Assembly (NCBI GenBank): GCA_964642835.1
Contig: CAZXQA010000001.1
Location: forward strand, 132,314 to 196,313
Reading direction: 5' to 3'
Source of the DNA: an uncultured Candidatus Saccharibacteria bacterium
GTDB lineage: Bacteria; Patescibacteriota; Minisyncoccia; Phycocordibacterales; Zambryskibacteraceae
DNA length: 64,000 nucleotides
Shown: in pieces, positions 1 to 64,000 of the stretch
How the letters are laid out: each line of letters begins with the position of its first letter
How positions within the stretch are numbered: position 1 is the first letter of the stretch
Position numbers and translations under genes: made by a program
Notes under the pieces: model-generated
Database searches by the model: none
What the model was told of the DNA's origin: nothing
The model's input: the letters and a program-made list of their open reading frames with translations, nothing else

Positions 1-331
1 TAATCTCGTGGAAGACGATGCGCTTGGCGCTCTTGAGACCAGCGGCTTCGCGGACGTGCCAGGCGATTGCCTCTCCTTCGCGGTCGGGGTCGGAAGCGAG
101 GAAGATTTCGTCGGCTTTCTTGGCCAGGGCTTTAATGTCGGCGATGACACTCTCTTTGCCTTTGGAAATTTCGTAGTGGGGGATGAAGCCGCCTGGGATA
201 TCGATGGCGGCCTTGTTGCTCTTCGGCAAATCACGCACGTGACCGACGGAAGCCACGACGCGGTACTCTTTGCCCAAATATTTTTCGATCGTTTTCGCCT
301 TCGACGGCGACTCGACAATTAAGAGCTTCAT
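1..331 (-). CDS. topA: DNA topoisomerase I (TopA), N-terminal TOPRIM part; partial, continues beyond window start
   Basis: Reverse-strand translation from ATG at 331-329 reads [36 protein letters not shown], the canonical TopA N-terminus. The listed + strand ORF 8..322 is its shadow. Confidence 0.85.
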
Positions 332-378
332 TAGGGTTAACAAATAGCACGGTAAATTTTTAAACGCAAATTATTTTG

Positions 379-759
379 ACCTCACCCGGCCTTTCGGCCA
401 CCCTCTCCTAGGCGCAAGGAGAGGGTTGAAGCAATCCGCTCAATTACAACACTTACATCGTCGCGTATTTCCTCATTTTTAATTCTCAGAGTTTCGTATC
501 CGAGTTGTTTGAAATATCTATCTCTGTCTCGGTCATATTCCTTACGAAGGTTGTGAGATTTCCCATCAAGTTCGATAATCAGTCTCGCTTGAAAGCAGTA
601 GAAGTCCAGAATAAACCCTCCAAAACTGTGCTGACGTCTGAATCGAACACGGAATACTTTCTTCCTAAGAGCCTGCCACAATAACTCTTCCTCGCGGGTT
701 TGATTCTGACGCAGATCTCTTCTTCGTTGGATAAACTTCTTGTGGTTATGGATTTTCAT
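379..759 (-). CDS. DUF559 endonuclease-domain protein (Vsr-like fold)
   Basis: 125 aa, pattern HNHKKFIQRRRDLRQNQTREEELLWQALR...FRRQHSFGGFILDFYC...LIIELDG typical of DUF559 proteins. The C-terminal residues are encoded inside flanking hairpins. Confidence 0.65.
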
Positions 760-824
760 ATGTTCCCCTCTCCTTACGTCTAGGAGAGGGGTAGGGGTGA
801 GGTGTTGAAGTGTTGGTGAGGTGT

Positions 825-1685
825 TTAAAATGTTCTCCTCACCTCTCCCATCTCCTCCACTATTAATCCTTTAATCTCTAAGAGCGAAAGGATGGCGCTG
901 GCTGTCCCTGTTTCGAGTTTGCTTTTGCGGATCAACTCGCTTCTCTCCATAGGATTTTCGAGTAAGGTGAGGAACACTTTTTCCTCGGGTGTCGCGTCCT
1001 CTATATCCATAAGGGTGGGCGGAGCGTCTTTGCGCGGAAGGCCGAGGAGTTCGAGAAGGTCGTTGGTATCGCGGATAAGCGCGGCGCCGAGACGGATGAG
1101 CATGTGGGGACCTTCGGACGTCGGTGAGTGAAGAGGACCAGGAATAGCGCCAACTTCGCGGTTGTAGTCGGTGGCGAGGCGCGAGGTAATAAGCGTGCCG
1201 GATTTCTGCTCGGCTTCGATGACGAGCGTTGCGTGGCACATGCCGGCGATGAGTCGGTTGCGTCGCGGGAAGGCCCACGGCCCACTTGGCATGAGGTCAT
1301 CGTATTCGGAAAGGAGCCCGCCACCAGCCGCGACGATCTCGTCGGCCAGGGTCGCGTGCGAGCGAGGGTGAATGACGGAGCGGTCGAGCCCTGACCCAGG
1401 GAGAGCGATCGTCTGCAAACCGGCTTTGATAGCACTCCTGTGGGCAATGGAGTCGATCCCCAAGGCTAAGCCCGAGACAATCACTACTGGTTCGCCCGCG
1501 AGTCCGTGGATAAGGGCTTCGCAGATCTCGCGGCCGTACGGAGAGAACTTACGAGCCCCGACGACGGCGAGGAGTTTATGTCCAGGGTGCGGCAGGGTCC
1601 CCTCACAGCGTAGCTGGGCGGGGAGCATAGGGATCTCAGTTAAGAGAGGTGGGTATTCAACTGGTGATAAGGCGCGAATTGGCAT
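825..1685 (-). CDS. dprA: DNA processing protein DprA/Smf
   Basis: 286 aa. Rossmann-like DprA core (LLAVVGARKFSPYGREI, VIVSGLALGIDSIAHRSA, NRLIAGMCHATLVIEA) plus C-terminal winged-helix-like region. Confidence 0.9.
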   Translation of the reverse strand: MPIRALSPVEYPPLLTEIPMLPAQLRCEGTLPHPGHKLLAVVGARKFSPYGREICEALIHGLAGEPVVIVSGLALGIDSIAHRSAIKAGLQTIALPGSGLDRSVIHPRSHATLADEIVAAGGGLLSEYDDLMPSGPWAFPRRNRLIAGMCHATLVIEAEQKSGTLITSRLATDYNREVGAIPGPLHSPTSEGPHMLIRLGAALIRDTNDLLELLGLPRKDAPPTLMDIEDATPEEKVFLTLLENPMERSELIRKSKLETGTASAILSLLEIKGLIVEEMGEVRRTF

Positions 1686-1733
1686 AGTGTTGTATAATTC
1701 TAAAAAATCGGAGATTAAGAAAAGTTAAAGAAT

Positions 1734-2972
1734 ATGTTGGATATCAAATTCATCAGGGAGAATAAGGAGCTCATTAAGGAAGCTGCTCGGAAAAAGCACA
1801 TCGAATTCGATGTGGAGCGTCTGGTGGCCGTCGATGACAAGCGAAAAGAATTAACTCAAAAAATCGATGACAAGAACCGCGAGAGAAAGGAGGCCGCTGA
1901 TACTCGCGATATTGAATTAGGGAAGAGAATTAAAGGAGAACTCGACGAACTTGAAACCGCTCAGAAAGAAGTGATGCCTGAATGGCAGTCACTGATGATT
2001 CAGGTGCCAAATATTCCTGACATTTCAGTGCCGGAAGGCGAGACGGACGCGGATAATCAGGAAATTAAAAAATGGGGTGAAATCAGATCATTCGACTTTG
2101 CGCCTAAGTCGCACATTGAACTTATGACCGCGCTCGATATGGTGGACTTCGAACGAGGAACGAAAGTTTCCGGTTTCCGCGGCTACTTCCTCAAAGGCAA
2201 GGGTGTCGAGCTCCAGTTCGCTTTATGGAACTTCACGCGAGACTTCTTTGCTCGCAAGGGAGGATTCGTGCCGATGATCGTACCGTCTCTCGTGCGTCGC
2301 GAATCTCTTATTGGTACAGGGATGATTCCGCAGAGTGAAGAAGATCTCTACAAAACTCAAGATGGCGAATACCTGGCAGGCACGGGTGAAGTGGCTACGA
2401 TGGGCTACTATATGAATGAAGTGCTTGAACGCTCAGAATTCCCGAAGAAGTTCTTAGCTTTCTCTCCATGTTTTCGCCGTGAGGCTGGTTCTTACTCTAA
2501 AGATACAAAGGGTCTTATTCGAGTCCATGAATTCTATAAGATGGAACAGGTTGTGTTGTGTGAGGCGAGCCATGAAGAGTCGGTTAAGTATCACGAAGAG
2601 CTCGAACGCAATACAGAAGAGCTCACAGAAGCTCTAGGTCTTCCATATCATGTAGTGGTGAATTGTGCGGGGGATCTTGGATTAGGCCAGGTGAAGAAAT
2701 ACGACATCGAAGTCTGGATGCCTTCTGAGGGCAAGTACCGCGAAACTGGCTCGTGCTCATATTTCCATGATTTCCAGACAAGGAGACTCAATATCCGTTA
2801 CAAAGATGCCGAGGGGAAGCTCAAATTCGCCCACTCTCTCAACAACACAGCTCTCTCAGGTCGCCCTCTTATCGCCATTATCGAGAACTATCAGCAGGCT
2901 GACGGCTCTGTGAAGATTCCAGACGTGCTCGTGCCGTACATGAACGGGCTCACCGAGATTAAGGCCAACTAA
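1734..2972 (+). CDS. serS: seryl-tRNA synthetase
   Basis: 412 aa. N-terminal coiled-coil tRNA-binding arm, class II motifs (FRREAGSYSKDTKGLIRVHEF, GDLGLGQVKKYDIEVWMP). Confidence 0.95.
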   Translation: MLDIKFIRENKELIKEAARKKHIEFDVERLVAVDDKRKELTQKIDDKNRERKEAADTRDIELGKRIKGELDELETAQKEVMPEWQSLMIQVPNIPDISVPEGETDADNQEIKKWGEIRSFDFAPKSHIELMTALDMVDFERGTKVSGFRGYFLKGKGVELQFALWNFTRDFFARKGGFVPMIVPSLVRRESLIGTGMIPQSEEDLYKTQDGEYLAGTGEVATMGYYMNEVLERSEFPKKFLAFSPCFRREAGSYSKDTKGLIRVHEFYKMEQVVLCEASHEESVKYHEELERNTEELTEALGLPYHVVVNCAGDLGLGQVKKYDIEVWMPSEGKYRETGSCSYFHDFQTRRLNIRYKDAEGKLKFAHSLNNTALSGRPLIAIIENYQQADGSVKIPDVLVPYMNGLTEIKAN

Positions 2973-2976
2973 GGCG

Positions 2977-3801
2977 ATGAAGATCGTTTCTAAGGGCAAC
3001 ACGATTTCGACTCCGGAATTCCGCACGAAGAAGATGAAGGCGCGTCGCAAGCGCACCACTCTTCTCGGCGGTGCTGCTGCCCTCATCCTCGTGGGGATTA
3101 TCGCCCTTCTCCATCTTGAGAGTTTGCGAATTCACACGGTCACAGTGACGGGCGCCGCCGCCACAGGGGCGGAGACGATCGAGACTCTCGTGAGAGAAAA
3201 GATCGCCGGAAGTTATCTCTGGCTCTTCCCGAAGAACAGCACCTTTCTCTATCCGCACGGTGCCATCGAAGCGGAAATTCTCACGACCTTCCCACGATTG
3301 AGCGTGGCCACTGTTTCCCTCGACGGGTTCTCGGCTCTCAGGGTGGAAGTGACGGAGCGTCAGCCTTTCGCGCTCTCGTGCGCCGAGACCTGCGCCTTCC
3401 TCGACGAGTCGGGCTTTATTTTCGACGAGGCGCCCATGTTCTCAGATGGTGTCTACTTTATATATAGAGACAAGCGGAGCGAGCCTGCTCGACTCGGCGC
3501 CCCGCTCCTTCCTCCTGACGTCTTCAAGAACGTGGCGGCCTTCGTGCGCAAGATCGCGAACCTCAATATAATGCCGGTCTCGCTTACGGTGGGAGAAAAT
3601 TATAACGAACTTCTTCTCGCGGCCGGCGGCGTGTTGGTGTGGCGCGGCGAAGCCGATGTGGCGGGAGTGTATGCGGACCTCGCTGCTTTCTTGGGAAGCG
3701 AGGCCATTCGCGCGGAGAAAGATTTCTGGAGTCGAGTGGCTCAGGTGGATCTGAGGACCCCAAATAAGGTATTTTATACGTTCAAGGAACGTGAGGAGTA
3801 G
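2977..3801 (+). CDS. ftsQ: cell division protein FtsQ/DivIB-like (POTRA domain, N-terminal TM anchor)
   Basis: 274 aa. Basic N-terminus, one TM helix, POTRA-like block IHTVTVTGAA...VSLDGFSALRVEVTERQPFA. Starts 4 nt after the serS stop. Confidence 0.55.
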   Translation: MKIVSKGNTISTPEFRTKKMKARRKRTTLLGGAAALILVGIIALLHLESLRIHTVTVTGAAATGAETIETLVREKIAGSYLWLFPKNSTFLYPHGAIEAEILTTFPRLSVATVSLDGFSALRVEVTERQPFALSCAETCAFLDESGFIFDEAPMFSDGVYFIYRDKRSEPARLGAPLLPPDVFKNVAAFVRKIANLNIMPVSLTVGENYNELLLAAGGVLVWRGEADVAGVYADLAAFLGSEAIRAEKDFWSRVAQVDLRTPNKVFYTFKEREE

Positions 3802-3813
3802 CGAGTAGAAGAG

Positions 3814-4794
3814 ATGCAGAAAAATTTCTGGAATACATTACAAAAGCCAATCTTTGTCTTGGCGCCGATGGCCGATGTCACCGACGCGGCCTTTCGCCGT
3901 CTTATCGCGAGCAAGGGTAAGCCAGATGTGATGTGGACGGAGTTCGTCTCTGCTGACGGTCTCGCCCGCGCGCCCGAAGAGGGGAGGAAGAAGTTACTTC
4001 TTGATCTGCTCTACACCGAGGAGGAGCGACCGATCGTCGCGCAATTCTTTACCTCCAATCCCGACCATACGCGCGAGGCGGCTTCTCTGGCCAAGGATCT
4101 CGGCTTCGATGGCGTGGACATCAACATGGGTTGCCCCGATAAATCGATCGAGAAGCAAGGGGCGGGAGCGGCGATGATGAAGAACCCGGCGCTCGCTCGC
4201 GCAATCATTCACGCCGCTAAGGAGGGTGCTCGCGGCTTGCCCGTCTCCGTGAAGACGAGAATCGGCTACAACAAAGTAGAACTCGAAACATGGCTGCCGG
4301 AAATCTTGAAGGAAGAACCGGCTGTCGTGACGATCCACGCGCGCACTCGCAAGGAAATGTCGAAGGTAGTCGCCCGCTGGGAGTACGTGCGACGTGCCGT
4401 CGAGATCAGGAACGAGATGAAGAGTGAGACGCTTATCTTTGGCAATGGTGACGCGCTCGATCTCTCAGACGCGAGAGAGAAGGTGCGAGAGACGGGGTGC
4501 GACGGCGTCATGCTCGGCCGAGCCATCTTTGGTAACCCGTGGTTGTTCAAAGAAGGATACGCGCCATCTATGGAAGAGAAGCTCCTAACGCTCGCGGAGC
4601 ATATTGAACTTTTCGATACCTTGCTTGGACACGAGAAGAGCTTCGCCATTATGAAGAAGCATTTCAAAGCGTATGTAAAAGATTTCGAGGGGGCAGTGGA
4701 TCTCCGTGCGGCTCTTATGGCCTGCGAAGATGCGGCTGGAGCGGTTCAAACTATCCAAGAATATTTAAAGAAAGAAAAGAGCGCGGTCGTGTAA
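3814..4794 (+). CDS. dus: tRNA-dihydrouridine synthase
   Basis: 326 aa. FVLAPMADVTDAAFRRL, DGVDINMGCP, TIHARTR motifs of the Dus TIM-barrel flavoenzymes. Confidence 0.85.
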   Translation: MQKNFWNTLQKPIFVLAPMADVTDAAFRRLIASKGKPDVMWTEFVSADGLARAPEEGRKKLLLDLLYTEEERPIVAQFFTSNPDHTREAASLAKDLGFDGVDINMGCPDKSIEKQGAGAAMMKNPALARAIIHAAKEGARGLPVSVKTRIGYNKVELETWLPEILKEEPAVVTIHARTRKEMSKVVARWEYVRRAVEIRNEMKSETLIFGNGDALDLSDAREKVRETGCDGVMLGRAIFGNPWLFKEGYAPSMEEKLLTLAEHIELFDTLLGHEKSFAIMKKHFKAYVKDFEGAVDLRAALMACEDAAGAVQTIQEYLKKEKSAVV

Positions 4795-4909
4795 GGAAGC
4801 TTGACATTTCCCGTCGTTTGTGATAGGAAATAGGGCAGTAAAGCCTTGTTCTTTGAGGCTTAGAAGCATTCAACGACCTGTCACAGGGTCATTTCTGGAG
4901 GGCATGCTA

Positions 4910-6481
4910 ATGCTCGGACGTGTATATCTCGCGGGGGCAATTGGTGCCCTCATTCTGCTGACTTCGGTCGGTTGCAACAAGAACACGGCGACGGCCATTG
5001 CCAACGCTTCGGTCAACGTCACGGGACCCAACACGGCTGTCACGGGGATCTCAATCGATCCCAACTCGGATCAGAACCTGATCCGAGAATCCCAAAACGG
5101 GATTTGCATCGCAAGGAAAACCTTTGTGGTGAAAGTGCTCCCTGACGGCGGCGGCTATTCGTCCTCGATCTTGCCCTCAACAGGGGCAACGTTCGCGGCC
5201 GGGGAGTTCGCAGCGACCGTGAACGGAACATATGTTCTCACGGTCTCGACCCCTGGCAACGAATACAAAGCCAGTGTCAGGATTAACGTCACTGGCGATT
5301 GCGGCGGCGGAAACGGAGAAAATCCGAATCCACCAACGAACCCACCAACCAACCCGCCTCAGGTGCCGGCAGCAACTGCCGCGCTCACAGCCTCTCCCTC
5401 AACGATCAACGTGGGGCAGGGATCTGACCTGACGTGGAGTTCTGCAAATGCGGGCTACTGTTCCTGGATCCAGGGTCTCTCCGGAGATGTTGGAAGCTCG
5501 GGCACCGTGCGGGTGACGCCAGGTGTTACCACGAACTACAGGATCCGATGTTTCGGATCTGGCGGCTCGGGTGATGCTCCTGCGACGGTGACGGTGAACG
5601 GACAGCCTCCGCCCCCGTCGACGGTGACTTCAATCATTGTGACACCAGCGAACGCGACGATCGCGTTGTCTGGCACACCCGGCTCCTGCTCTGCTTCACA
5701 GCAGTTCAGTGCCACGGTGTACGGAACGGGTTCGTACTCGTCTGCAGTTACGTGGTCAGCATCCGGTGGGAGCATCAGCTCTTCCGGAGTCTTCACGCCT
5801 ACGGCGGTGGGTACCTACATCATCACGGCTCGATCAGTGCAAAACCCGGCAGTATCGGGTATCACACAGATCACTGTCACTGCTGGTTCCTGTGTCACGC
5901 CACCAAGCGTTGTTTCTATCTCTGTGCAACCGAAGACGTTTACGTGCGTCGTCGGCGGTGAGTTCACTCTCGGTGCCAATGTTACTGTAACGGCGGGAAG
6001 CAATCTTTCCACCGCCGTAACATGGTCGCTCTCAGACCAGACTGTCGCTTCACTTAGAAGCACTACTCAAAATCAGGCAGTGTTCAATTGTCTGAAGGTG
6101 GGTACGGTCACAGCAACGGCACGGGCAATGGCAGATCCGTCGAAATCGGATTCCGCCACGGGCACGGTGACGCCTAACGGACCCCAGTGCACGTTTACCC
6201 CCAGCATTGCTCCGCAGCCTGACGGGAAAACGTTCATCATCAATACAGGACAGACCTTTACGGGTACTGCGTCTTGCACGGGTGGAAATGGGTTGCCCGC
6301 GGGGTACTCCTCGGATCCTTCGCGGGTCGGCATTACGGGAAATCAGCCTACGGGTGGTATCTACCAGACCGGTACGGTATTCACCATCAAGGGGCTTTTC
6401 ACCGGCCAGGCCACCGTAGGGATCCAGGCCTCACTCACGCAAACCAGTCCGTCAGTCTCGTGGACTGTCATTGTGAAGTAA
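4910..6481 (+). CDS. secreted/lipoprotein-like surface protein with bacterial Ig-like (Big_2-type) repeats
   Basis: Signal peptide with a possible lipobox (LLTSVGC), PTNPPTNPP tandem motif, several about 90-aa repeats containing ITVTA.../VTWS... Start uncertain (ATG 4904 or 4910; GGAGGG box at 4897-4902). Confidence 0.55.
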   Translation: MLGRVYLAGAIGALILLTSVGCNKNTATAIANASVNVTGPNTAVTGISIDPNSDQNLIRESQNGICIARKTFVVKVLPDGGGYSSSILPSTGATFAAGEFAATVNGTYVLTVSTPGNEYKASVRINVTGDCGGGNGENPNPPTNPPTNPPQVPAATAALTASPSTINVGQGSDLTWSSANAGYCSWIQGLSGDVGSSGTVRVTPGVTTNYRIRCFGSGGSGDAPATVTVNGQPPPPSTVTSIIVTPANATIALSGTPGSCSASQQFSATVYGTGSYSSAVTWSASGGSISSSGVFTPTAVGTYIITARSVQNPAVSGITQITVTAGSCVTPPSVVSISVQPKTFTCVVGGEFTLGANVTVTAGSNLSTAVTWSLSDQTVASLRSTTQNQAVFNCLKVGTVTATARAMADPSKSDSATGTVTPNGPQCTFTPSIAPQPDGKTFIINTGQTFTGTASCTGGNGLPAGYSSDPSRVGITGNQPTGGIYQTGTVFTIKGLFTGQATVGIQASLTQTSPSVSWTVIVK

Positions 6482-6549
6482 GCAAGTTCTTTCGAACACG
6501 CACCCGTTCAGCTACATGCTGGGCGGGTGTTTTTTGTTGTTCTGGTATA

Positions 6550-7608
6550 ATGCTCTCAATGGTAAAACAGGAGAGTAAAAGTGAAGGGGTGCTTTACCGG
6601 AAGTACCGGCCGCAAACCTTCGAGGATGTGATCGGTCAGGACCATATTGTGAAGGTCTTGAAGGGCGCTATCGCGCTCGGTAACGTTGCCCACGCCTATC
6701 TCTTCTCCGGGACGCGCGGTACGGGGAAGACCTCGATGGCTCGCATTCTTGCCCGCGCTATTGGCACCTCGGCCAATGACCTCACCGAGATGGACGCCGC
6801 GTCGAACCGTGGGATCGACGATGTCCGTGAGATTCGCGACTCGGTGAATACCTTGCCGTTCGAAAGTAAGTATAAGGTTTACATTATCGACGAGGTGCAC
6901 ATGCTCACGAAGGATGCTTGGAACGCGTTTCTGAAGACCTTGGAGGAACCGCCGGCGCATGTTGTCTTTATTCTCGCGACCACCGAGCTTGAGAAGGTGC
7001 CGGAGACCGTGGTCTCACGCTGCCAGACCTTCACCTTCAAGTCACCGAACCTCGCGACCCTTAAGGACTTCGCGCTCGCTATTGCAAAGAAAGAGGGCGC
7101 GACGCTTGAACCAGCGGCAGCTGAACTCGTGGCGCTTCTCGGAGATGGATCCTTCCGCGACACGCACGGGATCTTGGAGAAGATTGTGAGCTCAACGGCC
7201 GAGAAGACCATCACCCGCGCAGATGTTGAGGTGGTGACTGGCGCGCCGAAGGCCGAGCTTGTCTCCGCGATTCTGGAAGCAGTAGTGGGGAAGGACTTCG
7301 CGAAGGGCGCCGCCGCCGTCCAGGCGGCGGCGCAGGCGAACGCGGACATGAAGCTCTTTGCCAAACTCATTCTCGAGCGACTCCGCTTCCTCTTCCTCCT
7401 GCGTCTCAAGGCGGGGATGGAGGATTATATTTCCAAACAAATTTCCGAAGACGATTTCTCTTTCTTAAAGACGCTTGCCGCCAAGGCCGGCCCCCATCTT
7501 ACCTCGGAGACTCTCATCCGATTTATCGAAGCGTACGAAAATTCCGGCCGCACCTCGATCCCCGAACTCGCTCTCGAGATTGCGTTAGCAGATTCCACCC
7601 AGAAGTAA
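6550..7608 (+). CDS. dnaX: DNA polymerase III subunit gamma/tau (short form)
   Basis: YRKYRPQTFEDVIGQ, GTRGTGKTS Walker A, DEVHML Walker B, SRCQTF sensor. Start could be 6550, 6559 or 6589. Upstream TGGTATAAT at 6544-6552. The ORF-track extension back to 6274 is not coding. Confidence 0.85.
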   Translation: MLSMVKQESKSEGVLYRKYRPQTFEDVIGQDHIVKVLKGAIALGNVAHAYLFSGTRGTGKTSMARILARAIGTSANDLTEMDAASNRGIDDVREIRDSVNTLPFESKYKVYIIDEVHMLTKDAWNAFLKTLEEPPAHVVFILATTELEKVPETVVSRCQTFTFKSPNLATLKDFALAIAKKEGATLEPAAAELVALLGDGSFRDTHGILEKIVSSTAEKTITRADVEVVTGAPKAELVSAILEAVVGKDFAKGAAAVQAAAQANADMKLFAKLILERLRFLFLLRLKAGMEDYISKQISEDDFSFLKTLAAKAGPHLTSETLIRFIEAYENSGRTSIPELALEIALADSTQK

Positions 7609-7609
7609 C

Positions 7610-8872
7610 GTGTCTTCCTCTTCACCAGATTGGGACGTCATTGTCGTCGGCGGTGGACCGGCGGGGATGATGGCGGCCGGACGAGCAGCCGAGCGCGGGG
7701 GCAAGGTACTTCTTCTCGAGAAGAATCGTGGCTTGGGCAAGAAGCTTCTTATTACCGGTGGTGGACGATGCAACGTGACGAACGCCGAGCCCGACGTGCG
7801 CAAACTCCTCGCGCGTTTTAAGGAAAGTACGGAGTATCTCTTCTCCGCGTTCTCGCAGTGGGGTGTGAAAGAAACGCTTGCCTTCTTTAACGACCGAGGG
7901 ATGGAGACCAAGGTGGAGAACGAGCAGAGAGTTTTCCCGGTCAGTAACTCCGCTCAGTCGGTTTGGGACGTCGTCGTGGGATACATGAAGAAGCATGGCG
8001 TTGCTGTGGAGTCCGGAGCCGCGGTGGCAGGTCTTGTAACAGATGAGGGTAAGGTGACCGGTGTGGCGCTTAAAGACAAAAGAGTGCTCCAGGCTCACTC
8101 CGTTATCCTCGCGACAGGTGGCATCTCGCACCCGGAGACTGGCTCGACCGGGGACGGCTTCCGTTGGCTTAAGGAGATCGGGCATACGGTGAAGCGGCCA
8201 GAAGCTTCGCTCGTGCCTATTGCCGTCCTGGAGCCCTGGGTGGCTCGTGTGGCGGGTCTTACGCTACCAGAGGTAAAGATCACTGTTCTCCATGAAGGGG
8301 TGAAGCAAGAGAAGGTGGCAGGGAAGATCCTTTTCACTCACGTGGGCTTGAGTGGGCCGACTATTTTGAATCTGAGCCGGAGCGTGGGAGAGCTCTTGAA
8401 GTATGGCAAGGTTACTCTCTCACTCGACGTTGCGCCCACCATGGACTATGGCGTTTTGAACCTGAAGCTCCAAGAAATTTTTGCCATAGAAGATAAGAAA
8501 AAGTTTAAAAACTCTCTTTCCTCACTCGTGCCCTCGTCACTTGCTCCGGTTATCATCATGCTCTCCGGCATCGATCCCGACAAGCAGTGCAACGGCGTCA
8601 CTCGCGAAGAGCGCTTGAAGCTCGTGACGCTCTTGAAGCACTTGGACCTTACCGTCGCGGGTCTCTTGGGGGAAGACAAGGCCATTACCACCTCGGGCGG
8701 CATCTCTCTCGACGAGGTCGACTTTAGAACCATGCGTTCGCGTCTGTTCCCGAATCTCTATGTCGTGGGGGACGTCCTCAATATCGACCGTCCTTCTGGT
8801 GGCTATAGCTTGCAGTTGTGTTGGACCACTGGCTTTGTGGCGGGCAATGCCGTCCCTGTGGACAAAGGATAA
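7610..8872 (+). CDS. HI0933-like FAD-dependent oxidoreductase (BaiN / aminoacetone-oxidase family flavoprotein)
   Basis: GTG start. DVIVVGGGPAGMMAA dinucleotide-binding motif, ITGGGRCNVTN family signature, C-terminal GD...LNIDRPSGGY. Confidence 0.8.
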   Translation: MSSSSPDWDVIVVGGGPAGMMAAGRAAERGGKVLLLEKNRGLGKKLLITGGGRCNVTNAEPDVRKLLARFKESTEYLFSAFSQWGVKETLAFFNDRGMETKVENEQRVFPVSNSAQSVWDVVVGYMKKHGVAVESGAAVAGLVTDEGKVTGVALKDKRVLQAHSVILATGGISHPETGSTGDGFRWLKEIGHTVKRPEASLVPIAVLEPWVARVAGLTLPEVKITVLHEGVKQEKVAGKILFTHVGLSGPTILNLSRSVGELLKYGKVTLSLDVAPTMDYGVLNLKLQEIFAIEDKKKFKNSLSSLVPSSLAPVIIMLSGIDPDKQCNGVTREERLKLVTLLKHLDLTVAGLLGEDKAITTSGGISLDEVDFRTMRSRLFPNLYVVGDVLNIDRPSGGYSLQLCWTTGFVAGNAVPVDKG

Positions 8873-8956
8873 TCCTTTGCACGATTAGCATTTCTTGCCC
8901 AACTACGTGATAATGGTCGGGTGAAGTTTATTCAGTAACTCGTAACTCTTACACAC

Positions 8957-9178
8957 ATGAAGACAATGACCTGCGCTCAGATGGGTGGAGCTTGTGACGC
9001 CGCTATCACTGGCAGCACCAAGGAAGAAATGCTCGCAAATGGCATGAAGCACCTTGAAGAGGCTCATCCGGAAATGGCCGCCGACGTGAAGGCTACTCCG
9101 ATGGATGATCCGAAGATGATTGAGTGGAATCAGAAGTTTGAAGCAGACTTCGCCGCCGCTCCTGAAGCAGCAATGTAA
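8957..9178 (+). CDS. DUF1059 small metal-binding protein
   Basis: 73 aa, MKTMTCAQMGGACDAAITGSTKEEMLANGMKHL matches the DUF1059 pattern. Followed by a hairpin plus T-run. Confidence 0.55.
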   Translation: MKTMTCAQMGGACDAAITGSTKEEMLANGMKHLEEAHPEMAADVKATPMDDPKMIEWNQKFEADFAAAPEAAM

Positions 9179-9203
9179 TTCTCTTCGCTTTGGCGAACGT
9201 AAA

Positions 9204-9230
9204 GGCTCCCCACTGGGGAGTTTTTATGTT
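9204..9230 (+). terminator. rho-independent terminator after the DUF1059 gene
   Basis: GGCTCCCCACTGGGGAG followed by TTTTTAT. Confidence 0.5.
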
Positions 9231-9248
9231 ACGTTTATGGAGAAAGAT

Positions 9249-9321
9249 TGCCCGATCGTCTAATGGTAGGACAGAGGCCTTTGAAGCCTTTAATTGGGGT
9301 TCGAATCCCTGTCGGGCAGCA
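9249..9321 (+). tRNA. tRNA-Gln (anticodon UUG)
   Basis: Cloverleaf folded by hand: acceptor TGCCCGA/TCGGGCA with U1-A72 and G73 (Gln identity elements), D-arm GTCT/GGAC, anticodon stem GAGGC/GCCTT with loop CTTTGAA, T-arm TGGGG-TTCGAAT-CCCTG. The 3' CCA is not encoded (gene ends GCA then A). Confidence 0.8.
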
Positions 9322-9375
9322 ACACAAAATTTTACGCATGTCCAGTTAGACATGTGTGAAAATTTTGTTGTCTCT
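9322..9375 (+). terminator. long inverted repeat (hairpin) immediately 3' of tRNA-Gln
   Basis: ACAAAATTTTACGCATGTC...GACATGTGTGAAAATTTTGT, about 19-bp stems. Confidence 0.45.
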
Positions 9376-9461
9376 GCCCAGAAGCGAGCAACATTTTGCT
9401 CGCGCCAGGGATTCGAAAGGATTTTCGTTATTGTGCGAAGCGAAATCGAAAATCACCCGCG

Positions 9462-9575
9462 ACGGTAGTCGAGAATCCCTGTCGGGCAGCCAAGTCGTGC
9501 GACGCACGAGACGCGTCAAAACAACAATATTTTAGGTCTGCATAGAGCGCACCCGTTTAGGACAGGGAAACCTGG
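9462..9575 (+). repeat. tRNA-Gln-derived intergenic repeat, copy 1 (3'-end+CCA module, hairpin, 5'-half-like module)
   Basis: TCGAGAATCCCTGTCGGGCAGCCAAGTCGTGCGACGCACGAGACGCGTCAAAACAACAATATTTTAGGTCTGCATAGAGCGCACCCGTTTAGGACAGGG. The first 17 nt equal the tRNA-Gln 3' end plus CCA. The last part matches the tRNA-Gln D-arm/anticodon stem (TAGGACAG) with the D-loop deleted. Confidence 0.7.
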
Positions 9576-9707
9576 GTGAGCTTCACATATTGAAAATAAC
9601 CAGATTTCATGTTAATTTAAATCCATAGTATTCAATAATTAGATTGCCCAATGAAGACACAAGGCTAACTTTATAAGTTAATTATCCGTTCAAGCGGAGC
9701 TTTGTGT

Positions 9708-11132
9708 ATGCAATCTAAAACTCCCATCAAAAGACCGGTTATTCTCTCATGCCGGCACCTAAAAAAGACATTTAACACCGTAGATGTTCTGAAAGACATT
9801 ACGTTTTCAATTCGCCAAGGCGAAAAGATTGGTGTTGTTGGACCAAACGGCTCAGGAAAGAGTACGCTTTTTGCGATGCTCGCCAATCTGATTGAAAAAG
9901 ATTCTGGACTCATTACATATGGTAAGGGAATAAATGTGGCTTACTTACCCCAAATCCATGAGCAGGAGGAATTAAGTGGTGGAGAAATGGCCAGGAAGGT
10001 ATTGAAGCCGATTATGGGTTCCGATGCAGATCTGTTTCTATTGGACGAACCAACTAATAACTTGGATGTGGATGGGTTAGAAATGGTTGAGAAATTCGTA
10101 AGAGAAAACTCCAGCGCTTTTCTAATCATTTCGCACGATCGTACATTTCTAGATCGTACCGTCTCCAAAATTATTGAGCTAGACCCATACTCCAAAACAG
10201 CCTACGTATATGAGGGTAATTATTCCTCATATATAGAAGAGAAAACAGCAAGAATTGAACGAGCCTGGCATAAATACAGCGACGCTCAAGAGAAGACTCA
10301 AAAACTTTCTAAAGAAGTTGACCAGAGACTTTCTTGGATGAAAAAGATTGAGCAAAAACGGCTCGATATCAAAAAGATTCCAAAGAACATAACTGAAAAG
10401 CCTCACGCTGCGGTTTTGCGTGACAAAGAAGCCAAGGCGGGCAGAAGGGCACGTCTCCTTAAGGATAGGCTTGAAGCTCATAAAGAAGAAGTTAAAGCAG
10501 AGATTGAAAAGCCTGCTCGCGAGCTTCCATTGAAAATTAACTTTGAACCAGTGCGAGGCAGTACCAAGGTTCTGAGTCTCACTAAAGTTGTAAAAAAGCT
10601 GGGTTCAAAAGTAATTGGACCAATCGATGTCTTTATCCAGTATGGGGATAGGGTTCACATAACAGGTAAAAATGGAGTTGGAAAAACAACACTTCTTAAG
10701 CTTATGTTAGGTGAAATGGTGCCAGATAAAGGAGAATTTGTTGTAGGGGAAAACGTTCGCACTGGGTATGTAGAACAATTGAAGGATAGAAATTCTCTAT
10801 CTCAAACAGCCTTAGAGCATTTCCTTGAAAAGACGAAACTCGATCAAACAAATGCTCGCAAAATTCTCAATCGTTTCCGTATTACAACGGAAGATATTGG
10901 TAAAAAAGTTGGCGAATTAAGTCCAGGAGAGTATTCAAGGTTGGTGATAAGCGAATTGGTTGCGATTCAGCCAAATTGCATCATTCTCGATGAACCAAGC
11001 AACCATCTTGATCTTGAGGTTCTGGAAGAGCTTGAAAAGGGGTTGGTAAATTTCCCAGGTACGTTGATTGTGGTGAGCCACGATAGATATTTTGTCGAGA
11101 AAATTAAACTCACCAGAGAAATTTCTCTGTAA
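9708..11132 (+). CDS. ABC-F family ATPase (tandem ABC domains, no TMD; EttA/Uup-like translation factor class)
   Basis: Two Walker A motifs (GPNGSGKST, GKNGVGKTT), two signature/Walker B sets, charged inter-domain linker. GGAG box 8 nt upstream of ATG 9708. Confidence 0.9.
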   Translation: MQSKTPIKRPVILSCRHLKKTFNTVDVLKDITFSIRQGEKIGVVGPNGSGKSTLFAMLANLIEKDSGLITYGKGINVAYLPQIHEQEELSGGEMARKVLKPIMGSDADLFLLDEPTNNLDVDGLEMVEKFVRENSSAFLIISHDRTFLDRTVSKIIELDPYSKTAYVYEGNYSSYIEEKTARIERAWHKYSDAQEKTQKLSKEVDQRLSWMKKIEQKRLDIKKIPKNITEKPHAAVLRDKEAKAGRRARLLKDRLEAHKEEVKAEIEKPARELPLKINFEPVRGSTKVLSLTKVVKKLGSKVIGPIDVFIQYGDRVHITGKNGVGKTTLLKLMLGEMVPDKGEFVVGENVRTGYVEQLKDRNSLSQTALEHFLEKTKLDQTNARKILNRFRITTEDIGKKVGELSPGEYSRLVISELVAIQPNCIILDEPSNHLDLEVLEELEKGLVNFPGTLIVVSHDRYFVEKIKLTREISL

Positions 11133-11164
11133 AATCTAGCTTCTCATGGAGTTAGACTGATCTC

Positions 11165-11335
11165 GGGCGCCTTAAGAGCTACCCATCTTGAGCAGGGAAC
11201 TTTTTAGCTATTTTCAATGGTTCGCTCGTTGTAAAATAAGACTATTCTGGGACTCGGTTCGATTCCAAGACCCGCAGCCAAGTCGAGCTTAGCTCGAGAT
11301 GTGTTAAAACAACGATATCAGATACATATAGAATC
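11165..11335 (+). repeat. tRNA-Gln-derived intergenic repeat, copy 2 (long form with 5' AGCAGGGAACTTTTTAGCTATTTT module)
   Basis: Shares about 130 nt with copies at 18630 and 25753 (…CCCATCTYGAGCAGGGAACTTTTTAGCTATTTT…AAAATAAGRSTATTCTGGGACTCGGTTCGATTMC…GCAGCCAAGTCGAGC…). Confidence 0.65.
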
Positions 11336-11352
11336 TATCGCTACACTTTTGA

Positions 11353-13800
11353 TCAATTATTTTGTGTTTGAGTTGTCGTGACGGATGCACTTGGTGCGAT
11401 ACGAAGAAAGAGAATTAGGAGCAGGCTGAATTCGAAAGCGCCAATGATCGGAGCGCTCCATGCGAGTCCTAAGAGGCCAAATGGGATACCAAGCCCGAAC
11501 AAGGCGAGGAATTTTGCCGTATGCGTGCTGATTTCACTGATGTAGAGCGTGCGGGTCTTTCCGAATGCGGTGAGCGCCGCCCGCAGAAGTCCGACCGGTG
11601 CAAAGGCGACACACATGAACATGATCTGAAAGTAAATAACGGATTCTGGATAGTTTGGAAAGAGGATGCTGTATACAAAAGGAGCGCACGCTATTCCGAA
11701 TATGACCATCGGTATCGTGAGAAGGAAAAGAGCCCCCGTTTTACGGAGTATCGAGCGCTTAAGTTCGGGGGTGTGTAGGTGCGTGCTTAGGTGCGGCAAC
11801 GTAATCGTGCCGATGGGGAGAAGCTGGAATACTTTCATGATTGGCGTTGCGGCGAATGTCTGGATGGCGGTGGCGGTAGGGCCAAGAAGCCACCATACAA
11901 AGATTTTATCGAGGTTTTCCGAAATGGTACGCAATATCTGCATGGCGGTAAGATGGAACCCGAGGGAAAGGGAAGAATCGCTCTCGGGACCGACTGCCTG
12001 CCGACGTACGGTCAGAAATACGAGTATCCCGACAATCGTTTGGACACCCAGGACCCCTGCGACAATAACGATAAGGTTGTTTGAAAGAAGAAGTATCGGG
12101 ATGCTCCCGAGCGCGAGCCCGACGAAATATATGACGGTTACGGATGCGCTCACTCCAAAGCGCTTTTTGCCCTGCCAATAGTTCATGGCAAAGACGCTGA
12201 AGGTGTCGGTGAGCGGTACAAACGGAGCGGAAACAACAAATGCCCAGCCAAGTGAAGAGTTTCCGCTAAGGAGAAACCATGCGCCGATGACCGAGGCGGC
12301 GAGCGTCCCGAGCATGCCCCATCGTAAGCGCGCCCGTAGCATCGGCCACACACTACCGTCATTGCCTTGGGCCACCGCGCGTACGAGCGCGTTGTTCATA
12401 CCGGGAAGCGTGGAGAGGCTGAGTATGCTAAGCGTGGCTATAAGATAGTTGTACGACCCAACCACTTCGCGCGGCACGCGGGCCGCCATCGTCGTCACTA
12501 CCGCGAGCGAAGCGAGCAAGGCTCCGAAACGGCCGATCGTAATGTAGAGCGCGTTGTGCGTCGATTCCTTTAGCGGCATGGCGTCGGGGGTGCGGAGGCG
12601 TTCGCGAGAGCCGCGTATGCCGAACATGGTTCGAAGGCGAATCGCATACTTTCGGGCGGCAAACTTTATAAATTGCCGCAGGTTAGAAACACCATATGTC
12701 TGCATGAGATATGCGACAAATCCGAGCGGGCTACGGTTTGTCTCATGTTTCCAGTATGCATACCAAAGAGTTGGTACGTTGCCGATAGGCGAATAGCGTT
12801 CCTCGTGTATGGTATTCGCGTAGTTTTCGTACGCTCGCCGCTCATTCCTTGAAAAGGGGACGGCTTCTAACTGTTCAAGAAACCAGGCGGGAATCGGCGC
12901 TTGCCAGCGCTCTTTGAGGTAGCGGGCGGCAAGGAAAACTTCAAGGCTGAATCCAAATCGCCGCGCCGATGCCGCTACCGCTTCCCAGTCGACTGGGAAG
13001 GCCTCCATAGCACGAAGTGCGTCTGCAACCCAACGTAGCGTACGCTGGCTGTTTCCTTCGGTGCCATGAATCATGAGATGGATAAGAAAATACTCATTCG
13101 AGAGCCGGAAGCACGGTATGCCGTCGATATCCATGCGTACAGCCGTTTGCCACAGAACTGTGCGAAGAGCTTCGGATGAAGGGGTTTTTAGAAGAAAAAG
13201 ATCGATAGTAGGCGTGTGGTGCGAAAGTGAGAAGATGTTCCAATGGACGTCAACTTCGAGATCACCAGGCCCTATGAAGAGCGTCTCCTTAATGACCTGG
13301 TAAATGCTCGAGACGGGATGGAGTGCGTCGGGCGCATAGGGGATACCATGATGAAAGCCATGTTGATGCAAGAGGGTTGTCATCTGGTATCCGTATTCCG
13401 GCGGTATGAGAATATCGGCATCGCCCAAAAAGCGTGAACCCCGGTCGCGATAGACTTCCAATAGGAGTGGTGTACCCTTTAGGACGAGAATGGGGATGTG
13501 GTGTTTGTCGCAGAGCGTGGCGATACTCTTGGTGATTGCAAGAATGCGTTGGTTGCGCACCCAGGCGCTACGGTATGCACCTTTGATACGATCGTAATAC
13601 TCGTCTTTTATACCCAAACGCTGCATGCGCAGATAGATGAGGGGTACAAGACGGAGATAAACGCCATCGATGCTCTCGAATGTATTGTGCTGAATCCAGA
13701 TCCGCCAAAGGCTCGGGAAATCGCTGTCGCGACATAAAACAAGTTCAAGAAAGGCTTCTTCGTCGAGTGTGGGAAAGCTGTCTGGGTATGGAAGAGGCAT
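11353..13800 (-). CDS. fusion protein: N-terminal uncharacterised nucleotidyltransferase (NTP_transf_5-like) + C-terminal Wzx-like polysaccharide flippase (about 12 TM helices)
   Basis: 815 aa. N-terminal half has LGDADILIPPEY (GDxD nucleotidyltransferase motif) and is soluble. C-terminal about 400 aa is polytopic with oligosaccharide-flippase-like helices. Confidence 0.6.
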   Translation of the reverse strand: MPLPYPDSFPTLDEEAFLELVLCRDSDFPSLWRIWIQHNTFESIDGVYLRLVPLIYLRMQRLGIKDEYYDRIKGAYRSAWVRNQRILAITKSIATLCDKHHIPILVLKGTPLLLEVYRDRGSRFLGDADILIPPEYGYQMTTLLHQHGFHHGIPYAPDALHPVSSIYQVIKETLFIGPGDLEVDVHWNIFSLSHHTPTIDLFLLKTPSSEALRTVLWQTAVRMDIDGIPCFRLSNEYFLIHLMIHGTEGNSQRTLRWVADALRAMEAFPVDWEAVAASARRFGFSLEVFLAARYLKERWQAPIPAWFLEQLEAVPFSRNERRAYENYANTIHEERYSPIGNVPTLWYAYWKHETNRSPLGFVAYLMQTYGVSNLRQFIKFAARKYAIRLRTMFGIRGSRERLRTPDAMPLKESTHNALYITIGRFGALLASLAVVTTMAARVPREVVGSYNYLIATLSILSLSTLPGMNNALVRAVAQGNDGSVWPMLRARLRWGMLGTLAASVIGAWFLLSGNSSLGWAFVVSAPFVPLTDTFSVFAMNYWQGKKRFGVSASVTVIYFVGLALGSIPILLLSNNLIVIVAGVLGVQTIVGILVFLTVRRQAVGPESDSSLSLGFHLTAMQILRTISENLDKIFVWWLLGPTATAIQTFAATPIMKVFQLLPIGTITLPHLSTHLHTPELKRSILRKTGALFLLTIPMVIFGIACAPFVYSILFPNYPESVIYFQIMFMCVAFAPVGLLRAALTAFGKTRTLYISEISTHTAKFLALFGLGIPFGLLGLAWSAPIIGAFEFSLLLILFLRIAPSASVTTTQTQNN

Positions 13801-13807
13801 GGAAATA

Positions 13808-14497
13808 TTAACGCATTGAACGTCTACGATCGATACTGGCCTTCATGATCTTGAGATAGTCGCTATGTCCGGCGAGGTTGAGAGTTGTATTAGTTTGGTG
13901 AACACGCCGTAGATAGAGTACTTCTTGAAGCATGATATGTTTCAGACCAAATTCTTCCGCTCGCATTGTCCAGTCAATAAATTCTCCGATACGATACGCC
14001 TCGTTGAAAGGTCCGACTTTCTTCATGCTCGCTGCCCGTCCAAGAAATGTGGCGGATATTCTGTTGGCAAGAGGCCCCTCAAGAAAGCGTTTTGTGGTGC
14101 GAACAGAATCAGGCAATTCGGGGCTGATAAAATTTTCTAACATACAGTGAACAATGTCGAGATCTGGATGTGTATCGAACATTTCCATTTGTCGTGCAAG
14201 CTTATTTGGTTTCCAAATATCATCAGCGTCGGCGAGCGCGATGAAGGAGCCTCGTGCGATGCGGATGCCCGAGTTGCGTCCAGCGGCAATGCCGCGATTG
14301 GCACGGTGAGATATTACGGTGATTCGGTCGCCGAACGTCTTGAGGGTGGCAGAGGTGGCGTCTGTCGAACAGTCGTCTACCACGATAAGCTCAAGAGGGG
14401 TATATGTTTGGTCAAGAATGCTGTTAATGCTTTCGGCAAGATACGGTTCGCCATTGAGTACTGTCATAACTACGGAGACAAGAGGATTCATACTCAT
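13808..14497 (-). CDS. glycosyltransferase family 2
   Basis: 229 aa. VSVVMTVLNGEPYLAESINSILDQTY, DDCSTDAT, ADADD (DxD). 4-nt overlap with the upstream kinase gene. Confidence 0.85.
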   Translation of the reverse strand: MSMNPLVSVVMTVLNGEPYLAESINSILDQTYTPLELIVVDDCSTDATSATLKTFGDRITVISHRANRGIAAGRNSGIRIARGSFIALADADDIWKPNKLARQMEMFDTHPDLDIVHCMLENFISPELPDSVRTTKRFLEGPLANRISATFLGRAASMKKVGPFNEAYRIGEFIDWTMRAEEFGLKHIMLQEVLYLRRVHQTNTTLNLAGHSDYLKIMKASIDRRRSMR

Positions 14498-15624
14498 AGA
14501 GAGGGAGCGAGAGACGCCGGCCGGGCGTCAAGAAAGGCGCGTATCGTTTCGGGTACGGCGCGCACGTGAGGGCCCAACTCAAGAATAAAGCACGGTGTCT
14601 TCCCAATGATATCGGCGAGAGAAGAGGTCTTCGATGAGGGTGCGAGCGGAAGTTGAAAAAGGGTAGTCGGCACCAGGGCAAGCATGGCTTCAAGTTTTGT
14701 GGCGGGGATAATGCGCGTATGCGAGGCGATGCGCGGAATGAAAATCGCCGCAAGCGGCGCGCACTCCTTTAATTGCCGGGGAAATAGTTCGGATAGAAAC
14801 ACGATCGCTTTTTCAGCCTCTTTTTTCCCGACGCCCTCCGCATTCCAGATAGAGGTGCGAAATTCGGGGAAGTTGGGGAGTTGCTCGGGCTTTATTTTGA
14901 CGGAATTATAAAGGCTGTGCACGCTATTTTGCTCAATGAGAACATAATCGTCCCCGATATAATCCATACCCGACATGAGGCAGGAGAGCGCGGTGGTTGA
15001 TTTTCCCGAGCCGCCCACGGCAGATAACAGCACGGCTCCATTCTCTGTGCCCACCGCGGCTCCATGAACAAAGTGAATGTCGTGATGGGAGAAAAACCAA
15101 TGCAATATAGTGCGCAACGGCGCCGCATGCATCCACTCGGGCACGGCGGCGGCATCATGAATCCAAAAGTAGGCTGTCTGCGAGGCGTAATCGTAGAGAT
15201 ATAGTATGTCCTCGCCGCGCACGAATACGCCCCGGAACGTCGGGTCTGACTCCTTTGCTTTGTCGGGAGTTTCCAGGTTGCCGTATGCAGGATCAGACCA
15301 AGGGCCGCCTAGCGGTACGCCGGAGGAAACACTATCGAGCAGATGAATGGTAAGATCGGGTTCGGCATTACTTGCGGTGGGCAGGTGCGCGAAGGCGCGC
15401 GCGGCGAATTCTGCAAAACGCGGGGCATGCGCACGTATTCGGACGGTTTTACCGGCGATGCGGCGTGTCGTATCGATCGAAGATTTTGCCGAAATGACGG
15501 CTTCAAATGCGGGGACAAATACTTCATCGAGATAATCTCGATGAATAGTGGCGTAATGTTGCATTACGACGGTGTGTGCGTTCTGAGCCATGCGGTAAGT
15601 TTTTGTTTTTCCGACTCGCACCAA
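14494..15624 (-). CDS. HPr kinase/phosphorylase-related P-loop kinase (HprK-related kinase family)
   Basis: 376 aa. GAVLLSAVGGSGKSTTAL Walker A of the HprK C-terminal-domain type, upstream HGAAV block. Lacks the HprK N-terminal domain. Confidence 0.65.
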   Translation of the reverse strand: MVRVGKTKTYRMAQNAHTVVMQHYATIHRDYLDEVFVPAFEAVISAKSSIDTTRRIAGKTVRIRAHAPRFAEFAARAFAHLPTASNAEPDLTIHLLDSVSSGVPLGGPWSDPAYGNLETPDKAKESDPTFRGVFVRGEDILYLYDYASQTAYFWIHDAAAVPEWMHAAPLRTILHWFFSHHDIHFVHGAAVGTENGAVLLSAVGGSGKSTTALSCLMSGMDYIGDDYVLIEQNSVHSLYNSVKIKPEQLPNFPEFRTSIWNAEGVGKKEAEKAIVFLSELFPRQLKECAPLAAIFIPRIASHTRIIPATKLEAMLALVPTTLFQLPLAPSSKTSSLADIIGKTPCFILELGPHVRAVPETIRAFLDARPASLAPSL

Positions 15625-15637
15625 ATTAGAGAATCCG

Positions 15638-16003
15638 TTAGTCCGCCTTTCGCTTCGGCCAGCCCATAGCGTCCACGTCGTGAATGGGGTCGGTGAGAAT
15701 CATTTCCTGCATGTCGGTATAGATTTCGACCGCGGGCGCCTGAAATACCGCTTCGTCCGCAAGATCCCCCGCCTGCTCGGTCTCTCTGATCAGCCCTTCG
15801 GAGAGGAGGGTAGCGACGAATGCGGAGATAGTAGAATTCCCGAGAGGAATAGCTTTGCCGTTGCCTATGGCCGCCCATAACGCAGTCCCGTCTTGGTTCA
15901 TGCTGTAATACGAGCCGGTTTCGATATTGATGACGATCGTCTCATTCTCAAGCGTCTCGCTGATAGCGGTTTTCGAATTTATGGCGTAGGTTTTTGCACT
16001 CAT
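15638..16003 (-). CDS. PqqD-family protein (RiPP recognition element-type peptide chaperone)
   Basis: 121 aa. ETLENETIVINIETGSYYSMNQDGTALWAAIGNGKAI matches the PqqD/RRE pattern (…L.n..tg.yy.LN..g..iW..l…). Confidence 0.65.
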   Translation of the reverse strand: MSAKTYAINSKTAISETLENETIVINIETGSYYSMNQDGTALWAAIGNGKAIPLGNSTISAFVATLLSEGLIRETEQAGDLADEAVFQAPAVEIYTDMQEMILTDPIHDVDAMGWPKRKAD

Positions 16004-16041
16004 GAGTAGTTATTATACTTATCTTTGAGAAATGGAAAAGA

Positions 16042-17292
16042 TTATGGCCGTATTATCTCTCCTCTCTTCTCCGCGTTGCGCACCAAGTTCGTCGCAGAGA
16101 CAGCGTCGCGCACGGCCTGAGAGGAATGATGCTTCCGCACCCACGAAGCGGCCTCGGCGCAAAGCCGCTCGGCCAACCCCGGATCATTTAAAAGGTTGAC
16201 GCAGGCCTCAGCAAACGCTTCGGGTTCATCGGCGATGAGAAGGTGGCGATTGTGCTCAACTCCCAGTCCTTCTGCGCCGATGGCGGTTGAAACCACCGGG
16301 CGGCCAAGCCCGAACGCTTCAAGAATTTTTACGCGGGTGCCGCCTCCGGATCGAATCGGTACAAGGCAGATAGAAGCATTTTGATACACCGGCATGAGGT
16401 CCGCGCGGTTGCGGTCAAAAATGATACCGGGAGTGCCATCGGGGCGAAAGGACGAAGGCGGATTAGCGCCTACCAAATGAAGTTGCAAGGCGCCCTCGTG
16501 CAGCGCTTGTATGCGCGGCCATATTTTATCTACCAGAAACTTTGCGCCGTCGAGATTGGGGAAGTAGTCCATTTTGCCGACGAACATGAGGGTGCGCGGC
16601 AGACTGTCGGGCGGAGGAGGCAGGCGCGAGGCCTGATGCGTTGCATTAGGAATCGCTACGACGCGCTCCGGTTCGGTAAGCGCGCTTATGTTCTCCTTTT
16701 CGCGCGTAGAGGCTACGTAGATTTCTTGGAACTGAGGAAGTAAAACGCGTTCCATCATGCGAAAGAGATGAAGCCCACGCTGCAGTTCCTCGACCTTTTC
16801 GGGCGGAAGACCCGGAGTTTTGAGAAACCGCAGCTGCCGTTTCGAAAGCATCTCATCTAAATCCAGATACACCGGCTGGAGACGGTCGAGTATCAGACGG
16901 ACAAAAACGGCGGTGTCGAATGCAAAGAGTAACGTAGCGTCGATGGCTTTTTCGGCATGAAGCTTTGCAATGAGCTCGGGGGCTTCTTGGGTGGTCGCAT
17001 ATACGGATGAGGGCGAGGCTCCGGCGGAAGCTCGGCGCTCATCGAGCGTATCACTCATATGCAGGTAGGTTATTGAGGCGAAACGAGCAAGGAGCGGCGC
17101 ATCAGGCTGTCCCGATAGAGCATCCGCGTAGATAATTACTACGTGTATGTTAAAGGAATCAGCCAGCGCGTCGAGGATGTGAGCGGCGCGTTGCTGACTG
17201 CCCGTGCCGAGGCGAGTGGGTTGATCGCGCCATATCCATAAAAGATTCGGGCGAGAATCTGCAGATTTTGAGGTAGCGTACATTGCGACCAT
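16042..17292 (-). CDS. glycosyltransferase family 1 (GT-B, GT4-like)
   Basis: 416 aa. C-terminal GGGTRVKILEAFGLGRPVVSTAIGAEGL, the E-x7-E nucleotide-sugar binding region. Confidence 0.85.
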   Translation of the reverse strand: MVAMYATSKSADSRPNLLWIWRDQPTRLGTGSQQRAAHILDALADSFNIHVVIIYADALSGQPDAPLLARFASITYLHMSDTLDERRASAGASPSSVYATTQEAPELIAKLHAEKAIDATLLFAFDTAVFVRLILDRLQPVYLDLDEMLSKRQLRFLKTPGLPPEKVEELQRGLHLFRMMERVLLPQFQEIYVASTREKENISALTEPERVVAIPNATHQASRLPPPPDSLPRTLMFVGKMDYFPNLDGAKFLVDKIWPRIQALHEGALQLHLVGANPPSSFRPDGTPGIIFDRNRADLMPVYQNASICLVPIRSGGGTRVKILEAFGLGRPVVSTAIGAEGLGVEHNRHLLIADEPEAFAEACVNLLNDPGLAERLCAEAASWVRKHHSSQAVRDAVSATNLVRNAEKRGEIIRP

Positions 17293-17323
17293 CTCATTAT
17301 ACTATGGGGTGTGGAATTTGATC

Positions 17324-17369
17324 TCGTTGCATAGAGCGGTCCCTCTTAGGACTCGAACTTTGGTATAAT
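17324..17369 (+). promoter_or_regulatory. conserved promoter module (extended -10, TGgTATAAT) for the NUDIX operon
   Basis: CGTTGCATAGAGCGGTCCCTCTTAGGACTCGAACTTTGGTATAAT. Nearly identical modules precede the genes at 39066 and 58127. ATG lies 12 nt after the TATAAT. Confidence 0.6.
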
Positions 17370-17381
17370 TTCGATATTGTT

Positions 17382-17825
17382 ATGGAATATAGAAAAGCCA
17401 ACTCTTTCGGAGTTATTCCAGTCTGCAAAGACGCCAATGTCTATAAAATATTGATAGTTAAAAATAGTAAGGGTTGTCACTGGGGTTTACCAAAAGGCAC
17501 ACCCGAAGGTAACGAAATTCCGTTAGAGACAGCTGAAAGAGAGCTTAGGGAAGAAACTGGCATTGGATCAAGTGGTATTAGAATACAAGAGTCTCCTGTT
17601 TTCCTGGAATCATATTCTTTCAAACAGGGTGATCTTGTTTATGATAAAACGAATACTTATTATCTTGGATTTGTTTCTGAAATGAGTATTGGAAAGAACC
17701 TTGATGAAATAGATGAAGTTAGGTGGATTCCAATCGATGAAGCTGTAAATATCTTAAGTCATCAAAGTGTTATTGATGTTATATCTAAACTAAGAAGTTA
17801 CTTAAATACTCATAATTTGGTATAA
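17382..17825 (+). CDS. NUDIX hydrolase
   Basis: 147 aa. NUDIX box GLPKGTPEGNEIPLETAERELREETGI. Confidence 0.85.
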   Translation: MEYRKANSFGVIPVCKDANVYKILIVKNSKGCHWGLPKGTPEGNEIPLETAERELREETGIGSSGIRIQESPVFLESYSFKQGDLVYDKTNTYYLGFVSEMSIGKNLDEIDEVRWIPIDEAVNILSHQSVIDVISKLRSYLNTHNLV

Positions 17826-17837
17826 TCAACTTTTCTT

Positions 17838-18377
17838 ATGGACACATATAAAAAATTAGGCACCTTCTACCAACGGGACATTTTCCCACAAATGGAAGAT
17901 ACTCCGTGTGATTTTGAGGATCGTGTAACTGGTAAAAGCATCATTACTAATGAGAGAGGCGGTGTTGCTCTTGTTGGAACCGCAGTTAACTATATCTATA
18001 CCTTGCCTGGTGGCGGAGTAGACGCTGGGGAAAGTATTGAGGAAGGAATTTGTCGTGAAGCCAAAGAAGAAACTGGGTATGATACTGAATGGGTTCGCAA
18101 GATTGGTGTAATTGATGACTTTAGAAATCGAGACAAAAAGCACTGTATAAGCTATTGTGCCTTGCTTAAGGCTACGAGCGAAGTCCAAGAGCTAAACTTA
18201 ACTGATGATGAAAAGAAGAATGGTTTGCATGTAAAGTGGTTTGGTTTGGAAGATGCTAAAAAAGTACTCAGTGAAGAGAATGAACAAGTTAAGAAAGGAG
18301 AGATTTCTTTCTACAATACAGCTTTTAATGTGGTCAGAGACTATGAGTTTCTTAAAGAGTATCAGAAAACTATTTAA
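17838..18377 (+). CDS. NUDIX hydrolase (second, tandem)
   Basis: 179 aa. NUDIX box GGGVDAGESIEEGICREAKEETGY. Confidence 0.85.
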   Translation: MDTYKKLGTFYQRDIFPQMEDTPCDFEDRVTGKSIITNERGGVALVGTAVNYIYTLPGGGVDAGESIEEGICREAKEETGYDTEWVRKIGVIDDFRNRDKKHCISYCALLKATSEVQELNLTDDEKKNGLHVKWFGLEDAKKVLSEENEQVKKGEISFYNTAFNVVRDYEFLKEYQKTI

Positions 18378-18629
18378 GATATAAAAAGAGGGGAAGCCGT
18401 CTGTGCTTCCCCGGATCGGATGTTGAAGCTTCCTGAACATCCGTTAATTAAAAAATACTTATCGGTACATTGCACTCGAAAAGCTATTGAGAGGTTTTTA
18501 AATGGCGATGTTGCTAATAGCAACTTCTTGTTTACACTAGTTAGCTTAACGGCTTGGTGGGACATTTTTATTGAGCCTTCAAAATCCGAATATTTTAGAT
18601 AATTTAAGAAATAGGTTTTTGCATTGTTC

Positions 18630-18790
18630 TAGATGCTACCCATCTCAAGCAGGGAACTTTTTAGCTATTTTTACACTCGGGCTCATTGCAAAATAAGGCT
18701 ATTCTGGGACTCGGTTCGATTACTAGACCTGCAGCCAACTCATGATAGGTTATCGCGCTCGAGACGCATTAAAACAAGGACACCGTAGCA
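18630..18790 (+). repeat. tRNA-Gln-derived intergenic repeat, copy 3 (long form)
   Basis: CTAGATGCTACCCATCTCAAGCAGGGAACTTTTTAGCTATTTTT…GGACTCGGTTCGATTACTAGACCTGCAGCCAACTCATGATAGGTTATCGCGCTCGAGACGCATTAAAACAAGG. Confidence 0.65.
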
Positions 18791-18839
18791 GTTAATATCT
18801 GGAGCTTTTGTTTAAAATAATATTTTATAAATAAGGGTT

Positions 18840-20270
18840 TTAGTCTAATCGACTAAAAAGATTATGAGGCTTAGCATTAGCCAGAACGGCCTTCTTAATA
18901 AGGTTGCTGGTTTCGGTCATAATCGGATTCAAAAAAAAACCGATGGAGTATAGTTCTTGCACAAGTTGAATAATGATCTCCTGGGCGGCAGATTTATCTT
19001 CTTTCACTAATTTGAATGGCTCGGTTTCTGCTATCTTTTCATCAAGTTCACCGACCTTCTGCCACACAAAATCGCAAGCCGCACGAAAATCATACACTGA
19101 AAGCGCATCCTTAAACTCGGCAGGAAACTCATCGGCAAGGCCTTCCTTGATTGGACCATCAAGATGAGTTTCGGCCATCTTCATTATTCGCGCGGTAAGG
19201 TTACCAAGCCCATTGACCAAATTGGCGGTATAGAATTCGTCCATCTTCTCCCAAGTCAAATCAGAATCGTCAGTAGGGTGAACATGCCGAAGCATAATGT
19301 ACCTCGTTGCATCTGTGCCATAGCGCTTTATCAAATCATACGGATCGATAACATTGCCGATGCTTTTACTCATTTTATGACCACCACTGTTTATAAAACC
19401 GTGATAGAAAACCTGGTCTGTCGAGGGAAGATTGGCGCTTCTAAGCATTGCTTGCCAGATAATAGACTGGAACCTAACTTGATCTTTTCCGGCTAATTGA
19501 AACGTCTCATTTTCTACCCAAAACTTTCGGAACATACCCTCTTTATCTTCAGGCCACCCAAGACATGAAATGTAGTTCACCAGCGCATCGAACCAGACAT
19601 AGACTACGTGCGCATCATCGTCGGGTACCGGGATACCCCAATCCATTCGTGACTTCTCGCGCGAGATAGATAGATCCTCGAGGCCCTGTTTAACAAAATT
19701 CAATGCTTCGTGACGGCGAAAATCAGGTAGAATGACACCCTCTTGTGAGAGATACTGCTCTAGAAAATTTTGATATTTGGAAAGTCGGAAAAAGTAATTC
19801 TCCTCCTCTATTTCCTCCGGTTCGATCTGGTGCTCCGGGCATTTGCCGTCGACCAGGTCGCTTAAATTCTTAAAGGCTTCGCAACCTACACAGTAGAGAC
19901 CTTTATACTTTTTTTTGTAAATATCACCCGCTTCTTCCCACAATTTCCAGATGTGCTGAACGGCGCTTGTGTGGGCGGGGCTTGTGGTGCGGATAAAACT
20001 ATCGTAAGAAAGATCGAGTGCGTCCTTGAGAGTCGTAAACTCTTTTGCGTATTTATCAACGTACTCTTGGCGGTCGATACCTTCCTCATCGGCTTTGCGA
20101 GCTATTTTCTGACCATGCTCATCCACGCCTGTATTAAAGAAGACTTCGTGTCCCAGGGCGCGCCAAAAACGAGCCAGGGTGTCGGCTTGCACAAATTCGA
20201 GCGCATGGCCCATATGCGGCGAAGCATTGACATACGGCAGAGTCGTAGTTATATATCGCGGCTTGTTCAT
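18840..20270 (-). CDS. metG: methionyl-tRNA synthetase (short form)
   Basis: 476 aa. PYVNASPHMGHALEF (HIGH-type), KMSKSIGNV (KMSKS), Zn knuckle CxxC…CPEH. Confidence 0.95.
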   Translation of the reverse strand: MNKPRYITTTLPYVNASPHMGHALEFVQADTLARFWRALGHEVFFNTGVDEHGQKIARKADEEGIDRQEYVDKYAKEFTTLKDALDLSYDSFIRTTSPAHTSAVQHIWKLWEEAGDIYKKKYKGLYCVGCEAFKNLSDLVDGKCPEHQIEPEEIEEENYFFRLSKYQNFLEQYLSQEGVILPDFRRHEALNFVKQGLEDLSISREKSRMDWGIPVPDDDAHVVYVWFDALVNYISCLGWPEDKEGMFRKFWVENETFQLAGKDQVRFQSIIWQAMLRSANLPSTDQVFYHGFINSGGHKMSKSIGNVIDPYDLIKRYGTDATRYIMLRHVHPTDDSDLTWEKMDEFYTANLVNGLGNLTARIMKMAETHLDGPIKEGLADEFPAEFKDALSVYDFRAACDFVWQKVGELDEKIAETEPFKLVKEDKSAAQEIIIQLVQELYSIGFFLNPIMTETSNLIKKAVLANAKPHNLFSRLD

Positions 20271-20337
20271 TGGTATATGAGAATAATATCAGACTATCAC
20301 AATATGCAGTAGTCAAAAATATTGTAGAATATCGGAC

Positions 20338-22062
20338 ATGCAAGTCTTAGGAATAAATACCGGACACGACGCGAGTGTCGCCTTGGTACGAGATGGGATT
20401 TTTGTGGAGGTGGTCAATGAGGAACGCTTTAGTCGTTATAAAAATCACCACGGATTTCCGAATCGTTCGGTTGCCTACATAAAGGAAAAATATCTGATAG
20501 ACTCCTTTGACCGAGTCGTGCTTGTATCTGCTAACGGTCGATATGACACGCCGCTTTTTGGTGATAAGGAAAATGAGGTTTTGCGCAAGCGTACCGGCGA
20601 ACCGCTTTTTATCAAGGCGGCATTCTTTAAATTAGGATTGCTCCAGGTGTGGCGTAATGTTCGGTATTGGTTCCATATCCGTTTCAAACAACCCGCGCTC
20701 AGAAAAAAAATACACGATCTCGTTCGCAAGCATTTCCCGACAGAAGAGATAATACATCTGGATCATCATTTAGCTCATGCTTGGTCAGCACTCGCATTCA
20801 CTGAACAACCGGAAGAGGCCCTCATAATCACTCTCGATGGCGAGGGTGATGGTTTGTGCGGATCGGTAAATTGCTACAAGAACAATCGATTGTCTCGGGA
20901 AATAGCTATCCCCGCCGGAGTCGGTATCGGAACATTGTATGGCAAGGTGACCGAATTTATGGGAATGCGACGCAATGAGCACGAGTTTAAGGTAATGGGC
21001 CTGGCTCCTTACGCTAAGTCGGATGCCGCTGAGCCTTTTCTTATACATTTGCGATCTCTTATCAGCTTTTCGCCGAAATCGCTCTCTTTTTCAACGCCTT
21101 TCCATATGCAGTATGCCAAATATTTTTTTATGTCAAAAACCTTCTCAAACTATCGTTTCGAAGCCTTAGCCAGCGGGATTCAGAAATTTACTGAAGAATT
21201 AGTTACGCAATTTTTAAAGGCGATATTGGACGAGTATCCATCAAAACATGTTTGTGTCGGCGGCGGTGTCTTCATGAATATTAAACTCAATCAGGTTATA
21301 CAGAGGAATTTTCCCGATATAGATCTTACCTTTACACCATCATGCGGAGATGATTCGCTATCAATCGGCGCCGCGAAGTACGGATATGACACTGCCGTTA
21401 ACGGACGTACGAAGCCGATTGAAACTCTATATTTGGGTTCTGAATACACGGATGAAGAAATCGGAGCCACAATCAATGAGTTTTCTGATAGAGATTTTAA
21501 AATCCGACACTTTTCAACGGACGGTGAGATCGAGGACGAGATATCGCGTCTTCTGGCTAAAGGTCATATCGTTGCGCGTTTTGCCGGCCGAATGGAGTGG
21601 GGTTCGCGAGCCCTCGGAAATCGCTCTATTCTGGCAAACCCGTCCGACCCACGGATTATTAGGAAAATTAATGAAGCCATCAAAAATCGTGATTTTTGGA
21701 TGCCGTTCGCGCCTACGATTCTCGATGAGGTAGTGGATGAATATTTGATAAATCCCAAAGCCTCACCGTTTATGATGGTTGGATTTGAAACGACCCCTCT
21801 GGCACAGGAACAAATACCTGCCGCTTTGCATCAGTATGATTTCAGTTGCAGGCCGCAAATTCTCAAGAAGAACGACAATCCGGAATTCCATCACCTGATC
21901 TCGCTCTTTAAGAAAAGAACGGGTATCGGCGCAGTGCTTAACACCAGCTTTAATTTACACGGCAGTCCGATCGTTGAGGGCCCGAAGACTGCTATTACCA
22001 CATTCACGCAATGCGGCCTCACACATCTTGCTATTGGAAACTATCTTTTAGTTAAAGTTTAG
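20338..22062 (+). CDS. carbamoyltransferase (NodU/CmcH family; Kae1/HypF-like ASKHA fold)
   Basis: 574 aa. LGINTGHDASVAL N-terminus and HHLAHA motif typical of NodU/CmcH O-carbamoyltransferases. Confidence 0.8.
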   Translation: MQVLGINTGHDASVALVRDGIFVEVVNEERFSRYKNHHGFPNRSVAYIKEKYLIDSFDRVVLVSANGRYDTPLFGDKENEVLRKRTGEPLFIKAAFFKLGLLQVWRNVRYWFHIRFKQPALRKKIHDLVRKHFPTEEIIHLDHHLAHAWSALAFTEQPEEALIITLDGEGDGLCGSVNCYKNNRLSREIAIPAGVGIGTLYGKVTEFMGMRRNEHEFKVMGLAPYAKSDAAEPFLIHLRSLISFSPKSLSFSTPFHMQYAKYFFMSKTFSNYRFEALASGIQKFTEELVTQFLKAILDEYPSKHVCVGGGVFMNIKLNQVIQRNFPDIDLTFTPSCGDDSLSIGAAKYGYDTAVNGRTKPIETLYLGSEYTDEEIGATINEFSDRDFKIRHFSTDGEIEDEISRLLAKGHIVARFAGRMEWGSRALGNRSILANPSDPRIIRKINEAIKNRDFWMPFAPTILDEVVDEYLINPKASPFMMVGFETTPLAQEQIPAALHQYDFSCRPQILKKNDNPEFHHLISLFKKRTGIGAVLNTSFNLHGSPIVEGPKTAITTFTQCGLTHLAIGNYLLVKV

Positions 22063-22750
22063 ATTCCTGGTGAGTAAATGGGGTATTTATTTCTGATACA
22101 TCCGGGAAAAGCTCTTTTGCGCGCTCGTAATCTTCCGGAGTGTCAATCTCGATCCACTTGGCATCCGAAACGATTGGCGCGACACGAGGTCGCAATTTAC
22201 CTTCGCCGACTCCGACTCCCCACCATTTGAGATGGTCTAGATCCTCGTAGATCGCTTGTAATGCGTCGGAGGTGACTAGAGTACAGACCTCGGCCCCGTA
22301 ACCGTGCTCTTTTGAATACTCAACAATTCTGCCTTCCTTAACTACCACCTTCATCGCTTCCGGATCATCGAAATCAGGGTCGATCAAGGAAACGGATTCA
22401 TGGTATTGATTGTAATTGTCTAACAGGGGCAATAATGCTCCAGGCGAAAGCACCAGGTCGGCATCTATAATTAAAGTATCGGCATATCCGATTGCATCAA
22501 GCGCGATTTTTAAGCCTTGAGCATTATCACCATGCTGATAATCTGGATTTGGAATAAGGGTAACTTCCGTAGATAAACTCGCAAACAGTTCGGACTGATG
22601 GCCTATGACAACATAGATCTGGTTGATGCCGTAACCATGAAGTTGTTTGAGCATGCGCCCAATAATCGACTCCCCTTGGATTTTCAAAAAAGGCTTGGAT
22701 ATCCCATTAAATCGCGAAGCCACCCCAGCCGCCATGATCAGTGCTCTCAT
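22052..22750 (-). CDS. sugar-/alcohol-phosphate nucleotidyltransferase (LicC/MobA-like NTP_transferase fold)
   Basis: 232 aa. LIMAAGVASRF (GxGxR nucleotide-binding loop). Confidence 0.7.
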   Translation of the reverse strand: MRALIMAAGVASRFNGISKPFLKIQGESIIGRMLKQLHGYGINQIYVVIGHQSELFASLSTEVTLIPNPDYQHGDNAQGLKIALDAIGYADTLIIDADLVLSPGALLPLLDNYNQYHESVSLIDPDFDDPEAMKVVVKEGRIVEYSKEHGYGAEVCTLVTSDALQAIYEDLDHLKWWGVGVGEGKLRPRVAPIVSDAKWIEIDTPEDYERAKELFPDVSEINTPFTHQESKL

Positions 22751-22790
22751 AATGCTATTCCTTGTATAAGATTTATACTATAAATATATC

Positions 22791-24125
22791 ATGAGAATTC
22801 AGGCTGGATTAACGGATGCTACGCCTTTTCTACCCCCGTTAGATATAAGGAGTTTTGATGAGTTGGCATCAAATCAAGTTGCCGCCACTCTAGACAAGGC
22901 GGCAGGATTACAGAAATCCGGCATCATTCACATTTCCGCCTCCAGATTGAGAGAGGATAAGGAGACTGGAAAGAAGTATATCGGTGGAGGTGGGCTGGCC
23001 GAAACTCTACGGGACCAGATCCCCCTAGAATCTTCATGCGGATTAAGAAGTTCGCTCTATTTACCGAATGCTCAATCGTCTTACTATCCAATTTGTCAAA
23101 AAATCTTTTCGCAGATTATCGGAGAGACAGACCGCTGTTTGTTACCCTCTGACATCGAAGAATACACGATGACCTGCACAGATCTCCGGCCGCAATTACA
23201 AAAAACGCTTATGCAAGAGCGCCCGGAGATCGTAATAATGCACGACTTTGAATTTTTACCACTGATCAGCGCCGTACCCGATTCTTTAATAAAGATCCTT
23301 CACTGGCATGTTGATTTTCCATCCAACCCTTCTGACTGTATTCCTGTCTTAATGCCATATTTAAAACAATTCGACGTGGCAATAGCTGCCGATAAAGAAA
23401 TTGCCGATAAATTGGCGTCAGTAATCCCAAACACGCGAGTCATATCGCCGAGCGTAAACCCGCAAACGATAAAACTTTCGACACCCACATCATCAAATAG
23501 AAAGAAAATTCTGGAGAAGTTGAGCATCGATTACAATCGTCCCATACTTTCTCAAATCGGAAGAATCTCAAACCAGAAAGACCCCGTATCGGTCGTGAAT
23601 ATCTTCAAGCGTGTGCGCGAAAGATTTCCGGGAACACAACTTGTCTTGGCGGGAATGTTTAATTTACCCGGTGAGGATTTCACGCTTACTTTACAAGAGT
23701 TGAGGAAACAAATCGGTCAAGACCGGGATATACACCTAATTACAAGCCCTTTAGAGATCAGCCCTTTTTCCAATGATGAATTCCTTGCCACCCTCTACTC
23801 TTCGAGTGACATTCTGATAAATATCGGCAAAAACGAAGGATTCGGATTAGTGATGACAGAAGCTATGTGGCATGGCAATATAGTGGTCGCGATGGATTCG
23901 CCTGGCGCCCGCACACAGATTGATTCTGGTCATAATGGCTTTATTATTTCCGACTTGACCCAAGCGGTTGAAAAAATCAGTGATATATTGCGGGAGCCCG
24001 ATAAATTCAAGGGTATAAAAGAGCGCGCGAAACAATCAGTGCGGGACAGGTTCTTAATCACGAATTATATGGAAGATATGATAGATTTGTACAAATCACT
24101 GCAAAAAAACCATGAGTTCAGATAG
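22791..24125 (+). CDS. glycosyltransferase family 1 (GT-B)
   Basis: 444 aa. C-terminal NEGFGLVMTEAMWHGNIVVAMDSPGARTQI donor-binding region. True start may be downstream of 22791. Confidence 0.7.
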   Translation: MRIQAGLTDATPFLPPLDIRSFDELASNQVAATLDKAAGLQKSGIIHISASRLREDKETGKKYIGGGGLAETLRDQIPLESSCGLRSSLYLPNAQSSYYPICQKIFSQIIGETDRCLLPSDIEEYTMTCTDLRPQLQKTLMQERPEIVIMHDFEFLPLISAVPDSLIKILHWHVDFPSNPSDCIPVLMPYLKQFDVAIAADKEIADKLASVIPNTRVISPSVNPQTIKLSTPTSSNRKKILEKLSIDYNRPILSQIGRISNQKDPVSVVNIFKRVRERFPGTQLVLAGMFNLPGEDFTLTLQELRKQIGQDRDIHLITSPLEISPFSNDEFLATLYSSSDILINIGKNEGFGLVMTEAMWHGNIVVAMDSPGARTQIDSGHNGFIISDLTQAVEKISDILREPDKFKGIKERAKQSVRDRFLITNYMEDMIDLYKSLQKNHEFR

Positions 24126-25752
24126 GATAAGCAAGCTTTCCAAACCGCTCTCGGAACATTCAAATCTTACAAGGTTGTTTTCTGATAATCTTTTGGATGA
24201 AGCCAATCTGTTTCTTGCCTCAGTAAATGATGCAGTGTTGAAGGGGCAAGCCAGAATTACGGGTGATGGCGTATCTGAAAGCCACAATGAGCTACTGAAA
24301 CGATTCTCTTTCTTACCAGAAGATACGACAAAAGACCCGTCTTCCGTTTTTCGTAATATCACGAACCATTTATTCTCCAGAGCTCCTCTTTGGAGAAGCC
24401 CCAGTCTCCAATACAATGTAGGAGCTCCGGTAAATGCCGTATCGTCCATACTCTATGGGACGGCAATGGACTTAAATATATTTAATATCAATGATGGACT
24501 GTCCGGAAATGCAATTGTGGCAGAGCATGCTGTCATCCGAATTCTTGCAGAATTGGCCGGGCTCGATCCAAATTCAGTGGCGGGATTCTTCACGTTCGGG
24601 GGCACTGCAACCAATCTATATGCCCTTAAACTGGCTCTGCAAAAAAACATACCTGGCTTGCGTACCGGCGGTCTATCGACCAAAGTAAAAGTCGCCCTGA
24701 CTGCCGACGCACATTTTTCTCATTTCCGCATTCTTGACTGGTTGAGTATTGGAACTGACAACGCATTAGTTTTAGCCGCGCAGAATGATCACACCACCGA
24801 TGTGCTGCCATCTCGCGCGGAACTTGAAGAGGCGCTATCTAACGGTTTCCGCATACCTCTAATAATCCTCAATGGGGGCACCACCTATGACCATGCCATA
24901 GATAATATCGCTGACTTTGTGCAACTTCGGAACGATCTGGTTGAGAAGTACAAATTAGATTACGTGCCACATATACACGCAGACTCGGTAATTGGATGGC
25001 CGTGGTTATTCTTCCGTACTTACGATTTCGAAAAAAACCCGCTTGAAATCGAGGAGCACACACTCAAGCTGATCAATCAGCAGGTCGGATATATCGAGCA
25101 AATTCGCCTGGCTGACAGTTGGGGTGTCGATTTCCACAAAGGAGTCGGCTCCTGTCCCATACCGGCAAGCGTAATTATGATAAACGATCGCCGCGATCTT
25201 CAATCACTCACCACAAAAAAACTCGGACTGCATCAATTAGCCAGTGAATACAGTACCTTTTCACCTGTAGATTTTACGCTAGAGTCATCGCGGCCGGCCG
25301 GCGCACCATTAGCGGCCTTGGGTGCACTTCATGCTCTCGGAACCAAAGGCTTCCAAACACATCTTGCCATTCTGATACAGTCGAGCCAGTTGTTTAGAGA
25401 GCTTATAGCATCACTTGGTCGCGAGGATATTCAAATATTAAACCCCGACTCAAGGGGTTATGTCACAATGCTACGACTGCACCCAGCAATTAATACACAA
25501 GAAAAGGACAACACTTACTTAAAATCCTTCTTTGAATTTGATAAAGAAAATCGGATGAAGCAAGGCGATGGTGTTGAGTATTCGTATACATCTCAATACA
25601 CAGTCGACGCAAGTGGAAAAAATTCGGATGCAATTAAGTTTTATCCGACTTCTCCTTTGATAACATCCCAGCATGTCGAAAAGGCGGTTGAAACTCTCGT
25701 AAAACAAAAAGAACTTTTTGATCAGACCTTCTTTAATTACCAACCTTGTTAG
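24112..25752 (+). CDS. PLP-dependent group II decarboxylase (MfnA/serine-decarboxylase-like)
   Basis: 546 aa. FTFGGTATNLYALKLA, HIHADSVIGW (H-x-D-A-A-x-G type), DFHKGVGSCPIPASV (PLP-Lys loop, cf. DPHKMG..P.P). Confidence 0.75.
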   Translation: MSSDRISKLSKPLSEHSNLTRLFSDNLLDEANLFLASVNDAVLKGQARITGDGVSESHNELLKRFSFLPEDTTKDPSSVFRNITNHLFSRAPLWRSPSLQYNVGAPVNAVSSILYGTAMDLNIFNINDGLSGNAIVAEHAVIRILAELAGLDPNSVAGFFTFGGTATNLYALKLALQKNIPGLRTGGLSTKVKVALTADAHFSHFRILDWLSIGTDNALVLAAQNDHTTDVLPSRAELEEALSNGFRIPLIILNGGTTYDHAIDNIADFVQLRNDLVEKYKLDYVPHIHADSVIGWPWLFFRTYDFEKNPLEIEEHTLKLINQQVGYIEQIRLADSWGVDFHKGVGSCPIPASVIMINDRRDLQSLTTKKLGLHQLASEYSTFSPVDFTLESSRPAGAPLAALGALHALGTKGFQTHLAILIQSSQLFRELIASLGREDIQILNPDSRGYVTMLRLHPAINTQEKDNTYLKSFFEFDKENRMKQGDGVEYSYTSQYTVDASGKNSDAIKFYPTSPLITSQHVEKAVETLVKQKELFDQTFFNYQPC

Positions 25753-25945
25753 CTCTAGACGCTCCCCGTCTCGAGCACGGGAACTTTTAAGCTATTTCTA
25801 GGTTTGGGCTATCGTAAAATAAGGGTATTCTAGGACTCGGTTCGAGTCCCTGTCGGGCAGCCAACTCGTGAGGCGCACAAAACGCGTCAAAACAACGATA
25901 TTTTAGGTCTGCATAGAGCGCACCCGTCTAGGACTCGAATTTTTG
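25753..25945 (+). repeat. tRNA-Gln-derived intergenic repeat, copy 4 (long form, full tRNA 3' module)
   Basis: …GGACTCGGTTCGAGTCCCTGTCGGGCAGCCAACTCGTGAGGCGCACAAAACGCGTCAAAACAACGATATTTTAGGTCTGCATAGAGCGCACCCGTCTAGGACTCGAA. Confidence 0.7.
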
Positions 25946-26488
25946 TGTGTTATTTTTCTCAATCAACTCCTTCATGTGAGAAGCAATTGGTCCTCTAATT
26001 ACATTCTCTAATTTTAAAAGCTCTTCCAATCGTTTAAGACCTTCAACGGTATTCGACTTAAACTCAACCGTATAAAAATCTTTTAGATCGTCCACCCTCT
26101 CTAGATCTATTTGGTCCTCGCCCAGGTCGTATTGCCAGCCAGTACGGTTAAACTCAAATTCATATCGGTATTGATTTAAAAGATTTTCTTCTACAAATTT
26201 AAGAGCTTCTTCTTCAGTTTCAAAACCTTTCTTGAGAGGCACTACAGTATCTACCCCAATTTCTTTCTGTTCGTGAATTTTCACCGCCACCATTACATTT
26301 GAGTCATTCCAAATATTTTTCTGGTAGATTCTCACCCTCAGAAATTCGTCATCTAAACCCTTAGGGGGGTTGTAAGAGGAATAAATCTTGTCTCGTAAAA
26401 TATATTCACCCTTAAAGACGGCTCCATTTTCCTCAAGGGTTTTCCTTGTTGAATCTATTTCGGAAGAAAATGTTCTAGCTTCAATCAT
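25928..26488 (-). CDS. hypothetical protein, possibly CYTH-like (class IV adenylate cyclase / triphosphate tunnel fold), weak
   Basis: Start taken at MIEARTF (ATG 26488-26486; TTATAAT 9 nt upstream on the minus strand). The ORF-track N-terminal extension to 26656 looks non-coding. Acidic beta-rich composition. Confidence 0.3.
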   Translation of the reverse strand: MIEARTFSSEIDSTRKTLEENGAVFKGEYILRDKIYSSYNPPKGLDDEFLRVRIYQKNIWNDSNVMVAVKIHEQKEIGVDTVVPLKKGFETEEEALKFVEENLLNQYRYEFEFNRTGWQYDLGEDQIDLERVDDLKDFYTVEFKSNTVEGLKRLEELLKLENVIRGPIASHMKELIEKNNTQKFES

Positions 26489-26711
26489 GGGAGAATTATA
26501 ACAAATTTCTCTAAATAACAGTGTTCCGAGGAGGGTCCGAATGTTAGAATAAAAAGTGTCAAAAAAGCCTTGCGAGGTCTCGCGGTGGTGGTTCCGAGAC
26601 CGAGAAGGCCAGCAAACTTGAGCTAGCACGAGATGCTTACAAAATAAGCTCTCCAACTAGCCGAGGTCTATCCTGTAATTGCATACCTGCTGAGAGCAGT
26701 ATCCAGAACAA

Positions 26712-26745
26712 AAAGCACCCAGTCGGGTGCTTTTTGTTTTTGACT
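26712..26745. terminator. bidirectional rho-independent terminator
   Basis: AAAAAGCACCCAGTCGGGTGCTTTTTGTTTTT, T/A runs on both sides. Confidence 0.6.
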
Positions 26746-26751
26746 TGCCCT

Positions 26752-26769
26752 ATACCCCCTAGGGGGTAT
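26752..26769 (+). promoter_or_regulatory. putative CsoR operator (perfect 18-bp GC-core palindrome) overlapping the csoR-copA promoter
   Basis: ATACCCCCTAGGGGGTAT between TTGACT (26740-26745) and TATAAT (26769-26774). Resembles known CsoR operators (ATACCC…GGGTAT type). Confidence 0.6.
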
Positions 26770-26774
26770 ATAAT

Positions 26775-27056
26775 ATGTTCATGAAATATATGGAAGATAA
26801 AAGTAAGGGGAAAATTATTCGTCGCCTTAGACTCATTGAGGGTCAGATTCGAGGTTTGCAAAAGATGGTTGAAAGTGACACATACTGTATTGATGTGATC
26901 ACCCAAACTTCTGCAGTCAAACAAGGACTCTCTAGTATTGAAGACTTATTGCTCGAAAATCATCTTGGTGGATGCATTCTGAATCAGGTGAAAGCTGGGC
27001 AGACTGAAAAGGCGAAGCAAGAGATTTTAAAAGTTTATAAGCTAAAGAGAAAATAA
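26775..27056 (+). CDS. csoR: CsoR/RcnR-family copper-sensing transcriptional repressor
   Basis: 93 aa. RLRLIEGQIRGLQKMVESDTYCIDVITQ…ENHL..C: the Cys-His-Cys metal site of CsoR. Start may be 26781 or 26790. Confidence 0.8.
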   Translation: MFMKYMEDKSKGKIIRRLRLIEGQIRGLQKMVESDTYCIDVITQTSAVKQGLSSIEDLLLENHLGGCILNQVKAGQTEKAKQEILKVYKLKRK

Positions 27057-27059
27057 TTT

Positions 27060-29354
27060 ATGCATACACAAACATACAACGTAAAAGGAATGCATTGTGC
27101 CTCATGCTCATCTGTTATTGAAAAAACATTCAAGAAAGTCGAAGGTGTGCATTCTGCAGAAGTGAACTATGGTACTGAAAAAGCGAAAGTTTCTTTTGAT
27201 CCTTCCAAAACTAGTCCTCATGATCTCTCTAAGCACATCGAACCCCTTGGATATTCGCTCGAAGTACCTGAAACAGCGATGGAAATGGGTATGTCCGAAA
27301 GTGAGCATGCAGCCCATCTTGGACTTAATCAGTCAAAAAAGGAAAAGCTCGCCGAAGTCGCGGACATGCGAACAAAGGTGCTCTCTGCAATTCCTTTGGC
27401 AATCTTTGCAGCTCTCATTATGGGCTGGGACATTCTCGCTGAGTACAGCATTGTCCCTGCGATGAGCTATACACTCAAGGAATTTTTTCACCATCTCCTT
27501 CCAATATTTGCTACCTACATTCTTTTTGTAGTAGGTAAGCCATACCTTCTTGGTTTTTATAGATTTCTCCGATATGGCAAAGCGAATATGGATACGCTTA
27601 TTGGTATTGGTACGGTAGCCGCTTTTTTATACAGTTTCGCCGTCAGTGCTTTTGAGGATGTTCTTAAGCCATTTATTAACGTCGAATATCAATACTACGA
27701 TGTAACAATTGTAGTCATTACCTTTATCGCGCTTGGTAAATACCTTGAGGCAAGGTCTAAAATTAAAACAGGAGATGCCATCGAAAAGCTTCTCAATCTT
27801 CAAGCGAAAACGGCATTGGTTGTTCGTGATGGAAAGGAAATCGAGATTTCAGTAAATGATGTAAAGCACGGAGATTTGATCATTGTAAAGCCAGGAGCAA
27901 AAATTCCTGTTGATGGTGTGATCATTGAAGGCTCATCTTTTATTGATGAATCGATGGTTACAGGAGAGCCAATGCCTGCTCAGAAAAAGATTGGTGACAA
28001 TGTCGTATCTGGGACAATAAATACAAGTGGATCATTCACTTTTAAAGCCACTAAGGTTGGTTCAGAGACATTGCTCGCACAGATTATAAAGATGGTTGAA
28101 GATGCTCAAGGAAGTAAAGCACCAATACAGGCGCTGGCAGACAAGATATCAGCAATCTTTGTACCTATAGTTCTAATAGTCGCTTTTCTTTCCCTTGGTG
28201 CGTGGCTTATTATTGGGTCGCAATATTTGGGCTTTTCCCAAGCACTTTCATTCGGTCTTGTATCCTTTGTTGGAATCCTGGTAATAGCCTGTCCGTGTGC
28301 GCTTGGTCTCGCTACTCCAACTGCAATAATCGTCGGAGTTGGCAAAGGTGCTAAGGAAGGAATTCTTATCAAAGATGCGGCTACTCTCGAAAAACTCCAC
28401 AAGGTAAACACAGTTGTGGTCGACAAGACAGGAACAATCACCAAGGGAAAGCCGACACTTGTCGATATACAAAACTTCTCAAACTTGAAAGAGGATGAAT
28501 TTGTTTCAATTCTCGCTTCGCTTGAGAAAAAATCAGAGCATCCGATCGCACACGCAATCGTAAGCTACGCACAAGAGAAAAATATCTCAATATCTGATGT
28601 TCCAAACTTTGAAGGAATACAAGGAAAGGGTCTTAAGGGAAAGATTACAGACACTGAATATTTTGTAGGCAATGCAAAACTTGTGAGTGATCTCAAGATT
28701 TCATTTGACGCTAATAAGTTAGATGAGTTTACTTCACAAGGAAAAACACCAGTCATTCTTGCCACAAATGAAAAAGTTCTTGGTTTCGTGATGGTGGCAG
28801 ATGAAATCAAGACCGAGTCAGTAGAGGCTATTAAAAATCTTCACGCTCTCGGCATAAAGGTAGTTATGCTTACAGGAGATGATGAAAAGACTGCAAAGTA
28901 TATCGGGTCACTCGTCGGTATCGATGATGTTGTAGCTCATGTGTTACCGCAGGATAAGCTTGAAAAAATAAAAGAACTTCAATCGCAAGGTCGTATTGTT
29001 GCTATGGCTGGTGATGGAGTGAACGATGCACCTGCGCTTGCTCAGGCTGATGTAGGGATTGCGATGGGTACGGGTACGGATGTTGCGATCGAGTCTGCAG
29101 GCATCACACTTCTTGGCGGTGATATTTCAAAGCTTGTAAAAGCTATCAAGCTTTCCAAGATCACTATGCGAGGAATCAAGCAAAATCTTTTCTGGGCATT
29201 CGTCTACAACATTGTCGGTATACCACTCGCCGCAGGTGTTTTCTATCCAATCTTTGGTTGGCTTTTGAATCCTATCTTTGCTGGGTTAGCTATGGCGATG
29301 TCGTCAGTCTCCGTAGTGTCGAATTCGCTTCGCATTAAAGCTAAGAAATTATAA
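27060..29354 (+). CDS. copA: copper-translocating P1B-type ATPase
   Basis: 764 aa. N-terminal HMA (GMHCASCSSV), CPC (ACPCALGLATP), DKTGTIT, GDGVNDAP. Confidence 0.95.
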   Translation: MHTQTYNVKGMHCASCSSVIEKTFKKVEGVHSAEVNYGTEKAKVSFDPSKTSPHDLSKHIEPLGYSLEVPETAMEMGMSESEHAAHLGLNQSKKEKLAEVADMRTKVLSAIPLAIFAALIMGWDILAEYSIVPAMSYTLKEFFHHLLPIFATYILFVVGKPYLLGFYRFLRYGKANMDTLIGIGTVAAFLYSFAVSAFEDVLKPFINVEYQYYDVTIVVITFIALGKYLEARSKIKTGDAIEKLLNLQAKTALVVRDGKEIEISVNDVKHGDLIIVKPGAKIPVDGVIIEGSSFIDESMVTGEPMPAQKKIGDNVVSGTINTSGSFTFKATKVGSETLLAQIIKMVEDAQGSKAPIQALADKISAIFVPIVLIVAFLSLGAWLIIGSQYLGFSQALSFGLVSFVGILVIACPCALGLATPTAIIVGVGKGAKEGILIKDAATLEKLHKVNTVVVDKTGTITKGKPTLVDIQNFSNLKEDEFVSILASLEKKSEHPIAHAIVSYAQEKNISISDVPNFEGIQGKGLKGKITDTEYFVGNAKLVSDLKISFDANKLDEFTSQGKTPVILATNEKVLGFVMVADEIKTESVEAIKNLHALGIKVVMLTGDDEKTAKYIGSLVGIDDVVAHVLPQDKLEKIKELQSQGRIVAMAGDGVNDAPALAQADVGIAMGTGTDVAIESAGITLLGGDISKLVKAIKLSKITMRGIKQNLFWAFVYNIVGIPLAAGVFYPIFGWLLNPIFAGLAMAMSSVSVVSNSLRIKAKKL

Positions 29355-29356
29355 TT

Positions 29357-30364
29357 ATGAAAGCATACACATTACACGTATCGGGTACCCACTGTGCGTC
29401 ATGCAAAATCTTAATCGAAGATGTTTTAAATGATCAATATTATATTAGTAGTGCACAAGTAGATTTAAAAAATCAAACCTTACATATAGAAACTGTGAGT
29501 GAGAAATCTCCAGAAGAATTAGCAGTTTTACTTACTGAGAAGATAAGGCCAAACGGTTATACAGTATCAGTAGAAAAGGTTTTGATAGAAAAACAAAAAG
29601 ATGATGTTATCTGGAAAGCACTACCTATAGGGTTAGTATTCTTAATACTTTTCTTTGTATTACAAAAGTCAGGGCTATTAAATCTTGGTATCGGTGGTAC
29701 AACCACGCCTGCCACAAGTTTCATCATTGGGTTAATCGCATCTGTATCAAGTTGTCTTGCGGTGGTTGGAGGACTTGTTCTATCACTCTCAGCAAAAATC
29801 TCTCAAGACGATGTAAGTGATACAAAAACTTTCATACTTTTCCATATCGGAAGACTCGTTAGTTTTGCGCTCCTTGGCGGAGTGCTTGGCTTAGTTGGGA
29901 GTGCTATAGGAATCAGTTTTACTTTTACTGCAATCCTAGGGATTGTTGCGTCAACAGTAATGCTCCTATTGGGACTTAATCTAGTCGGAGTGTTCAAAAA
30001 GAATAAAGTTGCGTTACCTTCAGGAATTTTTAACTTCTTCCGCAAAATCGAACACAAGACTCTAACTCCTTTAATAATTGGATTTGCTACATTCTTCTTA
30101 CCTTGTGGCTTTACTCAGTCGATGCAAGTAGTAGCACTATCTAGCGGTTCATTTATTTCAGGATTACTTATTATGCTTGCGTTTGCTCTCGGTACGCTCC
30201 CAATGCTTTTGCTCCTGTCGTTTGGGGGAGCATCACTTGCTCATGGGAAACATGCACCACTTTTCTTTAAATCTGCTGGAGTGGTAGTGATAGGTCTTGG
30301 AATATTTGCACTGCTTGCAGGTCTGGCAGGACTCGGAATTATTAATCCTTTATTTAATATATAA
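29357..30364 (+). CDS. HMA-domain fused membrane protein (TauE/SafE- or DsbD_2-like 6-8 TM permease), putative copper handling
   Basis: 335 aa. N-terminal GTHCASCKILIE HMA domain, then a polytopic region with conserved Cys pairs (SSCLAV, LPCGF). Confidence 0.65.
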   Translation: MKAYTLHVSGTHCASCKILIEDVLNDQYYISSAQVDLKNQTLHIETVSEKSPEELAVLLTEKIRPNGYTVSVEKVLIEKQKDDVIWKALPIGLVFLILFFVLQKSGLLNLGIGGTTTPATSFIIGLIASVSSCLAVVGGLVLSLSAKISQDDVSDTKTFILFHIGRLVSFALLGGVLGLVGSAIGISFTFTAILGIVASTVMLLLGLNLVGVFKKNKVALPSGIFNFFRKIEHKTLTPLIIGFATFFLPCGFTQSMQVVALSSGSFISGLLIMLAFALGTLPMLLLLSFGGASLAHGKHAPLFFKSAGVVVIGLGIFALLAGLAGLGIINPLFNI

Positions 30365-30372
30365 TTAACTTT

Positions 30373-30768
30373 ATGAATAAAATCGCTTTATCAATTATTA
30401 CTATCGGACTCATTGTTGGAATTGGTGTTATTTTTGTAGGATCGAAGGATGGCGACAAAACTGCATTAACACAGTCTATGCAAAATGTTGAAGTAAAAGA
30501 TGGGATTCAATACATAACTATCGACGCTAAAGGTGGATATTCTCCAAAACTCTCTAATGCAAAGGCTGACATTCCTACCAAGTTGATCGTGAAAACAAAC
30601 GGAACTTATGACTGCTCTTCTTCACTTGTAATCAAGTCATTGGGATATCAAAAGATATTAGCGCAAACTGGAGAAGAGATGATTGATGTTGGAACACCTA
30701 AAGCAGGAGAACCACTTCAAGGAGTTTGTGGTATGGGGATGTATAGCTTCGTAGTTAATTTTAGCTAA
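30373..30768 (+). CDS. membrane-anchored cupredoxin-like copper-binding protein
   Basis: 131 aa. N-terminal TM, C-terminal C…GVCGMGMYSF Cys/Met cluster as in Cupredoxin_1-type proteins of cop operons. Confidence 0.45.
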   Translation: MNKIALSIITIGLIVGIGVIFVGSKDGDKTALTQSMQNVEVKDGIQYITIDAKGGYSPKLSNAKADIPTKLIVKTNGTYDCSSSLVIKSLGYQKILAQTGEEMIDVGTPKAGEPLQGVCGMGMYSFVVNFS

Positions 30769-32050
30769 TGCATATATTTTTTTCTTTTAGCAGTATTTTG
30801 CTTTTAAAACAGGTAAGCAGTTCTCGTTTCTCTTCAACTGTTCCATCTTTCAGTATGAATTTAGCGTAATCTCTAATATCCACGTCTTTAACTTGTATTT
30901 GCTGTTTAATACCTAAGATAGATTGCTGGAACTTCTTTATGCGCTCGACCTCATATTTTATTTTCTCTCTCATGCCTATTTCATTAAGATTTATATGAGT
31001 AAGGATCTTCACAAACTGTTGTATTAGGTCAGTTTCCTTGATATAACCACATTTGCAATCCTTGTCTTTAGATTTCGTGCATCCATAATAAACATGTCTG
31101 TTCACTGATCCGTCTTTCAGCTTCTTAAACTTTTCATCAGCACATATTCCAGAGCCACACAAAGCGCATGTCATTATTTTGGTGAACGCAAATTCTTTTG
31201 GTTCCTGTACCCGTAATATCTGACTTTTAATTTGCTGTTGAACTTGGTCAAATAACTCTTTTGAAATTATTGCTTCATGAACTCCTTTGTACCAAAGCCC
31301 ACTCTTTCTAGGATATTCAAATGAACCGTAATAGAAGTCGTTTTGTAAAAGAAGATAGATGTTGCTCAAAGTCAGACCCTTGTTTCCGTTAGGTGTTTTA
31401 AAGTTCAACTCGAACTTGAGCCAGTTATAAATTTTGCGACCGCTCCATTTCTCATAGGCAACTTTCTCAAACATCTTCCTTATGATTGGCCCTCGTTCTG
31501 GATCTATGTAAACATGACCTTTGCGGTCGACTCGCTTTTCATTGAGATACCCCATCGGAGCGGGGGCGGGCCATAAACCCATCTCGCAACGAGTCCTCAG
31601 CCCACGCTTCACGTTGATGCTCTTGTTGTCATTCTCAAGCTTTGCCTGAGAACAGAGAATCATTAATAGGAACTTCTCGCTTGGAGTATTCGTAAACGTC
31701 TGACCATAAGTGCGTATCTGAACCAGAAGTTTCTGATCCATTAAGTCCACTAGAGAACCTAGATCTCCCGCATTTCTACTCAACCTATCTGGATGCCAAA
31801 CAATGATTCCATTAAATCGCTGTCTTCTTAAGTCTTCCAAGATTTCTTTGAAGACTGGTCTTTGTCCTGAATCTTTTGCAGAGTGCGCCTCTCTTCGTAT
31901 GTCTATAACATCAAGATTTTCTCTTTCGGCTATGGCTAGCATTTCCTTAACTTGGGATTCGATTGAAAGGGCTTGCTTCTCGTCTTGTTCAGTGGATTTA
32001 CGAGCATAGAGAACGTACTTAACTCTTGGGGCTGGTTGTGTGGTTTCCAT
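30761..32050 (-). CDS. large serine recombinase (integrase/resolvase family)
   Basis: 429 aa. N-terminal resolvase catalytic domain (YVLYARKSTEQDEKQALSIESQ, catalytic Ser), recombinase domain, C-terminal Cys-rich zinc ribbon (CALCG…CTKSKDKDCKC). Confidence 0.9.
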   Translation of the reverse strand: METTQPAPRVKYVLYARKSTEQDEKQALSIESQVKEMLAIAERENLDVIDIRREAHSAKDSGQRPVFKEILEDLRRQRFNGIIVWHPDRLSRNAGDLGSLVDLMDQKLLVQIRTYGQTFTNTPSEKFLLMILCSQAKLENDNKSINVKRGLRTRCEMGLWPAPAPMGYLNEKRVDRKGHVYIDPERGPIIRKMFEKVAYEKWSGRKIYNWLKFELNFKTPNGNKGLTLSNIYLLLQNDFYYGSFEYPRKSGLWYKGVHEAIISKELFDQVQQQIKSQILRVQEPKEFAFTKIMTCALCGSGICADEKFKKLKDGSVNRHVYYGCTKSKDKDCKCGYIKETDLIQQFVKILTHINLNEIGMREKIKYEVERIKKFQQSILGIKQQIQVKDVDIRDYAKFILKDGTVEEKRELLTCFKSKILLKEKNICIS

Positions 32051-32365
32051 GTATATATTGGTGCCAGACCAGTAAACCCTGCATAGCTATGCAGACTAGG
32101 GAATTCGTCGCATACTCGCTATGGGCCTTAGCAAGATTGACCCACTAAGATATAATGTTATGGTGTGAAAGTTTAAGTGCTGTGGCCTAAACTCTTGGTG
32201 CGAATCAGGAGCATGGTCAAAAATCATAGGACATAAAGAACCCATCATTAGGGCATGTCCTATGTTATAGGGGGAAACTCCTATAGGGGGCTTCGGCCTC
32301 TCCTAGTGGTGGGCTTTTTGTTACAAAAAAACCACCATTAATTATTACTTTAATCTTAATAATTT

Positions 32366-32668
32366 ATGGAATTTTGGATCTGGGCACTACTAATTATCGC
32401 TCTGTACTTTGCGCCAACAATTACTGCTTACGATAAGAAAAAGAAGAATACTGGGGCAATATTTGCCCTCAACTTCTTTCTTGGTTGGACTTTGGTAGGT
32501 TGGGTGGTCGCGTTAGTTTGGGCTACTACCGTTGAGAAAGAAGAAAGGGTAGAGGTTGTAAGGGGATCATCAAGTATTGATGATTTACACAAGTTAGCAG
32601 AACTAAAAGAGAAAGGACTTATCAGCGAAGAAGAGTTCAACAAAAAGAAGCAACAAGTGCTTGGTTAG
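32366..32668 (+). CDS. superinfection immunity protein (Imm_superinfect) fused to SHOCT domain
   Basis: 100 aa. YFAPTITAYDKKKKNTGAIFALNFFLGWTLVGWVVALVWA matches the phage superinfection-immunity family. C-terminal SIDDLHKLAELKEKGLISEEEFNKKK is a SHOCT motif. Confidence 0.75.
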   Translation: MEFWIWALLIIALYFAPTITAYDKKKKNTGAIFALNFFLGWTLVGWVVALVWATTVEKEERVEVVRGSSSIDDLHKLAELKEKGLISEEEFNKKKQQVLG

Positions 32669-33216
32669 TTTTTCTGGGGCTTGTTTCTTTTCTCCTCATA
32701 TTCTTTCTTCCATTCCTCAAAGAGTTCTCTTGCCCTCTTCTCTCTATCGTGATCCATAACCTTTTTCCACTTGTCCATCCATTTTTGTGCCTGATTTGCA
32801 GCTTCTTCGTTTCTTATGCGATTTTTTTCTGTGATCGTATATTTTATTTCCTCTTCAATCTGGCGTTTCTTTACTCCTTCCAAGGTGGAGCGGAAGTGAG
32901 AGATCAGATCATCAGAATCAACCTTAAAGACGTATGGCCTTCTGAAATCAGGGTGCCTGTGACTCAACCAATACTTTGTGTACATAGGATCCTTTTTCTT
33001 GATGCCATCAAGAACATTACTTACGGCCACATCACTCACTAACCCAGTGCCAAGAGACAAGGCCTCGTTAACCTGGGAGAGAAATTCTTTATCTTCTTTC
33101 ATCCAGCGATAGAAGGTATTTCTTGAGACACCCACCTTTTCGCAAGCTCCCAGAATAAGGCCTGTTTTCTCAAGCTCCTCTATAAGTCTATTCACTAGTG
33201 CCTTTGTCTTTTTCAT
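32665..33216 (-). CDS. HTH-domain protein, possible phage terminase small subunit
   Basis: 183 aa. N-terminal ACEKVGVSRNTFYRWMKEDKEF homeodomain-like HTH, highly charged C-terminal coiled region. No large terminase subunit nearby. Confidence 0.35.
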   Translation of the reverse strand: MKKTKALVNRLIEELEKTGLILGACEKVGVSRNTFYRWMKEDKEFLSQVNEALSLGTGLVSDVAVSNVLDGIKKKDPMYTKYWLSHRHPDFRRPYVFKVDSDDLISHFRSTLEGVKKRQIEEEIKYTITEKNRIRNEEAANQAQKWMDKWKKVMDHDREKRARELFEEWKKEYEEKRNKPQKN

Positions 33217-34474
33217 AGAGGGCTTTTTCTCCAGTTAATTTTTCCCATCTCCGCACAATCAGGTCGCAGAACTTTGGTTCCAGTTCACAACCATATACTC
33301 GTCGTTTAAGGATCTCTCCCGCAATCAAAGTGCTGCCAGATCCCAAGAAGCTGTCTAAGATGATGTCATTAGGCCTTGTACAGCGTTTAATAGCCTTCTC
33401 ATGGAGTTCTGGTGGCTTTGAGGTGGCGTGTTCGTATTCTTTGGCACCAAGGCGTTTAACTGCCCAGATATCGCCGATTTCATCGAGCATGTCGTTGCCG
33501 CTGGTTACTTCCTTGTTCATGACCTCATTGAGATCTTGTCTCAAATCAGAAAGGAATGGAGATCCGCGAGTGCCGTAAGTGCACGGTTCATAGCATTTGT
33601 TGAAAGCGGAAGTTGGGGTGGGGTTGTGTCCGTTCTTAATCCAGAGACAAACTCTCTTGTTTGCGATACCAAGCTCCTGATACAGGGTTTGCATGAGCCA
33701 GATATAACGCTGGTCAGACCAGTAGAAGATATGAAGATCGTTCTTAGAGACTGACAAGGCATTCTCAAGAGACTGCCTGATGAGATTTTTATAATCCCCC
33801 TCTTTTTGATTGTCGTTTACTTTGCCTCCGTAGCCTTTCTTCTTGCTTATGCCTTTGTCGTAGTCGATGCCGATGTTGTAGATCGGATCGGAGTAGATCA
33901 TGGATGCTTTATCTTTCCCTAAGAGTTTCTTAAGGTTTTCTTTATCAGTTGAATCTCCACAGAGAACTCGGTGCTTACCGAGTATGATAAGGTCGCCTAA
34001 CTTTGTTGTAGGCTCTTTAATATTCTTAAGTTCCTTCTCAACGTCGAAGTCTTCTTCTGCAACTTCCTTTTCTCTATCGAAGATGTTGGCGAGCTCAAGT
34101 CCATCAAAGCCTGCGAATTCGAGGGTATCGAAATCGAAGGATTTAAGGAGTTCAAAGTCCCAATCACCGCCGAGCTTGTTTGAGGCAATCAGGTATTCTT
34201 TCGATTCTTCCACTGTGAGCTTGCGATTGGGGACACGGACGTCGATTAATTCTTCTCCACGCCCAAGAAGCTGAAGAGCTTTAATGCGCTGATGTCCGGC
34301 AAGGATAGTGCCATCAGTATCAACCGCAGGAATCTCTACAAGATTGTATTTCTTGAGACTTCTTTTAAGATCCGACATCTGTTTGTCGGTAATTGTGCGA
34401 GGATTTACCTCTTGGGGAACAAGGTCGTTAACACGGTAACAATCTGTACGCCATTCTAACTTTAAGTTTTTCAT
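33188..34474 (-). CDS. ParB-like nuclease domain fused to DNA N6-adenine/N4-cytosine methyltransferase (beta class)
   Basis: Start taken at MKNLKLEW (ATG 34474). ParB/Srx motif LAGHQRIKAL. MTase motif IV SDPIYNIG (DPPY-like) precedes motif I ILDSFLGSGSTLIAGE (beta-class order). Typical phage/plasmid orphan methylase. Confidence 0.85.
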   Translation of the reverse strand: MKNLKLEWRTDCYRVNDLVPQEVNPRTITDKQMSDLKRSLKKYNLVEIPAVDTDGTILAGHQRIKALQLLGRGEELIDVRVPNRKLTVEESKEYLIASNKLGGDWDFELLKSFDFDTLEFAGFDGLELANIFDREKEVAEEDFDVEKELKNIKEPTTKLGDLIILGKHRVLCGDSTDKENLKKLLGKDKASMIYSDPIYNIGIDYDKGISKKKGYGGKVNDNQKEGDYKNLIRQSLENALSVSKNDLHIFYWSDQRYIWLMQTLYQELGIANKRVCLWIKNGHNPTPTSAFNKCYEPCTYGTRGSPFLSDLRQDLNEVMNKEVTSGNDMLDEIGDIWAVKRLGAKEYEHATSKPPELHEKAIKRCTRPNDIILDSFLGSGSTLIAGEILKRRVYGCELEPKFCDLIVRRWEKLTGEKALYEKDKGTSE

Positions 34475-34823
34475 GACTTTAAAACCTATTTTGTTAATGC
34501 GTACAAACAAAAACACCAACTTTTTGAATTGGTGTTTTTGCGGGATAACGAAAGCAATAACAACAACCAAAAAGGCTGTAACTATTACTTCCGTCAAAAA
34601 GAATCGTACCTAGACGCACTTTCGTGCCGGTAATTAACGTTCTACGGCTTTTGACTTATAACCGAATCGATGCCGGAGCAGACCCACTTTCCGTGTAAGG
34701 GTCTCAAAGAAGACAATTGATGTTTTGTGAATGTACTACTGTAATTATAAGACATGTATTTACTAGTTAGTAACTAGAGTTGTTGATAAAGAAGGTGTAT
34801 GCTAATCCCAAGAAAAACTTAAT

Positions 34824-36500
34824 ATGTCAATAAAGATTGTCCACGAAGAAATAAAACGTTTCTTGGAAAATGACGAACCAGAGGTTCTTTGTCTTAAGGG
34901 AAAGTGGGGCGTAGGTAAGACATATGCTTGGAATTACTTTCTTAAGGAAGCTGCAAGGAAAAAAGGTTTGGGTATGAATAAGTACGCGTATGTTTCTCTT
35001 TTTGGGCTTAAAAGTTTAGAAGAAGTTAAGTATGCATTATTTGAATCAACCGTTGCTGATGAGGCAATAGTAGATGGGCCAAGTGCAACAACCTTAGATA
35101 AGGGATTCACTTGGGTGAAAAAGAACTTGAGAAAGGGAGCTGGCTTGGTTAGTCAGAATCCTCTGGTTAAATCTTATATAGGGGAAACAGAGAAAAGCCT
35201 TTTCTTTCTAGTTAGAAATCAAGTTATTTGTATTGATGACTTAGAGCGAGCTAGTGAAGGTCTCGATATTAAAGATGTGTTTGGCCTAATTTCTTATTTA
35301 AAAGAGCAAAGGAGATGTAAGGTTGCCTTGCTTCTTAATGAAGAGAAGATTGCAGATAAAAGTGTTTATGATGAATTACTAGAAAAAGTGGTAGACACCA
35401 AGCTTGATTTCAGCCCAACTCCCTCAGAAGCATCTGATATTGTATTTCCATCACCTTCGGACAATCAAAAGTTGATACATGATAACTGCGTTAAATTAGG
35501 TATTACGAATATCAGAATCATCAAAAAGATTGAAAGGATTATTAAAAGATTTGAGGAAATTTTTGGAAAGAGTAGTTTACTAATGCCCCAAGTCGTTCGT
35601 TCAGGAACATTATTTGCATGGTCTATATATCAACCAAAAGAAGCTCCTCCTTTAGAATTTCTTGGTGATTTTGGGAGATTGAACAATTTGGGTCTGGAAA
35701 CAGACAAAGTTCCTGAATCTGAAAAGGAATGGCAACAGCTAATGAGAGAATATGGCCACTTTCAAATTGATGATTTTGACAAACAGATACTAGAAACCAT
35801 TAAAAGTGGGTACTTTAACAAAGATGTCTTACTGATTGCCGGGAAAAAACAGCTTGATGAATTCGATGAGGCGCAGGTAAAAAATGAATTTAGCCAAGCT
35901 TGGGACTTGTATCACAATTCTTTCGATCGCAACGAAAAAGAGGTGCTGGATGCAATTTATTCTTCTGCTAAGAAAGCTGCAAAGTTTATTGAGCCGTCAA
36001 ATATGGATGCAACAGTCGTATTTCTTAGAGAATTCGATAGAAAAGAGGAAGCTGAAGATTTGATTAAAACCTTCATCGAAGCTAGAGGAACTGACAAGGA
36101 AGTGGTTGATTTTGAAAACTCTTTCTTTTCAAGAGAGCTGAAAGATCAAAACTTCGCCACAGCATTAAAAAATAATGCAGAATCATTTAAGGATTCTCGT
36201 AGTCCTGCTCAGGTTCTAGAAGATGTGTATTTAAAAAGAGGTTGGAATCCAGAAGATGTACATCTTATTAACACTTTAACGAGTGCTGATTTCTATAACC
36301 TTTTTAAAAAAGCTAAAGGCATTGAAATGCATAGAATGGTGAAGATGGCTTTGGATTTTGGGAAATATACTGATGCCTCTGTAGAAATGAAAAGCATTGC
36401 CGAAAAAGCAATGCAGGCTTTGGAGAAAATTGGAAAAGAGACTCGGCTTAATGCCAAACGAGTGTCGCTTCGTGGAATTAAGGTTACCCCTGAAAAATGA
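34824..36500 (+). CDS. KAP-family P-loop NTPase
   Basis: 558 aa. LKGKWGVGKTYAWNYF Walker A and VICIDDLERA Walker B with KAP-type spacing, long helical C-terminal region. Confidence 0.7.
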   Translation: MSIKIVHEEIKRFLENDEPEVLCLKGKWGVGKTYAWNYFLKEAARKKGLGMNKYAYVSLFGLKSLEEVKYALFESTVADEAIVDGPSATTLDKGFTWVKKNLRKGAGLVSQNPLVKSYIGETEKSLFFLVRNQVICIDDLERASEGLDIKDVFGLISYLKEQRRCKVALLLNEEKIADKSVYDELLEKVVDTKLDFSPTPSEASDIVFPSPSDNQKLIHDNCVKLGITNIRIIKKIERIIKRFEEIFGKSSLLMPQVVRSGTLFAWSIYQPKEAPPLEFLGDFGRLNNLGLETDKVPESEKEWQQLMREYGHFQIDDFDKQILETIKSGYFNKDVLLIAGKKQLDEFDEAQVKNEFSQAWDLYHNSFDRNEKEVLDAIYSSAKKAAKFIEPSNMDATVVFLREFDRKEEAEDLIKTFIEARGTDKEVVDFENSFFSRELKDQNFATALKNNAESFKDSRSPAQVLEDVYLKRGWNPEDVHLINTLTSADFYNLFKKAKGIEMHRMVKMALDFGKYTDASVEMKSIAEKAMQALEKIGKETRLNAKRVSLRGIKVTPEK

Positions 36501-36512
36501 TATAATTTAACT

Positions 36513-36761
36513 ATGGCAAAAAAGGGAAATTATCATATAGTTCCTGACTCAAATAACGGCTGGGCGGTAAAAAGAGAAGGTGCTGAAAAAGTTAGTGCTT
36601 TCGCCGCTACTCAGAGAGGCGCAGAGAAGTTGGCTAAAAACTTTTCTGCCAATCATGGTGGAGGTGAGGTAGTGATACATCGTAGAGATGGAAAGATCCG
36701 AGATAAGGATACTGTTTATCCTGCCTCAGACCCATTTCCTCCAAGAGATCGACGACACTAA
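36513..36761 (+). CDS. DUF2188 domain protein
   Basis: 82 aa. YHIVPDSNNGWAVKREGAEKVSAFAATQRGAEKLAKNFS…EVVIHRRDGKIRDKDTVY matches the DUF2188 consensus across the whole length. Confidence 0.7.
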   Translation: MAKKGNYHIVPDSNNGWAVKREGAEKVSAFAATQRGAEKLAKNFSANHGGGEVVIHRRDGKIRDKDTVYPASDPFPPRDRRH

Positions 36762-36772
36762 TTCTAGTTTAG

Positions 36773-37660
36773 ATGAAAAAAGCTCTTGGTTTTGTTCCTG
36801 AATTAAAGTTTGGTAGAAATATAAATCGCAGGATAAAACTTACTGATAACATCTATCTGTTGCCAGATGAGAGCACTTTGGCTGTCGATTTTCGTTCTGA
36901 GATAGAGAAGAAGGGATATAAGCTTTCAGATGGCTCAGTTCTCTATTTTCAAGGGAGCTTAAAAGCAGATGGTACTTTGTATGAAATATTTCAAGGCTAT
37001 GCTCTTGCTCTAACTTTTTTCAACCCAAAAGGTCAAGCAACATGCAGAGCCTTTAAAGATTTAGATACTGAGGAAGGTATTCAGCTATTTATTGATGAAT
37101 ACGACAAATTTGGTTATGAGAAAGAAGATGTAATCACCCTTAAACCTTCCAAGGTAAAAGATGTTAAGTCTATTTATTCCAAAGTAGAGAAGCAATTGGA
37201 GATTAAAGATTTTAACCCCTTGAGAAACTCGCTAGAGTTCTTTATTTTGTTTTTAAATGAGAGAAAAATTAGAACTCGCTTATTGTATCTAAGTATTTGC
37301 TTAGAAAGTGTCTTGTTGGAAGGGGCGACTGAAGGTCTTTCTTATAAGCTGAGTATGCGTTGTGCAAATCTTTTAAATGCTTTCTATAAAGGTGTAAATA
37401 TGGAATCCGTTTTCGGTGAGATCATGAGCGGGTATGAACTTCGCAGTAAGATTATTCATGGAGATGATTACAACAAAGCATCGGAAAAAATCATAAGAAG
37501 AAGAGGTGGCAATTCTACTGAGCTGGATCATGTTATAAATCTTGAAGCGGTAGTGAAGGACGTGCTTTCAGTAATTTTCTCAAATCAGAGCTTGTATGAT
37601 TCTTCAATAGAAAGTGGATTGGGTAAAATGATTGATCAAAAATATATATTAGATTGTTAG
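36773..37660 (+). CDS. hypothetical protein with C-terminal HEPN-like motif (Rx4H) - candidate Abi/RNase component
   Basis: 295 aa. All-helical C-terminal half with YELRSKIIHGDDY (R-x4-H). Confidence 0.4.
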   Translation: MKKALGFVPELKFGRNINRRIKLTDNIYLLPDESTLAVDFRSEIEKKGYKLSDGSVLYFQGSLKADGTLYEIFQGYALALTFFNPKGQATCRAFKDLDTEEGIQLFIDEYDKFGYEKEDVITLKPSKVKDVKSIYSKVEKQLEIKDFNPLRNSLEFFILFLNERKIRTRLLYLSICLESVLLEGATEGLSYKLSMRCANLLNAFYKGVNMESVFGEIMSGYELRSKIIHGDDYNKASEKIIRRRGGNSTELDHVINLEAVVKDVLSVIFSNQSLYDSSIESGLGKMIDQKYILDC

Positions 37661-37695
37661 TTGTAACAGTGTATCTTTTTTGATAATACTTAAGA

Positions 37696-38211
37696 ATGAT
37701 CAAAAAAATATTACTCATTAGCTTCCTGGTTTTATCTCCAGCTTTTGCTTTTGCCGCAAGCGGAGCATGTTCAGGTCATGGAGGGGTAAGTTGCAGTGCG
37801 GGAGCAGATTCGGACGGAAGTGTGATTTGTAATGACGGTTGGAGGAATAGTAGTGTCTCATATTCTTCAATGGTTATGTGTGGCGCACCTTCAAGTTCAA
37901 AACCTAAGGAAATTGTTCCTGTGGTTAAGCCTGAACCAAGGCCAGAGCCAATAACTGTTCCAACTCCTAAGCAAGAAATCCCGAAGCCTAAAGAGATCCC
38001 AGTTGTTCAGCCTCAAGTTTCAAAACCCGAGGTTGTTAAGCCGGTTGAGAAGAAAGTAACTCCAACACAAGTGGTTCAACCTAAAGCCACTACAACCCCT
38101 GTAAAAACAGTGGAATCAAAGCCTATTCAGGAAGAGGTAAAACCTGTTGAGGTGCCTGCACAGGTTAAAAAGAGAGGGATTATCTCAAGATTCTTTAGCT
38201 TCTTTTTCTAA
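37696..38211 (+). CDS. secreted Cys-/Pro-rich repeat protein
   Basis: Signal peptide, Cys-rich head (GACSGHGGVSCSAGADSDGSVICNDGW), then PKPEP/PVVKP repeats. Confidence 0.45.
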   Translation: MIKKILLISFLVLSPAFAFAASGACSGHGGVSCSAGADSDGSVICNDGWRNSSVSYSSMVMCGAPSSSKPKEIVPVVKPEPRPEPITVPTPKQEIPKPKEIPVVQPQVSKPEVVKPVEKKVTPTQVVQPKATTTPVKTVESKPIQEEVKPVEVPAQVKKRGIISRFFSFFF

Positions 38212-38222
38212 AACCTAACCAC

Positions 38223-38241
38223 TGTCACTTTTGTCACTTTT
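38223..38241 (+). repeat. TGTCACTTTTGTCACTTTT direct-repeat motif (left boundary of repeat copy 5)
   Basis: Identical 19-mer recurs at 55154-55174, directly abutting repeat copy 7. Confidence 0.5.
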
Positions 38242-38874
38242 ATGAAGTCAACTTTTCGTCCGTTAACTGAATTGGCAGAAAGTAAGGAACGTCTGAATGC
38301 TCTGCTCTTCCTAACTCTTGGTTCAAAGTATTTGAATTTGGTGCACAACGTTTTAGGAGAGAGTATAAAGTCTGGTAACCCTCATATGATTGTTTCAGAT
38401 GGCGATTCATCTTGGGAAGAGTACTACCAGAAAACCAAATGGAGTGATTTCTTTATTATTGAGCCCACCTTATTTTGTCTTTATCACGGACTCGAGCTCA
38501 CCATTAAGGGCCTTACTCTTTTGGTAAAAGAAGAGGATATGGAGCCAGTTCATAGTCTTTCTAAACTTTATAACAAGCTACTGGCTTTAGAAGAAGTTCC
38601 TAACGATATAAAAGATGTTATAGGTAAATACATTAGTGCTAGTGAAAAAGAAAACTTCATTTCCAGCTTTCTACTAGAAAATGGCAAGGACATTGATGGC
38701 CTCTACGAATCTTTAAGGTACCCAGCGGATAAAAATCTTCAGAGTTTGAATAGCTACTTTCAGCTACATTATAAGGAGGCTCAGGCACTAGAGGAGTACC
38801 AATCAATCCTTCAAGACATAAGGAGCTTGCAATCCTCAGCTACTAAATTTTACAAAGCATATTCCCAGGAATAA
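38242..38874 (+). CDS. hypothetical protein nested inside repeat copy 5 (candidate cargo / mobility protein)
   Basis: 210 aa, helical, no recognisable motifs. Sits exactly where the cargo-free copy (55154-55305) has TTTTGAAGCGCTCGAGACCC. Here TTTT-ATGAAG…(gene)…TAATATGCGCTCGAGACCC. Confidence 0.5.
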   Translation: MKSTFRPLTELAESKERLNALLFLTLGSKYLNLVHNVLGESIKSGNPHMIVSDGDSSWEEYYQKTKWSDFFIIEPTLFCLYHGLELTIKGLTLLVKEEDMEPVHSLSKLYNKLLALEEVPNDIKDVIGKYISASEKENFISSFLLENGKDIDGLYESLRYPADKNLQSLNSYFQLHYKEAQALEEYQSILQDIRSLQSSATKFYKAYSQE

Positions 38875-38877
38875 TAT

Positions 38878-39062
38878 GCGCTCGAGACCCGTCGTTTTAG
38901 ATGCTAAAATTAAGCTAATTCCGTCAAGCGGGGCTTAACCGTTTACGGTTCGAGCTCGAGTCGGCCAGCCAACTCGTGCGATGCTCGAGACGCGTCTGCA
39001 CATCGTTTTCTTAGCTCTGCATAGAGCGCACCCTCTTGGGACTCGAACTTTGGTATACTTTT
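38878..39062 (+). repeat. tRNA-Gln-derived intergenic repeat, copy 5 (GCTCGAGACCCGTCGTTTTAGATGCTAAAATTAAGCTAATTCCGTCAAGC form + promoter module)
   Basis: …CGGTTCGAGCTCGAGTCGGCCAGCCAACTCGTGCGATGCTCGAGACGCGTCTGCACATCGTTTTCTTAGCTCTGCATAGAGCGCACCCTCTTGGGACTCGAACTTTGGTATACT. Confidence 0.7.
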
Positions 39063-39065
39063 GTT

Positions 39066-39986
39066 ATGGAAGCTAAAACTGTCGTCACGAGCTACACAGA
39101 ACCCGATCTAGACGGGTATTCTGGTGCCGTTGCCTATGCCGAATTTTTGAATAAAACAGGCACTCCAGCGATCGTTAGGCTTTTTGGTAAACCTCATATT
39201 GAAGCCACACATTTGGTAGAAAAGTATGGTCTCAAGGTTGAACAAGATGATCAGGCACCTTTAGAGAAAGTTGTATTGGTTGATGCGAGTGAAATAAAGA
39301 ATCTAAATCCACTCATTGATTTTAAAAATGTGGTTGAGGTTATTGATCACCGCAAAATGAATGATGCTCCGATGTTTGTAAACGCAAAGATTCTGATAGA
39401 GTTCGTAGGTGCCGCAGCCACTCTTATTGCCGAGAAATTTCACCAAAGCAATATCGAAATTTCAAAGGCATCAGCTATCTTGCTCTACGGGGCTATTGTC
39501 TCAAATACCCTTAATTTTAAAGCCAAGGTTACTACGGAGCGGGATCAAATCATGGCTAAGTGGCTCAATGAACAGCTCGGGTTTACCAAAGAATTTACTG
39601 ATGATATGTTCCGTGCCAAGTCGGATGTAACAGGAGAAAAGCTTATGGAGCGAATTAATGCAGATTTCGCCATCTTCCCGTTTGAAAAAAAGAAATTAGG
39701 TTTTGGTCAGCTTGAGATCACGGATGTTAAGTCTTTAATAGATACTCGAAAAGATGAGTTATTCTCCATATTAAAAACACTTAAAACAAATGATAGCCTC
39801 GATACAGTTTTCATCTCCTTTATTGATCTCAGTGACGGATTCAATGCCTTTGTTACCGAAGACATCGAATTGCAATCTATTTTGAGCGAAATACTAGATA
39901 TTAAATTTGAAGATGGGGTAGCTTTCAGAGATGGATATATTATGCGTAAAGAATTAGCACCTTTTCTTAAAGAGAAGTTTTCATAA
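39066..39986 (+). CDS. DHH/DHHA2-family phosphoesterase (family-II inorganic pyrophosphatase PpaC-like, divergent active site)
   Basis: Start at MEAKTV (ATG 39066, 7 nt after TGGTATACT). TEPDLDGYSGAVAYAEFLNK resembles PpaC NPDTDTICSAIAYA. DHH motif reads IDHRK. C-terminal DHHA2-like GFGQLEITD. Confidence 0.7.
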   Translation: MEAKTVVTSYTEPDLDGYSGAVAYAEFLNKTGTPAIVRLFGKPHIEATHLVEKYGLKVEQDDQAPLEKVVLVDASEIKNLNPLIDFKNVVEVIDHRKMNDAPMFVNAKILIEFVGAAATLIAEKFHQSNIEISKASAILLYGAIVSNTLNFKAKVTTERDQIMAKWLNEQLGFTKEFTDDMFRAKSDVTGEKLMERINADFAIFPFEKKKLGFGQLEITDVKSLIDTRKDELFSILKTLKTNDSLDTVFISFIDLSDGFNAFVTEDIELQSILSEILDIKFEDGVAFRDGYIMRKELAPFLKEKFS

Positions 39987-39992
39987 ATATCC

Positions 39993-40508
39993 ATGCTACT
40001 TCTTAACCAAGAAAAGTATCTAGAAACAGTTCCTGAAGACAAGATTGCTAAAGTGGTTCCCTTTGATCCTGCAACTCAAACAACTGCCCAGGAAATTATC
40101 TCTGAAATCCGAGAAGTTCTTCCAGGAGCAGAAGTTTTCTATATAGGCTCTTCAGCTTTAGGGATAGCAGGAGAAAACGATATAGATATGACAGTTATGG
40201 CCTATGATCGCTTTGATGAATACATGCAAGTTATGGGAAAAATGTATGGTGAGCCAGTTCATTCAAACCCAAGTGATGGATACATAAAATGGGAACTAGA
40301 GAGGAACGGTTTTCCAGTGGAACTTCATTTGAATGATGTAATTTCCCCCAACTTCCAAGAACAACTTGATACTCAAAAGATACTTGAAGGAAGTGAAAGT
40401 TTAAGGCAAGAATATGAACGAATAAAGTTTGAGGCCAATGGTTTGTCTTGGAAGGAATATTTGAGAAGAAAATATGAGTTTTGGAATAGAATTTTAGGAA
40501 TAAATTAA
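39993..40508 (+). CDS. GrpB/UPF0157-family nucleotidyltransferase-fold protein
   Basis: 171 aa. VFYIGSSALGIAGENDIDMTV matches the GrpB core (…HIGSTSVPGL.AKP.IDI…). Confidence 0.7.
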   Translation: MLLLNQEKYLETVPEDKIAKVVPFDPATQTTAQEIISEIREVLPGAEVFYIGSSALGIAGENDIDMTVMAYDRFDEYMQVMGKMYGEPVHSNPSDGYIKWELERNGFPVELHLNDVISPNFQEQLDTQKILEGSESLRQEYERIKFEANGLSWKEYLRRKYEFWNRILGIN

Positions 40509-40512
40509 ATTC

Positions 40513-41073
40513 ATGCTAATTGAGTCACAGGATACCATTGAGGCTTTTAATAAAGGAAAGGAATTTCTTCTTACTCTCCCTGGTTCTCTTGACCCAGAGA
40601 TATTAAAAGAAAGTCCCATAATTTTTGTTTTCAGTGATTTATCTGGGGATTCATCAATCCCATATTTTGATGGTAGTAAACTCTCGGCTAATTTCGATTA
40701 TCCAGAAAGTATTCAAAATCAGTCAGTGATTGAAGAATTTAGGCACTACGAAAAGTTATTAGTTCCTAAGATTCAAGAGATAGTCGGATATTTAAAAGAA
40801 AACCCTTTCTCTAAAAGAGCAATAATCAATATCTGGGACGATGCTCAAAGAGCTTTAAATAATAAAGCCGAATGTTTAGTCTATTTAAATTTTAGAAAAT
40901 CAAACAACGGTCTTGACATGAATGTACACATGAGGGCCAACGACGCGGAAAATAAGATATTGTTGAATTTTCATATATTTGCGGCAGTACACAGATTTGT
41001 ATCAAGGGAACTGGGAGAAAGGGTGGGAGTGTATACTCACTTTGTTGATTCCTATCATATTTATAGAGGATGA
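40513..41073 (+). CDS. truncated thymidylate-synthase-superfamily protein (TS/dNMP-hydroxymethylase-like catalytic core, 186 aa)
   Basis: KRAIINIW…AECLVYLNF…LDMNVHMRANDA…NFHIFAAV…HFVDSYHIY aligns block-for-block with E. coli ThyA RRIIVSAWNP…PCHAFFQFYV…LSCQLYQRSCDV…NIASYALL…GDTHLYSNH (catalytic Cys, Arg and Asp retained). The protein ends about 55 residues before a normal TS C-terminus. Confidence 0.55.
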   Translation: MLIESQDTIEAFNKGKEFLLTLPGSLDPEILKESPIIFVFSDLSGDSSIPYFDGSKLSANFDYPESIQNQSVIEEFRHYEKLLVPKIQEIVGYLKENPFSKRAIINIWDDAQRALNNKAECLVYLNFRKSNNGLDMNVHMRANDAENKILLNFHIFAAVHRFVSRELGERVGVYTHFVDSYHIYRG

Positions 41074-41795
41074 ACCATTCAAAAGAGTATTTTTCCATAC
41101 AGTTAGAATTTGCTAAAAAAGTTTCTGAATTAGCAGGAATAAGTCTAAGTGATGCTATCTTAAATTACACTACCTGTTATAAGAAATTTGAAATCGAAGG
41201 ATGGGATTTTAACCCAAATCATCCAGTCTGGTCTGACTTCTCTAAACAGCTAGAAAGCTCTAGTGATCCTTTGTCTACCGTATACGACTTCTATCTAGAA
41301 AGGCAGAAAACTCAAACTAAGGACGCGCCATCTCCTTTTGGCTGTTTTTCCTACGAATATGATAGCGAAGAGAAACATATTCAAATTCACTTTAAACAGA
41401 AAGATAAATCTGGGATTAGTCCATTAAGTTCAGAAAGAATTGAAGTACGCAAAGATGAGTTAAGGAGAATGTTTTCTGAAATTAGGACTAAATACCCAGA
41501 AGCTAAAACGGTAGGAGGATTTTCTTGGCTCTACAACATTGGGGCATATAGAAGGCTTTTCCCGTCCTTATATACCGAAAGTGCTAAAGTCAATCAAACA
41601 TGGTTTAAGTCGTATGCCCTATGGGGTCAGTTCGTAAACTCTAAGAAAGAATTGAAGCAAGACATGTCCCGCTCTTTTCTATCCTGCGTAGAAAGTAAAA
41701 ATACCGTTGAAGAACTAAGAAAATGTTTCCCATATTTAGTTTTAGAACCTGAGGTGAATATCGACGCTTTTTATAATTTTTACAATATAAAATAA
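41070..41795 (+). CDS. hypothetical protein (4-nt ATGA overlap with upstream gene)
   Basis: 241 aa, no recognisable motifs. Translationally coupled inside the 39066-42351 operon. Confidence 0.45.
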   Translation: MNHSKEYFSIQLEFAKKVSELAGISLSDAILNYTTCYKKFEIEGWDFNPNHPVWSDFSKQLESSSDPLSTVYDFYLERQKTQTKDAPSPFGCFSYEYDSEEKHIQIHFKQKDKSGISPLSSERIEVRKDELRRMFSEIRTKYPEAKTVGGFSWLYNIGAYRRLFPSLYTESAKVNQTWFKSYALWGQFVNSKKELKQDMSRSFLSCVESKNTVEELRKCFPYLVLEPEVNIDAFYNFYNIK

Positions 41796-41799
41796 TAAT

Positions 41800-42351
41800 A
41801 TGAACGAACGAGGCGTACTGAATCTGATAAGGAATGATAAATGGATGATGAATGTCTTGGAGACTGCTGAGAAACTTCGACTGCCTCAATGGGTTATTGG
41901 GGCGGGGTTCGTGCGTAATAAAGTCTGGAACCATCTAAGTGGAAAAAATGATGCACAACACTCAACCGACATAGATCTCGTTTACTTTGACCCTATTGAT
42001 ATTGAAGAATCTACCGAAAAAGCGTTAGAGAAAAAGTTGAAAGAGGTGTTGAAGCTAGATTGGTCTGTTAAAAATCAGGCTAGGATGCACCTAGTAAATG
42101 GAGATAGTCCTTATCTTTCTACAGAAGACGCATTGGCACATTGGCCTGAAACAGCTACGGCGATCGGAGTAAATAAGGAGGGAGAAAACCTTCGTCTCGT
42201 TAAACCGTATGGCATCGAAGATTTAGTAAATATGATTGTCAGATCATCTTTAAAATTCAAAGGAGGCCTAGAAGGAGTTAAAATTCGAGCAGCAAAGAAG
42301 AGATGGTTAGAGATGTGGCCAGAGTTAGTAATTCAAAATGAAGATAATTAA
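41800..42351 (+). CDS. nucleotidyltransferase family protein (NTP_transf_6/DUF925-like)
   Basis: 183 aa. WVIGAGFVRNKVWN…STDIDLVYFD matches the DUF925 nucleotidyltransferase signature. Confidence 0.6.
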   Translation: MNERGVLNLIRNDKWMMNVLETAEKLRLPQWVIGAGFVRNKVWNHLSGKNDAQHSTDIDLVYFDPIDIEESTEKALEKKLKEVLKLDWSVKNQARMHLVNGDSPYLSTEDALAHWPETATAIGVNKEGENLRLVKPYGIEDLVNMIVRSSLKFKGGLEGVKIRAAKKRWLEMWPELVIQNEDN

Positions 42352-42481
42352 ATTATTTAGGCCGATTGTAAAAGATGGCTATGGTCTTAAACACACGTTT
42401 CCAGGGGTAACTTAGTAGCTGATTCTAATTTGATCTTTTCTTTAGAGTTATTTACTAGTTTTTTGGAGTATAATTACAGAC

Positions 42482-42739
42482 ATGAATTTCCTATCGCGCC
42501 CGAACACATGGATCGTACTTAGCATCTCTTCTCTTGTGTGTTCGAACGCTTTTTTCCTCTCCCTTAATGATCCAGAGGGGTCGAATCTTCTCGTCATTGC
42601 GGCCTTGGCAGTGGTGACAGGGGGTGTCTCATTCTTGGTGTATAGAGCGGCGCTTGGGTTGAGTGTTGTGAGAAGGTTGCTCCTCGCTCTTGCGGCACAA
42701 ATAATTTTCGTGACGCTTCTCGCCTTCTTTCTAGGTTAA
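42482..42739 (+). CDS. small membrane protein (2-3 TM)
   Basis: 85 aa, hydrophobic. ATG 8 nt after GGAGTATAAT (near-leaderless). 7 nt upstream of the M23 gene. Confidence 0.35.
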   Translation: MNFLSRPNTWIVLSISSLVCSNAFFLSLNDPEGSNLLVIAALAVVTGGVSFLVYRAALGLSVVRRLLLALAAQIIFVTLLAFFLG

Positions 42740-42746
42740 GAACATC

Positions 42747-44180
42747 ATGAAGAAACCTCTTCTCTTCGTACTTGTTTTGACCGCGTTGGCCGTCTATTTG
42801 AGTTACCCGGCGGCGCCAACAGCTATTTCGAGCACCCCCACGGCTACTACGACTCCTCCTGCGATGTGGCTCTCAGTGACTCCAGAAGAACCTATGCAAG
42901 GGGAACCATTCCTTGTACGCGTTGACGGGGCGACGAGCCTCGTGGAGGTGGAGAAACTTACCTTCAATGGCAAAGCCCTGCCAATCTTTATGATGGGAGG
43001 AGAAGTCGTGAGCCTCGCTGGGCTCGATTTGCGTCAGGCGACCGGTACGTATTCCGTGCACGCGGTGCTTTCTGACGGCCGAACATTAAGTGAGGATGTG
43101 GTAGTAAAGGCACGCAAGATTGAGACCGCGCCCTTAGGGATCCCAGAAACACTCGGCGGCAATACGCCCGAGAGCGAGAAGGAACTTGTGAGTACACTAG
43201 TTGAAGAGGGGAAAATTATCTCCGCTATCCCGGTAACAGACGAGAAGCTTTGGAGTGAATCTTTTAGCTACCCACTTGCCACTCCTGTTGTGACTGATGC
43301 TTATGGTTATAGCCGCGAGACGGGTGCCACGACAATCGCTCACAAGGGGACGGACTTCCGCGCGGCGGTTGGCACGCGGGTCAGTGCCATCAATGTGGGG
43401 AAGGTGGCGTACACGGGGTTCCTCCGAAATTACGGCAATGTTATCGCGATCGATCATGGCGCGCGGGTCCTCTCCATTTATATGCATCTCTCGAAGATCT
43501 CGGTAGCTGTCGGTCAGTCGGTGGTACGAGGAGAGACGCTCGGGTTCTCGGGAGACACGGGTTACGTGCTCGGCGCGCATCTTCATCTCACGATTCGTAT
43601 TGGCGGTATCTCCGTTGATCCACTGGCGTTCTTGAAGCTCTTGGGGCCCGATGCTTCCGTTCCGCTCGCGAAGACTGTGGTCGCTTTCGGAGACAGTTTG
43701 ACCTACGGAATTGGTTCAACTGGAGGTGGCGGGTATGTCTCGATTCTCGCGGACGAGCTCGGCATGCCTATCCGTAACCTCGGTGTAAGTGGTAATACAA
43801 CGACTCAGGCTTTGGCGCGACTTCCCGAAGCAACGGCAGAGAAAGCCAGTGTCGCCATCGTGCTTTTGGGCGGGAATGATTTCCTCCAAGGCGTGCCTGC
43901 TGCCACCACGTTTAAAAATTTGGCGGCGATTATCGAAGGATTCAAGAAGGCGGGGACGAAGGTGCTTCTGCTCGGCCTTACCTCAGAGGTGGCGGGCAAT
44001 CGGGACCGGGAATATTTTGATGCTTTAGCAAGAGAGGAAGGAGTGGCATACATACCGGATATTTTGCGTGATATATATGGCGTGCCGGCGATGATGTCGG
44101 ACGCGCTTCACCCCAACGACGCGGGTTACGCACTCATGGCGAGCCGAATCGCACCCGTGCTCAAAAATATGATGAAGTAA
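42747..44180 (+). CDS. secreted fusion: M23 (LytM-type) metallopeptidase + SGNH/GDSL hydrolase
   Basis: 477 aa. Signal peptide. HKGTDFRAAVGTRV…GNVIAIDHG…YMHLS (M23 Zn site) then VVAFGDSLTYG (GDS block), LLGGNDF, DALHPN (SGNH block V). Confidence 0.85.
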   Translation: MKKPLLFVLVLTALAVYLSYPAAPTAISSTPTATTTPPAMWLSVTPEEPMQGEPFLVRVDGATSLVEVEKLTFNGKALPIFMMGGEVVSLAGLDLRQATGTYSVHAVLSDGRTLSEDVVVKARKIETAPLGIPETLGGNTPESEKELVSTLVEEGKIISAIPVTDEKLWSESFSYPLATPVVTDAYGYSRETGATTIAHKGTDFRAAVGTRVSAINVGKVAYTGFLRNYGNVIAIDHGARVLSIYMHLSKISVAVGQSVVRGETLGFSGDTGYVLGAHLHLTIRIGGISVDPLAFLKLLGPDASVPLAKTVVAFGDSLTYGIGSTGGGGYVSILADELGMPIRNLGVSGNTTTQALARLPEATAEKASVAIVLLGGNDFLQGVPAATTFKNLAAIIEGFKKAGTKVLLLGLTSEVAGNRDREYFDALAREEGVAYIPDILRDIYGVPAMMSDALHPNDAGYALMASRIAPVLKNMMK

Positions 44181-44283
44181 GCGACAGGATTAGACCACAT
44201 TTCACACGTAAGAGGTACACTCACGCATCGTTAACCACTCCTGTACCCGGCCGGGTCACTTTATTGGCTCATCACAAACATAT

Positions 44284-44484
44284 ATGGCTATCGAAAATGG
44301 GAATGAAGAGCGCGGTGGGCGTGGTTTCGCGGGCATGGACCCCAAGAAACAGCGCGAAATCGCCTCTGAAGGCGGCAAGGCCGCTCACGCAAGCGGGAAT
44401 GCAAACCAGTTTGACTCGGAAAGTGGTCGCGAAGCGGGTCGCAAGGGCGGCTTGAGTCGTGGCATCAATAGCGAAGAAGTCTAA
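44284..44484 (+). CDS. KGG-repeat general stress protein
   Basis: 66 aa. GGRGFAGMDPKKQREIASEGGKAAH and EAGRKGGLSRG KGG motifs. Hairpin terminator GAACAGGAGCCGTTTTGCGGCTCCTGTTC at 44507-44535. Confidence 0.65.
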   Translation: MAIENGNEERGGRGFAGMDPKKQREIASEGGKAAHASGNANQFDSESGREAGRKGGLSRGINSEEV

Positions 44485-44684
44485 TTCTCTTTTCTTCTCC
44501 GCGCGAGAACAGGAGCCGTTTTGCGGCTCCTGTTCGCGTGCTGCTCCTGTCGTGCTTGCAGTTAGCCGTTCGCCATCTGTAAGATGGATGGATCAAAATT
44601 AAAGCAAACATCAAGAATATTCTCTGGCACCAAGCGGAGAAGAGTATCGTCACACCGACGCGGACGATTGAGTGGTTTGGCGGC

Positions 44685-45164
44685 GTGAGTCATGACAATG
44701 TGCGACACGCGTTAGGCGAGTGCAAGCGTTTGCTAGCGGAAAGCGCGGAGCCTGTTTCGCTTCTCGTGAACTCCCATGGAGGTCCCACGGGGATTGCTAT
44801 GAGCTTTTACGATACCGTCCGGACGGTGTTGCCGGTTGATCTCACGACGATCGGTACGGGGGACGTGGACTCCTCGGGCATCATCATTTTCCTCGCTGGC
44901 CGTCGCCGGTATCTCACCAAGAACACGACGCTCCTCTTCCACTTGGCCGGCCGCACCTTCGGCACTGACCGCCGCTTCTCGACGGCGGATCTCGAAGATA
45001 TGTTGAAGGAGGACAAACTGAAGGATTATCAATACGCCTGCGTTGTTTCTGATGCGACTGGTGGACGCTCCACGCCGGAGAAGATTCTCGACATGATGGC
45101 GAAGACGACGGTGCTCACGGCCGAAGAGGCGGTTAGCCTCGGGTTGGCGCACGGCGTGCTCTAG
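44685..45164 (+). CDS. ClpP-like (S14-family fold) protein; start codon unresolved
   Basis: LLVNSHGGPTGIAMSFYDTVR…GDVDSSGIIIFLAG…LLFH aligns with ClpP INSPGG…GQAASMG…HQP blocks. ClpP-like homology continues upstream to 44583 in the same frame without any ATG; only GTG 44685. A +1-frame ATG ORF (44584-44688) overlaps. Confidence 0.5.
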   Translation: MSHDNVRHALGECKRLLAESAEPVSLLVNSHGGPTGIAMSFYDTVRTVLPVDLTTIGTGDVDSSGIIIFLAGRRRYLTKNTTLLFHLAGRTFGTDRRFSTADLEDMLKEDKLKDYQYACVVSDATGGRSTPEKILDMMAKTTVLTAEEAVSLGLAHGVL

Positions 45165-45267
45165 GGGGGGGCCTTGTTGCGTTGTTATCGTTTACAAACA
45201 AGTAAAAATTCGTATATTGGAGGGCAGAGAAAGTTCCTTTTCTGCTCAATACAAATCGAGGTGACAC

Positions 45268-46227
45268 GTGGCAAAAAAGTTACAGGAAATACCCATGCTT
45301 ATCCTCGACGATGACCGAGACGTGTGCATGGCGCATGCTAGTTATTTCCAGGAGATGGAAGGTATCTCCGCTGTGGCGACAGGGACCATCCGCGAGGCGC
45401 GGCGCGCTCTTAACGAGCTTTTGAAGAAGCACGAGCGTCTCATTGCTGTCGTCGATTACCATCTGATGGGTGACCCTGATGGCACTAGTCTCGACTTCAT
45501 CAAGTACCTGAGACGATACTTCTCTCGGGAATCTCTCATCTATGTCTGTACGGGAGATAACCAAGAGAATACGGAGAAAGAGGTTGCTGACGCCGGGGCC
45601 AATCGCTTCTTTGTGAAGCCCCTTCGCTACGGCTGCCTCCTCGCGTGGGCTCAAGTGGATTTAACAGAGCGTGAAATGAACGAGGAAGAACGCGCTACCG
45701 ATGAAATGACGGGACTATGGCGACTCCCTAGATTTGAGAAGGAGACCCTTGCTCTGTGTAAGGAAATGAGTGATGAGTCGGAACTCGCATTCTTCTCCAT
45801 TGACGTTGATCACTTTAAGGACGTCAATGATCAGTATGGCCACTTCACCGGGGACAAAGTTCTTCAAGCTACAGCTCAGGTTCTGAGAATGTGGGCTCGC
45901 GCTACGGACAGTATCTCTCGATCGGGAGGTGATGAATTCGTGGCTCTTCTGCCGGGCATTACGAAAAAGATGGCTAGGCAGAAAGGGGAAGAACTCAAGG
46001 AATTGATCTCTCGGACGAAAGTGTTCGGTCCGAGCGGAGAGAGAGTCCCTTTCTCTATATCTGTTGGGGTGGTTCACATCACTGGTAAGAAGTTGCGCGC
46101 CACTCCCGATCCAGTGAAGTTCTTGCGAGATTCATCAGAGCTAGACGAAGATGGGATGTACACGAGACGTCGGCGTGAACGACGAGAAGGCGCTGACCGA
46201 CGAATCCACAAGAGACGTTCTTCGTAG
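45268..46227 (+). CDS. response-regulator receiver domain + GGDEF diguanylate cyclase
   Basis: 319 aa. GTG start with GAGGTGA box. REC fold (MLILDDD…VVDYHLMGDPDG) and RSGGDEFVALL active-site motif. Confidence 0.85.
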   Translation: MAKKLQEIPMLILDDDRDVCMAHASYFQEMEGISAVATGTIREARRALNELLKKHERLIAVVDYHLMGDPDGTSLDFIKYLRRYFSRESLIYVCTGDNQENTEKEVADAGANRFFVKPLRYGCLLAWAQVDLTEREMNEEERATDEMTGLWRLPRFEKETLALCKEMSDESELAFFSIDVDHFKDVNDQYGHFTGDKVLQATAQVLRMWARATDSISRSGGDEFVALLPGITKKMARQKGEELKELISRTKVFGPSGERVPFSISVGVVHITGKKLRATPDPVKFLRDSSELDEDGMYTRRRRERREGADRRIHKRRSS

Positions 46228-46310
46228 GGTGCGAAGGCGGGGACTCGTTCCTCGCCTTTTGTTATATACTAAAGAAGAAAGTCTTTAACTGTTGTTGCGT
46301 TTATACTCTT

Positions 46311-46760
46311 ATGAAAAGCTGGTTCAAATTACTTCTCGCCGTTTTCTTCCTTCTTTCTATCTCGCTTATTGCGTGGTGGGGATTAAGGAAGAGCCCGGTA
46401 ACGCCCGAAGAGCCGACGCCGGTAGCCTCCACCACTCCCGAGGCATCGCTTGAGGTCATGAGCCTTCAAGAGAATGCGCTTATCTCGAGTCCGCTTACGG
46501 TCACGGGTCGGGCACGAGGTATGTGGTACTTCGAAGGCAGTTTCCCAGTGCGCGTACTTGATGCTGAGGGTGTTGAGCTTGGCGTTGTGGCGGCGCAGGC
46601 ACAGGGAGAGTGGATGACAACGGAGTTCGTGCCATTCTCGGCGACGCTCACCCTTGCCACTTCGACGACTGCCACGGGCACGATCGTCTTCGAGAAAGAT
46701 AATCCATCTGGTTTACCAGAATATGCTGCTGAAGTACGGATTCCTGTAAGATTTAAATAA
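46311..46760 (+). CDS. Gmad2 (GerM-associated Ig-like) domain secreted protein
   Basis: 149 aa. TM/signal anchor then VTGRARGMWYFEGSFPVRVLDAEGVELG, the Gmad2 hallmark. Confidence 0.6.
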   Translation: MKSWFKLLLAVFFLLSISLIAWWGLRKSPVTPEEPTPVASTTPEASLEVMSLQENALISSPLTVTGRARGMWYFEGSFPVRVLDAEGVELGVVAAQAQGEWMTTEFVPFSATLTLATSTTATGTIVFEKDNPSGLPEYAAEVRIPVRFK

Positions 46761-46969
46761 TGAAAGTTGATACCCGTATGATTATTGTGGGAGCCGTTCT
46801 CCTGGTGCTCTTTGCTCTTATTTCTCGATACGCTGTGATTCACCAAAAGGATCCTGCGCAAGAAACTCCTGGTAGTTGGTCTTGCACGGCCGATACTCAG
46901 ACGTGCTCTGACGGGTCTGTTGTTGGTCGGGTTCCGCCGTATTGTCTCTTCGCCGCGTGTCCTCGTTAA
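46760..46969 (+). CDS. small Cys-containing membrane-anchored protein (TAATG-coupled to upstream gene)
   Basis: 69 aa. One TM helix, four Cys in C-terminal tail. Confidence 0.3.
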   Translation: MKVDTRMIIVGAVLLVLFALISRYAVIHQKDPAQETPGSWSCTADTQTCSDGSVVGRVPPYCLFAACPR

Positions 46970-47060
46970 GAGAAAGAAAACTTAACCATATACGTTAATT
47001 CTCTTGAGGCTCTCTGGATTTTACTCGAGACCTCTCTTTAATTCTCTTACACCATAGAAT

Positions 47061-47729
47061 ATGAGCAAACACTACGCGTATACTCTGTCTGGCTTCGCTC
47101 TTGCCGGAGTGCTTGCCGTCAGCTCGCTTGCTTCCGCGGCAACACTTCTTGATGTTAACCTGAGCGGTTCGGCTTCGAGTACGGCTACAAGTCCAGCTAA
47201 CTCCTCGAGCACGAATATAGACACGACTCTTAACACCACTCTGGAAATTAACCGCGCCAATGTTGGAACTTCTCAATCCGGTGAGGGGAGCATGAGCTCT
47301 TCCGCTGTTTCCACTCAAGATGAATTGCATTCCTACGCTCGAGCCGCTCTCCGCGCTGATGCGAGTGTGGAAGCTATGAACTTCACCAAGGATAAGGTGG
47401 AAGTGAAATATAAGGAGAAAGGTCGCCTCCTCGCTCTCTTACCGGTCACCTTCACTGTTTCTGCCCGCACACACGCGAACGGCGAGGTTGAGATTGATTA
47501 CCCGTGGTACTCCTTCCTTACCGTTGATAACCACGATAAGGTAGAGACCGAGATGAAGGTGGCGGTAGATAATGCCCTTCGTGCTCGTCTCGTTGGTTCC
47601 GTGAAGGCAGAAGGCGAGTCCAAGAACCCTGTCTTTACCGCTTCTGAATCCGCCATGCTTGCCGCTGAAATGCAGCGTGTTCTCAAGGCAAACATTGCCA
47701 CGAACGCGAGTGCTTCAGCCGCAAGATAA
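47061..47729 (+). CDS. secreted hypothetical protein
   Basis: 222 aa. Signal peptide, Ser/Thr-rich linker, beta-rich C-terminal domain. Confidence 0.45.
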   Translation: MSKHYAYTLSGFALAGVLAVSSLASAATLLDVNLSGSASSTATSPANSSSTNIDTTLNTTLEINRANVGTSQSGEGSMSSSAVSTQDELHSYARAALRADASVEAMNFTKDKVEVKYKEKGRLLALLPVTFTVSARTHANGEVEIDYPWYSFLTVDNHDKVETEMKVAVDNALRARLVGSVKAEGESKNPVFTASESAMLAAEMQRVLKANIATNASASAAR

Positions 47730-47937
47730 TAGCAGGGAATCTGTGAACATGAAGAACAGCGCGACCTTGTGAGTTGCGCTGTTCGGGTGTATACTATGGG
47801 TGTACCGTTTTCTACCTCTGAACGACTGACTGACGTAATTGACCGACCGCTGACAAGCCAGAATTGACTGTCCTAAAGGTTTGTGAATAGTTTGTAACCT
47901 TTATCAGTTAGTTTTGGCGTATTTTACGTCTCTCAAT

Positions 47938-48507
47938 ATGATCACACGCACAACTCGTGCCGTGGAGAATGGTTTGAAGTTACTCGAAGAAGCATTCCGT
48001 GAGACTTACAAGAAAGAAGCTGGCGCGATTTTCCGTTTCTGTCTCCTTCGCACCTCAGATCGCGAAGTGGCACTCGACTTCACTCAGGACACGTTCATGC
48101 GTTTCTGGAACACGATGAAGAGTGAGAAGGACATCAAGAACCACCGCACCTTCCTCTTTACCATCGCGAGAAATGTCGTGATTGACTGGTATCGCAAGAA
48201 GAAATCTTTTTCGCTCGAGAAGATGACGGAGAATGCCGAAGATCAAGGCCTCGCTTCTTTCCAGCCAGCTAGTAGTGATAATGTGGAGAATAACGTGGAA
48301 GCACGCTTCCTGATAAGAAAGATCAGAGAGCTTCCTGAGCCTTATAGTCGCGCGGTGTACATGCGCTGTGTCGAAGAGTTGAAGCCCCGGGAGATCTCGG
48401 AGATGTTGGGAGAATCGGCAAACGTCATCTCAGTGCGGATTAGTCGTGGACTCGAGCAATTACGTCGTCTTCTCCACATTGAACCGCGCAAGTCGATTCG
48501 CGTCTAA
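47938..48507 (+). CDS. ECF (sigma-70 family group 4) sigma factor
   Basis: Region 2 (FRFCLLRTSDREVALDFTQDTFMRFW, VIDWYRK) and region 4 HTH (EISEMLGESANVISVRISRGLEQLR). Start at ATG 47938 preferred over 47914. Upstream TGTAAC-N19-CGTA ECF-type promoter candidate. Confidence 0.8.
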   Translation: MITRTTRAVENGLKLLEEAFRETYKKEAGAIFRFCLLRTSDREVALDFTQDTFMRFWNTMKSEKDIKNHRTFLFTIARNVVIDWYRKKKSFSLEKMTENAEDQGLASFQPASSDNVENNVEARFLIRKIRELPEPYSRAVYMRCVEELKPREISEMLGESANVISVRISRGLEQLRRLLHIEPRKSIRV

Positions 48508-48523
48508 CTTAGTGCTTCGATAG

Positions 48524-48555
48524 AACAAACAGGACCCGACCGGGTCCTGTTTGTT
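48524..48555. terminator. bidirectional hairpin terminator between convergent genes
   Basis: AACAAACAGGACCCGACCGGGTCCTGTTTGTT. Confidence 0.6.
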
Positions 48556-48564
48556 GTAGTGTAT

Positions 48565-49200
48565 TTATTTGAACATTGCTTCGACGTCGTCCCACCAACC
48601 GTCCTGATCCGCGTCGCGGGTGGCTGGATCGGTGTTTATGCACTGATCCTGAGTTGTTTCTTCTCCGACGCAGAAGCGCACGCCGAGGAATTTAGTGTCG
48701 AGAGCGCTCGTGCGAACAAAGTAGAAGACAGTCTTAATTAGATCCGTGGCGCCGTCGAGCATGATGTAGTCCGTGGTGATGATCGACTGCCTGTCGTCAT
48801 AAGCGACGTGAGTGAAGTCGGATTGCTTGAAGTCTCCCGTAAAGAAGACGACGCTGTCCATGAGTCCGTAGCATTCTTCGCGGCGAGCGGGGTCCTTGCA
48901 GGCAGGAGAGAGTTGGTAGGAGAGAGCCGAGAGGGTTGGAAGGTCATGTGCCTTGGCGGCGGCAATGTAGTTCTGGAACGTGGCCCACGCCTGAGCGATA
49001 GCCGGAGCATCCTTGAGACTGGTGAGAGAAGGGAGAACGGGAGCGGCGAAGGAAAGGCCGCCAGTCGCGTCACCTGTCGGCGTCGAAGTGGCGGTAGGAA
49101 GATGAAATGAAGGAATATAACTCTTCCACGGGAGGAACAAAGCTCCGAGTACGAGTGCGACCCCCAACGCGACGGCAATATATGTGTTCTTGGTATTCAT
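48565..49200 (-). CDS. membrane-anchored/secreted hypothetical protein
   Basis: Start taken at MNTKNTYIAVALGV (ATG 49200). Four Cys, Trp/Asp-rich C-terminus. Confidence 0.45.
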   Translation of the reverse strand: MNTKNTYIAVALGVALVLGALFLPWKSYIPSFHLPTATSTPTGDATGGLSFAAPVLPSLTSLKDAPAIAQAWATFQNYIAAAKAHDLPTLSALSYQLSPACKDPARREECYGLMDSVVFFTGDFKQSDFTHVAYDDRQSIITTDYIMLDGATDLIKTVFYFVRTSALDTKFLGVRFCVGEETTQDQCINTDPATRDADQDGWWDDVEAMFK

Positions 49201-49276
49201 GAGTCGTATTTTACCACATGGAGAGAGGTGGCTGTGCTTTATCCTCAGCGGCAACCTATGCTAAAATAATGAGGCT

Positions 49277-49957
49277 ATGATCCTTTTCGACCGCGTTTCC
49301 AAACGGTACCCCGACGACTCTGTCGCGGTAGACGATGTGAGCTTCAGTATTGACCAGGGCGAGTTCGTCTCGATCGTCGGTCCTTCCGGCGCTGGCAAAA
49401 CGACGCTTCTCAAACTCTTTCTCGGCGAAGAAAAGCCGACCGCTGGTGTCATCTCCTACAACAACGTCGACGTCAACGAGCTCCGCAAGAAGGACATCGA
49501 CGAATTCCGCCGGAATATCGGTATGGTCTTCCAGGATTTCCGCCTTCTCCCGAACAAGACTATTTACGAGAACATTGCCTTCACCATGGAGGTTTCTGGT
49601 AAAACTGACGAGGAGATTGAGCAGGATGTGCCTCACGTGCTTGAGCTCGTTGACCTTCTCCCAAAGATTTGGAACTTCCCGAAGGAGCTCTCTGGCGGAG
49701 AGAAGCAGCGCGTGGCTATCGCTCGCGCTCTGGTGAACGAGCCCGACATTATTATCGCGGATGAGCCAACGGGGAACTTGGATCCCGTGAACACCTACGA
49801 CGTCGTGCAGATCCTTAAGCGTATTAATGACCTAGGGACGACCGTCATTCTTACCACGCACAACAAGGGCATCATCGACTCACTCGGTCGCCGGGTTATT
49901 GCCATGGAGCGGGGTCGCGTTGTCCGTGATGACCGCAGTGGAAAATACTTTATCTAA
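49277..49957 (+). CDS. ftsE: cell division ATP-binding protein FtsE
   Basis: 226 aa. [36 protein letters not shown]. Confidence 0.9.
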
Positions 49958-49962
49958 ATCAT

Positions 49963-50904
49963 ATGAAGCAAAAAGAACAACTCTGGACTAAGTTGAGGCG
50001 TATCACCCGGACGGGGTTCTTTAATTTCTGGAGGAACGGTACGGTCTCGGCCGCCTCGGTGCTGGTCATGCTCGTGACGCTTCTTACCATCGGTGCCATT
50101 TCGCTCGGCGGCGCTCTTCTCGACACCTCACTTGCGGAATTGCGCGACAAGATTGACATCAACGTCACCTTCGTGACGACCGCTCAGGAAGCGGATGTGC
50201 TTGGTATCAAACATTCTCTTGAATCCTTGCCGGAAGTTCTTCTCGTGACCTATGTCTCTCCGGAAGAAGCTTTAAACCAGTTTAAGGAGCGCCACGCGAA
50301 TGACCAGTCGATTCTCGCCGCTCTTGATGAGTTGGGTGAGAATCCGCTCGGCGCAGTCCTCAACGTGAAGGCGCGCGATCCTTCCCAATATGCTTCTGTG
50401 GCCACCTTTCTCGAGAGTGACAGCGCTCTTTCGAGCTCTGGTATCACTATTATTGATCGAGTGAACTACTTCCAGAACAAGACAGCTATCGACCGCCTCT
50501 CAGCTATCATCGGTTCGGCGGACAAACTCGGCTTCGGTCTCACACTCGTTCTCGCGGCCATCTCCATGCTTATTGCCTTCAACACGATCCGCCTCACGAT
50601 CTACATTGCCAAGGATGAGATCAGCGTCATGCGTCTCGTTGGTGCCTCTACTGGCTATATCCAGGGCCCATTCGTGGTGGTCGGCGTCATTTATGGCGTT
50701 GTGGCGGCGGCGCTCGCGCTCCTCATCTTCTTGCCAGCCACGTACTACTTAGGCGATGTGACAGCGGGCTTCTTCTCGAACTTCAATCTCTTCTCGTATT
50801 ACATTCGCCACTTCCTAGAGATTGCTTGGATCATCCTCGTCTCAGGTGTCCTCATCGGCGCTCTCTCGAGCACCTTCGCCATCCGCCGATACTTGAAGAT
50901 TTAA
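49963..50904 (+). CDS. ftsX: cell division permease FtsX
   Basis: 313 aa. 4 TM with large periplasmic loop, MRLVGAS motif. Followed by hairpin AATAAAACCCGCGAAGGATTCGCGGGTTTTATT (50925-50957). Confidence 0.9.
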   Translation: MKQKEQLWTKLRRITRTGFFNFWRNGTVSAASVLVMLVTLLTIGAISLGGALLDTSLAELRDKIDINVTFVTTAQEADVLGIKHSLESLPEVLLVTYVSPEEALNQFKERHANDQSILAALDELGENPLGAVLNVKARDPSQYASVATFLESDSALSSSGITIIDRVNYFQNKTAIDRLSAIIGSADKLGFGLTLVLAAISMLIAFNTIRLTIYIAKDEISVMRLVGASTGYIQGPFVVVGVIYGVVAAALALLIFLPATYYLGDVTAGFFSNFNLFSYYIRHFLEIAWIILVSGVLIGALSSTFAIRRYLKI

Positions 50905-50972
50905 TATCTCAACGCGAGACACAATAAAACCCGCGAAGGATTCGCGGGTTTTATTGTCATCGAGAGAGCGGG

Positions 50973-51126
50973 TTATTTGATCGGGTTCTCACCGCGGATG
51001 AGGCGGACGAGGATCATGACAATCGCCACGACGAGGAGGATGTGGATGAATCCGCCAAGCGTGTAGGACGTTACGAAGCCCAAGAGCCAGAGGATAAGCA
51101 GGACGATAGCAATGGTGGTAAGCATG
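50973..51126 (-). pseudogene. lmo0937-family small membrane protein gene, apparently frameshifted at a T3 run
   Basis: Minus-strand frame 2 encodes …FTTIAIVLLILWLLGFVTSYTLGGFIHILLVVAIVMILVRLIRGENPIK*, matching the about 50-aa lmo0937 family (MLWTII…LWLLGF…HILLV). The only ATG (51126-51124) is in frame 1. Removing one T of TTT at 51118-51120 restores MLTTIAIV…. Confidence 0.5.
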
Positions 51127-51190
51127 ATCTTTAATTTATAGAGGTAACGCTAGGGTAGACGCAGCAGGAGAAAGAATCTGTCAGATGCGT

Positions 51191-51967
51191 TTACGCGGTG
51201 GCGGGCAGAGGGAACCGCACGGTAAAGACGGTGCCCGTCTGAGGACCATAGTGGTAGGTAAGCGTACCCCTGAAGGTCTTCTCCACAATATCCTTGGTAG
51301 TCGAGAGGCCGAGTCCGATGCCGTACTCTTTGGTGGTAAAGAAGGGAGTAAATATTTCCCGCCCTATGTCCTCGGGAATCCCTTTCCCATAGTCGGTAAC
51401 GCAGAGGACGAGATGTGTCGCGCGCTTCCCTAACGTGATGAGAACGGGGCGACGAGGAAGAGGAGAATTTTCATAGGCTTCAAGAGCATTGCCGATAAGG
51501 TTCGATAGGATTTGATTCCATTTAAAGATATTCTGGGTGAGGAATATTTCTTCTTCAGCTTCGAAAACTATTGCCACCTTCAGGTTTCGCGCTTTGCCTT
51601 GGAAGACCTCGATGGCGTCTTCTATTTCATGGTTCGCGGAGAAACGAACTACTTCTTCTCCGGCTTTGAGTTGTTTACGCAAGATATGCATGAACTCTTC
51701 AACCCGCCGGCTTGCCGCCAGGGCCGCTTTCGCGGAACGCAGAGCTTCCGCCTTGCTTTTGCTCTTTGCCGTTAACTTCGAGACTGAGAGAGTGAGTGCG
51801 GTGAGTGGGTTCGCGAGGTCGTGGAAGAGCCCGGCAGAGAGTTTGCCGAACTCCGCGAAGCGATAGAGTCGACTGAGTCGTTCTCGTTCAGCTGATCTTA
51901 AAATCTTAATACGGGGGACAATGATGAGATGGTAGAGGCGTCGGAGTTTGTGGTAGAGAGGCCTCAT
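51191..51967 (-). CDS. sensor histidine kinase (cytoplasmic, HisKA + HATPase_c)
   Basis: 258 aa. H-box FHDLANPLTAL, N-box NLIGNALEAY, G1 DYGKGIP, G2 GIGLGL. Confidence 0.85.
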   Translation of the reverse strand: MRPLYHKLRRLYHLIIVPRIKILRSAERERLSRLYRFAEFGKLSAGLFHDLANPLTALTLSVSKLTAKSKSKAEALRSAKAALAASRRVEEFMHILRKQLKAGEEVVRFSANHEIEDAIEVFQGKARNLKVAIVFEAEEEIFLTQNIFKWNQILSNLIGNALEAYENSPLPRRPVLITLGKRATHLVLCVTDYGKGIPEDIGREIFTPFFTTKEYGIGLGLSTTKDIVEKTFRGTLTYHYGPQTGTVFTVRFPLPATA

Positions 51968-51972
51968 GATAG

Positions 51973-52644
51973 TTAGTGATGAAGGGCGAGCTTGTATCCT
52001 CGACCCGGTATGGTCTGGATACAGCTTCGTCTGCGACTCGAGAGTTTTCTCCTGAGGTTAAAGACGTGAGCCTCGATGGTCTTCGAGAAGGGATCACTCT
52101 CCCTGTCCCAGACATGTTCCATGATCATGCCACGGCTCACAACCTCTCCGTGATGACGGGCGAAATACTCAAGGAGAGCGAACTCTTTGCGCGTGAGATA
52201 AATCGGTTTCTGGCTCAGCCATACTTCTTGGGTGAGAGAGTCGATCTTGAGGTCGCCGATATGGATATTCACCGGCTCCTGGCGGAGAGGGCGGCGTTTG
52301 AGGGCGCGCACGCGAGCGACCAGTTCATCGTAGGAGAAGGGCTTAGTAATGTAATCATCGGCGCCCAGATTCAAGAGCGTTACCTTGTCGGCCACGTTGA
52401 CGCGCGCGGAGATGATGAGGATGGGAACGGTCTTTCCTGAAGCGCGGAGTTCGGCGCAGATAGTCGGGCCGTCTTTCTTGGGGAGGACGCAGTCGAGGAT
52501 AATGAGGTCGTATTCGCTGGTTCGAGCGAGGAAGGAGCCATGCTCGCCGTCGTCGGTGGAGTCGACCGCAAAGGATTCGGTCTTTAAATTCCTCACGAGC
52601 ATCTCACGAATACTCGTATCGTCTTCGACGATCAGTATGCGCAT
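51973..52644 (-). CDS. OmpR-family response regulator
   Basis: 223 aa. REC (MRILIVEDD…DLIILD…K) + winged-helix trans_reg_C (LTRKEFALLEYF…GRGY). Confidence 0.9.
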   Translation of the reverse strand: MRILIVEDDTSIREMLVRNLKTESFAVDSTDDGEHGSFLARTSEYDLIILDCVLPKKDGPTICAELRASGKTVPILIISARVNVADKVTLLNLGADDYITKPFSYDELVARVRALKRRPLRQEPVNIHIGDLKIDSLTQEVWLSQKPIYLTRKEFALLEYFARHHGEVVSRGMIMEHVWDRESDPFSKTIEAHVFNLRRKLSSRRRSCIQTIPGRGYKLALHH

Positions 52645-52700
52645 GGAAGTGTGCCGTTATTATAACGCTTTCGGAGCCGCAGATGTCAAGGGCGTCCTCC

Positions 52701-53249
52701 TTACCCGTCTAAGGCACTGATGTGCTCGGCGGCGCGCTCGATATGAGCTTCTTCCTTGGCAATTTGTTCAACATGAGCCTCGACATCTCCTTGAGCGGTG
52801 CGGGTGACGCGATAGACGCTGTGGATTTCAAAGATGGTACCGATAGCTCGCCCCAAGAGAGCGCCGAAGAGACCCGCCAAGGCATAGACTGCCGAAGAGG
52901 TGGGGAAGAGATTATTCAAAAGGGTGTGGAGCATGAGCTCGTAGAGCGCGTAGAGAGCGAGCGAGGCGTACCCCACTCGGTCCGTGCGCGAGACCTTCAC
53001 CACTTCTTCCACCTCACTCCACTCAATGGCATTCATGCGGAAGAAGATGTAGTAGCCCAAGATGAAGCCAATGAGGAAAATGGCGAGCGCGATAAGGTAG
53101 CTCGCCGGGCGGAGGAAGAGGTTAATAAGAGTGATCACGCCGAAGACAGCCGCGATCGTAAAGAGCACCCAGAGTCGTTTGAGGAGTGTCTGGTGAATAC
53201 GCCCTTCTTCCTGAAGGGTGGTCAATTCGAGGATAAGCCGGTTGAACAT
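52701..53249 (-). CDS. membrane hypothetical protein
   Basis: Start taken at MFNRLILE (ATG 53249). 3-4 TM helices then acidic/His-rich tail. Confidence 0.4.
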   Translation of the reverse strand: MFNRLILELTTLQEEGRIHQTLLKRLWVLFTIAAVFGVITLINLFLRPASYLIALAIFLIGFILGYYIFFRMNAIEWSEVEEVVKVSRTDRVGYASLALYALYELMLHTLLNNLFPTSSAVYALAGLFGALLGRAIGTIFEIHSVYRVTRTAQGDVEAHVEQIAKEEAHIERAAEHISALDG

Positions 53250-53344
53250 GGGCAATATTTTAACATAAGGCGAAAAGCACTTATATAAATCAGTCATTCA
53301 TTTAAATTGAAAATGGTTAAGAAATACTGTATTCTGAGCGAGAT

Positions 53345-53417
53345 TGCCCGATCGTCTAATGGTAGGACGCCCGCCTCTGGAGCGGTTAATTGGGGTTCGA
53401 GTCCCTGTCGGGCAGCA
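53345..53417 (+). tRNA. tRNA-Gln (anticodon CUG)
   Basis: Identical to the 9249 tRNA except the anticodon arm (CCCGC-CTCTGGA-GCGGT). U1-A72, G73. Same 6-nt upstream and 10-nt downstream flanks as the other copy. Confidence 0.8.
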
Positions 53418-53460
53418 AGCACAAAATAAAACACCCTATAATGGGTGTTTTATTTTGTGC
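53418..53460 (+). terminator. perfect 18-bp-stem hairpin immediately 3' of tRNA-Gln(CUG)
   Basis: GCACAAAATAAAACACCC-TATAAT-GGGTGTTTTATTTTGTGC. Confidence 0.5.
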
Positions 53461-53545
53461 TCTGAAATCCGATAGACAGGGACGAGAAAGCCGGAGTGCG
53501 ACGGCACGAGGCGGGGTCGCGAGCTTTTTCAGCAGAAAAAGACTT

Positions 53546-53653
53546 GTGACCGAGAGCGTACTCGCGGTCCCTGTCGGGCAGCCAACTCGTGCGAGGTTAT
53601 TGCGCACGAGACGCGTATGGAACACAAAACCGCCGTCTAGGCGGTTTTGTGCC
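53546..53653 (+). repeat. tRNA-Gln-derived repeat, copy 6 (GTGACCGAGAGCGTACTCGCGG + tRNA 3' module with loop-containing hairpin) + downstream hairpin
   Basis: GTGACCGAGAGCGTACTCGCGGTCCCTGTCGGGCAGCCAACTCGTGCGAGGTTATTGCGCACGAGACGCGT. The first 49 nt are identical to copy 9 (56136). Followed by CACAAAACCGCCGTCTAGGCGGTTTTGTG. Confidence 0.7.
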
Positions 53654-53673
53654 AAAAGCGATATAATTAAATT

Positions 53674-54438
53674 ATGAAAATTATCAGCTTAAATACATGG
53701 GGTGGACGTGCAGGAAAGGAAGGCCTACTTTCTTTTTTTGAGAAGCATAAGGATGATACGGACATCTTTTGTCTTCAGGAGATTTGGTCAGCACCCTATA
53801 GCCATTTAGAGGGATACAAGGCGGGAGGAAAGGAAATTGATCATTCGGAGATCATGGTACATGGGCTTCAGGAAATTACTGAACTCCTGTCTGATTTTGT
53901 TCCATATTTTCGGCCTCACCACGGTGACCATTACGGTCTTCTTATGCTCGTAAGAAAAGGTCTTGGAGTTAAGGTTGAAGGAGAAATTTTCGTACACAAG
54001 CACAAGGGCTATATGCCTGAGGGTGATATTGGAAACCATGCGCGCAATATTCAGTTCATTACAACAGAGTTTAATGGTTCGCCTTTAACAGTTATTAACT
54101 TTCATGGCCTTTGGAATGGACAAGGCAAGGGTGACTCGGAAGATCGTTTGAATCAATCGAATAAGATAAAAGAATTCATTGAAACTTTGCAGGGAAATGT
54201 AGTGATGTGTGGAGATTTTAATCTTCTTCCTAACACCAAAAGTATTCAGATTCTTGAAGATATTGGCTTGAAGAACCTTATTAAAGAAACTGGCATTACT
54301 TCTACAAGAACTTCTCACTACACCAAGCCAGAGAAGTTTGCTGACTACACCTTTGTTTCTAAGGATATAGAAGTGAAAGATTTTAAAGTTCTGCCTGATG
54401 AAGTTTCAGATCATTCACCAATGATGCTCAAGTTTTAG
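53674..54438 (+). CDS. endonuclease/exonuclease/phosphatase (EEP) family protein
   Basis: 254 aa. ISLNTWGG, CLQEI, GDFNLLPN, SDHSPM. Confidence 0.8.
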   Translation: MKIISLNTWGGRAGKEGLLSFFEKHKDDTDIFCLQEIWSAPYSHLEGYKAGGKEIDHSEIMVHGLQEITELLSDFVPYFRPHHGDHYGLLMLVRKGLGVKVEGEIFVHKHKGYMPEGDIGNHARNIQFITTEFNGSPLTVINFHGLWNGQGKGDSEDRLNQSNKIKEFIETLQGNVVMCGDFNLLPNTKSIQILEDIGLKNLIKETGITSTRTSHYTKPEKFADYTFVSKDIEVKDFKVLPDEVSDHSPMMLKF

Positions 54439-54442
54439 ATTT

Positions 54443-54766
54443 ATGAAAAAACGTTACAAAATAGTTGTATATGTTCCTGAAGATCATGCAGATAAGCTAC
54501 GCGAGGCCATGGGTAATGCGGGTGCTGGCCAGATAGGAAATTATTCTCATTGCACTTTTACCCTTAAAGGCACTGGTCGTTTTAAACCCGAAGAAGGAGC
54601 GAACCCTACTATCGGGTCAGTAGGTAAACTTGAAGAGGTTTCTGAAGATCGTATTGAGACTGTGTGCGAAGCTGACAAGCTCAAGGCAGTACTTAAGGCA
54701 ATCAAAGATACTCACCCTTATGAAGAGCCTGCCACTGATGTATATCCTATAGAGATTTTCGAATAA
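54443..54766 (+). CDS. small conserved protein, possibly PII/CutA-like fold (HPYEEP motif)
   Basis: 107 aa. …YSHCTFT.KGTGRF.P…AIKDTHPYEEPATDVYPIE, reminiscent of the CutA/NIF3-insert HPYE.P motif. Weak. Confidence 0.35.
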   Translation: MKKRYKIVVYVPEDHADKLREAMGNAGAGQIGNYSHCTFTLKGTGRFKPEEGANPTIGSVGKLEEVSEDRIETVCEADKLKAVLKAIKDTHPYEEPATDVYPIEIFE

Positions 54767-54768
54767 AC

Positions 54769-55047
54769 ATGTCAGTGAATCTTCATCAAAAATGCATATC
54801 ACTTCTAGAAGCCTTTAAATCAGGAAAGCTTGGTCAAACTGTGATGCCAGAAGATTCTAATCCTGGCTTCTCAGATAAAGAGTCTGAAATGCGAATAGCA
54901 TATTTCACTCTTCCAATGGCGCTCAATTATCAGCGTGATAGCTATAAGCTTTGGGAAGCCGCCCTAAAAACTTTTAATGATCCAGAAACAAGATTTGTAT
55001 TTGATACGGTAAAAGTCTCTTTCCCGACGCTCTACCCGAAGGAGTAG
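54769..55047 (+). CDS. hypothetical protein
   Basis: 92 aa ORF, 3 nt after the previous stop. No motifs. Confidence 0.35.
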   Translation: MSVNLHQKCISLLEAFKSGKLGQTVMPEDSNPGFSDKESEMRIAYFTLPMALNYQRDSYKLWEAALKTFNDPETRFVFDTVKVSFPTLYPKE

Positions 55048-55153
55048 ATCAAATATGGTATGCAGACGCTACGATCCCTCCGCATATCGAATTTCACGAT
55101 CTGACTGCCTTGGGTGAGCTGATCAAAAAGGAGGAAGTGGAATAACCTAGGGG

Positions 55154-55305
55154 ACTGTCACTTTTGTCACTTTTTGAAGCGCTCGAGACCCGTCGTTTTA
55201 GATGCTAAAATTAAACTAATTCCGTCAAGCAGGGCTTGGTCCACTAGGGTTCGAGCACGAGACGGCCAGCCAACTCATGATAGGTTATCGCGCTCGAGAT
55301 GCATC
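55154..55305 (+). repeat. tRNA-Gln-derived repeat, copy 7 (cargo-free counterpart of copy 5)
   Basis: CTGTCACTTTTGTCACTTTTTGAAGCGCTCGAGACCCGTCGTTTTAGATGCTAAAATTAAACTAATTCCGTCAAGCAGGGCTTGG…GGGTTCGAGCACGAGACGGCCAGCCAACTCATGATAGGTTATCGCGCTCGAGATGCATC. Confidence 0.7.
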
Positions 55306-55502
55306 TGGGCTGTACCAGATTAATTCTGCATGAAGCGTGTTGTTTAGAATTTGAATATAAAAAGAAAAAGACCCAGCATATTTCAGCTGAGTCTACTTAC
55401 ACATTCATAAGATTTCTCCAATCTCGCCCGCCGTCGCGCGCCTCTTTCTGCGCCGCGACGGGCTTGCCGTTCCAGAAGGGTCGAACGGCTGACCTTGGCG
55501 CG

Positions 55503-55928
55503 CTATTGCGCCGACCGAGTGGGTCCGAGAACACCGAGCAGGTAGCTCGGCACTTCTTCGACAGGTTCGCGATTCGGGTCTTCCTTGTAGCCCTGGCACT
55601 TGATGTAGCCGTCTGCGTCCACGCTGGAGCGCAAGCAAGCTTCCGTCATCGGCCAGGCGCGCCTCGGTTCGTCCTCGAAGACGATCCAGAAGCACTCGCC
55701 CTCGGACTGCTGACTCGTGGCGCCGTATTTGCGGCACACCGAGATGACAGCGTTGGGGCGAACCCGTTCGTTTGTCGTGATGACTGCGACGACGGGCGTT
55801 GGAGCCATGAGGCCCCCTTCAAGCGGTGGGAAGAAATCCTTGTACATTGCATACCCCTCTTTATGGGTTACGAAAGCCAGGAATTGGCTATCTACTACCA
55901 TCTTATCATACTTAACTTGAATTGTCAA
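55503..55928 (-). CDS. hypothetical protein flanked by repeat copies 7 and 8
   Basis: 141 aa (TTG) or 131 aa (ATG 55901). Aromatic-rich globular composition. The overlapping + strand ORF 55299..55958 reads through repeat sequence and is rejected. Confidence 0.45.
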   Translation of the reverse strand: MTIQVKYDKMVVDSQFLAFVTHKEGYAMYKDFFPPLEGGLMAPTPVVAVITTNERVRPNAVISVCRKYGATSQQSEGECFWIVFEDEPRRAWPMTEACLRSSVDADGYIKCQGYKEDPNREPVEEVPSYLLGVLGPTRSAQ

Positions 55929-56022
55929 GTGCTCGAGATCCGTCGTTTTGAGTGCTAAAATAGTCTTAATTCCGTCAATCTGGCTTGGCCGATTAAGGTT
56001 CGATCACGAGACGGTCAGCCGA
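55929..56022 (+). repeat. tRNA-Gln-derived repeat, copy 8 (diverged GCTCGAGATCCGTCGTTTTGAG form)
   Basis: GCTCGAGATCCGTCGTTTTGAGTGCTAAAATAGTCTTAATTCCGTCAATCTGGCTTGGCCGATTAAGGTTCGATCACGAGACGGTCAGCCGA. Confidence 0.6.
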
Positions 56023-56135
56023 TTTTAAGTTTTTTGCAAGCGAAGCGCTCCTATACAAAAAAGCGTAAAATCGCTTCGCCGCGTCTCGCCAGAGACGCAA
56101 GAAGGTATTGGTATTTTTTGCACCTGGAAATATCT

Positions 56136-56200
56136 GTGACCGAGAGCGTACTCGCGGTCCCTGTCGGGCAGCCAACTCGTGCGACGCTCGAGATACGTCA
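56136..56200 (+). repeat. tRNA-Gln-derived repeat, copy 9
   Basis: GTGACCGAGAGCGTACTCGCGGTCCCTGTCGGGCAGCCAACTCGTGCGACGCTCGAGATACGTC. Confidence 0.7.
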
Positions 56201-56244
56201 ATACAAAGCTTTTATAAGCTCGTAAAGAGCGATATACTTTTGCC

Positions 56245-56898
56245 ATGAATCCCGAAAATAAAGCTCTGGATAGAACTTACTTCATTGCGGGCCCGCCAAG
56301 AGTTGGAAAAACAACCCTCTCATACAAACTCGCCGAAAAGATTAAAGGCCACGTTGTCTCAACAGATGCTATAAGAAGCGCGGCAAAGAAAGCGCGAGAG
56401 AATAAAACTGGCGACCTCTTTAGAACTAATTTCTACAATTCTCTTTCCGAAGAAGAATGGTTTGAAAGACATCTCAAACGACCAGAGGTGGTTGTTGAAG
56501 ACCATAACAAAGAATCCGCCGCCTTTTGGACTTCAATCGTCTCTTTTTGCAATACATTCTGTGAAGATTCTGCAATTCACATTGTTGAAGGTGCTCATCT
56601 TATTCCAGAACTAGTCGCAAGTATGGAAGATAAACCTTCTCATATTGTATATGTGGGTAACACCAATCCAGACCACTTTAAACACATGCTTGAATACAGC
56701 CGAAATAACCCCGAGCAGGATTGGATGGCTTCATTGGGATATGGAGAAGAGAAGATTCAAGCAATGGCAAATTTTGTAAGAGAGATGAGTTTGTATTTCA
56801 AGGCGGAAGCGGAGAAATACGGCTTTCCCTACTTTGAAATTTCAGATGAGGATTTCGAGGGATCGCTTGAAAAAGTTTGTAACTTTCTGTTGAAATGA
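56245..56898 (+). CDS. P-loop kinase-like ATPase (AAA_33/zeta-toxin/2-phosphoglycerate-kinase-like)
   Basis: 217 aa. FIAGPPRVGKTTLSYKLA Walker A near N-terminus, hhhhE Walker B (IHIVEGAH). Confidence 0.6.
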   Translation: MNPENKALDRTYFIAGPPRVGKTTLSYKLAEKIKGHVVSTDAIRSAAKKARENKTGDLFRTNFYNSLSEEEWFERHLKRPEVVVEDHNKESAAFWTSIVSFCNTFCEDSAIHIVEGAHLIPELVASMEDKPSHIVYVGNTNPDHFKHMLEYSRNNPEQDWMASLGYGEEKIQAMANFVREMSLYFKAEAEKYGFPYFEISDEDFEGSLEKVCNFLLK

Positions 56899-57287
56899 AG
56901 CAAGATATTCCTCAAATAATCAAAGATGTTGGTTTTGACTTCCGTTGGGATGAAAAGAAAGTCTGGGCTCTAGAGTATCCATCTGAAGAAATGGATATTA
57001 AAGAGCTGGTTTGGCATTTCAATATTCCTTTTCACTGGCACGGAGGAGAGGTATATAACCTTAAATCCAGAGAGATTATTGATAACCCAGAAAAGTATAA
57101 GGATGAATATGAAAGAACAATGAAAGCTGATACTTCGCATCCGATAGATATTATGGAAAATAAAGGTCGTTGGCTTATCCTTGATGGTCTGCATAGACTT
57201 ATGAAGTTATATATTCAGGGGCAAAAGAAAGTAACAGTTCGTAAGATACCAAGAGGGCGGATACCAGATATAACTACTGAAGAATGA
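56895..57287 (+). CDS. small protein with ParB/sulfiredoxin-like DGxHR motif
   Basis: 130 aa. RWLILDGLHRLMKL. ATGA overlap with upstream kinase and with downstream VanX-like gene. Confidence 0.4.
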   Translation: MKQDIPQIIKDVGFDFRWDEKKVWALEYPSEEMDIKELVWHFNIPFHWHGGEVYNLKSREIIDNPEKYKDEYERTMKADTSHPIDIMENKGRWLILDGLHRLMKLYIQGQKKVTVRKIPRGRIPDITTEE

Positions 57288-57946
57288 CGCAACAAATAAA
57301 GAATGGTTTACCTCTAGAAGAGATAAAGAAAATAAGAATAAACGAGACCAATGAGCCTTTAGTTGAAATTACCGAAACCGAGAAAGTTAAGCTACTCAGA
57401 GACCATAAATACTTATACCCGCATCTCAGGAAGGGAGCACAGGAGCTTCTGTATGTAGCCTCTGATAATCTTCCAGATGGACATAAACTTCTTGTTGTAA
57501 CCGCCTATAGACCTATTTGGATGCAGAAAGAGCTATACAGAAGAAGAGAGAAGCAAATGGCTAAAGCTCATCCTTTCTTGATGATTTTCCAATATCCAAA
57601 ATGGAGAAAAATGGTTAATAGATATACCTCACCTCCAGGCGGTTCATCTCATCAATATGGTGGAGCTGTTGATGTAACAGTAATAGACCCTGCTGGCAAT
57701 AGATTAGATATGGGAACAACCTTGACTGACTACGGAGTAAAAGTCCATACAGAAAATGATTTGATTACAGAAGAACAGAGGAGCAACAGGAAACTTTTAT
57801 ATAACGCTATGACTAAGGCTGGGTTCGTAAACTATCCTTTGGAATGGTGGCATTATTCTTATGGAGATAGGATGTGGGCAGCATACAGCTCACGAGAAGA
57901 TTGTTTCTATGGACCGCTTAATGAGCAAGCGAAAGGATACCACTAA
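57284..57946 (+). CDS. D-alanyl-D-alanine dipeptidase (VanX/DdpX, M15D)
   Basis: 220 aa. SSHQYGGAVDVTV (SxHxxGxAxD Zn ligands) and EWWHYSYGD. Confidence 0.8.
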   Translation: MTQQIKNGLPLEEIKKIRINETNEPLVEITETEKVKLLRDHKYLYPHLRKGAQELLYVASDNLPDGHKLLVVTAYRPIWMQKELYRRREKQMAKAHPFLMIFQYPKWRKMVNRYTSPPGGSSHQYGGAVDVTVIDPAGNRLDMGTTLTDYGVKVHTENDLITEEQRSNRKLLYNAMTKAGFVNYPLEWWHYSYGDRMWAAYSSREDCFYGPLNEQAKGYH

Positions 57947-58082
57947 ACTCTAATTCTCGTGTTATTCTGGACCAATTAAGAGTTCTGAATACGTCCACAA
58001 AGGACAGCCAACGTGAGGTAGGTTCGGACTCCGAGGAGCTTCATATTTAGAGCCATTTTTTAAATTCGTGTTTTTCCTAAAA

Positions 58083-58108
58083 CTGAGCACCCTCTTAGGA
58101 ATCGAACT
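58083..58108 (+). promoter_or_regulatory. conserved promoter module (CCCTCTTAGGAATCGAACTTTGGTATAAT) for the 58127 operon
   Basis: Third copy of the module. TATAAT 58103-58108, ATG 18 nt later. Confidence 0.6.
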
Positions 58109-58126
58109 TTGGTATAATTACTAAAC

Positions 58127-58669
58127 ATGAAATTCTTCATCGGCATTGTTCCACCTCTGGCAACCAAAGAGAAAGTCTTGGAATTCCAGAAAAGTTTTCC
58201 TTCAAATAAAATTCCTTTCTTTCACGAACCACACATTACCCTCAAAGCTCCCAGTGGTCTCACAGAAGATAAGTCTTGGCTTGCTCCCGTCATGGCACTA
58301 GTCGGAGATTATCCTCGATTTCAGATCAAGCTAGAAGGACTTGGCGGTTTTGAGGATAGGGTGTTATTCCTCAACCCTGTTTTTTCTCAAGAACTGTTAG
58401 ATCTACATATGAAATTAGTTAATCTGCTTTACCCAAATACTGAAAGTGATAATAAATTTTACGAGAGGTCTTTATTCTACCCTCATTTAACTCTAGGAGA
58501 GACAACATGGGGAGGAATGACTCCTGAGGAGTTGGTGGAAATGAAGAAGAAGGCAGAAATAGAGTTCTATAGTATCCCACCGTTTCAGGTAGATTTTGTT
58601 CGAGCCTTTCAAAAGGAAAAAGATGGTGAGCCATATCGCAAGCTTTTAGATATCCCTTTAAAAATATGA
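58127..58669 (+). CDS. 2H phosphoesterase (LigT-like 2'-5' RNA ligase / cyclic phosphodiesterase family)
   Basis: 180 aa. Two H-x-T/S-x motifs (HITLK, HLTLG) at the expected spacing. Confidence 0.8.
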   Translation: MKFFIGIVPPLATKEKVLEFQKSFPSNKIPFFHEPHITLKAPSGLTEDKSWLAPVMALVGDYPRFQIKLEGLGGFEDRVLFLNPVFSQELLDLHMKLVNLLYPNTESDNKFYERSLFYPHLTLGETTWGGMTPEELVEMKKKAEIEFYSIPPFQVDFVRAFQKEKDGEPYRKLLDIPLKI

Positions 58670-58710
58670 GTCGTTAGAACTTTATACAGTTCCCTGATAA
58701 CATTTCTTTT

Positions 58711-60486
58711 ATGGAACAGCAGACAATTAAGCAATTTGGCTGGCTAGACATCCCCAATTCAATCTGGCACTTTTTAGACAAAGACAAGCCGAGGTGGGTG
58801 TTCTTGAATGTTTTGCTATTTGTAATTTTATTTTATGACCTAGTTCCTGCATTTGTAGTAGGTAAGATAATCGACTTCTTTACTAAATACCAAGCAGGTG
58901 ATTCTCTCCGCACTTTCTACTCATATGTGATTTTCCTAGGAGTTGCTCATACTATTATCTCTCTTATTAGATTAGGAACTAAGAATAGACTTTCAAAGAT
59001 AAGTATTTCTACCAGAAGTCGTGCACGAGTATCTGGTTTTGAGAATCTAATCAACCTACCCCTTCAATGGCACGCCCAAGAAAATACTGGGAACAAGATT
59101 GAGCGTGTATTTTCAGGCAGCCAAGCTCTTAGAGAATGGGCTAGTTTTAGTAATAATACGCTATTTCCCGTCACAGTCTCTTTCATTGGTGTCTTAACAG
59201 TATTTATTTTCTTGAGCCCGATATTTTTTATTTTCCTTGTCGGATACACTGCTTTATTCTTTGGAACGGAATGGTATTTCAATAGAAAAATTGCGGAACT
59301 TAATGAGGCACACAATCGCTCTAAGCAAGAATCAACGGGAGCTTATGTAGAGAGCACTGGCAACCTTTTGTCTATCAAAGCTATGGGTTCTGAAAAACAT
59401 CTTAATTTACGAATCAAGAAAACTGAGGAATCTGCTAGAGATATCCAGTACATAATAGCTGATACAGGTAGTCGTAAATGGTATACATTCCAGACCATAA
59501 ATGGAATTTCTTTTATTTTATTCTTCTTTTTGTTAGGTCATCAATTAGTTGCTGGCATCCTCACTGTCGGTTCAATTATGGTGTATTACACTTATTTCAA
59601 TAAACTTCGTGAGGCGGCCAGCGATGCCACTGATGCCGTTACAAGAGTAATCGGACTTAAATCTGATTTAGCAAATATGATGCCTATATTCTTGGAGCAA
59701 TCGACTGTAAAGACAGGACATCAAAAATTCCCTAGAAGATGGGATAAGGTTGAGATTAGGAATGGCGATTTCTCTTATCCATCAGGCAAAAAAGCTCTTA
59801 GTAATGTAAATCTATCTTTGGGCAGAAATGAGAAGCTTGGTATAGCAGGAGCGTCTGGAAGCGGTAAATCAACATTGGTGAAGATGTTGCTTGGACTGTA
59901 TGCCTTAGAAGGAGGTGAATTTAGAATCGGAGATCGAAATTACTACGATATTGCTCATGATGACTTAATTCACAACATAGCTGTTGTATTGCAGGAAACT
60001 GAATTATTCAACCTGTCTCTTCGGGATAACATCACTGGATTAAAGAGTGTAGATGCAGACATCCTTGAGCTCGCAATAGATATATCTCAACTCAAAGATG
60101 TTTTGAAGAAGTTGCCTGATGGTTTGGACACCTTGGTTGGTGAAAAGGGTTACAAACTTTCAGGAGGCGAGAGACAGAGGTTGGGTATCGCGAGAGCTGT
60201 TTGTAAAAATGCCCCAATTCTTCTTCTTGATGAAGCCACATCCGCTCTGGATAGTAAAACTGAAAAGAAAATTATGGATAAGCTATTATCCAAATTTAGT
60301 AACGAGAAAACTCTTATAATCATTGCTCACCGTATTTCCACGCTTAAGGATACTGACAGGGTAGTTGTTTTTGAAGAGGGTTCTATCATTGAAGAAGGCA
60401 CTTATGATAGCTTGGTGGCAAATCCTAATTCCCACCTTGGGCAACTCTACGCTCTGCAAAGTGGAAGTGCCCAAAATGAGAATTAG
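58711..60486 (+). CDS. ABC exporter, fused TMD-NBD (type I exporter half-transporter)
   Basis: 591 aa. 6 TM, GASGSGKST, LSGGERQRLGIARA, LLLDEATSALD. Confidence 0.9.
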   Translation: MEQQTIKQFGWLDIPNSIWHFLDKDKPRWVFLNVLLFVILFYDLVPAFVVGKIIDFFTKYQAGDSLRTFYSYVIFLGVAHTIISLIRLGTKNRLSKISISTRSRARVSGFENLINLPLQWHAQENTGNKIERVFSGSQALREWASFSNNTLFPVTVSFIGVLTVFIFLSPIFFIFLVGYTALFFGTEWYFNRKIAELNEAHNRSKQESTGAYVESTGNLLSIKAMGSEKHLNLRIKKTEESARDIQYIIADTGSRKWYTFQTINGISFILFFFLLGHQLVAGILTVGSIMVYYTYFNKLREAASDATDAVTRVIGLKSDLANMMPIFLEQSTVKTGHQKFPRRWDKVEIRNGDFSYPSGKKALSNVNLSLGRNEKLGIAGASGSGKSTLVKMLLGLYALEGGEFRIGDRNYYDIAHDDLIHNIAVVLQETELFNLSLRDNITGLKSVDADILELAIDISQLKDVLKKLPDGLDTLVGEKGYKLSGGERQRLGIARAVCKNAPILLLDEATSALDSKTEKKIMDKLLSKFSNEKTLIIIAHRISTLKDTDRVVVFEEGSIIEEGTYDSLVANPNSHLGQLYALQSGSAQNEN

Positions 60487-60516
60487 ACACTATCGTATTT
60501 ACAAATTTTTAAACCT

Positions 60517-61026
60517 ATGACCGATTGGGATACATACTACAAAGTGCATATGAGTCGCCCGCCAAGGGACTTACTAGTTAAGGCTGTGGCCCTATGTAAA
60601 GAAAAAGATATAGCTCTTGATCTTGGAGCCGGCACTCTTGTTGAATCTAACTACTTGATCAAATCTGGGTTCAATAAAGTTGTAGCGATAGATAGTTCTG
60701 AAGAAGTAACCACTTTTGCTAAAGGTCTAAATGAGAATAGGTTGGAGGTAAAAATATCTCAATTTAAGGATTTAACTTTAGAGCCAGAAACTTACGATCT
60801 GACAACAGCTCAGTATGCCCTACCTTTCTATGGTAAGGAGGGATTCAGTGAGTTTATGGCCAAGATCGTATCTTCTCTTAAACAAGAAGGTGTTTTTGTC
60901 GGACAGCTATTTGGAGAAAGAGATGGATGGAATGGAACGAAGGATATGGCTTTTCAGAGCAAAGATGAAGCACTGGAACTTCTTAAGAAATTAATCGTTC
61001 CAGACGGCCAGCTCGTGATATTCTAG
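60517..61026 (+). CDS. class I SAM-dependent methyltransferase (small, TehB-like)
   Basis: 169 aa. Motif I ALDLGAGTL, acidic motif II VAIDSSEE. Confidence 0.7.
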   Translation: MTDWDTYYKVHMSRPPRDLLVKAVALCKEKDIALDLGAGTLVESNYLIKSGFNKVVAIDSSEEVTTFAKGLNENRLEVKISQFKDLTLEPETYDLTTAQYALPFYGKEGFSEFMAKIVSSLKQEGVFVGQLFGERDGWNGTKDMAFQSKDEALELLKKLIVPDGQLVIF

Positions 61027-61030
61027 ATAT

Positions 61031-61534
61031 ATGAAGTTATATTTTCTGATCGGTGCTTCTGGCGCAGGCAAGACTACGGTTATAAAGGAGGTTGAGAAGA
61101 TGGATCTCAAGGATCTAGAAATTTTCTACTTTGACAGTATCGGAGTTCCGCCATTTGAAGACATGGTGAAAGAATATGGGAGTGCAGACGAATGGCAGCG
61201 TGTGAAAACACATGAATGGGTACAAAAAATGAGTGAGGTTTCAGCCAAGGATGTGATTCTTGATGCTCAGGCGAGACCGTCTTTCATTGAAGAGGCATGC
61301 AAAGAAAGGGGTATCAATAATTATGAAATCATTCTTTTTGACTGCTCCGACGAGAAAAGGAAAGAAAGACTTATCGGAAGAGGACAGCCAGAATTGGCCG
61401 ATGAACGCATGATGAATTGGGCAAAGCATATACGAGAAGGCTGTGGTAATGGAGTCTGTAAGATTATCGACAATACAGAGTTAAGTCTTGAAGAAACCAC
61501 AAAGTCTCTCCTTGCCTTACTTGGTAAGGCGTAA
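61031..61534 (+). CDS. P-loop NTPase/kinase-like protein
   Basis: 167 aa. LIGASGAGKTT Walker A at the N-terminus (nucleoside/nucleotide-kinase-like size). Confidence 0.55.
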   Translation: MKLYFLIGASGAGKTTVIKEVEKMDLKDLEIFYFDSIGVPPFEDMVKEYGSADEWQRVKTHEWVQKMSEVSAKDVILDAQARPSFIEEACKERGINNYEIILFDCSDEKRKERLIGRGQPELADERMMNWAKHIREGCGNGVCKIIDNTELSLEETTKSLLALLGKA

Positions 61535-61538
61535 AACT

Positions 61539-61595
61539 GTTCGAATATCATCCCAGACGGCCAGCCAAGTCGTGCGACGCTCGAGATGCGTTAAT
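61539..61595 (+). repeat. tRNA-Gln-derived repeat, copy 10 (short form)
   Basis: GTTCGAATATCATCCCAGACGGCCAGCCAAGTCGTGCGACGCTCGAGATGCGTT. Confidence 0.65.
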
Positions 61596-61656
61596 GCAAC
61601 GCTTATCTAATTCTGTATAGTCTTAGCAAAGAACACGGGAGGCGTTAAAATATGAT

Positions 61657-62367
61657 ATGGCAGATAAATCTATTCGGATTGGACTTGGTTCAATTGATTC
61701 ACCGAAATCAGCTTTGTGGACAGTTGTAGTAGGAAACTCGCAGGTGTACTTTTCGCAAAGATCTGGAATGCAAATTTCAAAATTCAGTTTGCATGACTCA
61801 GGAAAATGGCGCTATGCGGTCAATGACTCAAACTGGTCCAAAGCAGAAGATAGGGCACTTAAAAAATGGGATAGACCAAATCCCATCTACAAGTCGTTGG
61901 TGCTAGGCCCAGCAATTGTTTTTCCTCCCATCGAGGCAGATTTACCTCTAGGTTATCCTGATACGTATACCAAAGAAACATTTTGGTTAATTCCACCAAA
62001 TTCTGAGCAGGTGCGGGTAATAATGTTATTTTTCTCTCTTGGAAATTCTCACCCAAAAGAACACTTTGAAAAACATAATATAAAACTAGACTGGTCATAT
62101 ACATTTCCAATAAAAAATAATTCAAGGCTGGGCGCAGATACTGTAACTGTTGCATCATGGCTTCAGCTTTATTCAAAAGGTGATCGCAAGCTTGTGACAG
62201 AGACATTATCGGGTGTGAAAATACATTATGATGGCGATGTAGAACCTGACATCAAAAGCACGGCCCTTCAAATTGTGACTCCTTCTGCTGAGGAGGTGTC
62301 TCAAGGTAAAACCATAACAATTTTTGAGGTAATGTTAGGTAGAGACAATCTTAGTAAAAACACCTAG
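61657..62367 (+). CDS. hypothetical protein
   Basis: 236 aa, Trp-rich, no motifs. Bounded by repeat copies 10 and 11. Confidence 0.4.
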   Translation: MADKSIRIGLGSIDSPKSALWTVVVGNSQVYFSQRSGMQISKFSLHDSGKWRYAVNDSNWSKAEDRALKKWDRPNPIYKSLVLGPAIVFPPIEADLPLGYPDTYTKETFWLIPPNSEQVRVIMLFFSLGNSHPKEHFEKHNIKLDWSYTFPIKNNSRLGADTVTVASWLQLYSKGDRKLVTETLSGVKIHYDGDVEPDIKSTALQIVTPSAEEVSQGKTITIFEVMLGRDNLSKNT

Positions 62368-62487
62368 CGCCCGAGACGCTTCGAAATTGAATTCTAAGAT
62401 ATAACAAAATCGCCAAGCAGGGCTTAACTGATTATGGTTCTATCTCGAGACGGCCAGCCAAGTCGTGCGACGCACGAGACGCGTTGA
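62368..62487 (+). repeat. tRNA-Gln-derived repeat, copy 11
   Basis: GCGCCCGAGACGCTTCGAAATTGAATTCTAAGATATAACAAAATCGCCAAGCAGGGCTTAACTGATTATGGTTCTATCTCGAGACGGCCAGCCAAGTCGTGCGACGCACGAGACGCGTT. Confidence 0.65.
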
Positions 62488-62532
62488 TACAACGCTTTTC
62501 TAAGTCCGTAAAGCATGTATCATAGTGCGTAT

Positions 62533-63069
62533 ATGTCGCTATATTTCATCACTGGAAACAAAGGTAAGCTCGCCGAAGTTCAAAGCGTCTTAAAAGATAT
62601 AGAAGCTCTTGATATTGATCTGCCTGAAATCCAAAGTTTAGATGCGCACGAGATTATCAAAGCTAAACTCCTAGAAGCGCAAAAACACCAGACTGGAGAA
62701 TTTATCGTAGAAGATAACTCACTCTATCTTGAAGGTATTAAGGGTTTGCCAGGCCCGCTTATCAAGTGGTTTCTAAAAACAGTTGGCAATGAGGGCCTTT
62801 ATAAAATGGCTGAAGCTTTCGGAAACTTTAACGCTGAAGCTAAGGTCGTTATTGGTTACTCCGATCCTGCAGGAGAAATTTCTTTCTATGAAGGAAGCAC
62901 AAAAGGAACGATCGTAGCCTCAAGAGGAGGTCAAGGTTTCGGCTGGGATCCGATCTTTCAACCTGAAGGGTACGACAAAACTTTCGCAGAGATGGGTGTT
63001 GAGGAAAAGAATAAGTTTAGTATGAGGAGGATTGCGGTGGAGAAACTGAAAGAAGCTCTCAATAAATAA
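62533..63069 (+). CDS. rdgB: non-canonical purine NTP pyrophosphatase (RdgB/HAM1, ITPase)
   Basis: Start at MSLYFITGN. FITGNKGKLAE, GFGWDPIFQPEGYDKTFAEM, K..SMR. Confidence 0.9.
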   Translation: MSLYFITGNKGKLAEVQSVLKDIEALDIDLPEIQSLDAHEIIKAKLLEAQKHQTGEFIVEDNSLYLEGIKGLPGPLIKWFLKTVGNEGLYKMAEAFGNFNAEAKVVIGYSDPAGEISFYEGSTKGTIVASRGGQGFGWDPIFQPEGYDKTFAEMGVEEKNKFSMRRIAVEKLKEALNK

Positions 63070-63085
63070 ATAAATAAGTAAGTAA

Positions 63086-63508
63086 ATGGAACAGCGACAT
63101 CTGAACAGTGCCATAAAGATTCTCAAAGAATTGAAATATATGACTCTTGCCACAGTCTGCGAAGATGGCTCACCTTGGAATTCTCCCGTTGCTCATTCGC
63201 CCCTTAAGGATCTCGTTTTCTACTGGGGTTCGACTGAAGATAGTATTCATTCTCAAAATATCAGAAGGGATAAACGAGTTTTTGTAGTTATATACGATTC
63301 CACCGCACCAGCAGGTATGGGCGAAGGAGTATATATGAAAGGTGAAGCAGAGCAATTAGATGAGGTTGAGGGATTGGTTCGAATGTACCGATTTGTCCCA
63401 AAACAAATCTGGGTTAATGATGCAGAGAAGGATGCTAAAGGTAATTATCTAAAGGACTTTAGAATCGAGATTGATATCGAAGAGCTTAAGAAATCTCTGA
63501 GCAAATGA
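63086..63508 (+). CDS. pyridoxamine 5'-phosphate oxidase-like FMN-binding split-barrel protein
   Basis: 140 aa. MTLATV…GSPW.SPV…VFVV pattern of PNPOx-like/general stress protein 26 family. Confidence 0.65.
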   Translation: MEQRHLNSAIKILKELKYMTLATVCEDGSPWNSPVAHSPLKDLVFYWGSTEDSIHSQNIRRDKRVFVVIYDSTAPAGMGEGVYMKGEAEQLDEVEGLVRMYRFVPKQIWVNDAEKDAKGNYLKDFRIEIDIEELKKSLSK

Positions 63509-63671
63509 CGCCAATAAATATCGAAGAGCTGTATTGTATTCTACATCCTCTGCACCGTCGGCGGCTTTGTTTTAAATTTAATAATGGATTCTTTTTAAGC
63601 TAGTAAATAACACAACTGAGTTCAATTGACTCGATTCCCATTTGGTGAATAATGGTCGTCGGAGGTATTTA

Positions 63672-64000
63672 ATGCCAGATGATTACGAGGCACCCTCGGT
63701 GGCCAGACGCCTGCACCTCGACTTGCGAGGGAAGACGAAAGAGGAGGTTCTGAAGATTCTACGGGAACACGGATACAGGGTCTCCTTGCGCCAGGAAACG
63801 GAGTATGGGAAACCCAACATCATCAATCTCGACCCGACGTCAGAGGACAAGGAGGACGTCATCTGGTGCATTCATCTCAATTGGAGAGATGCTCACAACC
63901 TCTCCATCATTACTGAAAGAGGTGATGAGCATGTCTTGCGTGGAGGCCAGAATCCCTGCTTTTGGGAGCCTGTTCCCGGCAAGCGGCCAGGAGGGTGGGG
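63672..64000 (+). CDS. hypothetical protein, 5' part (runs off window end)
   Basis: GGAGGT 5 nt upstream of ATG 63672. Open to 64000. GC-rich, no motifs. Confidence 0.4.
   Translation, partial: MPDDYEAPSVARRLHLDLRGKTKEEVLKILREHGYRVSLRQETEYGKPNIINLDPTSEDKEDVIWCIHLNWRDAHNLSIITERGDEHVLRGGQNPCFWEPVPGKRPGGW

Follow-up and report, generated by a model that had tools for sequence, protein, structure and literature searches.

A HEPN-superfamily gene in a variable slot at the end of a tRNA-Gln-associated serine-recombinase island

Described island systems and the tRNA-Gln arrays

The SCCmec and SCC elements of staphylococci use CcrAB large serine recombinases and, at the rlmH 3' end, build up arrays of composite and pseudo-SCC type. 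Enzymes of this class typically act on att sites of ~50 bp and do not normally recombine attP with attL. The CIMEs of streptococci, known from ICE and IME accretion, are att-flanked units without recombination genes, whose movement is ascribed to accretion or to functions supplied in trans. The tycheposons of Prochlorococcus are islands at specific tRNA genes, where each round of integration is recorded by a full or partial tRNA copy and older elements are displaced inward by newer ones; they carry adaptive or phage-interference genes, leave degenerate remnants, and are defined by a tyrosine-recombinase lineage (a minority use large serine recombinases) together with shared replication hallmark genes (Hackl et al., bioRxiv 10.1101/2020.12.28.424599).

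The window, the whole 64,000-nt stretch of DNA analysed here, contains two tandem island arrays anchored at its two tRNA-Gln genes. To judge by the names of recombinase homologues and by shared synteny, its host is probably a member of the Patescibacteria (CPR). The islands have a GC content of ~40% (core, 52%); the arrays begin ~150 nt past each tRNA-Gln gene and contain copies of TCCCTGTCGGGCAGCCAA. Units meet at boundary modules consisting of an optional TGTCACTTTT x2 motif, a 95-nt unit (class A) and a hairpin/promoter part (the right part). The two tRNA-Gln genes are followed by the boundary units, all of which are on the + strand. The anchors and the parts of a 13-kb island in the first array are:

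9249-9320, + strand: tRNA-Gln(TTG), anchor of the first low-GC island array, which reaches ~42.4 kb
53345-53416, + strand: tRNA-Gln(CTG), anchor of the second island array, which continues beyond 64 kb
25847-25957, + strand: copy c25, made up of part of a tRNA-Gln 3' end and a right part; it forms the left junction of the 13-kb recombinase-bearing island
27060-30768, + strand: copper-resistance cargo (P-type ATPase, HMA-DsbD_2 protein, cupredoxin; Pfam)
30761-32050, - strand: large serine recombinase (Resolvase, Recombinase, Zn ribbon; Pfam), candidate integrase
32184-32301, + strand: LOOT RNA motif (RF03000), oriented divergently to the recombinase gene
32665-34597, - strand: small HTH/terS-like protein (32665-33216) and N6_N4 DNA methyltransferase (Pfam, PADLOC), a module conserved alongside the recombinase
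34824-38211, + strand: defence-type cargo upstream of the slot (KAP-like NTPase, PDC-S49; DUF2188, PDC-S16; a 295-aa protein; a 171-aa proline-rich protein)

The 25.85-38.97 kb segment belongs to a very widespread island family. Its right end consists of the TGTCACTTTT x2 motif followed by class A, and it encodes a recombinase of its own, as an integrative element should. The enzyme has the complete domain set of a large serine recombinase, with a Resolvase catalytic domain (PF00239, 1.3e-22), a Recombinase domain (PF07508, 7.8e-15) and a zinc ribbon (PF13408, 1.3e-5), and its nearest NCBIfam families are CcrB (best) and XisF. It is encoded 6 kb upstream of the 210-aa gene discussed below and has >8000 homologues, which are 75-92% identical among the 120 listed; those with a named source come from Patescibacteria. 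The sequence context makes it the candidate integrase, assigned to the att-like boundaries by association. The neighboring LOOT motif scores 75.7 bits against a gathering score of 46.4, and LOOT adjoins the recombinase in all four loci scanned for it, including L062, L064 and L066.

The architecture recurs elsewhere. Four further recombinase loci (L062, L064, L066 and L076) have a class A end on the same side, followed by a right part in L076, and all four encode the HTH and methyltransferase pair. In L062, L064 and L066, tRNA-Gln and then a right part stand at one end and TGTCAC x2 plus class A at the other, enclosing the recombinase, LOOT, methyltransferase, HTH and defence or cop cargo. In L003, L051, L062, L064 and L066 the end distal to tRNA-Gln is formed by class A, which terminates in ...CCAGC and is a direct repeat of the 3' part of the tRNA gene. 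Conservation differs between element and core: the recombinase is 79% identical and CopA 92% (to the homologous island gene in L064), versus 48-69% for core proteins (FtsX 48-55%, SerS 58%). None of nine loci on viral contigs with recombinase relatives has class A or tRNA-Gln. One of these contigs, L070, has TGTCAC x2 immediately ahead of a TGCTATAAT promoter. An IMG/VR search with the 20-mer of the TGTCACTTTT x2 motif returned a single phage contig, L052, which has GTCAC-type repeats in large number and lacks class A. A search of the literature found no description of this island family and a single mention of LOOT.

The family resembles SCC in placing large-serine-recombinase islands at the 3' end of one conserved gene, in forming tandem composite arrays bounded by short direct repeats, in having recombinase-less 'pseudo' units that share ends, in its variable resistance and defence cargo, and in CcrB being the best NCBIfam relative of its recombinase. 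It differs in its target (tRNA-Gln rather than rlmH), its single recombinase gene, its probable CPR host, its ~190-nt boundary units with promoters, and the LOOT RNA and methyltransferase-HTH module alongside the recombinase. With tycheposons it shares tRNA-adjacent islands, tRNA copies at successive integrations, remnants and adaptive or anti-phage cargo. However, it has neither the defining tyrosine-recombinase lineage nor the replication module: Pfam scans of the island genes examined, and a phmmer search of 203 array ORFs in which the XerD query was approximate, revealed no tyrosine recombinase, primase or helicase module. The hallmark set here is instead recombinase, LOOT, methyltransferase and HTH, in another host phylum.

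Closed and occupied junctions

The right end of the 13-kb island and its counterpart in the second array comprise:

38222-38241, + strand: TGTCACTTTT x2 direct-repeat motif, which marks the right end of the island on its inner side and delimits the variable slot on the left
38242-38874, + strand: 210-aa HEPN-superfamily gene, passenger in the terminal slot
38878-38972, + strand: class A module, 95 nt (nhmmer E 6.5e-25)
38973-39065, + strand: right part (nhmmer E 7.5e-20)
53568-55146, + strand: body of a recombinase-less derivative (right-part junction, Exo_endo_phos gene, 107-aa and 92-aa ORFs, start-less ORF fragment)
53568-53660: right-part junction of this 1.7-kb derivative
55155-55174, + strand: second copy of the TGTCACTTTT x2 motif, in a closed junction
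55179-55340, + strand: class A (55179-55272) plus right part, right end of the 1.7-kb recombinase-less segment

The 20-nt motif CTGTCACTTTTGTCACTTTT has exact copies at 38222-38241 and 55155-55174 (two in the window, 0.01 expected by chance) and no further copy there at up to three mismatches. The 36-nt repeat start GCGCTCGAGACCCGTCGTTTTAGATGCTAAAATTAA is also present exactly twice (38878-38913 and 55179-55214; chance expectation 0.00). In pairwise alignment the flanks of the 38-kb and 55-kb copies are collinear. On the 5' side, 26 of 27 nt are identical (38221-38247 vs 55154-55179), the sole similarity between the upstream segments; on the 3' side, 101 nt align at 88% identity, and the alignable stretch spans ~165 nt. 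The 210-aa ORF begins immediately 3' of the motif and its stop codon lies 3 nt short of the repeat, while at 55 kb only TGAAGC separates the two flanks. The first-pass annotation, which had described one boundary motif at both loci and an ORF occupying precisely the junction closed in the other copy, was thus right, with the motif starting one base further left, at 38222.

The slot is variable. Besides the 55-kb copy (w55a), closed junctions with the motif 6-7 nt upstream of class A occur in other contigs (L026, L046, L062 and L066), giving at least five copies with an empty slot. The TGTCACTTTT x2 motif precedes a slot gene in L041 and L064, and the occupants are the HEPN gene in the window, a 56-aa gene in L064 and a 154-aa membrane protein in L041. 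Exact-protein look-ups for strain-level polymorphism returned only short identical Logan contigs that break at repeats. The reading we favor, with a probability of roughly three in four, is that the HEPN gene is a passenger in the variable slot of a tRNA-Gln island and that the 55-kb copy is the end of a recombinase-less derivative whose slot is empty.

Alternatively, the 55-kb copy may descend from a 38-kb-like ancestor by an almost precise deletion of the HEPN ORF, starting at codon 3 and ending 4 nt beyond the stop, in which case genes would have been lost from the slot repeatedly and not captured by it. The two class A copies are indeed each other's closest relatives (36 nt exact, 88% over 101 nt), the closed linker TGAAGC opens with the TGAAG of the ORF's aTGAAG start (homologues, too, begin with MK), and the adjacency of HEPN and class A is old, being shared with L003, where a HEPN protein with 77% amino-acid identity is directly followed by class A as in the window. 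However, closed junctions without a HEPN history have linkers of 6-7 nt as well, TGGAGC (L026), TGAGGT (L066), TTGCCT (L046) and CAGGGGT (L062), so TGAAG need not be an ORF remnant, and the slots of L041 and L064 hold unrelated genes with equally tight edges. A deletion is possible but, on this evidence, rather unlikely.

As for the 55-kb copy itself, its description as a cargo-free element (55154-55305) has to be given up: it is not free-standing but forms the right end of a 1.7-kb segment of 3-4 genes that starts at 53568. Neither this unit (53.57-55.27 kb) nor most of the small units carry a recombinase of their own. No terminal inverted repeats bound 55155-55340, and all copies are directly oriented; the copy is therefore not MITE-like in the strict sense. 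What survives of the proposed pairing of an autonomous element with a MITE-like derivative is the relation between autonomous and non-autonomous units that share ends, a pair that does exist and is defined by the recombinase, not by the 210-aa ORF. The 1.7-kb derivative would be mobile only in trans or by accretion. It thereby recalls the CIMEs, in which units without recombination genes stand in tandem with autonomous relatives, with the differences that no conjugation genes are present here, that the recombinase is of the serine type and that mobilization is putative. In the same array, the segment 61657-62367 does lie between two repeat copies, as had been noted; the minus-strand gene placed at 55503-55928 is doubtful as drawn, a promoter-like site (55928-55900) and a terminator (55394-55369, - strand) bracketing a shorter unit.

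The 210-aa HEPN-type protein

The 210-aa protein is a member of the HEPN superfamily, one of the folds put forward for checking at first pass. It is all-helical and adopts the four-helix up-down bundle of HEPN type. Pfam PF05168 falls short of its cut-off on the window protein (15.9 bits against 22; E 0.015) but matches 22 of 24 close relatives (best E 4.2e-8), and several relatives carry it as precomputed annotation. Foldseek against the PDB returned generic helical bundles only, with nothing at E<=0.001; nothing meaningful came from a profile search of PDB sequences, and PADLOC and NCBIfam returned nothing for the protein. The catalytic Rx4-6H motif is absent from the family: R159 precedes YPxDK and none of the next 6 residues is His, and the invariant residues are E85, K89 and H104. 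Because non-catalytic and variant HEPN domains are known, the missing motif speaks against RNase activity but not against the HEPN fold.

Homologues are found both within and outside the repeat context. A tRNA-Gln gene lies beside the HEPN homologue in two relatives, L003 and L053, the former being a two-gene unit without recombinase at tRNA-Gln(CTG); to this extent the proposed association with tRNA-Gln-like repeats extends to other genomes. It fails in L002 (53% identity) and in L055-60 (59% for L055-57), all of which lack the repeat. In Moraxella, Rodentibacter and Flavobacteriales, homologues reside inside type I restriction-modification operons, and homologues are found between hsdS and hsdR, Fic or GmrSD. 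No partner gene is conserved among the neighbors of the homologues, save hsdS in distant genomes.

These data bear on the model of the first-pass annotation, in which motif, ORF and repeat would form an autonomous element, the 210-aa protein a novel mobility or homing enzyme and the 55-kb copy its MITE-like derivative. The ORF does fill a junction that is closed elsewhere, and the protein does occur in a tRNA-Gln-linked island in the window, L003 and L053. Against this stand the HEPN fold and family, with no mobility nuclease or recombinase family matched; the homologues in repeat-free contexts and in restriction-modification operons of distant phyla, a finding named beforehand as telling against the model; the other genes that take the same slot; the absence of terminal inverted repeats; and a bona fide recombinase in the window island and in all sister islands examined. 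The model is hardly tenable. Since the island has its own serine recombinase (30761-32050), which presumably moves it, the 210-aa gene is island cargo and not a new mobility protein, in line with the fallback of passenger cargo also considered at first pass.

The gene is probably a defence or toxin-type passenger. With restriction-linked HEPN proteins of the PrrC/RloC type and with HEPN toxins the protein shares the all-helical HEPN fold; PrrC/RloC-type ORFs are known from within type I restriction-modification loci, and the likeness extends to the homologues between hsdS and hsdR, Fic or GmrSD and to the setting of the window gene in a defence-rich island beside PDC-S49, PDC-S16 and a methyltransferase. 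Unlike PrrC/RloC, it has no ATPase domain; Rx4-6H, a conserved partner gene and a PADLOC model are likewise lacking.

Boundary modules as putative att junctions

Further boundary modules in the window are:

62367-62518, + strand: class A plus right-part boundary (nhmmer)
9476-9552, 11178-11334, 17325-17377, 18635-18783, 25761-25923, 55929-56020, 56158-56232 and 61551-61623, all + strand: further boundaries

Class A combines a promoter-like site in its 5' part (TCGAGA-17 nt-TGCTAAAAT, 38882-38910) with a diverged tRNA-Gln 3' end in its 3' part, terminating in ...GGCCAGCCA, which agrees with the earlier view that the repeats derive from tRNA-Gln. Its length is constant at 93-97 nt (15 aligned copies from 14 sources). 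The right part contains the CTCGTGCGATGCTCGAG hairpin region, a third GCTCGAGAC motif, TCTGCATAGAGCG and then TGGTATACT, which sits 6 nt ahead of the ATG of a DHH phosphoesterase gene (39066). In L003, L045, L062 and L066, right-part sequence comes immediately after the CCA end of tRNA-Gln. The GCTCGAGACSCGTC motif has 13 matches in the window versus 0.72 expected, all 13 on the + strand and 12 within boundary units. In total ~190 nt are conserved at the boundaries, including three direct GCTCGAGAC motifs, a layout more reminiscent of arm-type sites.

Each boundary is a composite and putatively an att junction. Its left part (class A, B or C), ending in a diverged tRNA-Gln 3' end (...CCAGCCA), belongs to the upstream unit, class A presumably corresponding to the P arm plus core of attR; its right part, a hairpin and an extended -10 promoter abutting the next ATG, belongs to the downstream unit, for which it would provide the P' arm plus a leaderless-type promoter. 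The TGTCAC x2 and GCTCGAGAC motifs are putative protein-binding sites. Occupied sites read ...CAGCCA|ACTCGTG and distal ends ...GGCCAGC|native flank, which places the presumed crossover at about CAGC. The recombinase would integrate a circular form into the tRNA-Gln 3' end, with crossover at or next to this sequence; arrays would grow by repeated integration beside the tRNA gene, and slot content would turn over by recombination or deletion at module edges. Because attP x attL recombination is atypical of large serine recombinases, this scheme offers no trivial explanation for tandem arrays. Nor does integration at the tRNA core account for the units of L045, since there a 38-nt promoter-like part of class A alone, without the CCAGC core, separates single-gene units.

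Class A might instead be a small RNA gene, in which its own promoter drives a ~60-nt tRNA-like RNA ending in CCA; its retention would then reflect a role of that RNA, for example as a decoy of or antitoxin to the neighboring HEPN protein, and not use as a DNA recombination site. The promoter-like site at its 5' end was matched in all three copies scanned, its length is conserved, a local AACCG...CGGTT hairpin survives base changes (read by eye from the alignment), and class A lies directly 3' of HEPN in the window and L003. Yet the RNAalifold consensus is near nil (-1.79 kcal/mol, zero compensatory pairs) and single-sequence folds are mutually inconsistent; Rfam and ARAGORN returned no match to class A, unrelated genes precede most of its copies, and most HEPN homologues lack it. 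We judge this reading very improbable. A cloverleaf pseudo-tRNA was also considered for class A and rejected by hand check, the T-stem and acceptor strands being non-complementary.

The arrays also invite comparison with integrons, which they resemble in their co-oriented, mostly single-gene units, in site-like boundaries right after stop codons and in cargo of small enzymes and toxin-like genes. On an integron-like reading, recombination would take place at the near-invariant GCTCGAGACCCGTCG block itself, alone or together with TGTCAC x2, and single genes with leaderless promoters would be captured and shuffled within tRNA-Gln-anchored arrays by a recombinase acting in trans. One-gene arrays in L045, L041 and L050, with stop codons 0-5 nt before the block and ATG 6 nt after a -10-like hexamer, point this way, as do the strand bias and excess of the block (13 matches, 0.72 expected), its position in boundary units and the precise edges of three unrelated slot genes. 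A phmmer screen of 203 array-locus ORFs with XerD and the window recombinase as queries, a weak one in that the XerD query was approximate, likewise found no recombinase except the window's own. Against it, an IntI-type integrase is missing beside the anchor, neither the surroundings of the two tRNA-Gln genes nor the array loci contain a tyrosine recombinase, and attC-like R''/L''-L'/R' symmetry is lacking, class A having no conserved hairpin symmetry; each unit has its own promoter and the anchor is a tRNA gene. The block, moreover, fits a promoter consensus and may be a mobile promoter co-duplicated with genes, and no cassette with identical edges was found in two different arrays. Such shuffling thus appears improbable, and it is in the same speculative vein that the boundary modules (GCTCGAGACCCGTCG block, TGTCAC x2 and tRNA-like core) could be taken as a CPR gene-capture platform, a serine-recombinase analogue of the integron at tRNA-Gln with LOOT as a working part. 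Were this so, genes would be taken up singly with their built-in leaderless promoters, stacked and exchanged, the HEPN slot being one capture point.

On the favored reading, a passenger in a variable slot, the 210-aa gene is of an ordinary kind, a HEPN-type probable defence gene. Its setting is of some value: the recombinase marks a tRNA-Gln-targeting island family with defence systems and copper resistance, whose proteins are far better conserved between hosts than core proteins. The orphan Rfam motif LOOT gains a genomic home beside the recombinase. The conserved end module offers a practical landmark for delimiting these islands in metagenome-assembled genomes, and the stacked mini-units, with promoters inside their junctions, suggest how a flexible gene pool may be maintained in genomes as tiny as those of CPR bacteria.

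The filled and closed junctions

The motif CTGTCACTTTTGTCACTTTT occurs at only two sites in the window (38222-38241 and 55155-55174) with up to 3 mismatches permitted, against 0.01 expected by chance, and the first 36 nt of the downstream repeat are identical between 38878 and 55179 (0.00 expected by chance). At 38 kb, a 633-nt ORF (38242-38874) starts directly 3' of the motif and stops 3 nt ahead of the repeat; in the 55-kb copy, TGAAGC is the whole linker between the two flanks. The first-pass annotation, which described one junction in an ORF-filled and a closed version, is borne out by this arrangement of exact motif, ORF and 36-nt repeat start. The common 5' flank covers 26/27 nt, with no other similarity between the two upstream segments, and the common 3' flank shows 88% identity over 101 nt in an alignment that extends ~165 nt.

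Two copies of TGTCACTTTT are the inner landmark of the right end of the recombinase-bearing island (25.85-38.97 kb). The slot between this motif and class A, a ~95-nt boundary module, differs among the loci compared, a closed slot being 6-7 nt from motif to class A.

States of the slot in the window and in loci fetched for comparison
Window, 55-kb copy: closed, linker TGAAGC
L026: closed, linker TGGAGC
L046: closed, linker TTGCCT
L062: closed, linker CAGGGGT
L066: closed, linker TGAGGT
L027, L049: closed, a single copy of TGTCACTTTT upstream of class A
Window, 38 kb: open, HEPN gene
L064: open, unrelated 56-aa gene, ATG 1 nt after the motif and TAG abutting class A
L041: open, 154-aa membrane protein with its own TATAAT

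The HEPN-class A adjacency is also present in L003, a two-gene unit without recombinase at tRNA-Gln(CTG), down to the TAATATG spacer. Given these varied states, the slot is a recurrent point of gene-content change. The TGAAG common to the 55-kb linker and the ORF start hints that the 55-kb slot was emptied by deletion of the HEPN ORF, but this match may be coincidence in view of the TGGAGC linker of L026 and the other slot occupants. The TGTCACTTTTGTCACTTTT motif also lies among many other GTCAC-type repeats in the IMG/VR contig L052 (1600-2000, minus strand) and directly upstream of a TGCTATAAT promoter in the IMG/VR contig L070 (about 170-203, minus strand); these settings hint that it serves as an operator-like binding site derived from a phage or an element.

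A HEPN-type passenger protein

The 210-aa window protein itself has no significant family in Pfam, PADLOC or NCBIfam, its Pfam HEPN score being 15.9 bits for a cut-off of 22; among its close relatives, 22 of 24 match Pfam HEPN (best E 4.2e-8). Structurally, an AlphaFold model from the relatives' alignment is all-helical (pLDDT 79). Across 89 diverse relatives (alignment A4), E85, K89 and H104 are invariant and the canonical Rx4-6H motif is not found; the active site may be of a variant kind, or the HEPN domain may be non-catalytic. The family is large (300 clusters at 50% identity) and phylogenetically scattered, with members in Neisseria, Moraxella, Marinobacter, Pseudomonas, Bacillota, Flavobacteriia and CPR. 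The homologues of Moraxella, Rodentibacter and a flavobacterium lie directly 3' of hsdS and are followed by hsdR, Fic or GmrSD; for the 210-aa gene itself, restriction-linked HEPN ORFs are the nearest known system.

Closer homologues are found in L002 (53% identity) with no repeat nearby, next to tRNA-Cys in L055-57 and inside a conjugative-type element in L058-60, again with no repeat. Homologues in repeat-free contexts are what the first-pass annotation itself had set against its candidate novel mobility or homing protein, and that role is therefore rejected. It is instead cargo carried as a passenger, most likely a defence- or toxin-type protein, and would act in defence.

Boundary units and recombinase-bearing islands at tRNA-Gln

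All boundary copies lie on the plus strand, downstream of the window's two tRNA-Gln genes, and the repeat-bearing DNA has a GC content of ~40% (core, 52%). Each is a composite of a left part, which in every class terminates with a tRNA-Gln 3'-end copy (...C(C/G)CAGCCA), and a right part.

tRNA-Gln genes and components of the boundary units
9249-9320: tRNA-Gln (TTG)
53345-53416: tRNA-Gln (CTG)
38878, 55179, 55929 and 62367, plus strand: left part, class A
11178, 18635 and 25761, plus strand: left part, class B
Near 53.54 and 56.13 kb, plus strand: left part, class C
Right part, piece 1: hairpin CTCGTGCGACGCACGAG
Right part, piece 2: GCTCGAGACGCGTC motif
Right part, piece 3: sequence TCTGCATAGAGCG
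Right part, piece 4: extended -10 promoter, TGGTATAAT or TGGTATACT, 6-13 nt ahead of the next ATG

Class A is 93-97 nt long, as measured on 15 aligned copies drawn from 14 sources, and its first 30 nt hold a promoter consensus match (TCGAGA-17-TAAAAT, preceded by TG); its reading as a structured RNA was not supported. Of 13 window occurrences of the GCTCGAGACSCGTC block (0.72 expected), all are on the plus strand and 12 are inside boundary units. The CCA end of a real tRNA-Gln gene runs straight into the right part in L003, L045, L062 and L066, and non-repeat flank begins right after the ...CCAGC of the left part in L003, L041, L046, L048, L051 and L062. As the right part follows the tRNA and the left part closes the far end, the left part of an array boundary would come from the unit upstream and its right part from the unit downstream. 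The crossover is inferred to lie at or next to CAGC.

Both window tRNA-Gln genes lack an encoded CCA (reading GCAGCAA), and ~150 nt with a terminator-like hairpin (9321-9475; 53417-53567) separates each from its first partial-tRNA repeat, which reads GCAGCCAA, whereas occupied sites of other genomes read ...CAGCCA joined to ACTCGTG without a spacer. The class B partial tRNA copies (11178-11334, 18635-18783) agree with L045, from a different organism (8376-8484, ...CCCGCAGCCAACTCGTGATAGGTTATCGCGCTCGAGA), in the tRNA-Gln 3' end and the sequence beyond it, and not with the window's own tRNA-Gln, which suggests that these units derive from another host.

Recombinase and associated RNA
30761-32050, minus strand: large serine recombinase, inside the segment bounded at 25.85 and 38.97 kb
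32184-32301, plus strand: LOOT (RF03000), an orphan Rfam motif, 134 nt upstream of the recombinase gene, divergent
L064 9707-9836 and L066 9712-9836: LOOT, positioned as in the window
L062 11395-11529: LOOT, just downstream of the recombinase gene, same strand

The nearest NCBIfam family of the recombinase is CcrB. It has >8000 homologues, with 75-92% identity among the 120 matches listed, whose named sources are Patescibacteria (Moraniibacteriota, Parcubacteria, Pacebacteria, Colwellbacteria). The window's architecture recurs in three loci reached via recombinase homologues (L062, L064, L066): tRNA-Gln with the right part at one end, then cargo, the recombinase with LOOT alongside, an N6_N4 methyltransferase and a small HTH protein, and, at the opposite end, TGTCACTTTT twice followed by class A. 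The cargo of L064 is the window's CsoR-CopA-DsbD-cupredoxin set; elsewhere among the three it consists of Shedu, Hachiman, type I R-M, BsoBI or DUF6119. A fourth locus, L076, has class A and the right part on the same side and no motif. Standing beside the recombinase in the window and these three loci, LOOT seems to be a constituent of islands of this family. L066 (1-797; 10001-11326) has a single tRNA-Gln(TTG) followed by a tandem pair of recombinase-bearing islands, divided by TGTCAC x2, class A and the right part (3349-3178).

Synteny with the relatives' loci extends over dnaX...tRNA-Gln(TTG) and ftsEX...tRNA-Gln(CTG), which suggests a patescibacterial host for the window as well. Element proteins (CopA 92%, DsbD 79%, recombinase 79%; 27060-32050 versus L064 10001-15047) are much more conserved between the window and these CPR loci than core proteins (FtsE 62-69%, FtsX 48-55%, DnaX 53-59%, SerS 58%), a difference that speaks for a recent spread of the island by horizontal transfer.

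Small units, mechanism and related systems

The 55-kb copy forms the right terminus of a unit of 1.7 kb that starts at the junction 53568-53660 and continues with an Exo_endo_phos gene, two small ORFs, an ORF fragment, the motif and class A. With both island ends and no recombinase, this unit is non-autonomous, a derivative of the kind represented by streptococcal CIMEs or pseudo-SCC elements. Of the earlier description as a cargo-free MITE-like derivative, the non-autonomous character stands and the MITE identity falls for want of inverted termini. The last coding region ahead of the 55-kb motif (54769-55146) appears broken, with an ORF (54769-55047) followed by a start-less fragment in another frame ending at 55146. 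Between two boundary copies lies a small opposite-strand unit (55369-55928, minus strand) with a strong promoter-like site (55928-55900, TTGACA-17-TAAGAT with TG) and a terminator (55394-55369). The minus-strand gene annotated there (55503-55928) has its drawn start upstream of the promoter's -10, which makes a shorter ORF the likelier one.

Other small units, in the window and in metagenomic arrays, carry small housekeeping-type enzymes (e.g., NUDIX, Ham1, LigT-like, kinases, methyltransferases, VanY, PNPOx), and no further recombinase was found among the 203 ORFs of the array loci. Within the first island array, a polysaccharide and glycosyltransferase gene block of core-like GC (11353-17292, minus strand, 52-53%) is flanked by the boundary copies c11 and c17 (at 11 and 17 kb), the latter keeping the promoter part only.

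The recombinase would act on a circular form bearing class A-core-right part, inserting it into the 3' end of tRNA-Gln, and arrays would be the product of successive integrations and decay, with recombinase-less units moved by accretion or in trans. Putative protein-binding sites are TGTCAC x2 and the three GCTCGAGAC motifs, and the junction promoters may drive leaderless transcripts. For a serine recombinase, a conserved junction of ~190 nt that contains direct repeats is atypical, and the need of tandem arrays for attP x attL-type events is a weak point of the integration model. Downstream of tRNA-Gln(CTG), L045 (4285-8484, minus strand) holds single-gene units (GNAT, NUDIX, SGNH hydrolase, 2OG oxygenase, NUDIX), most of them separated by nothing more than class A's promoter-like 5' part (38 nt), which lies 6 nt ahead of each ATG, with no tRNA-like core between them. 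With genes parted by this block only, capture in the manner of an integron is conceivable.

Among known systems, SCC/SCCmec composite islands, tycheposon islands and CIME/ICE accretion come closest, integrons being a more distant likeness. Identity as an integron, MITE or tycheposon was rejected, the defining features tested being absent; the tested features of an island that integrates at a tRNA gene and carries a large serine recombinase are present, mobility itself being predicted. The searchable literature yielded no description of this tRNA-Gln island family or its LOOT association. With the claim of a mobility protein set aside, the remaining finding is the island setting, which is of moderate interest.
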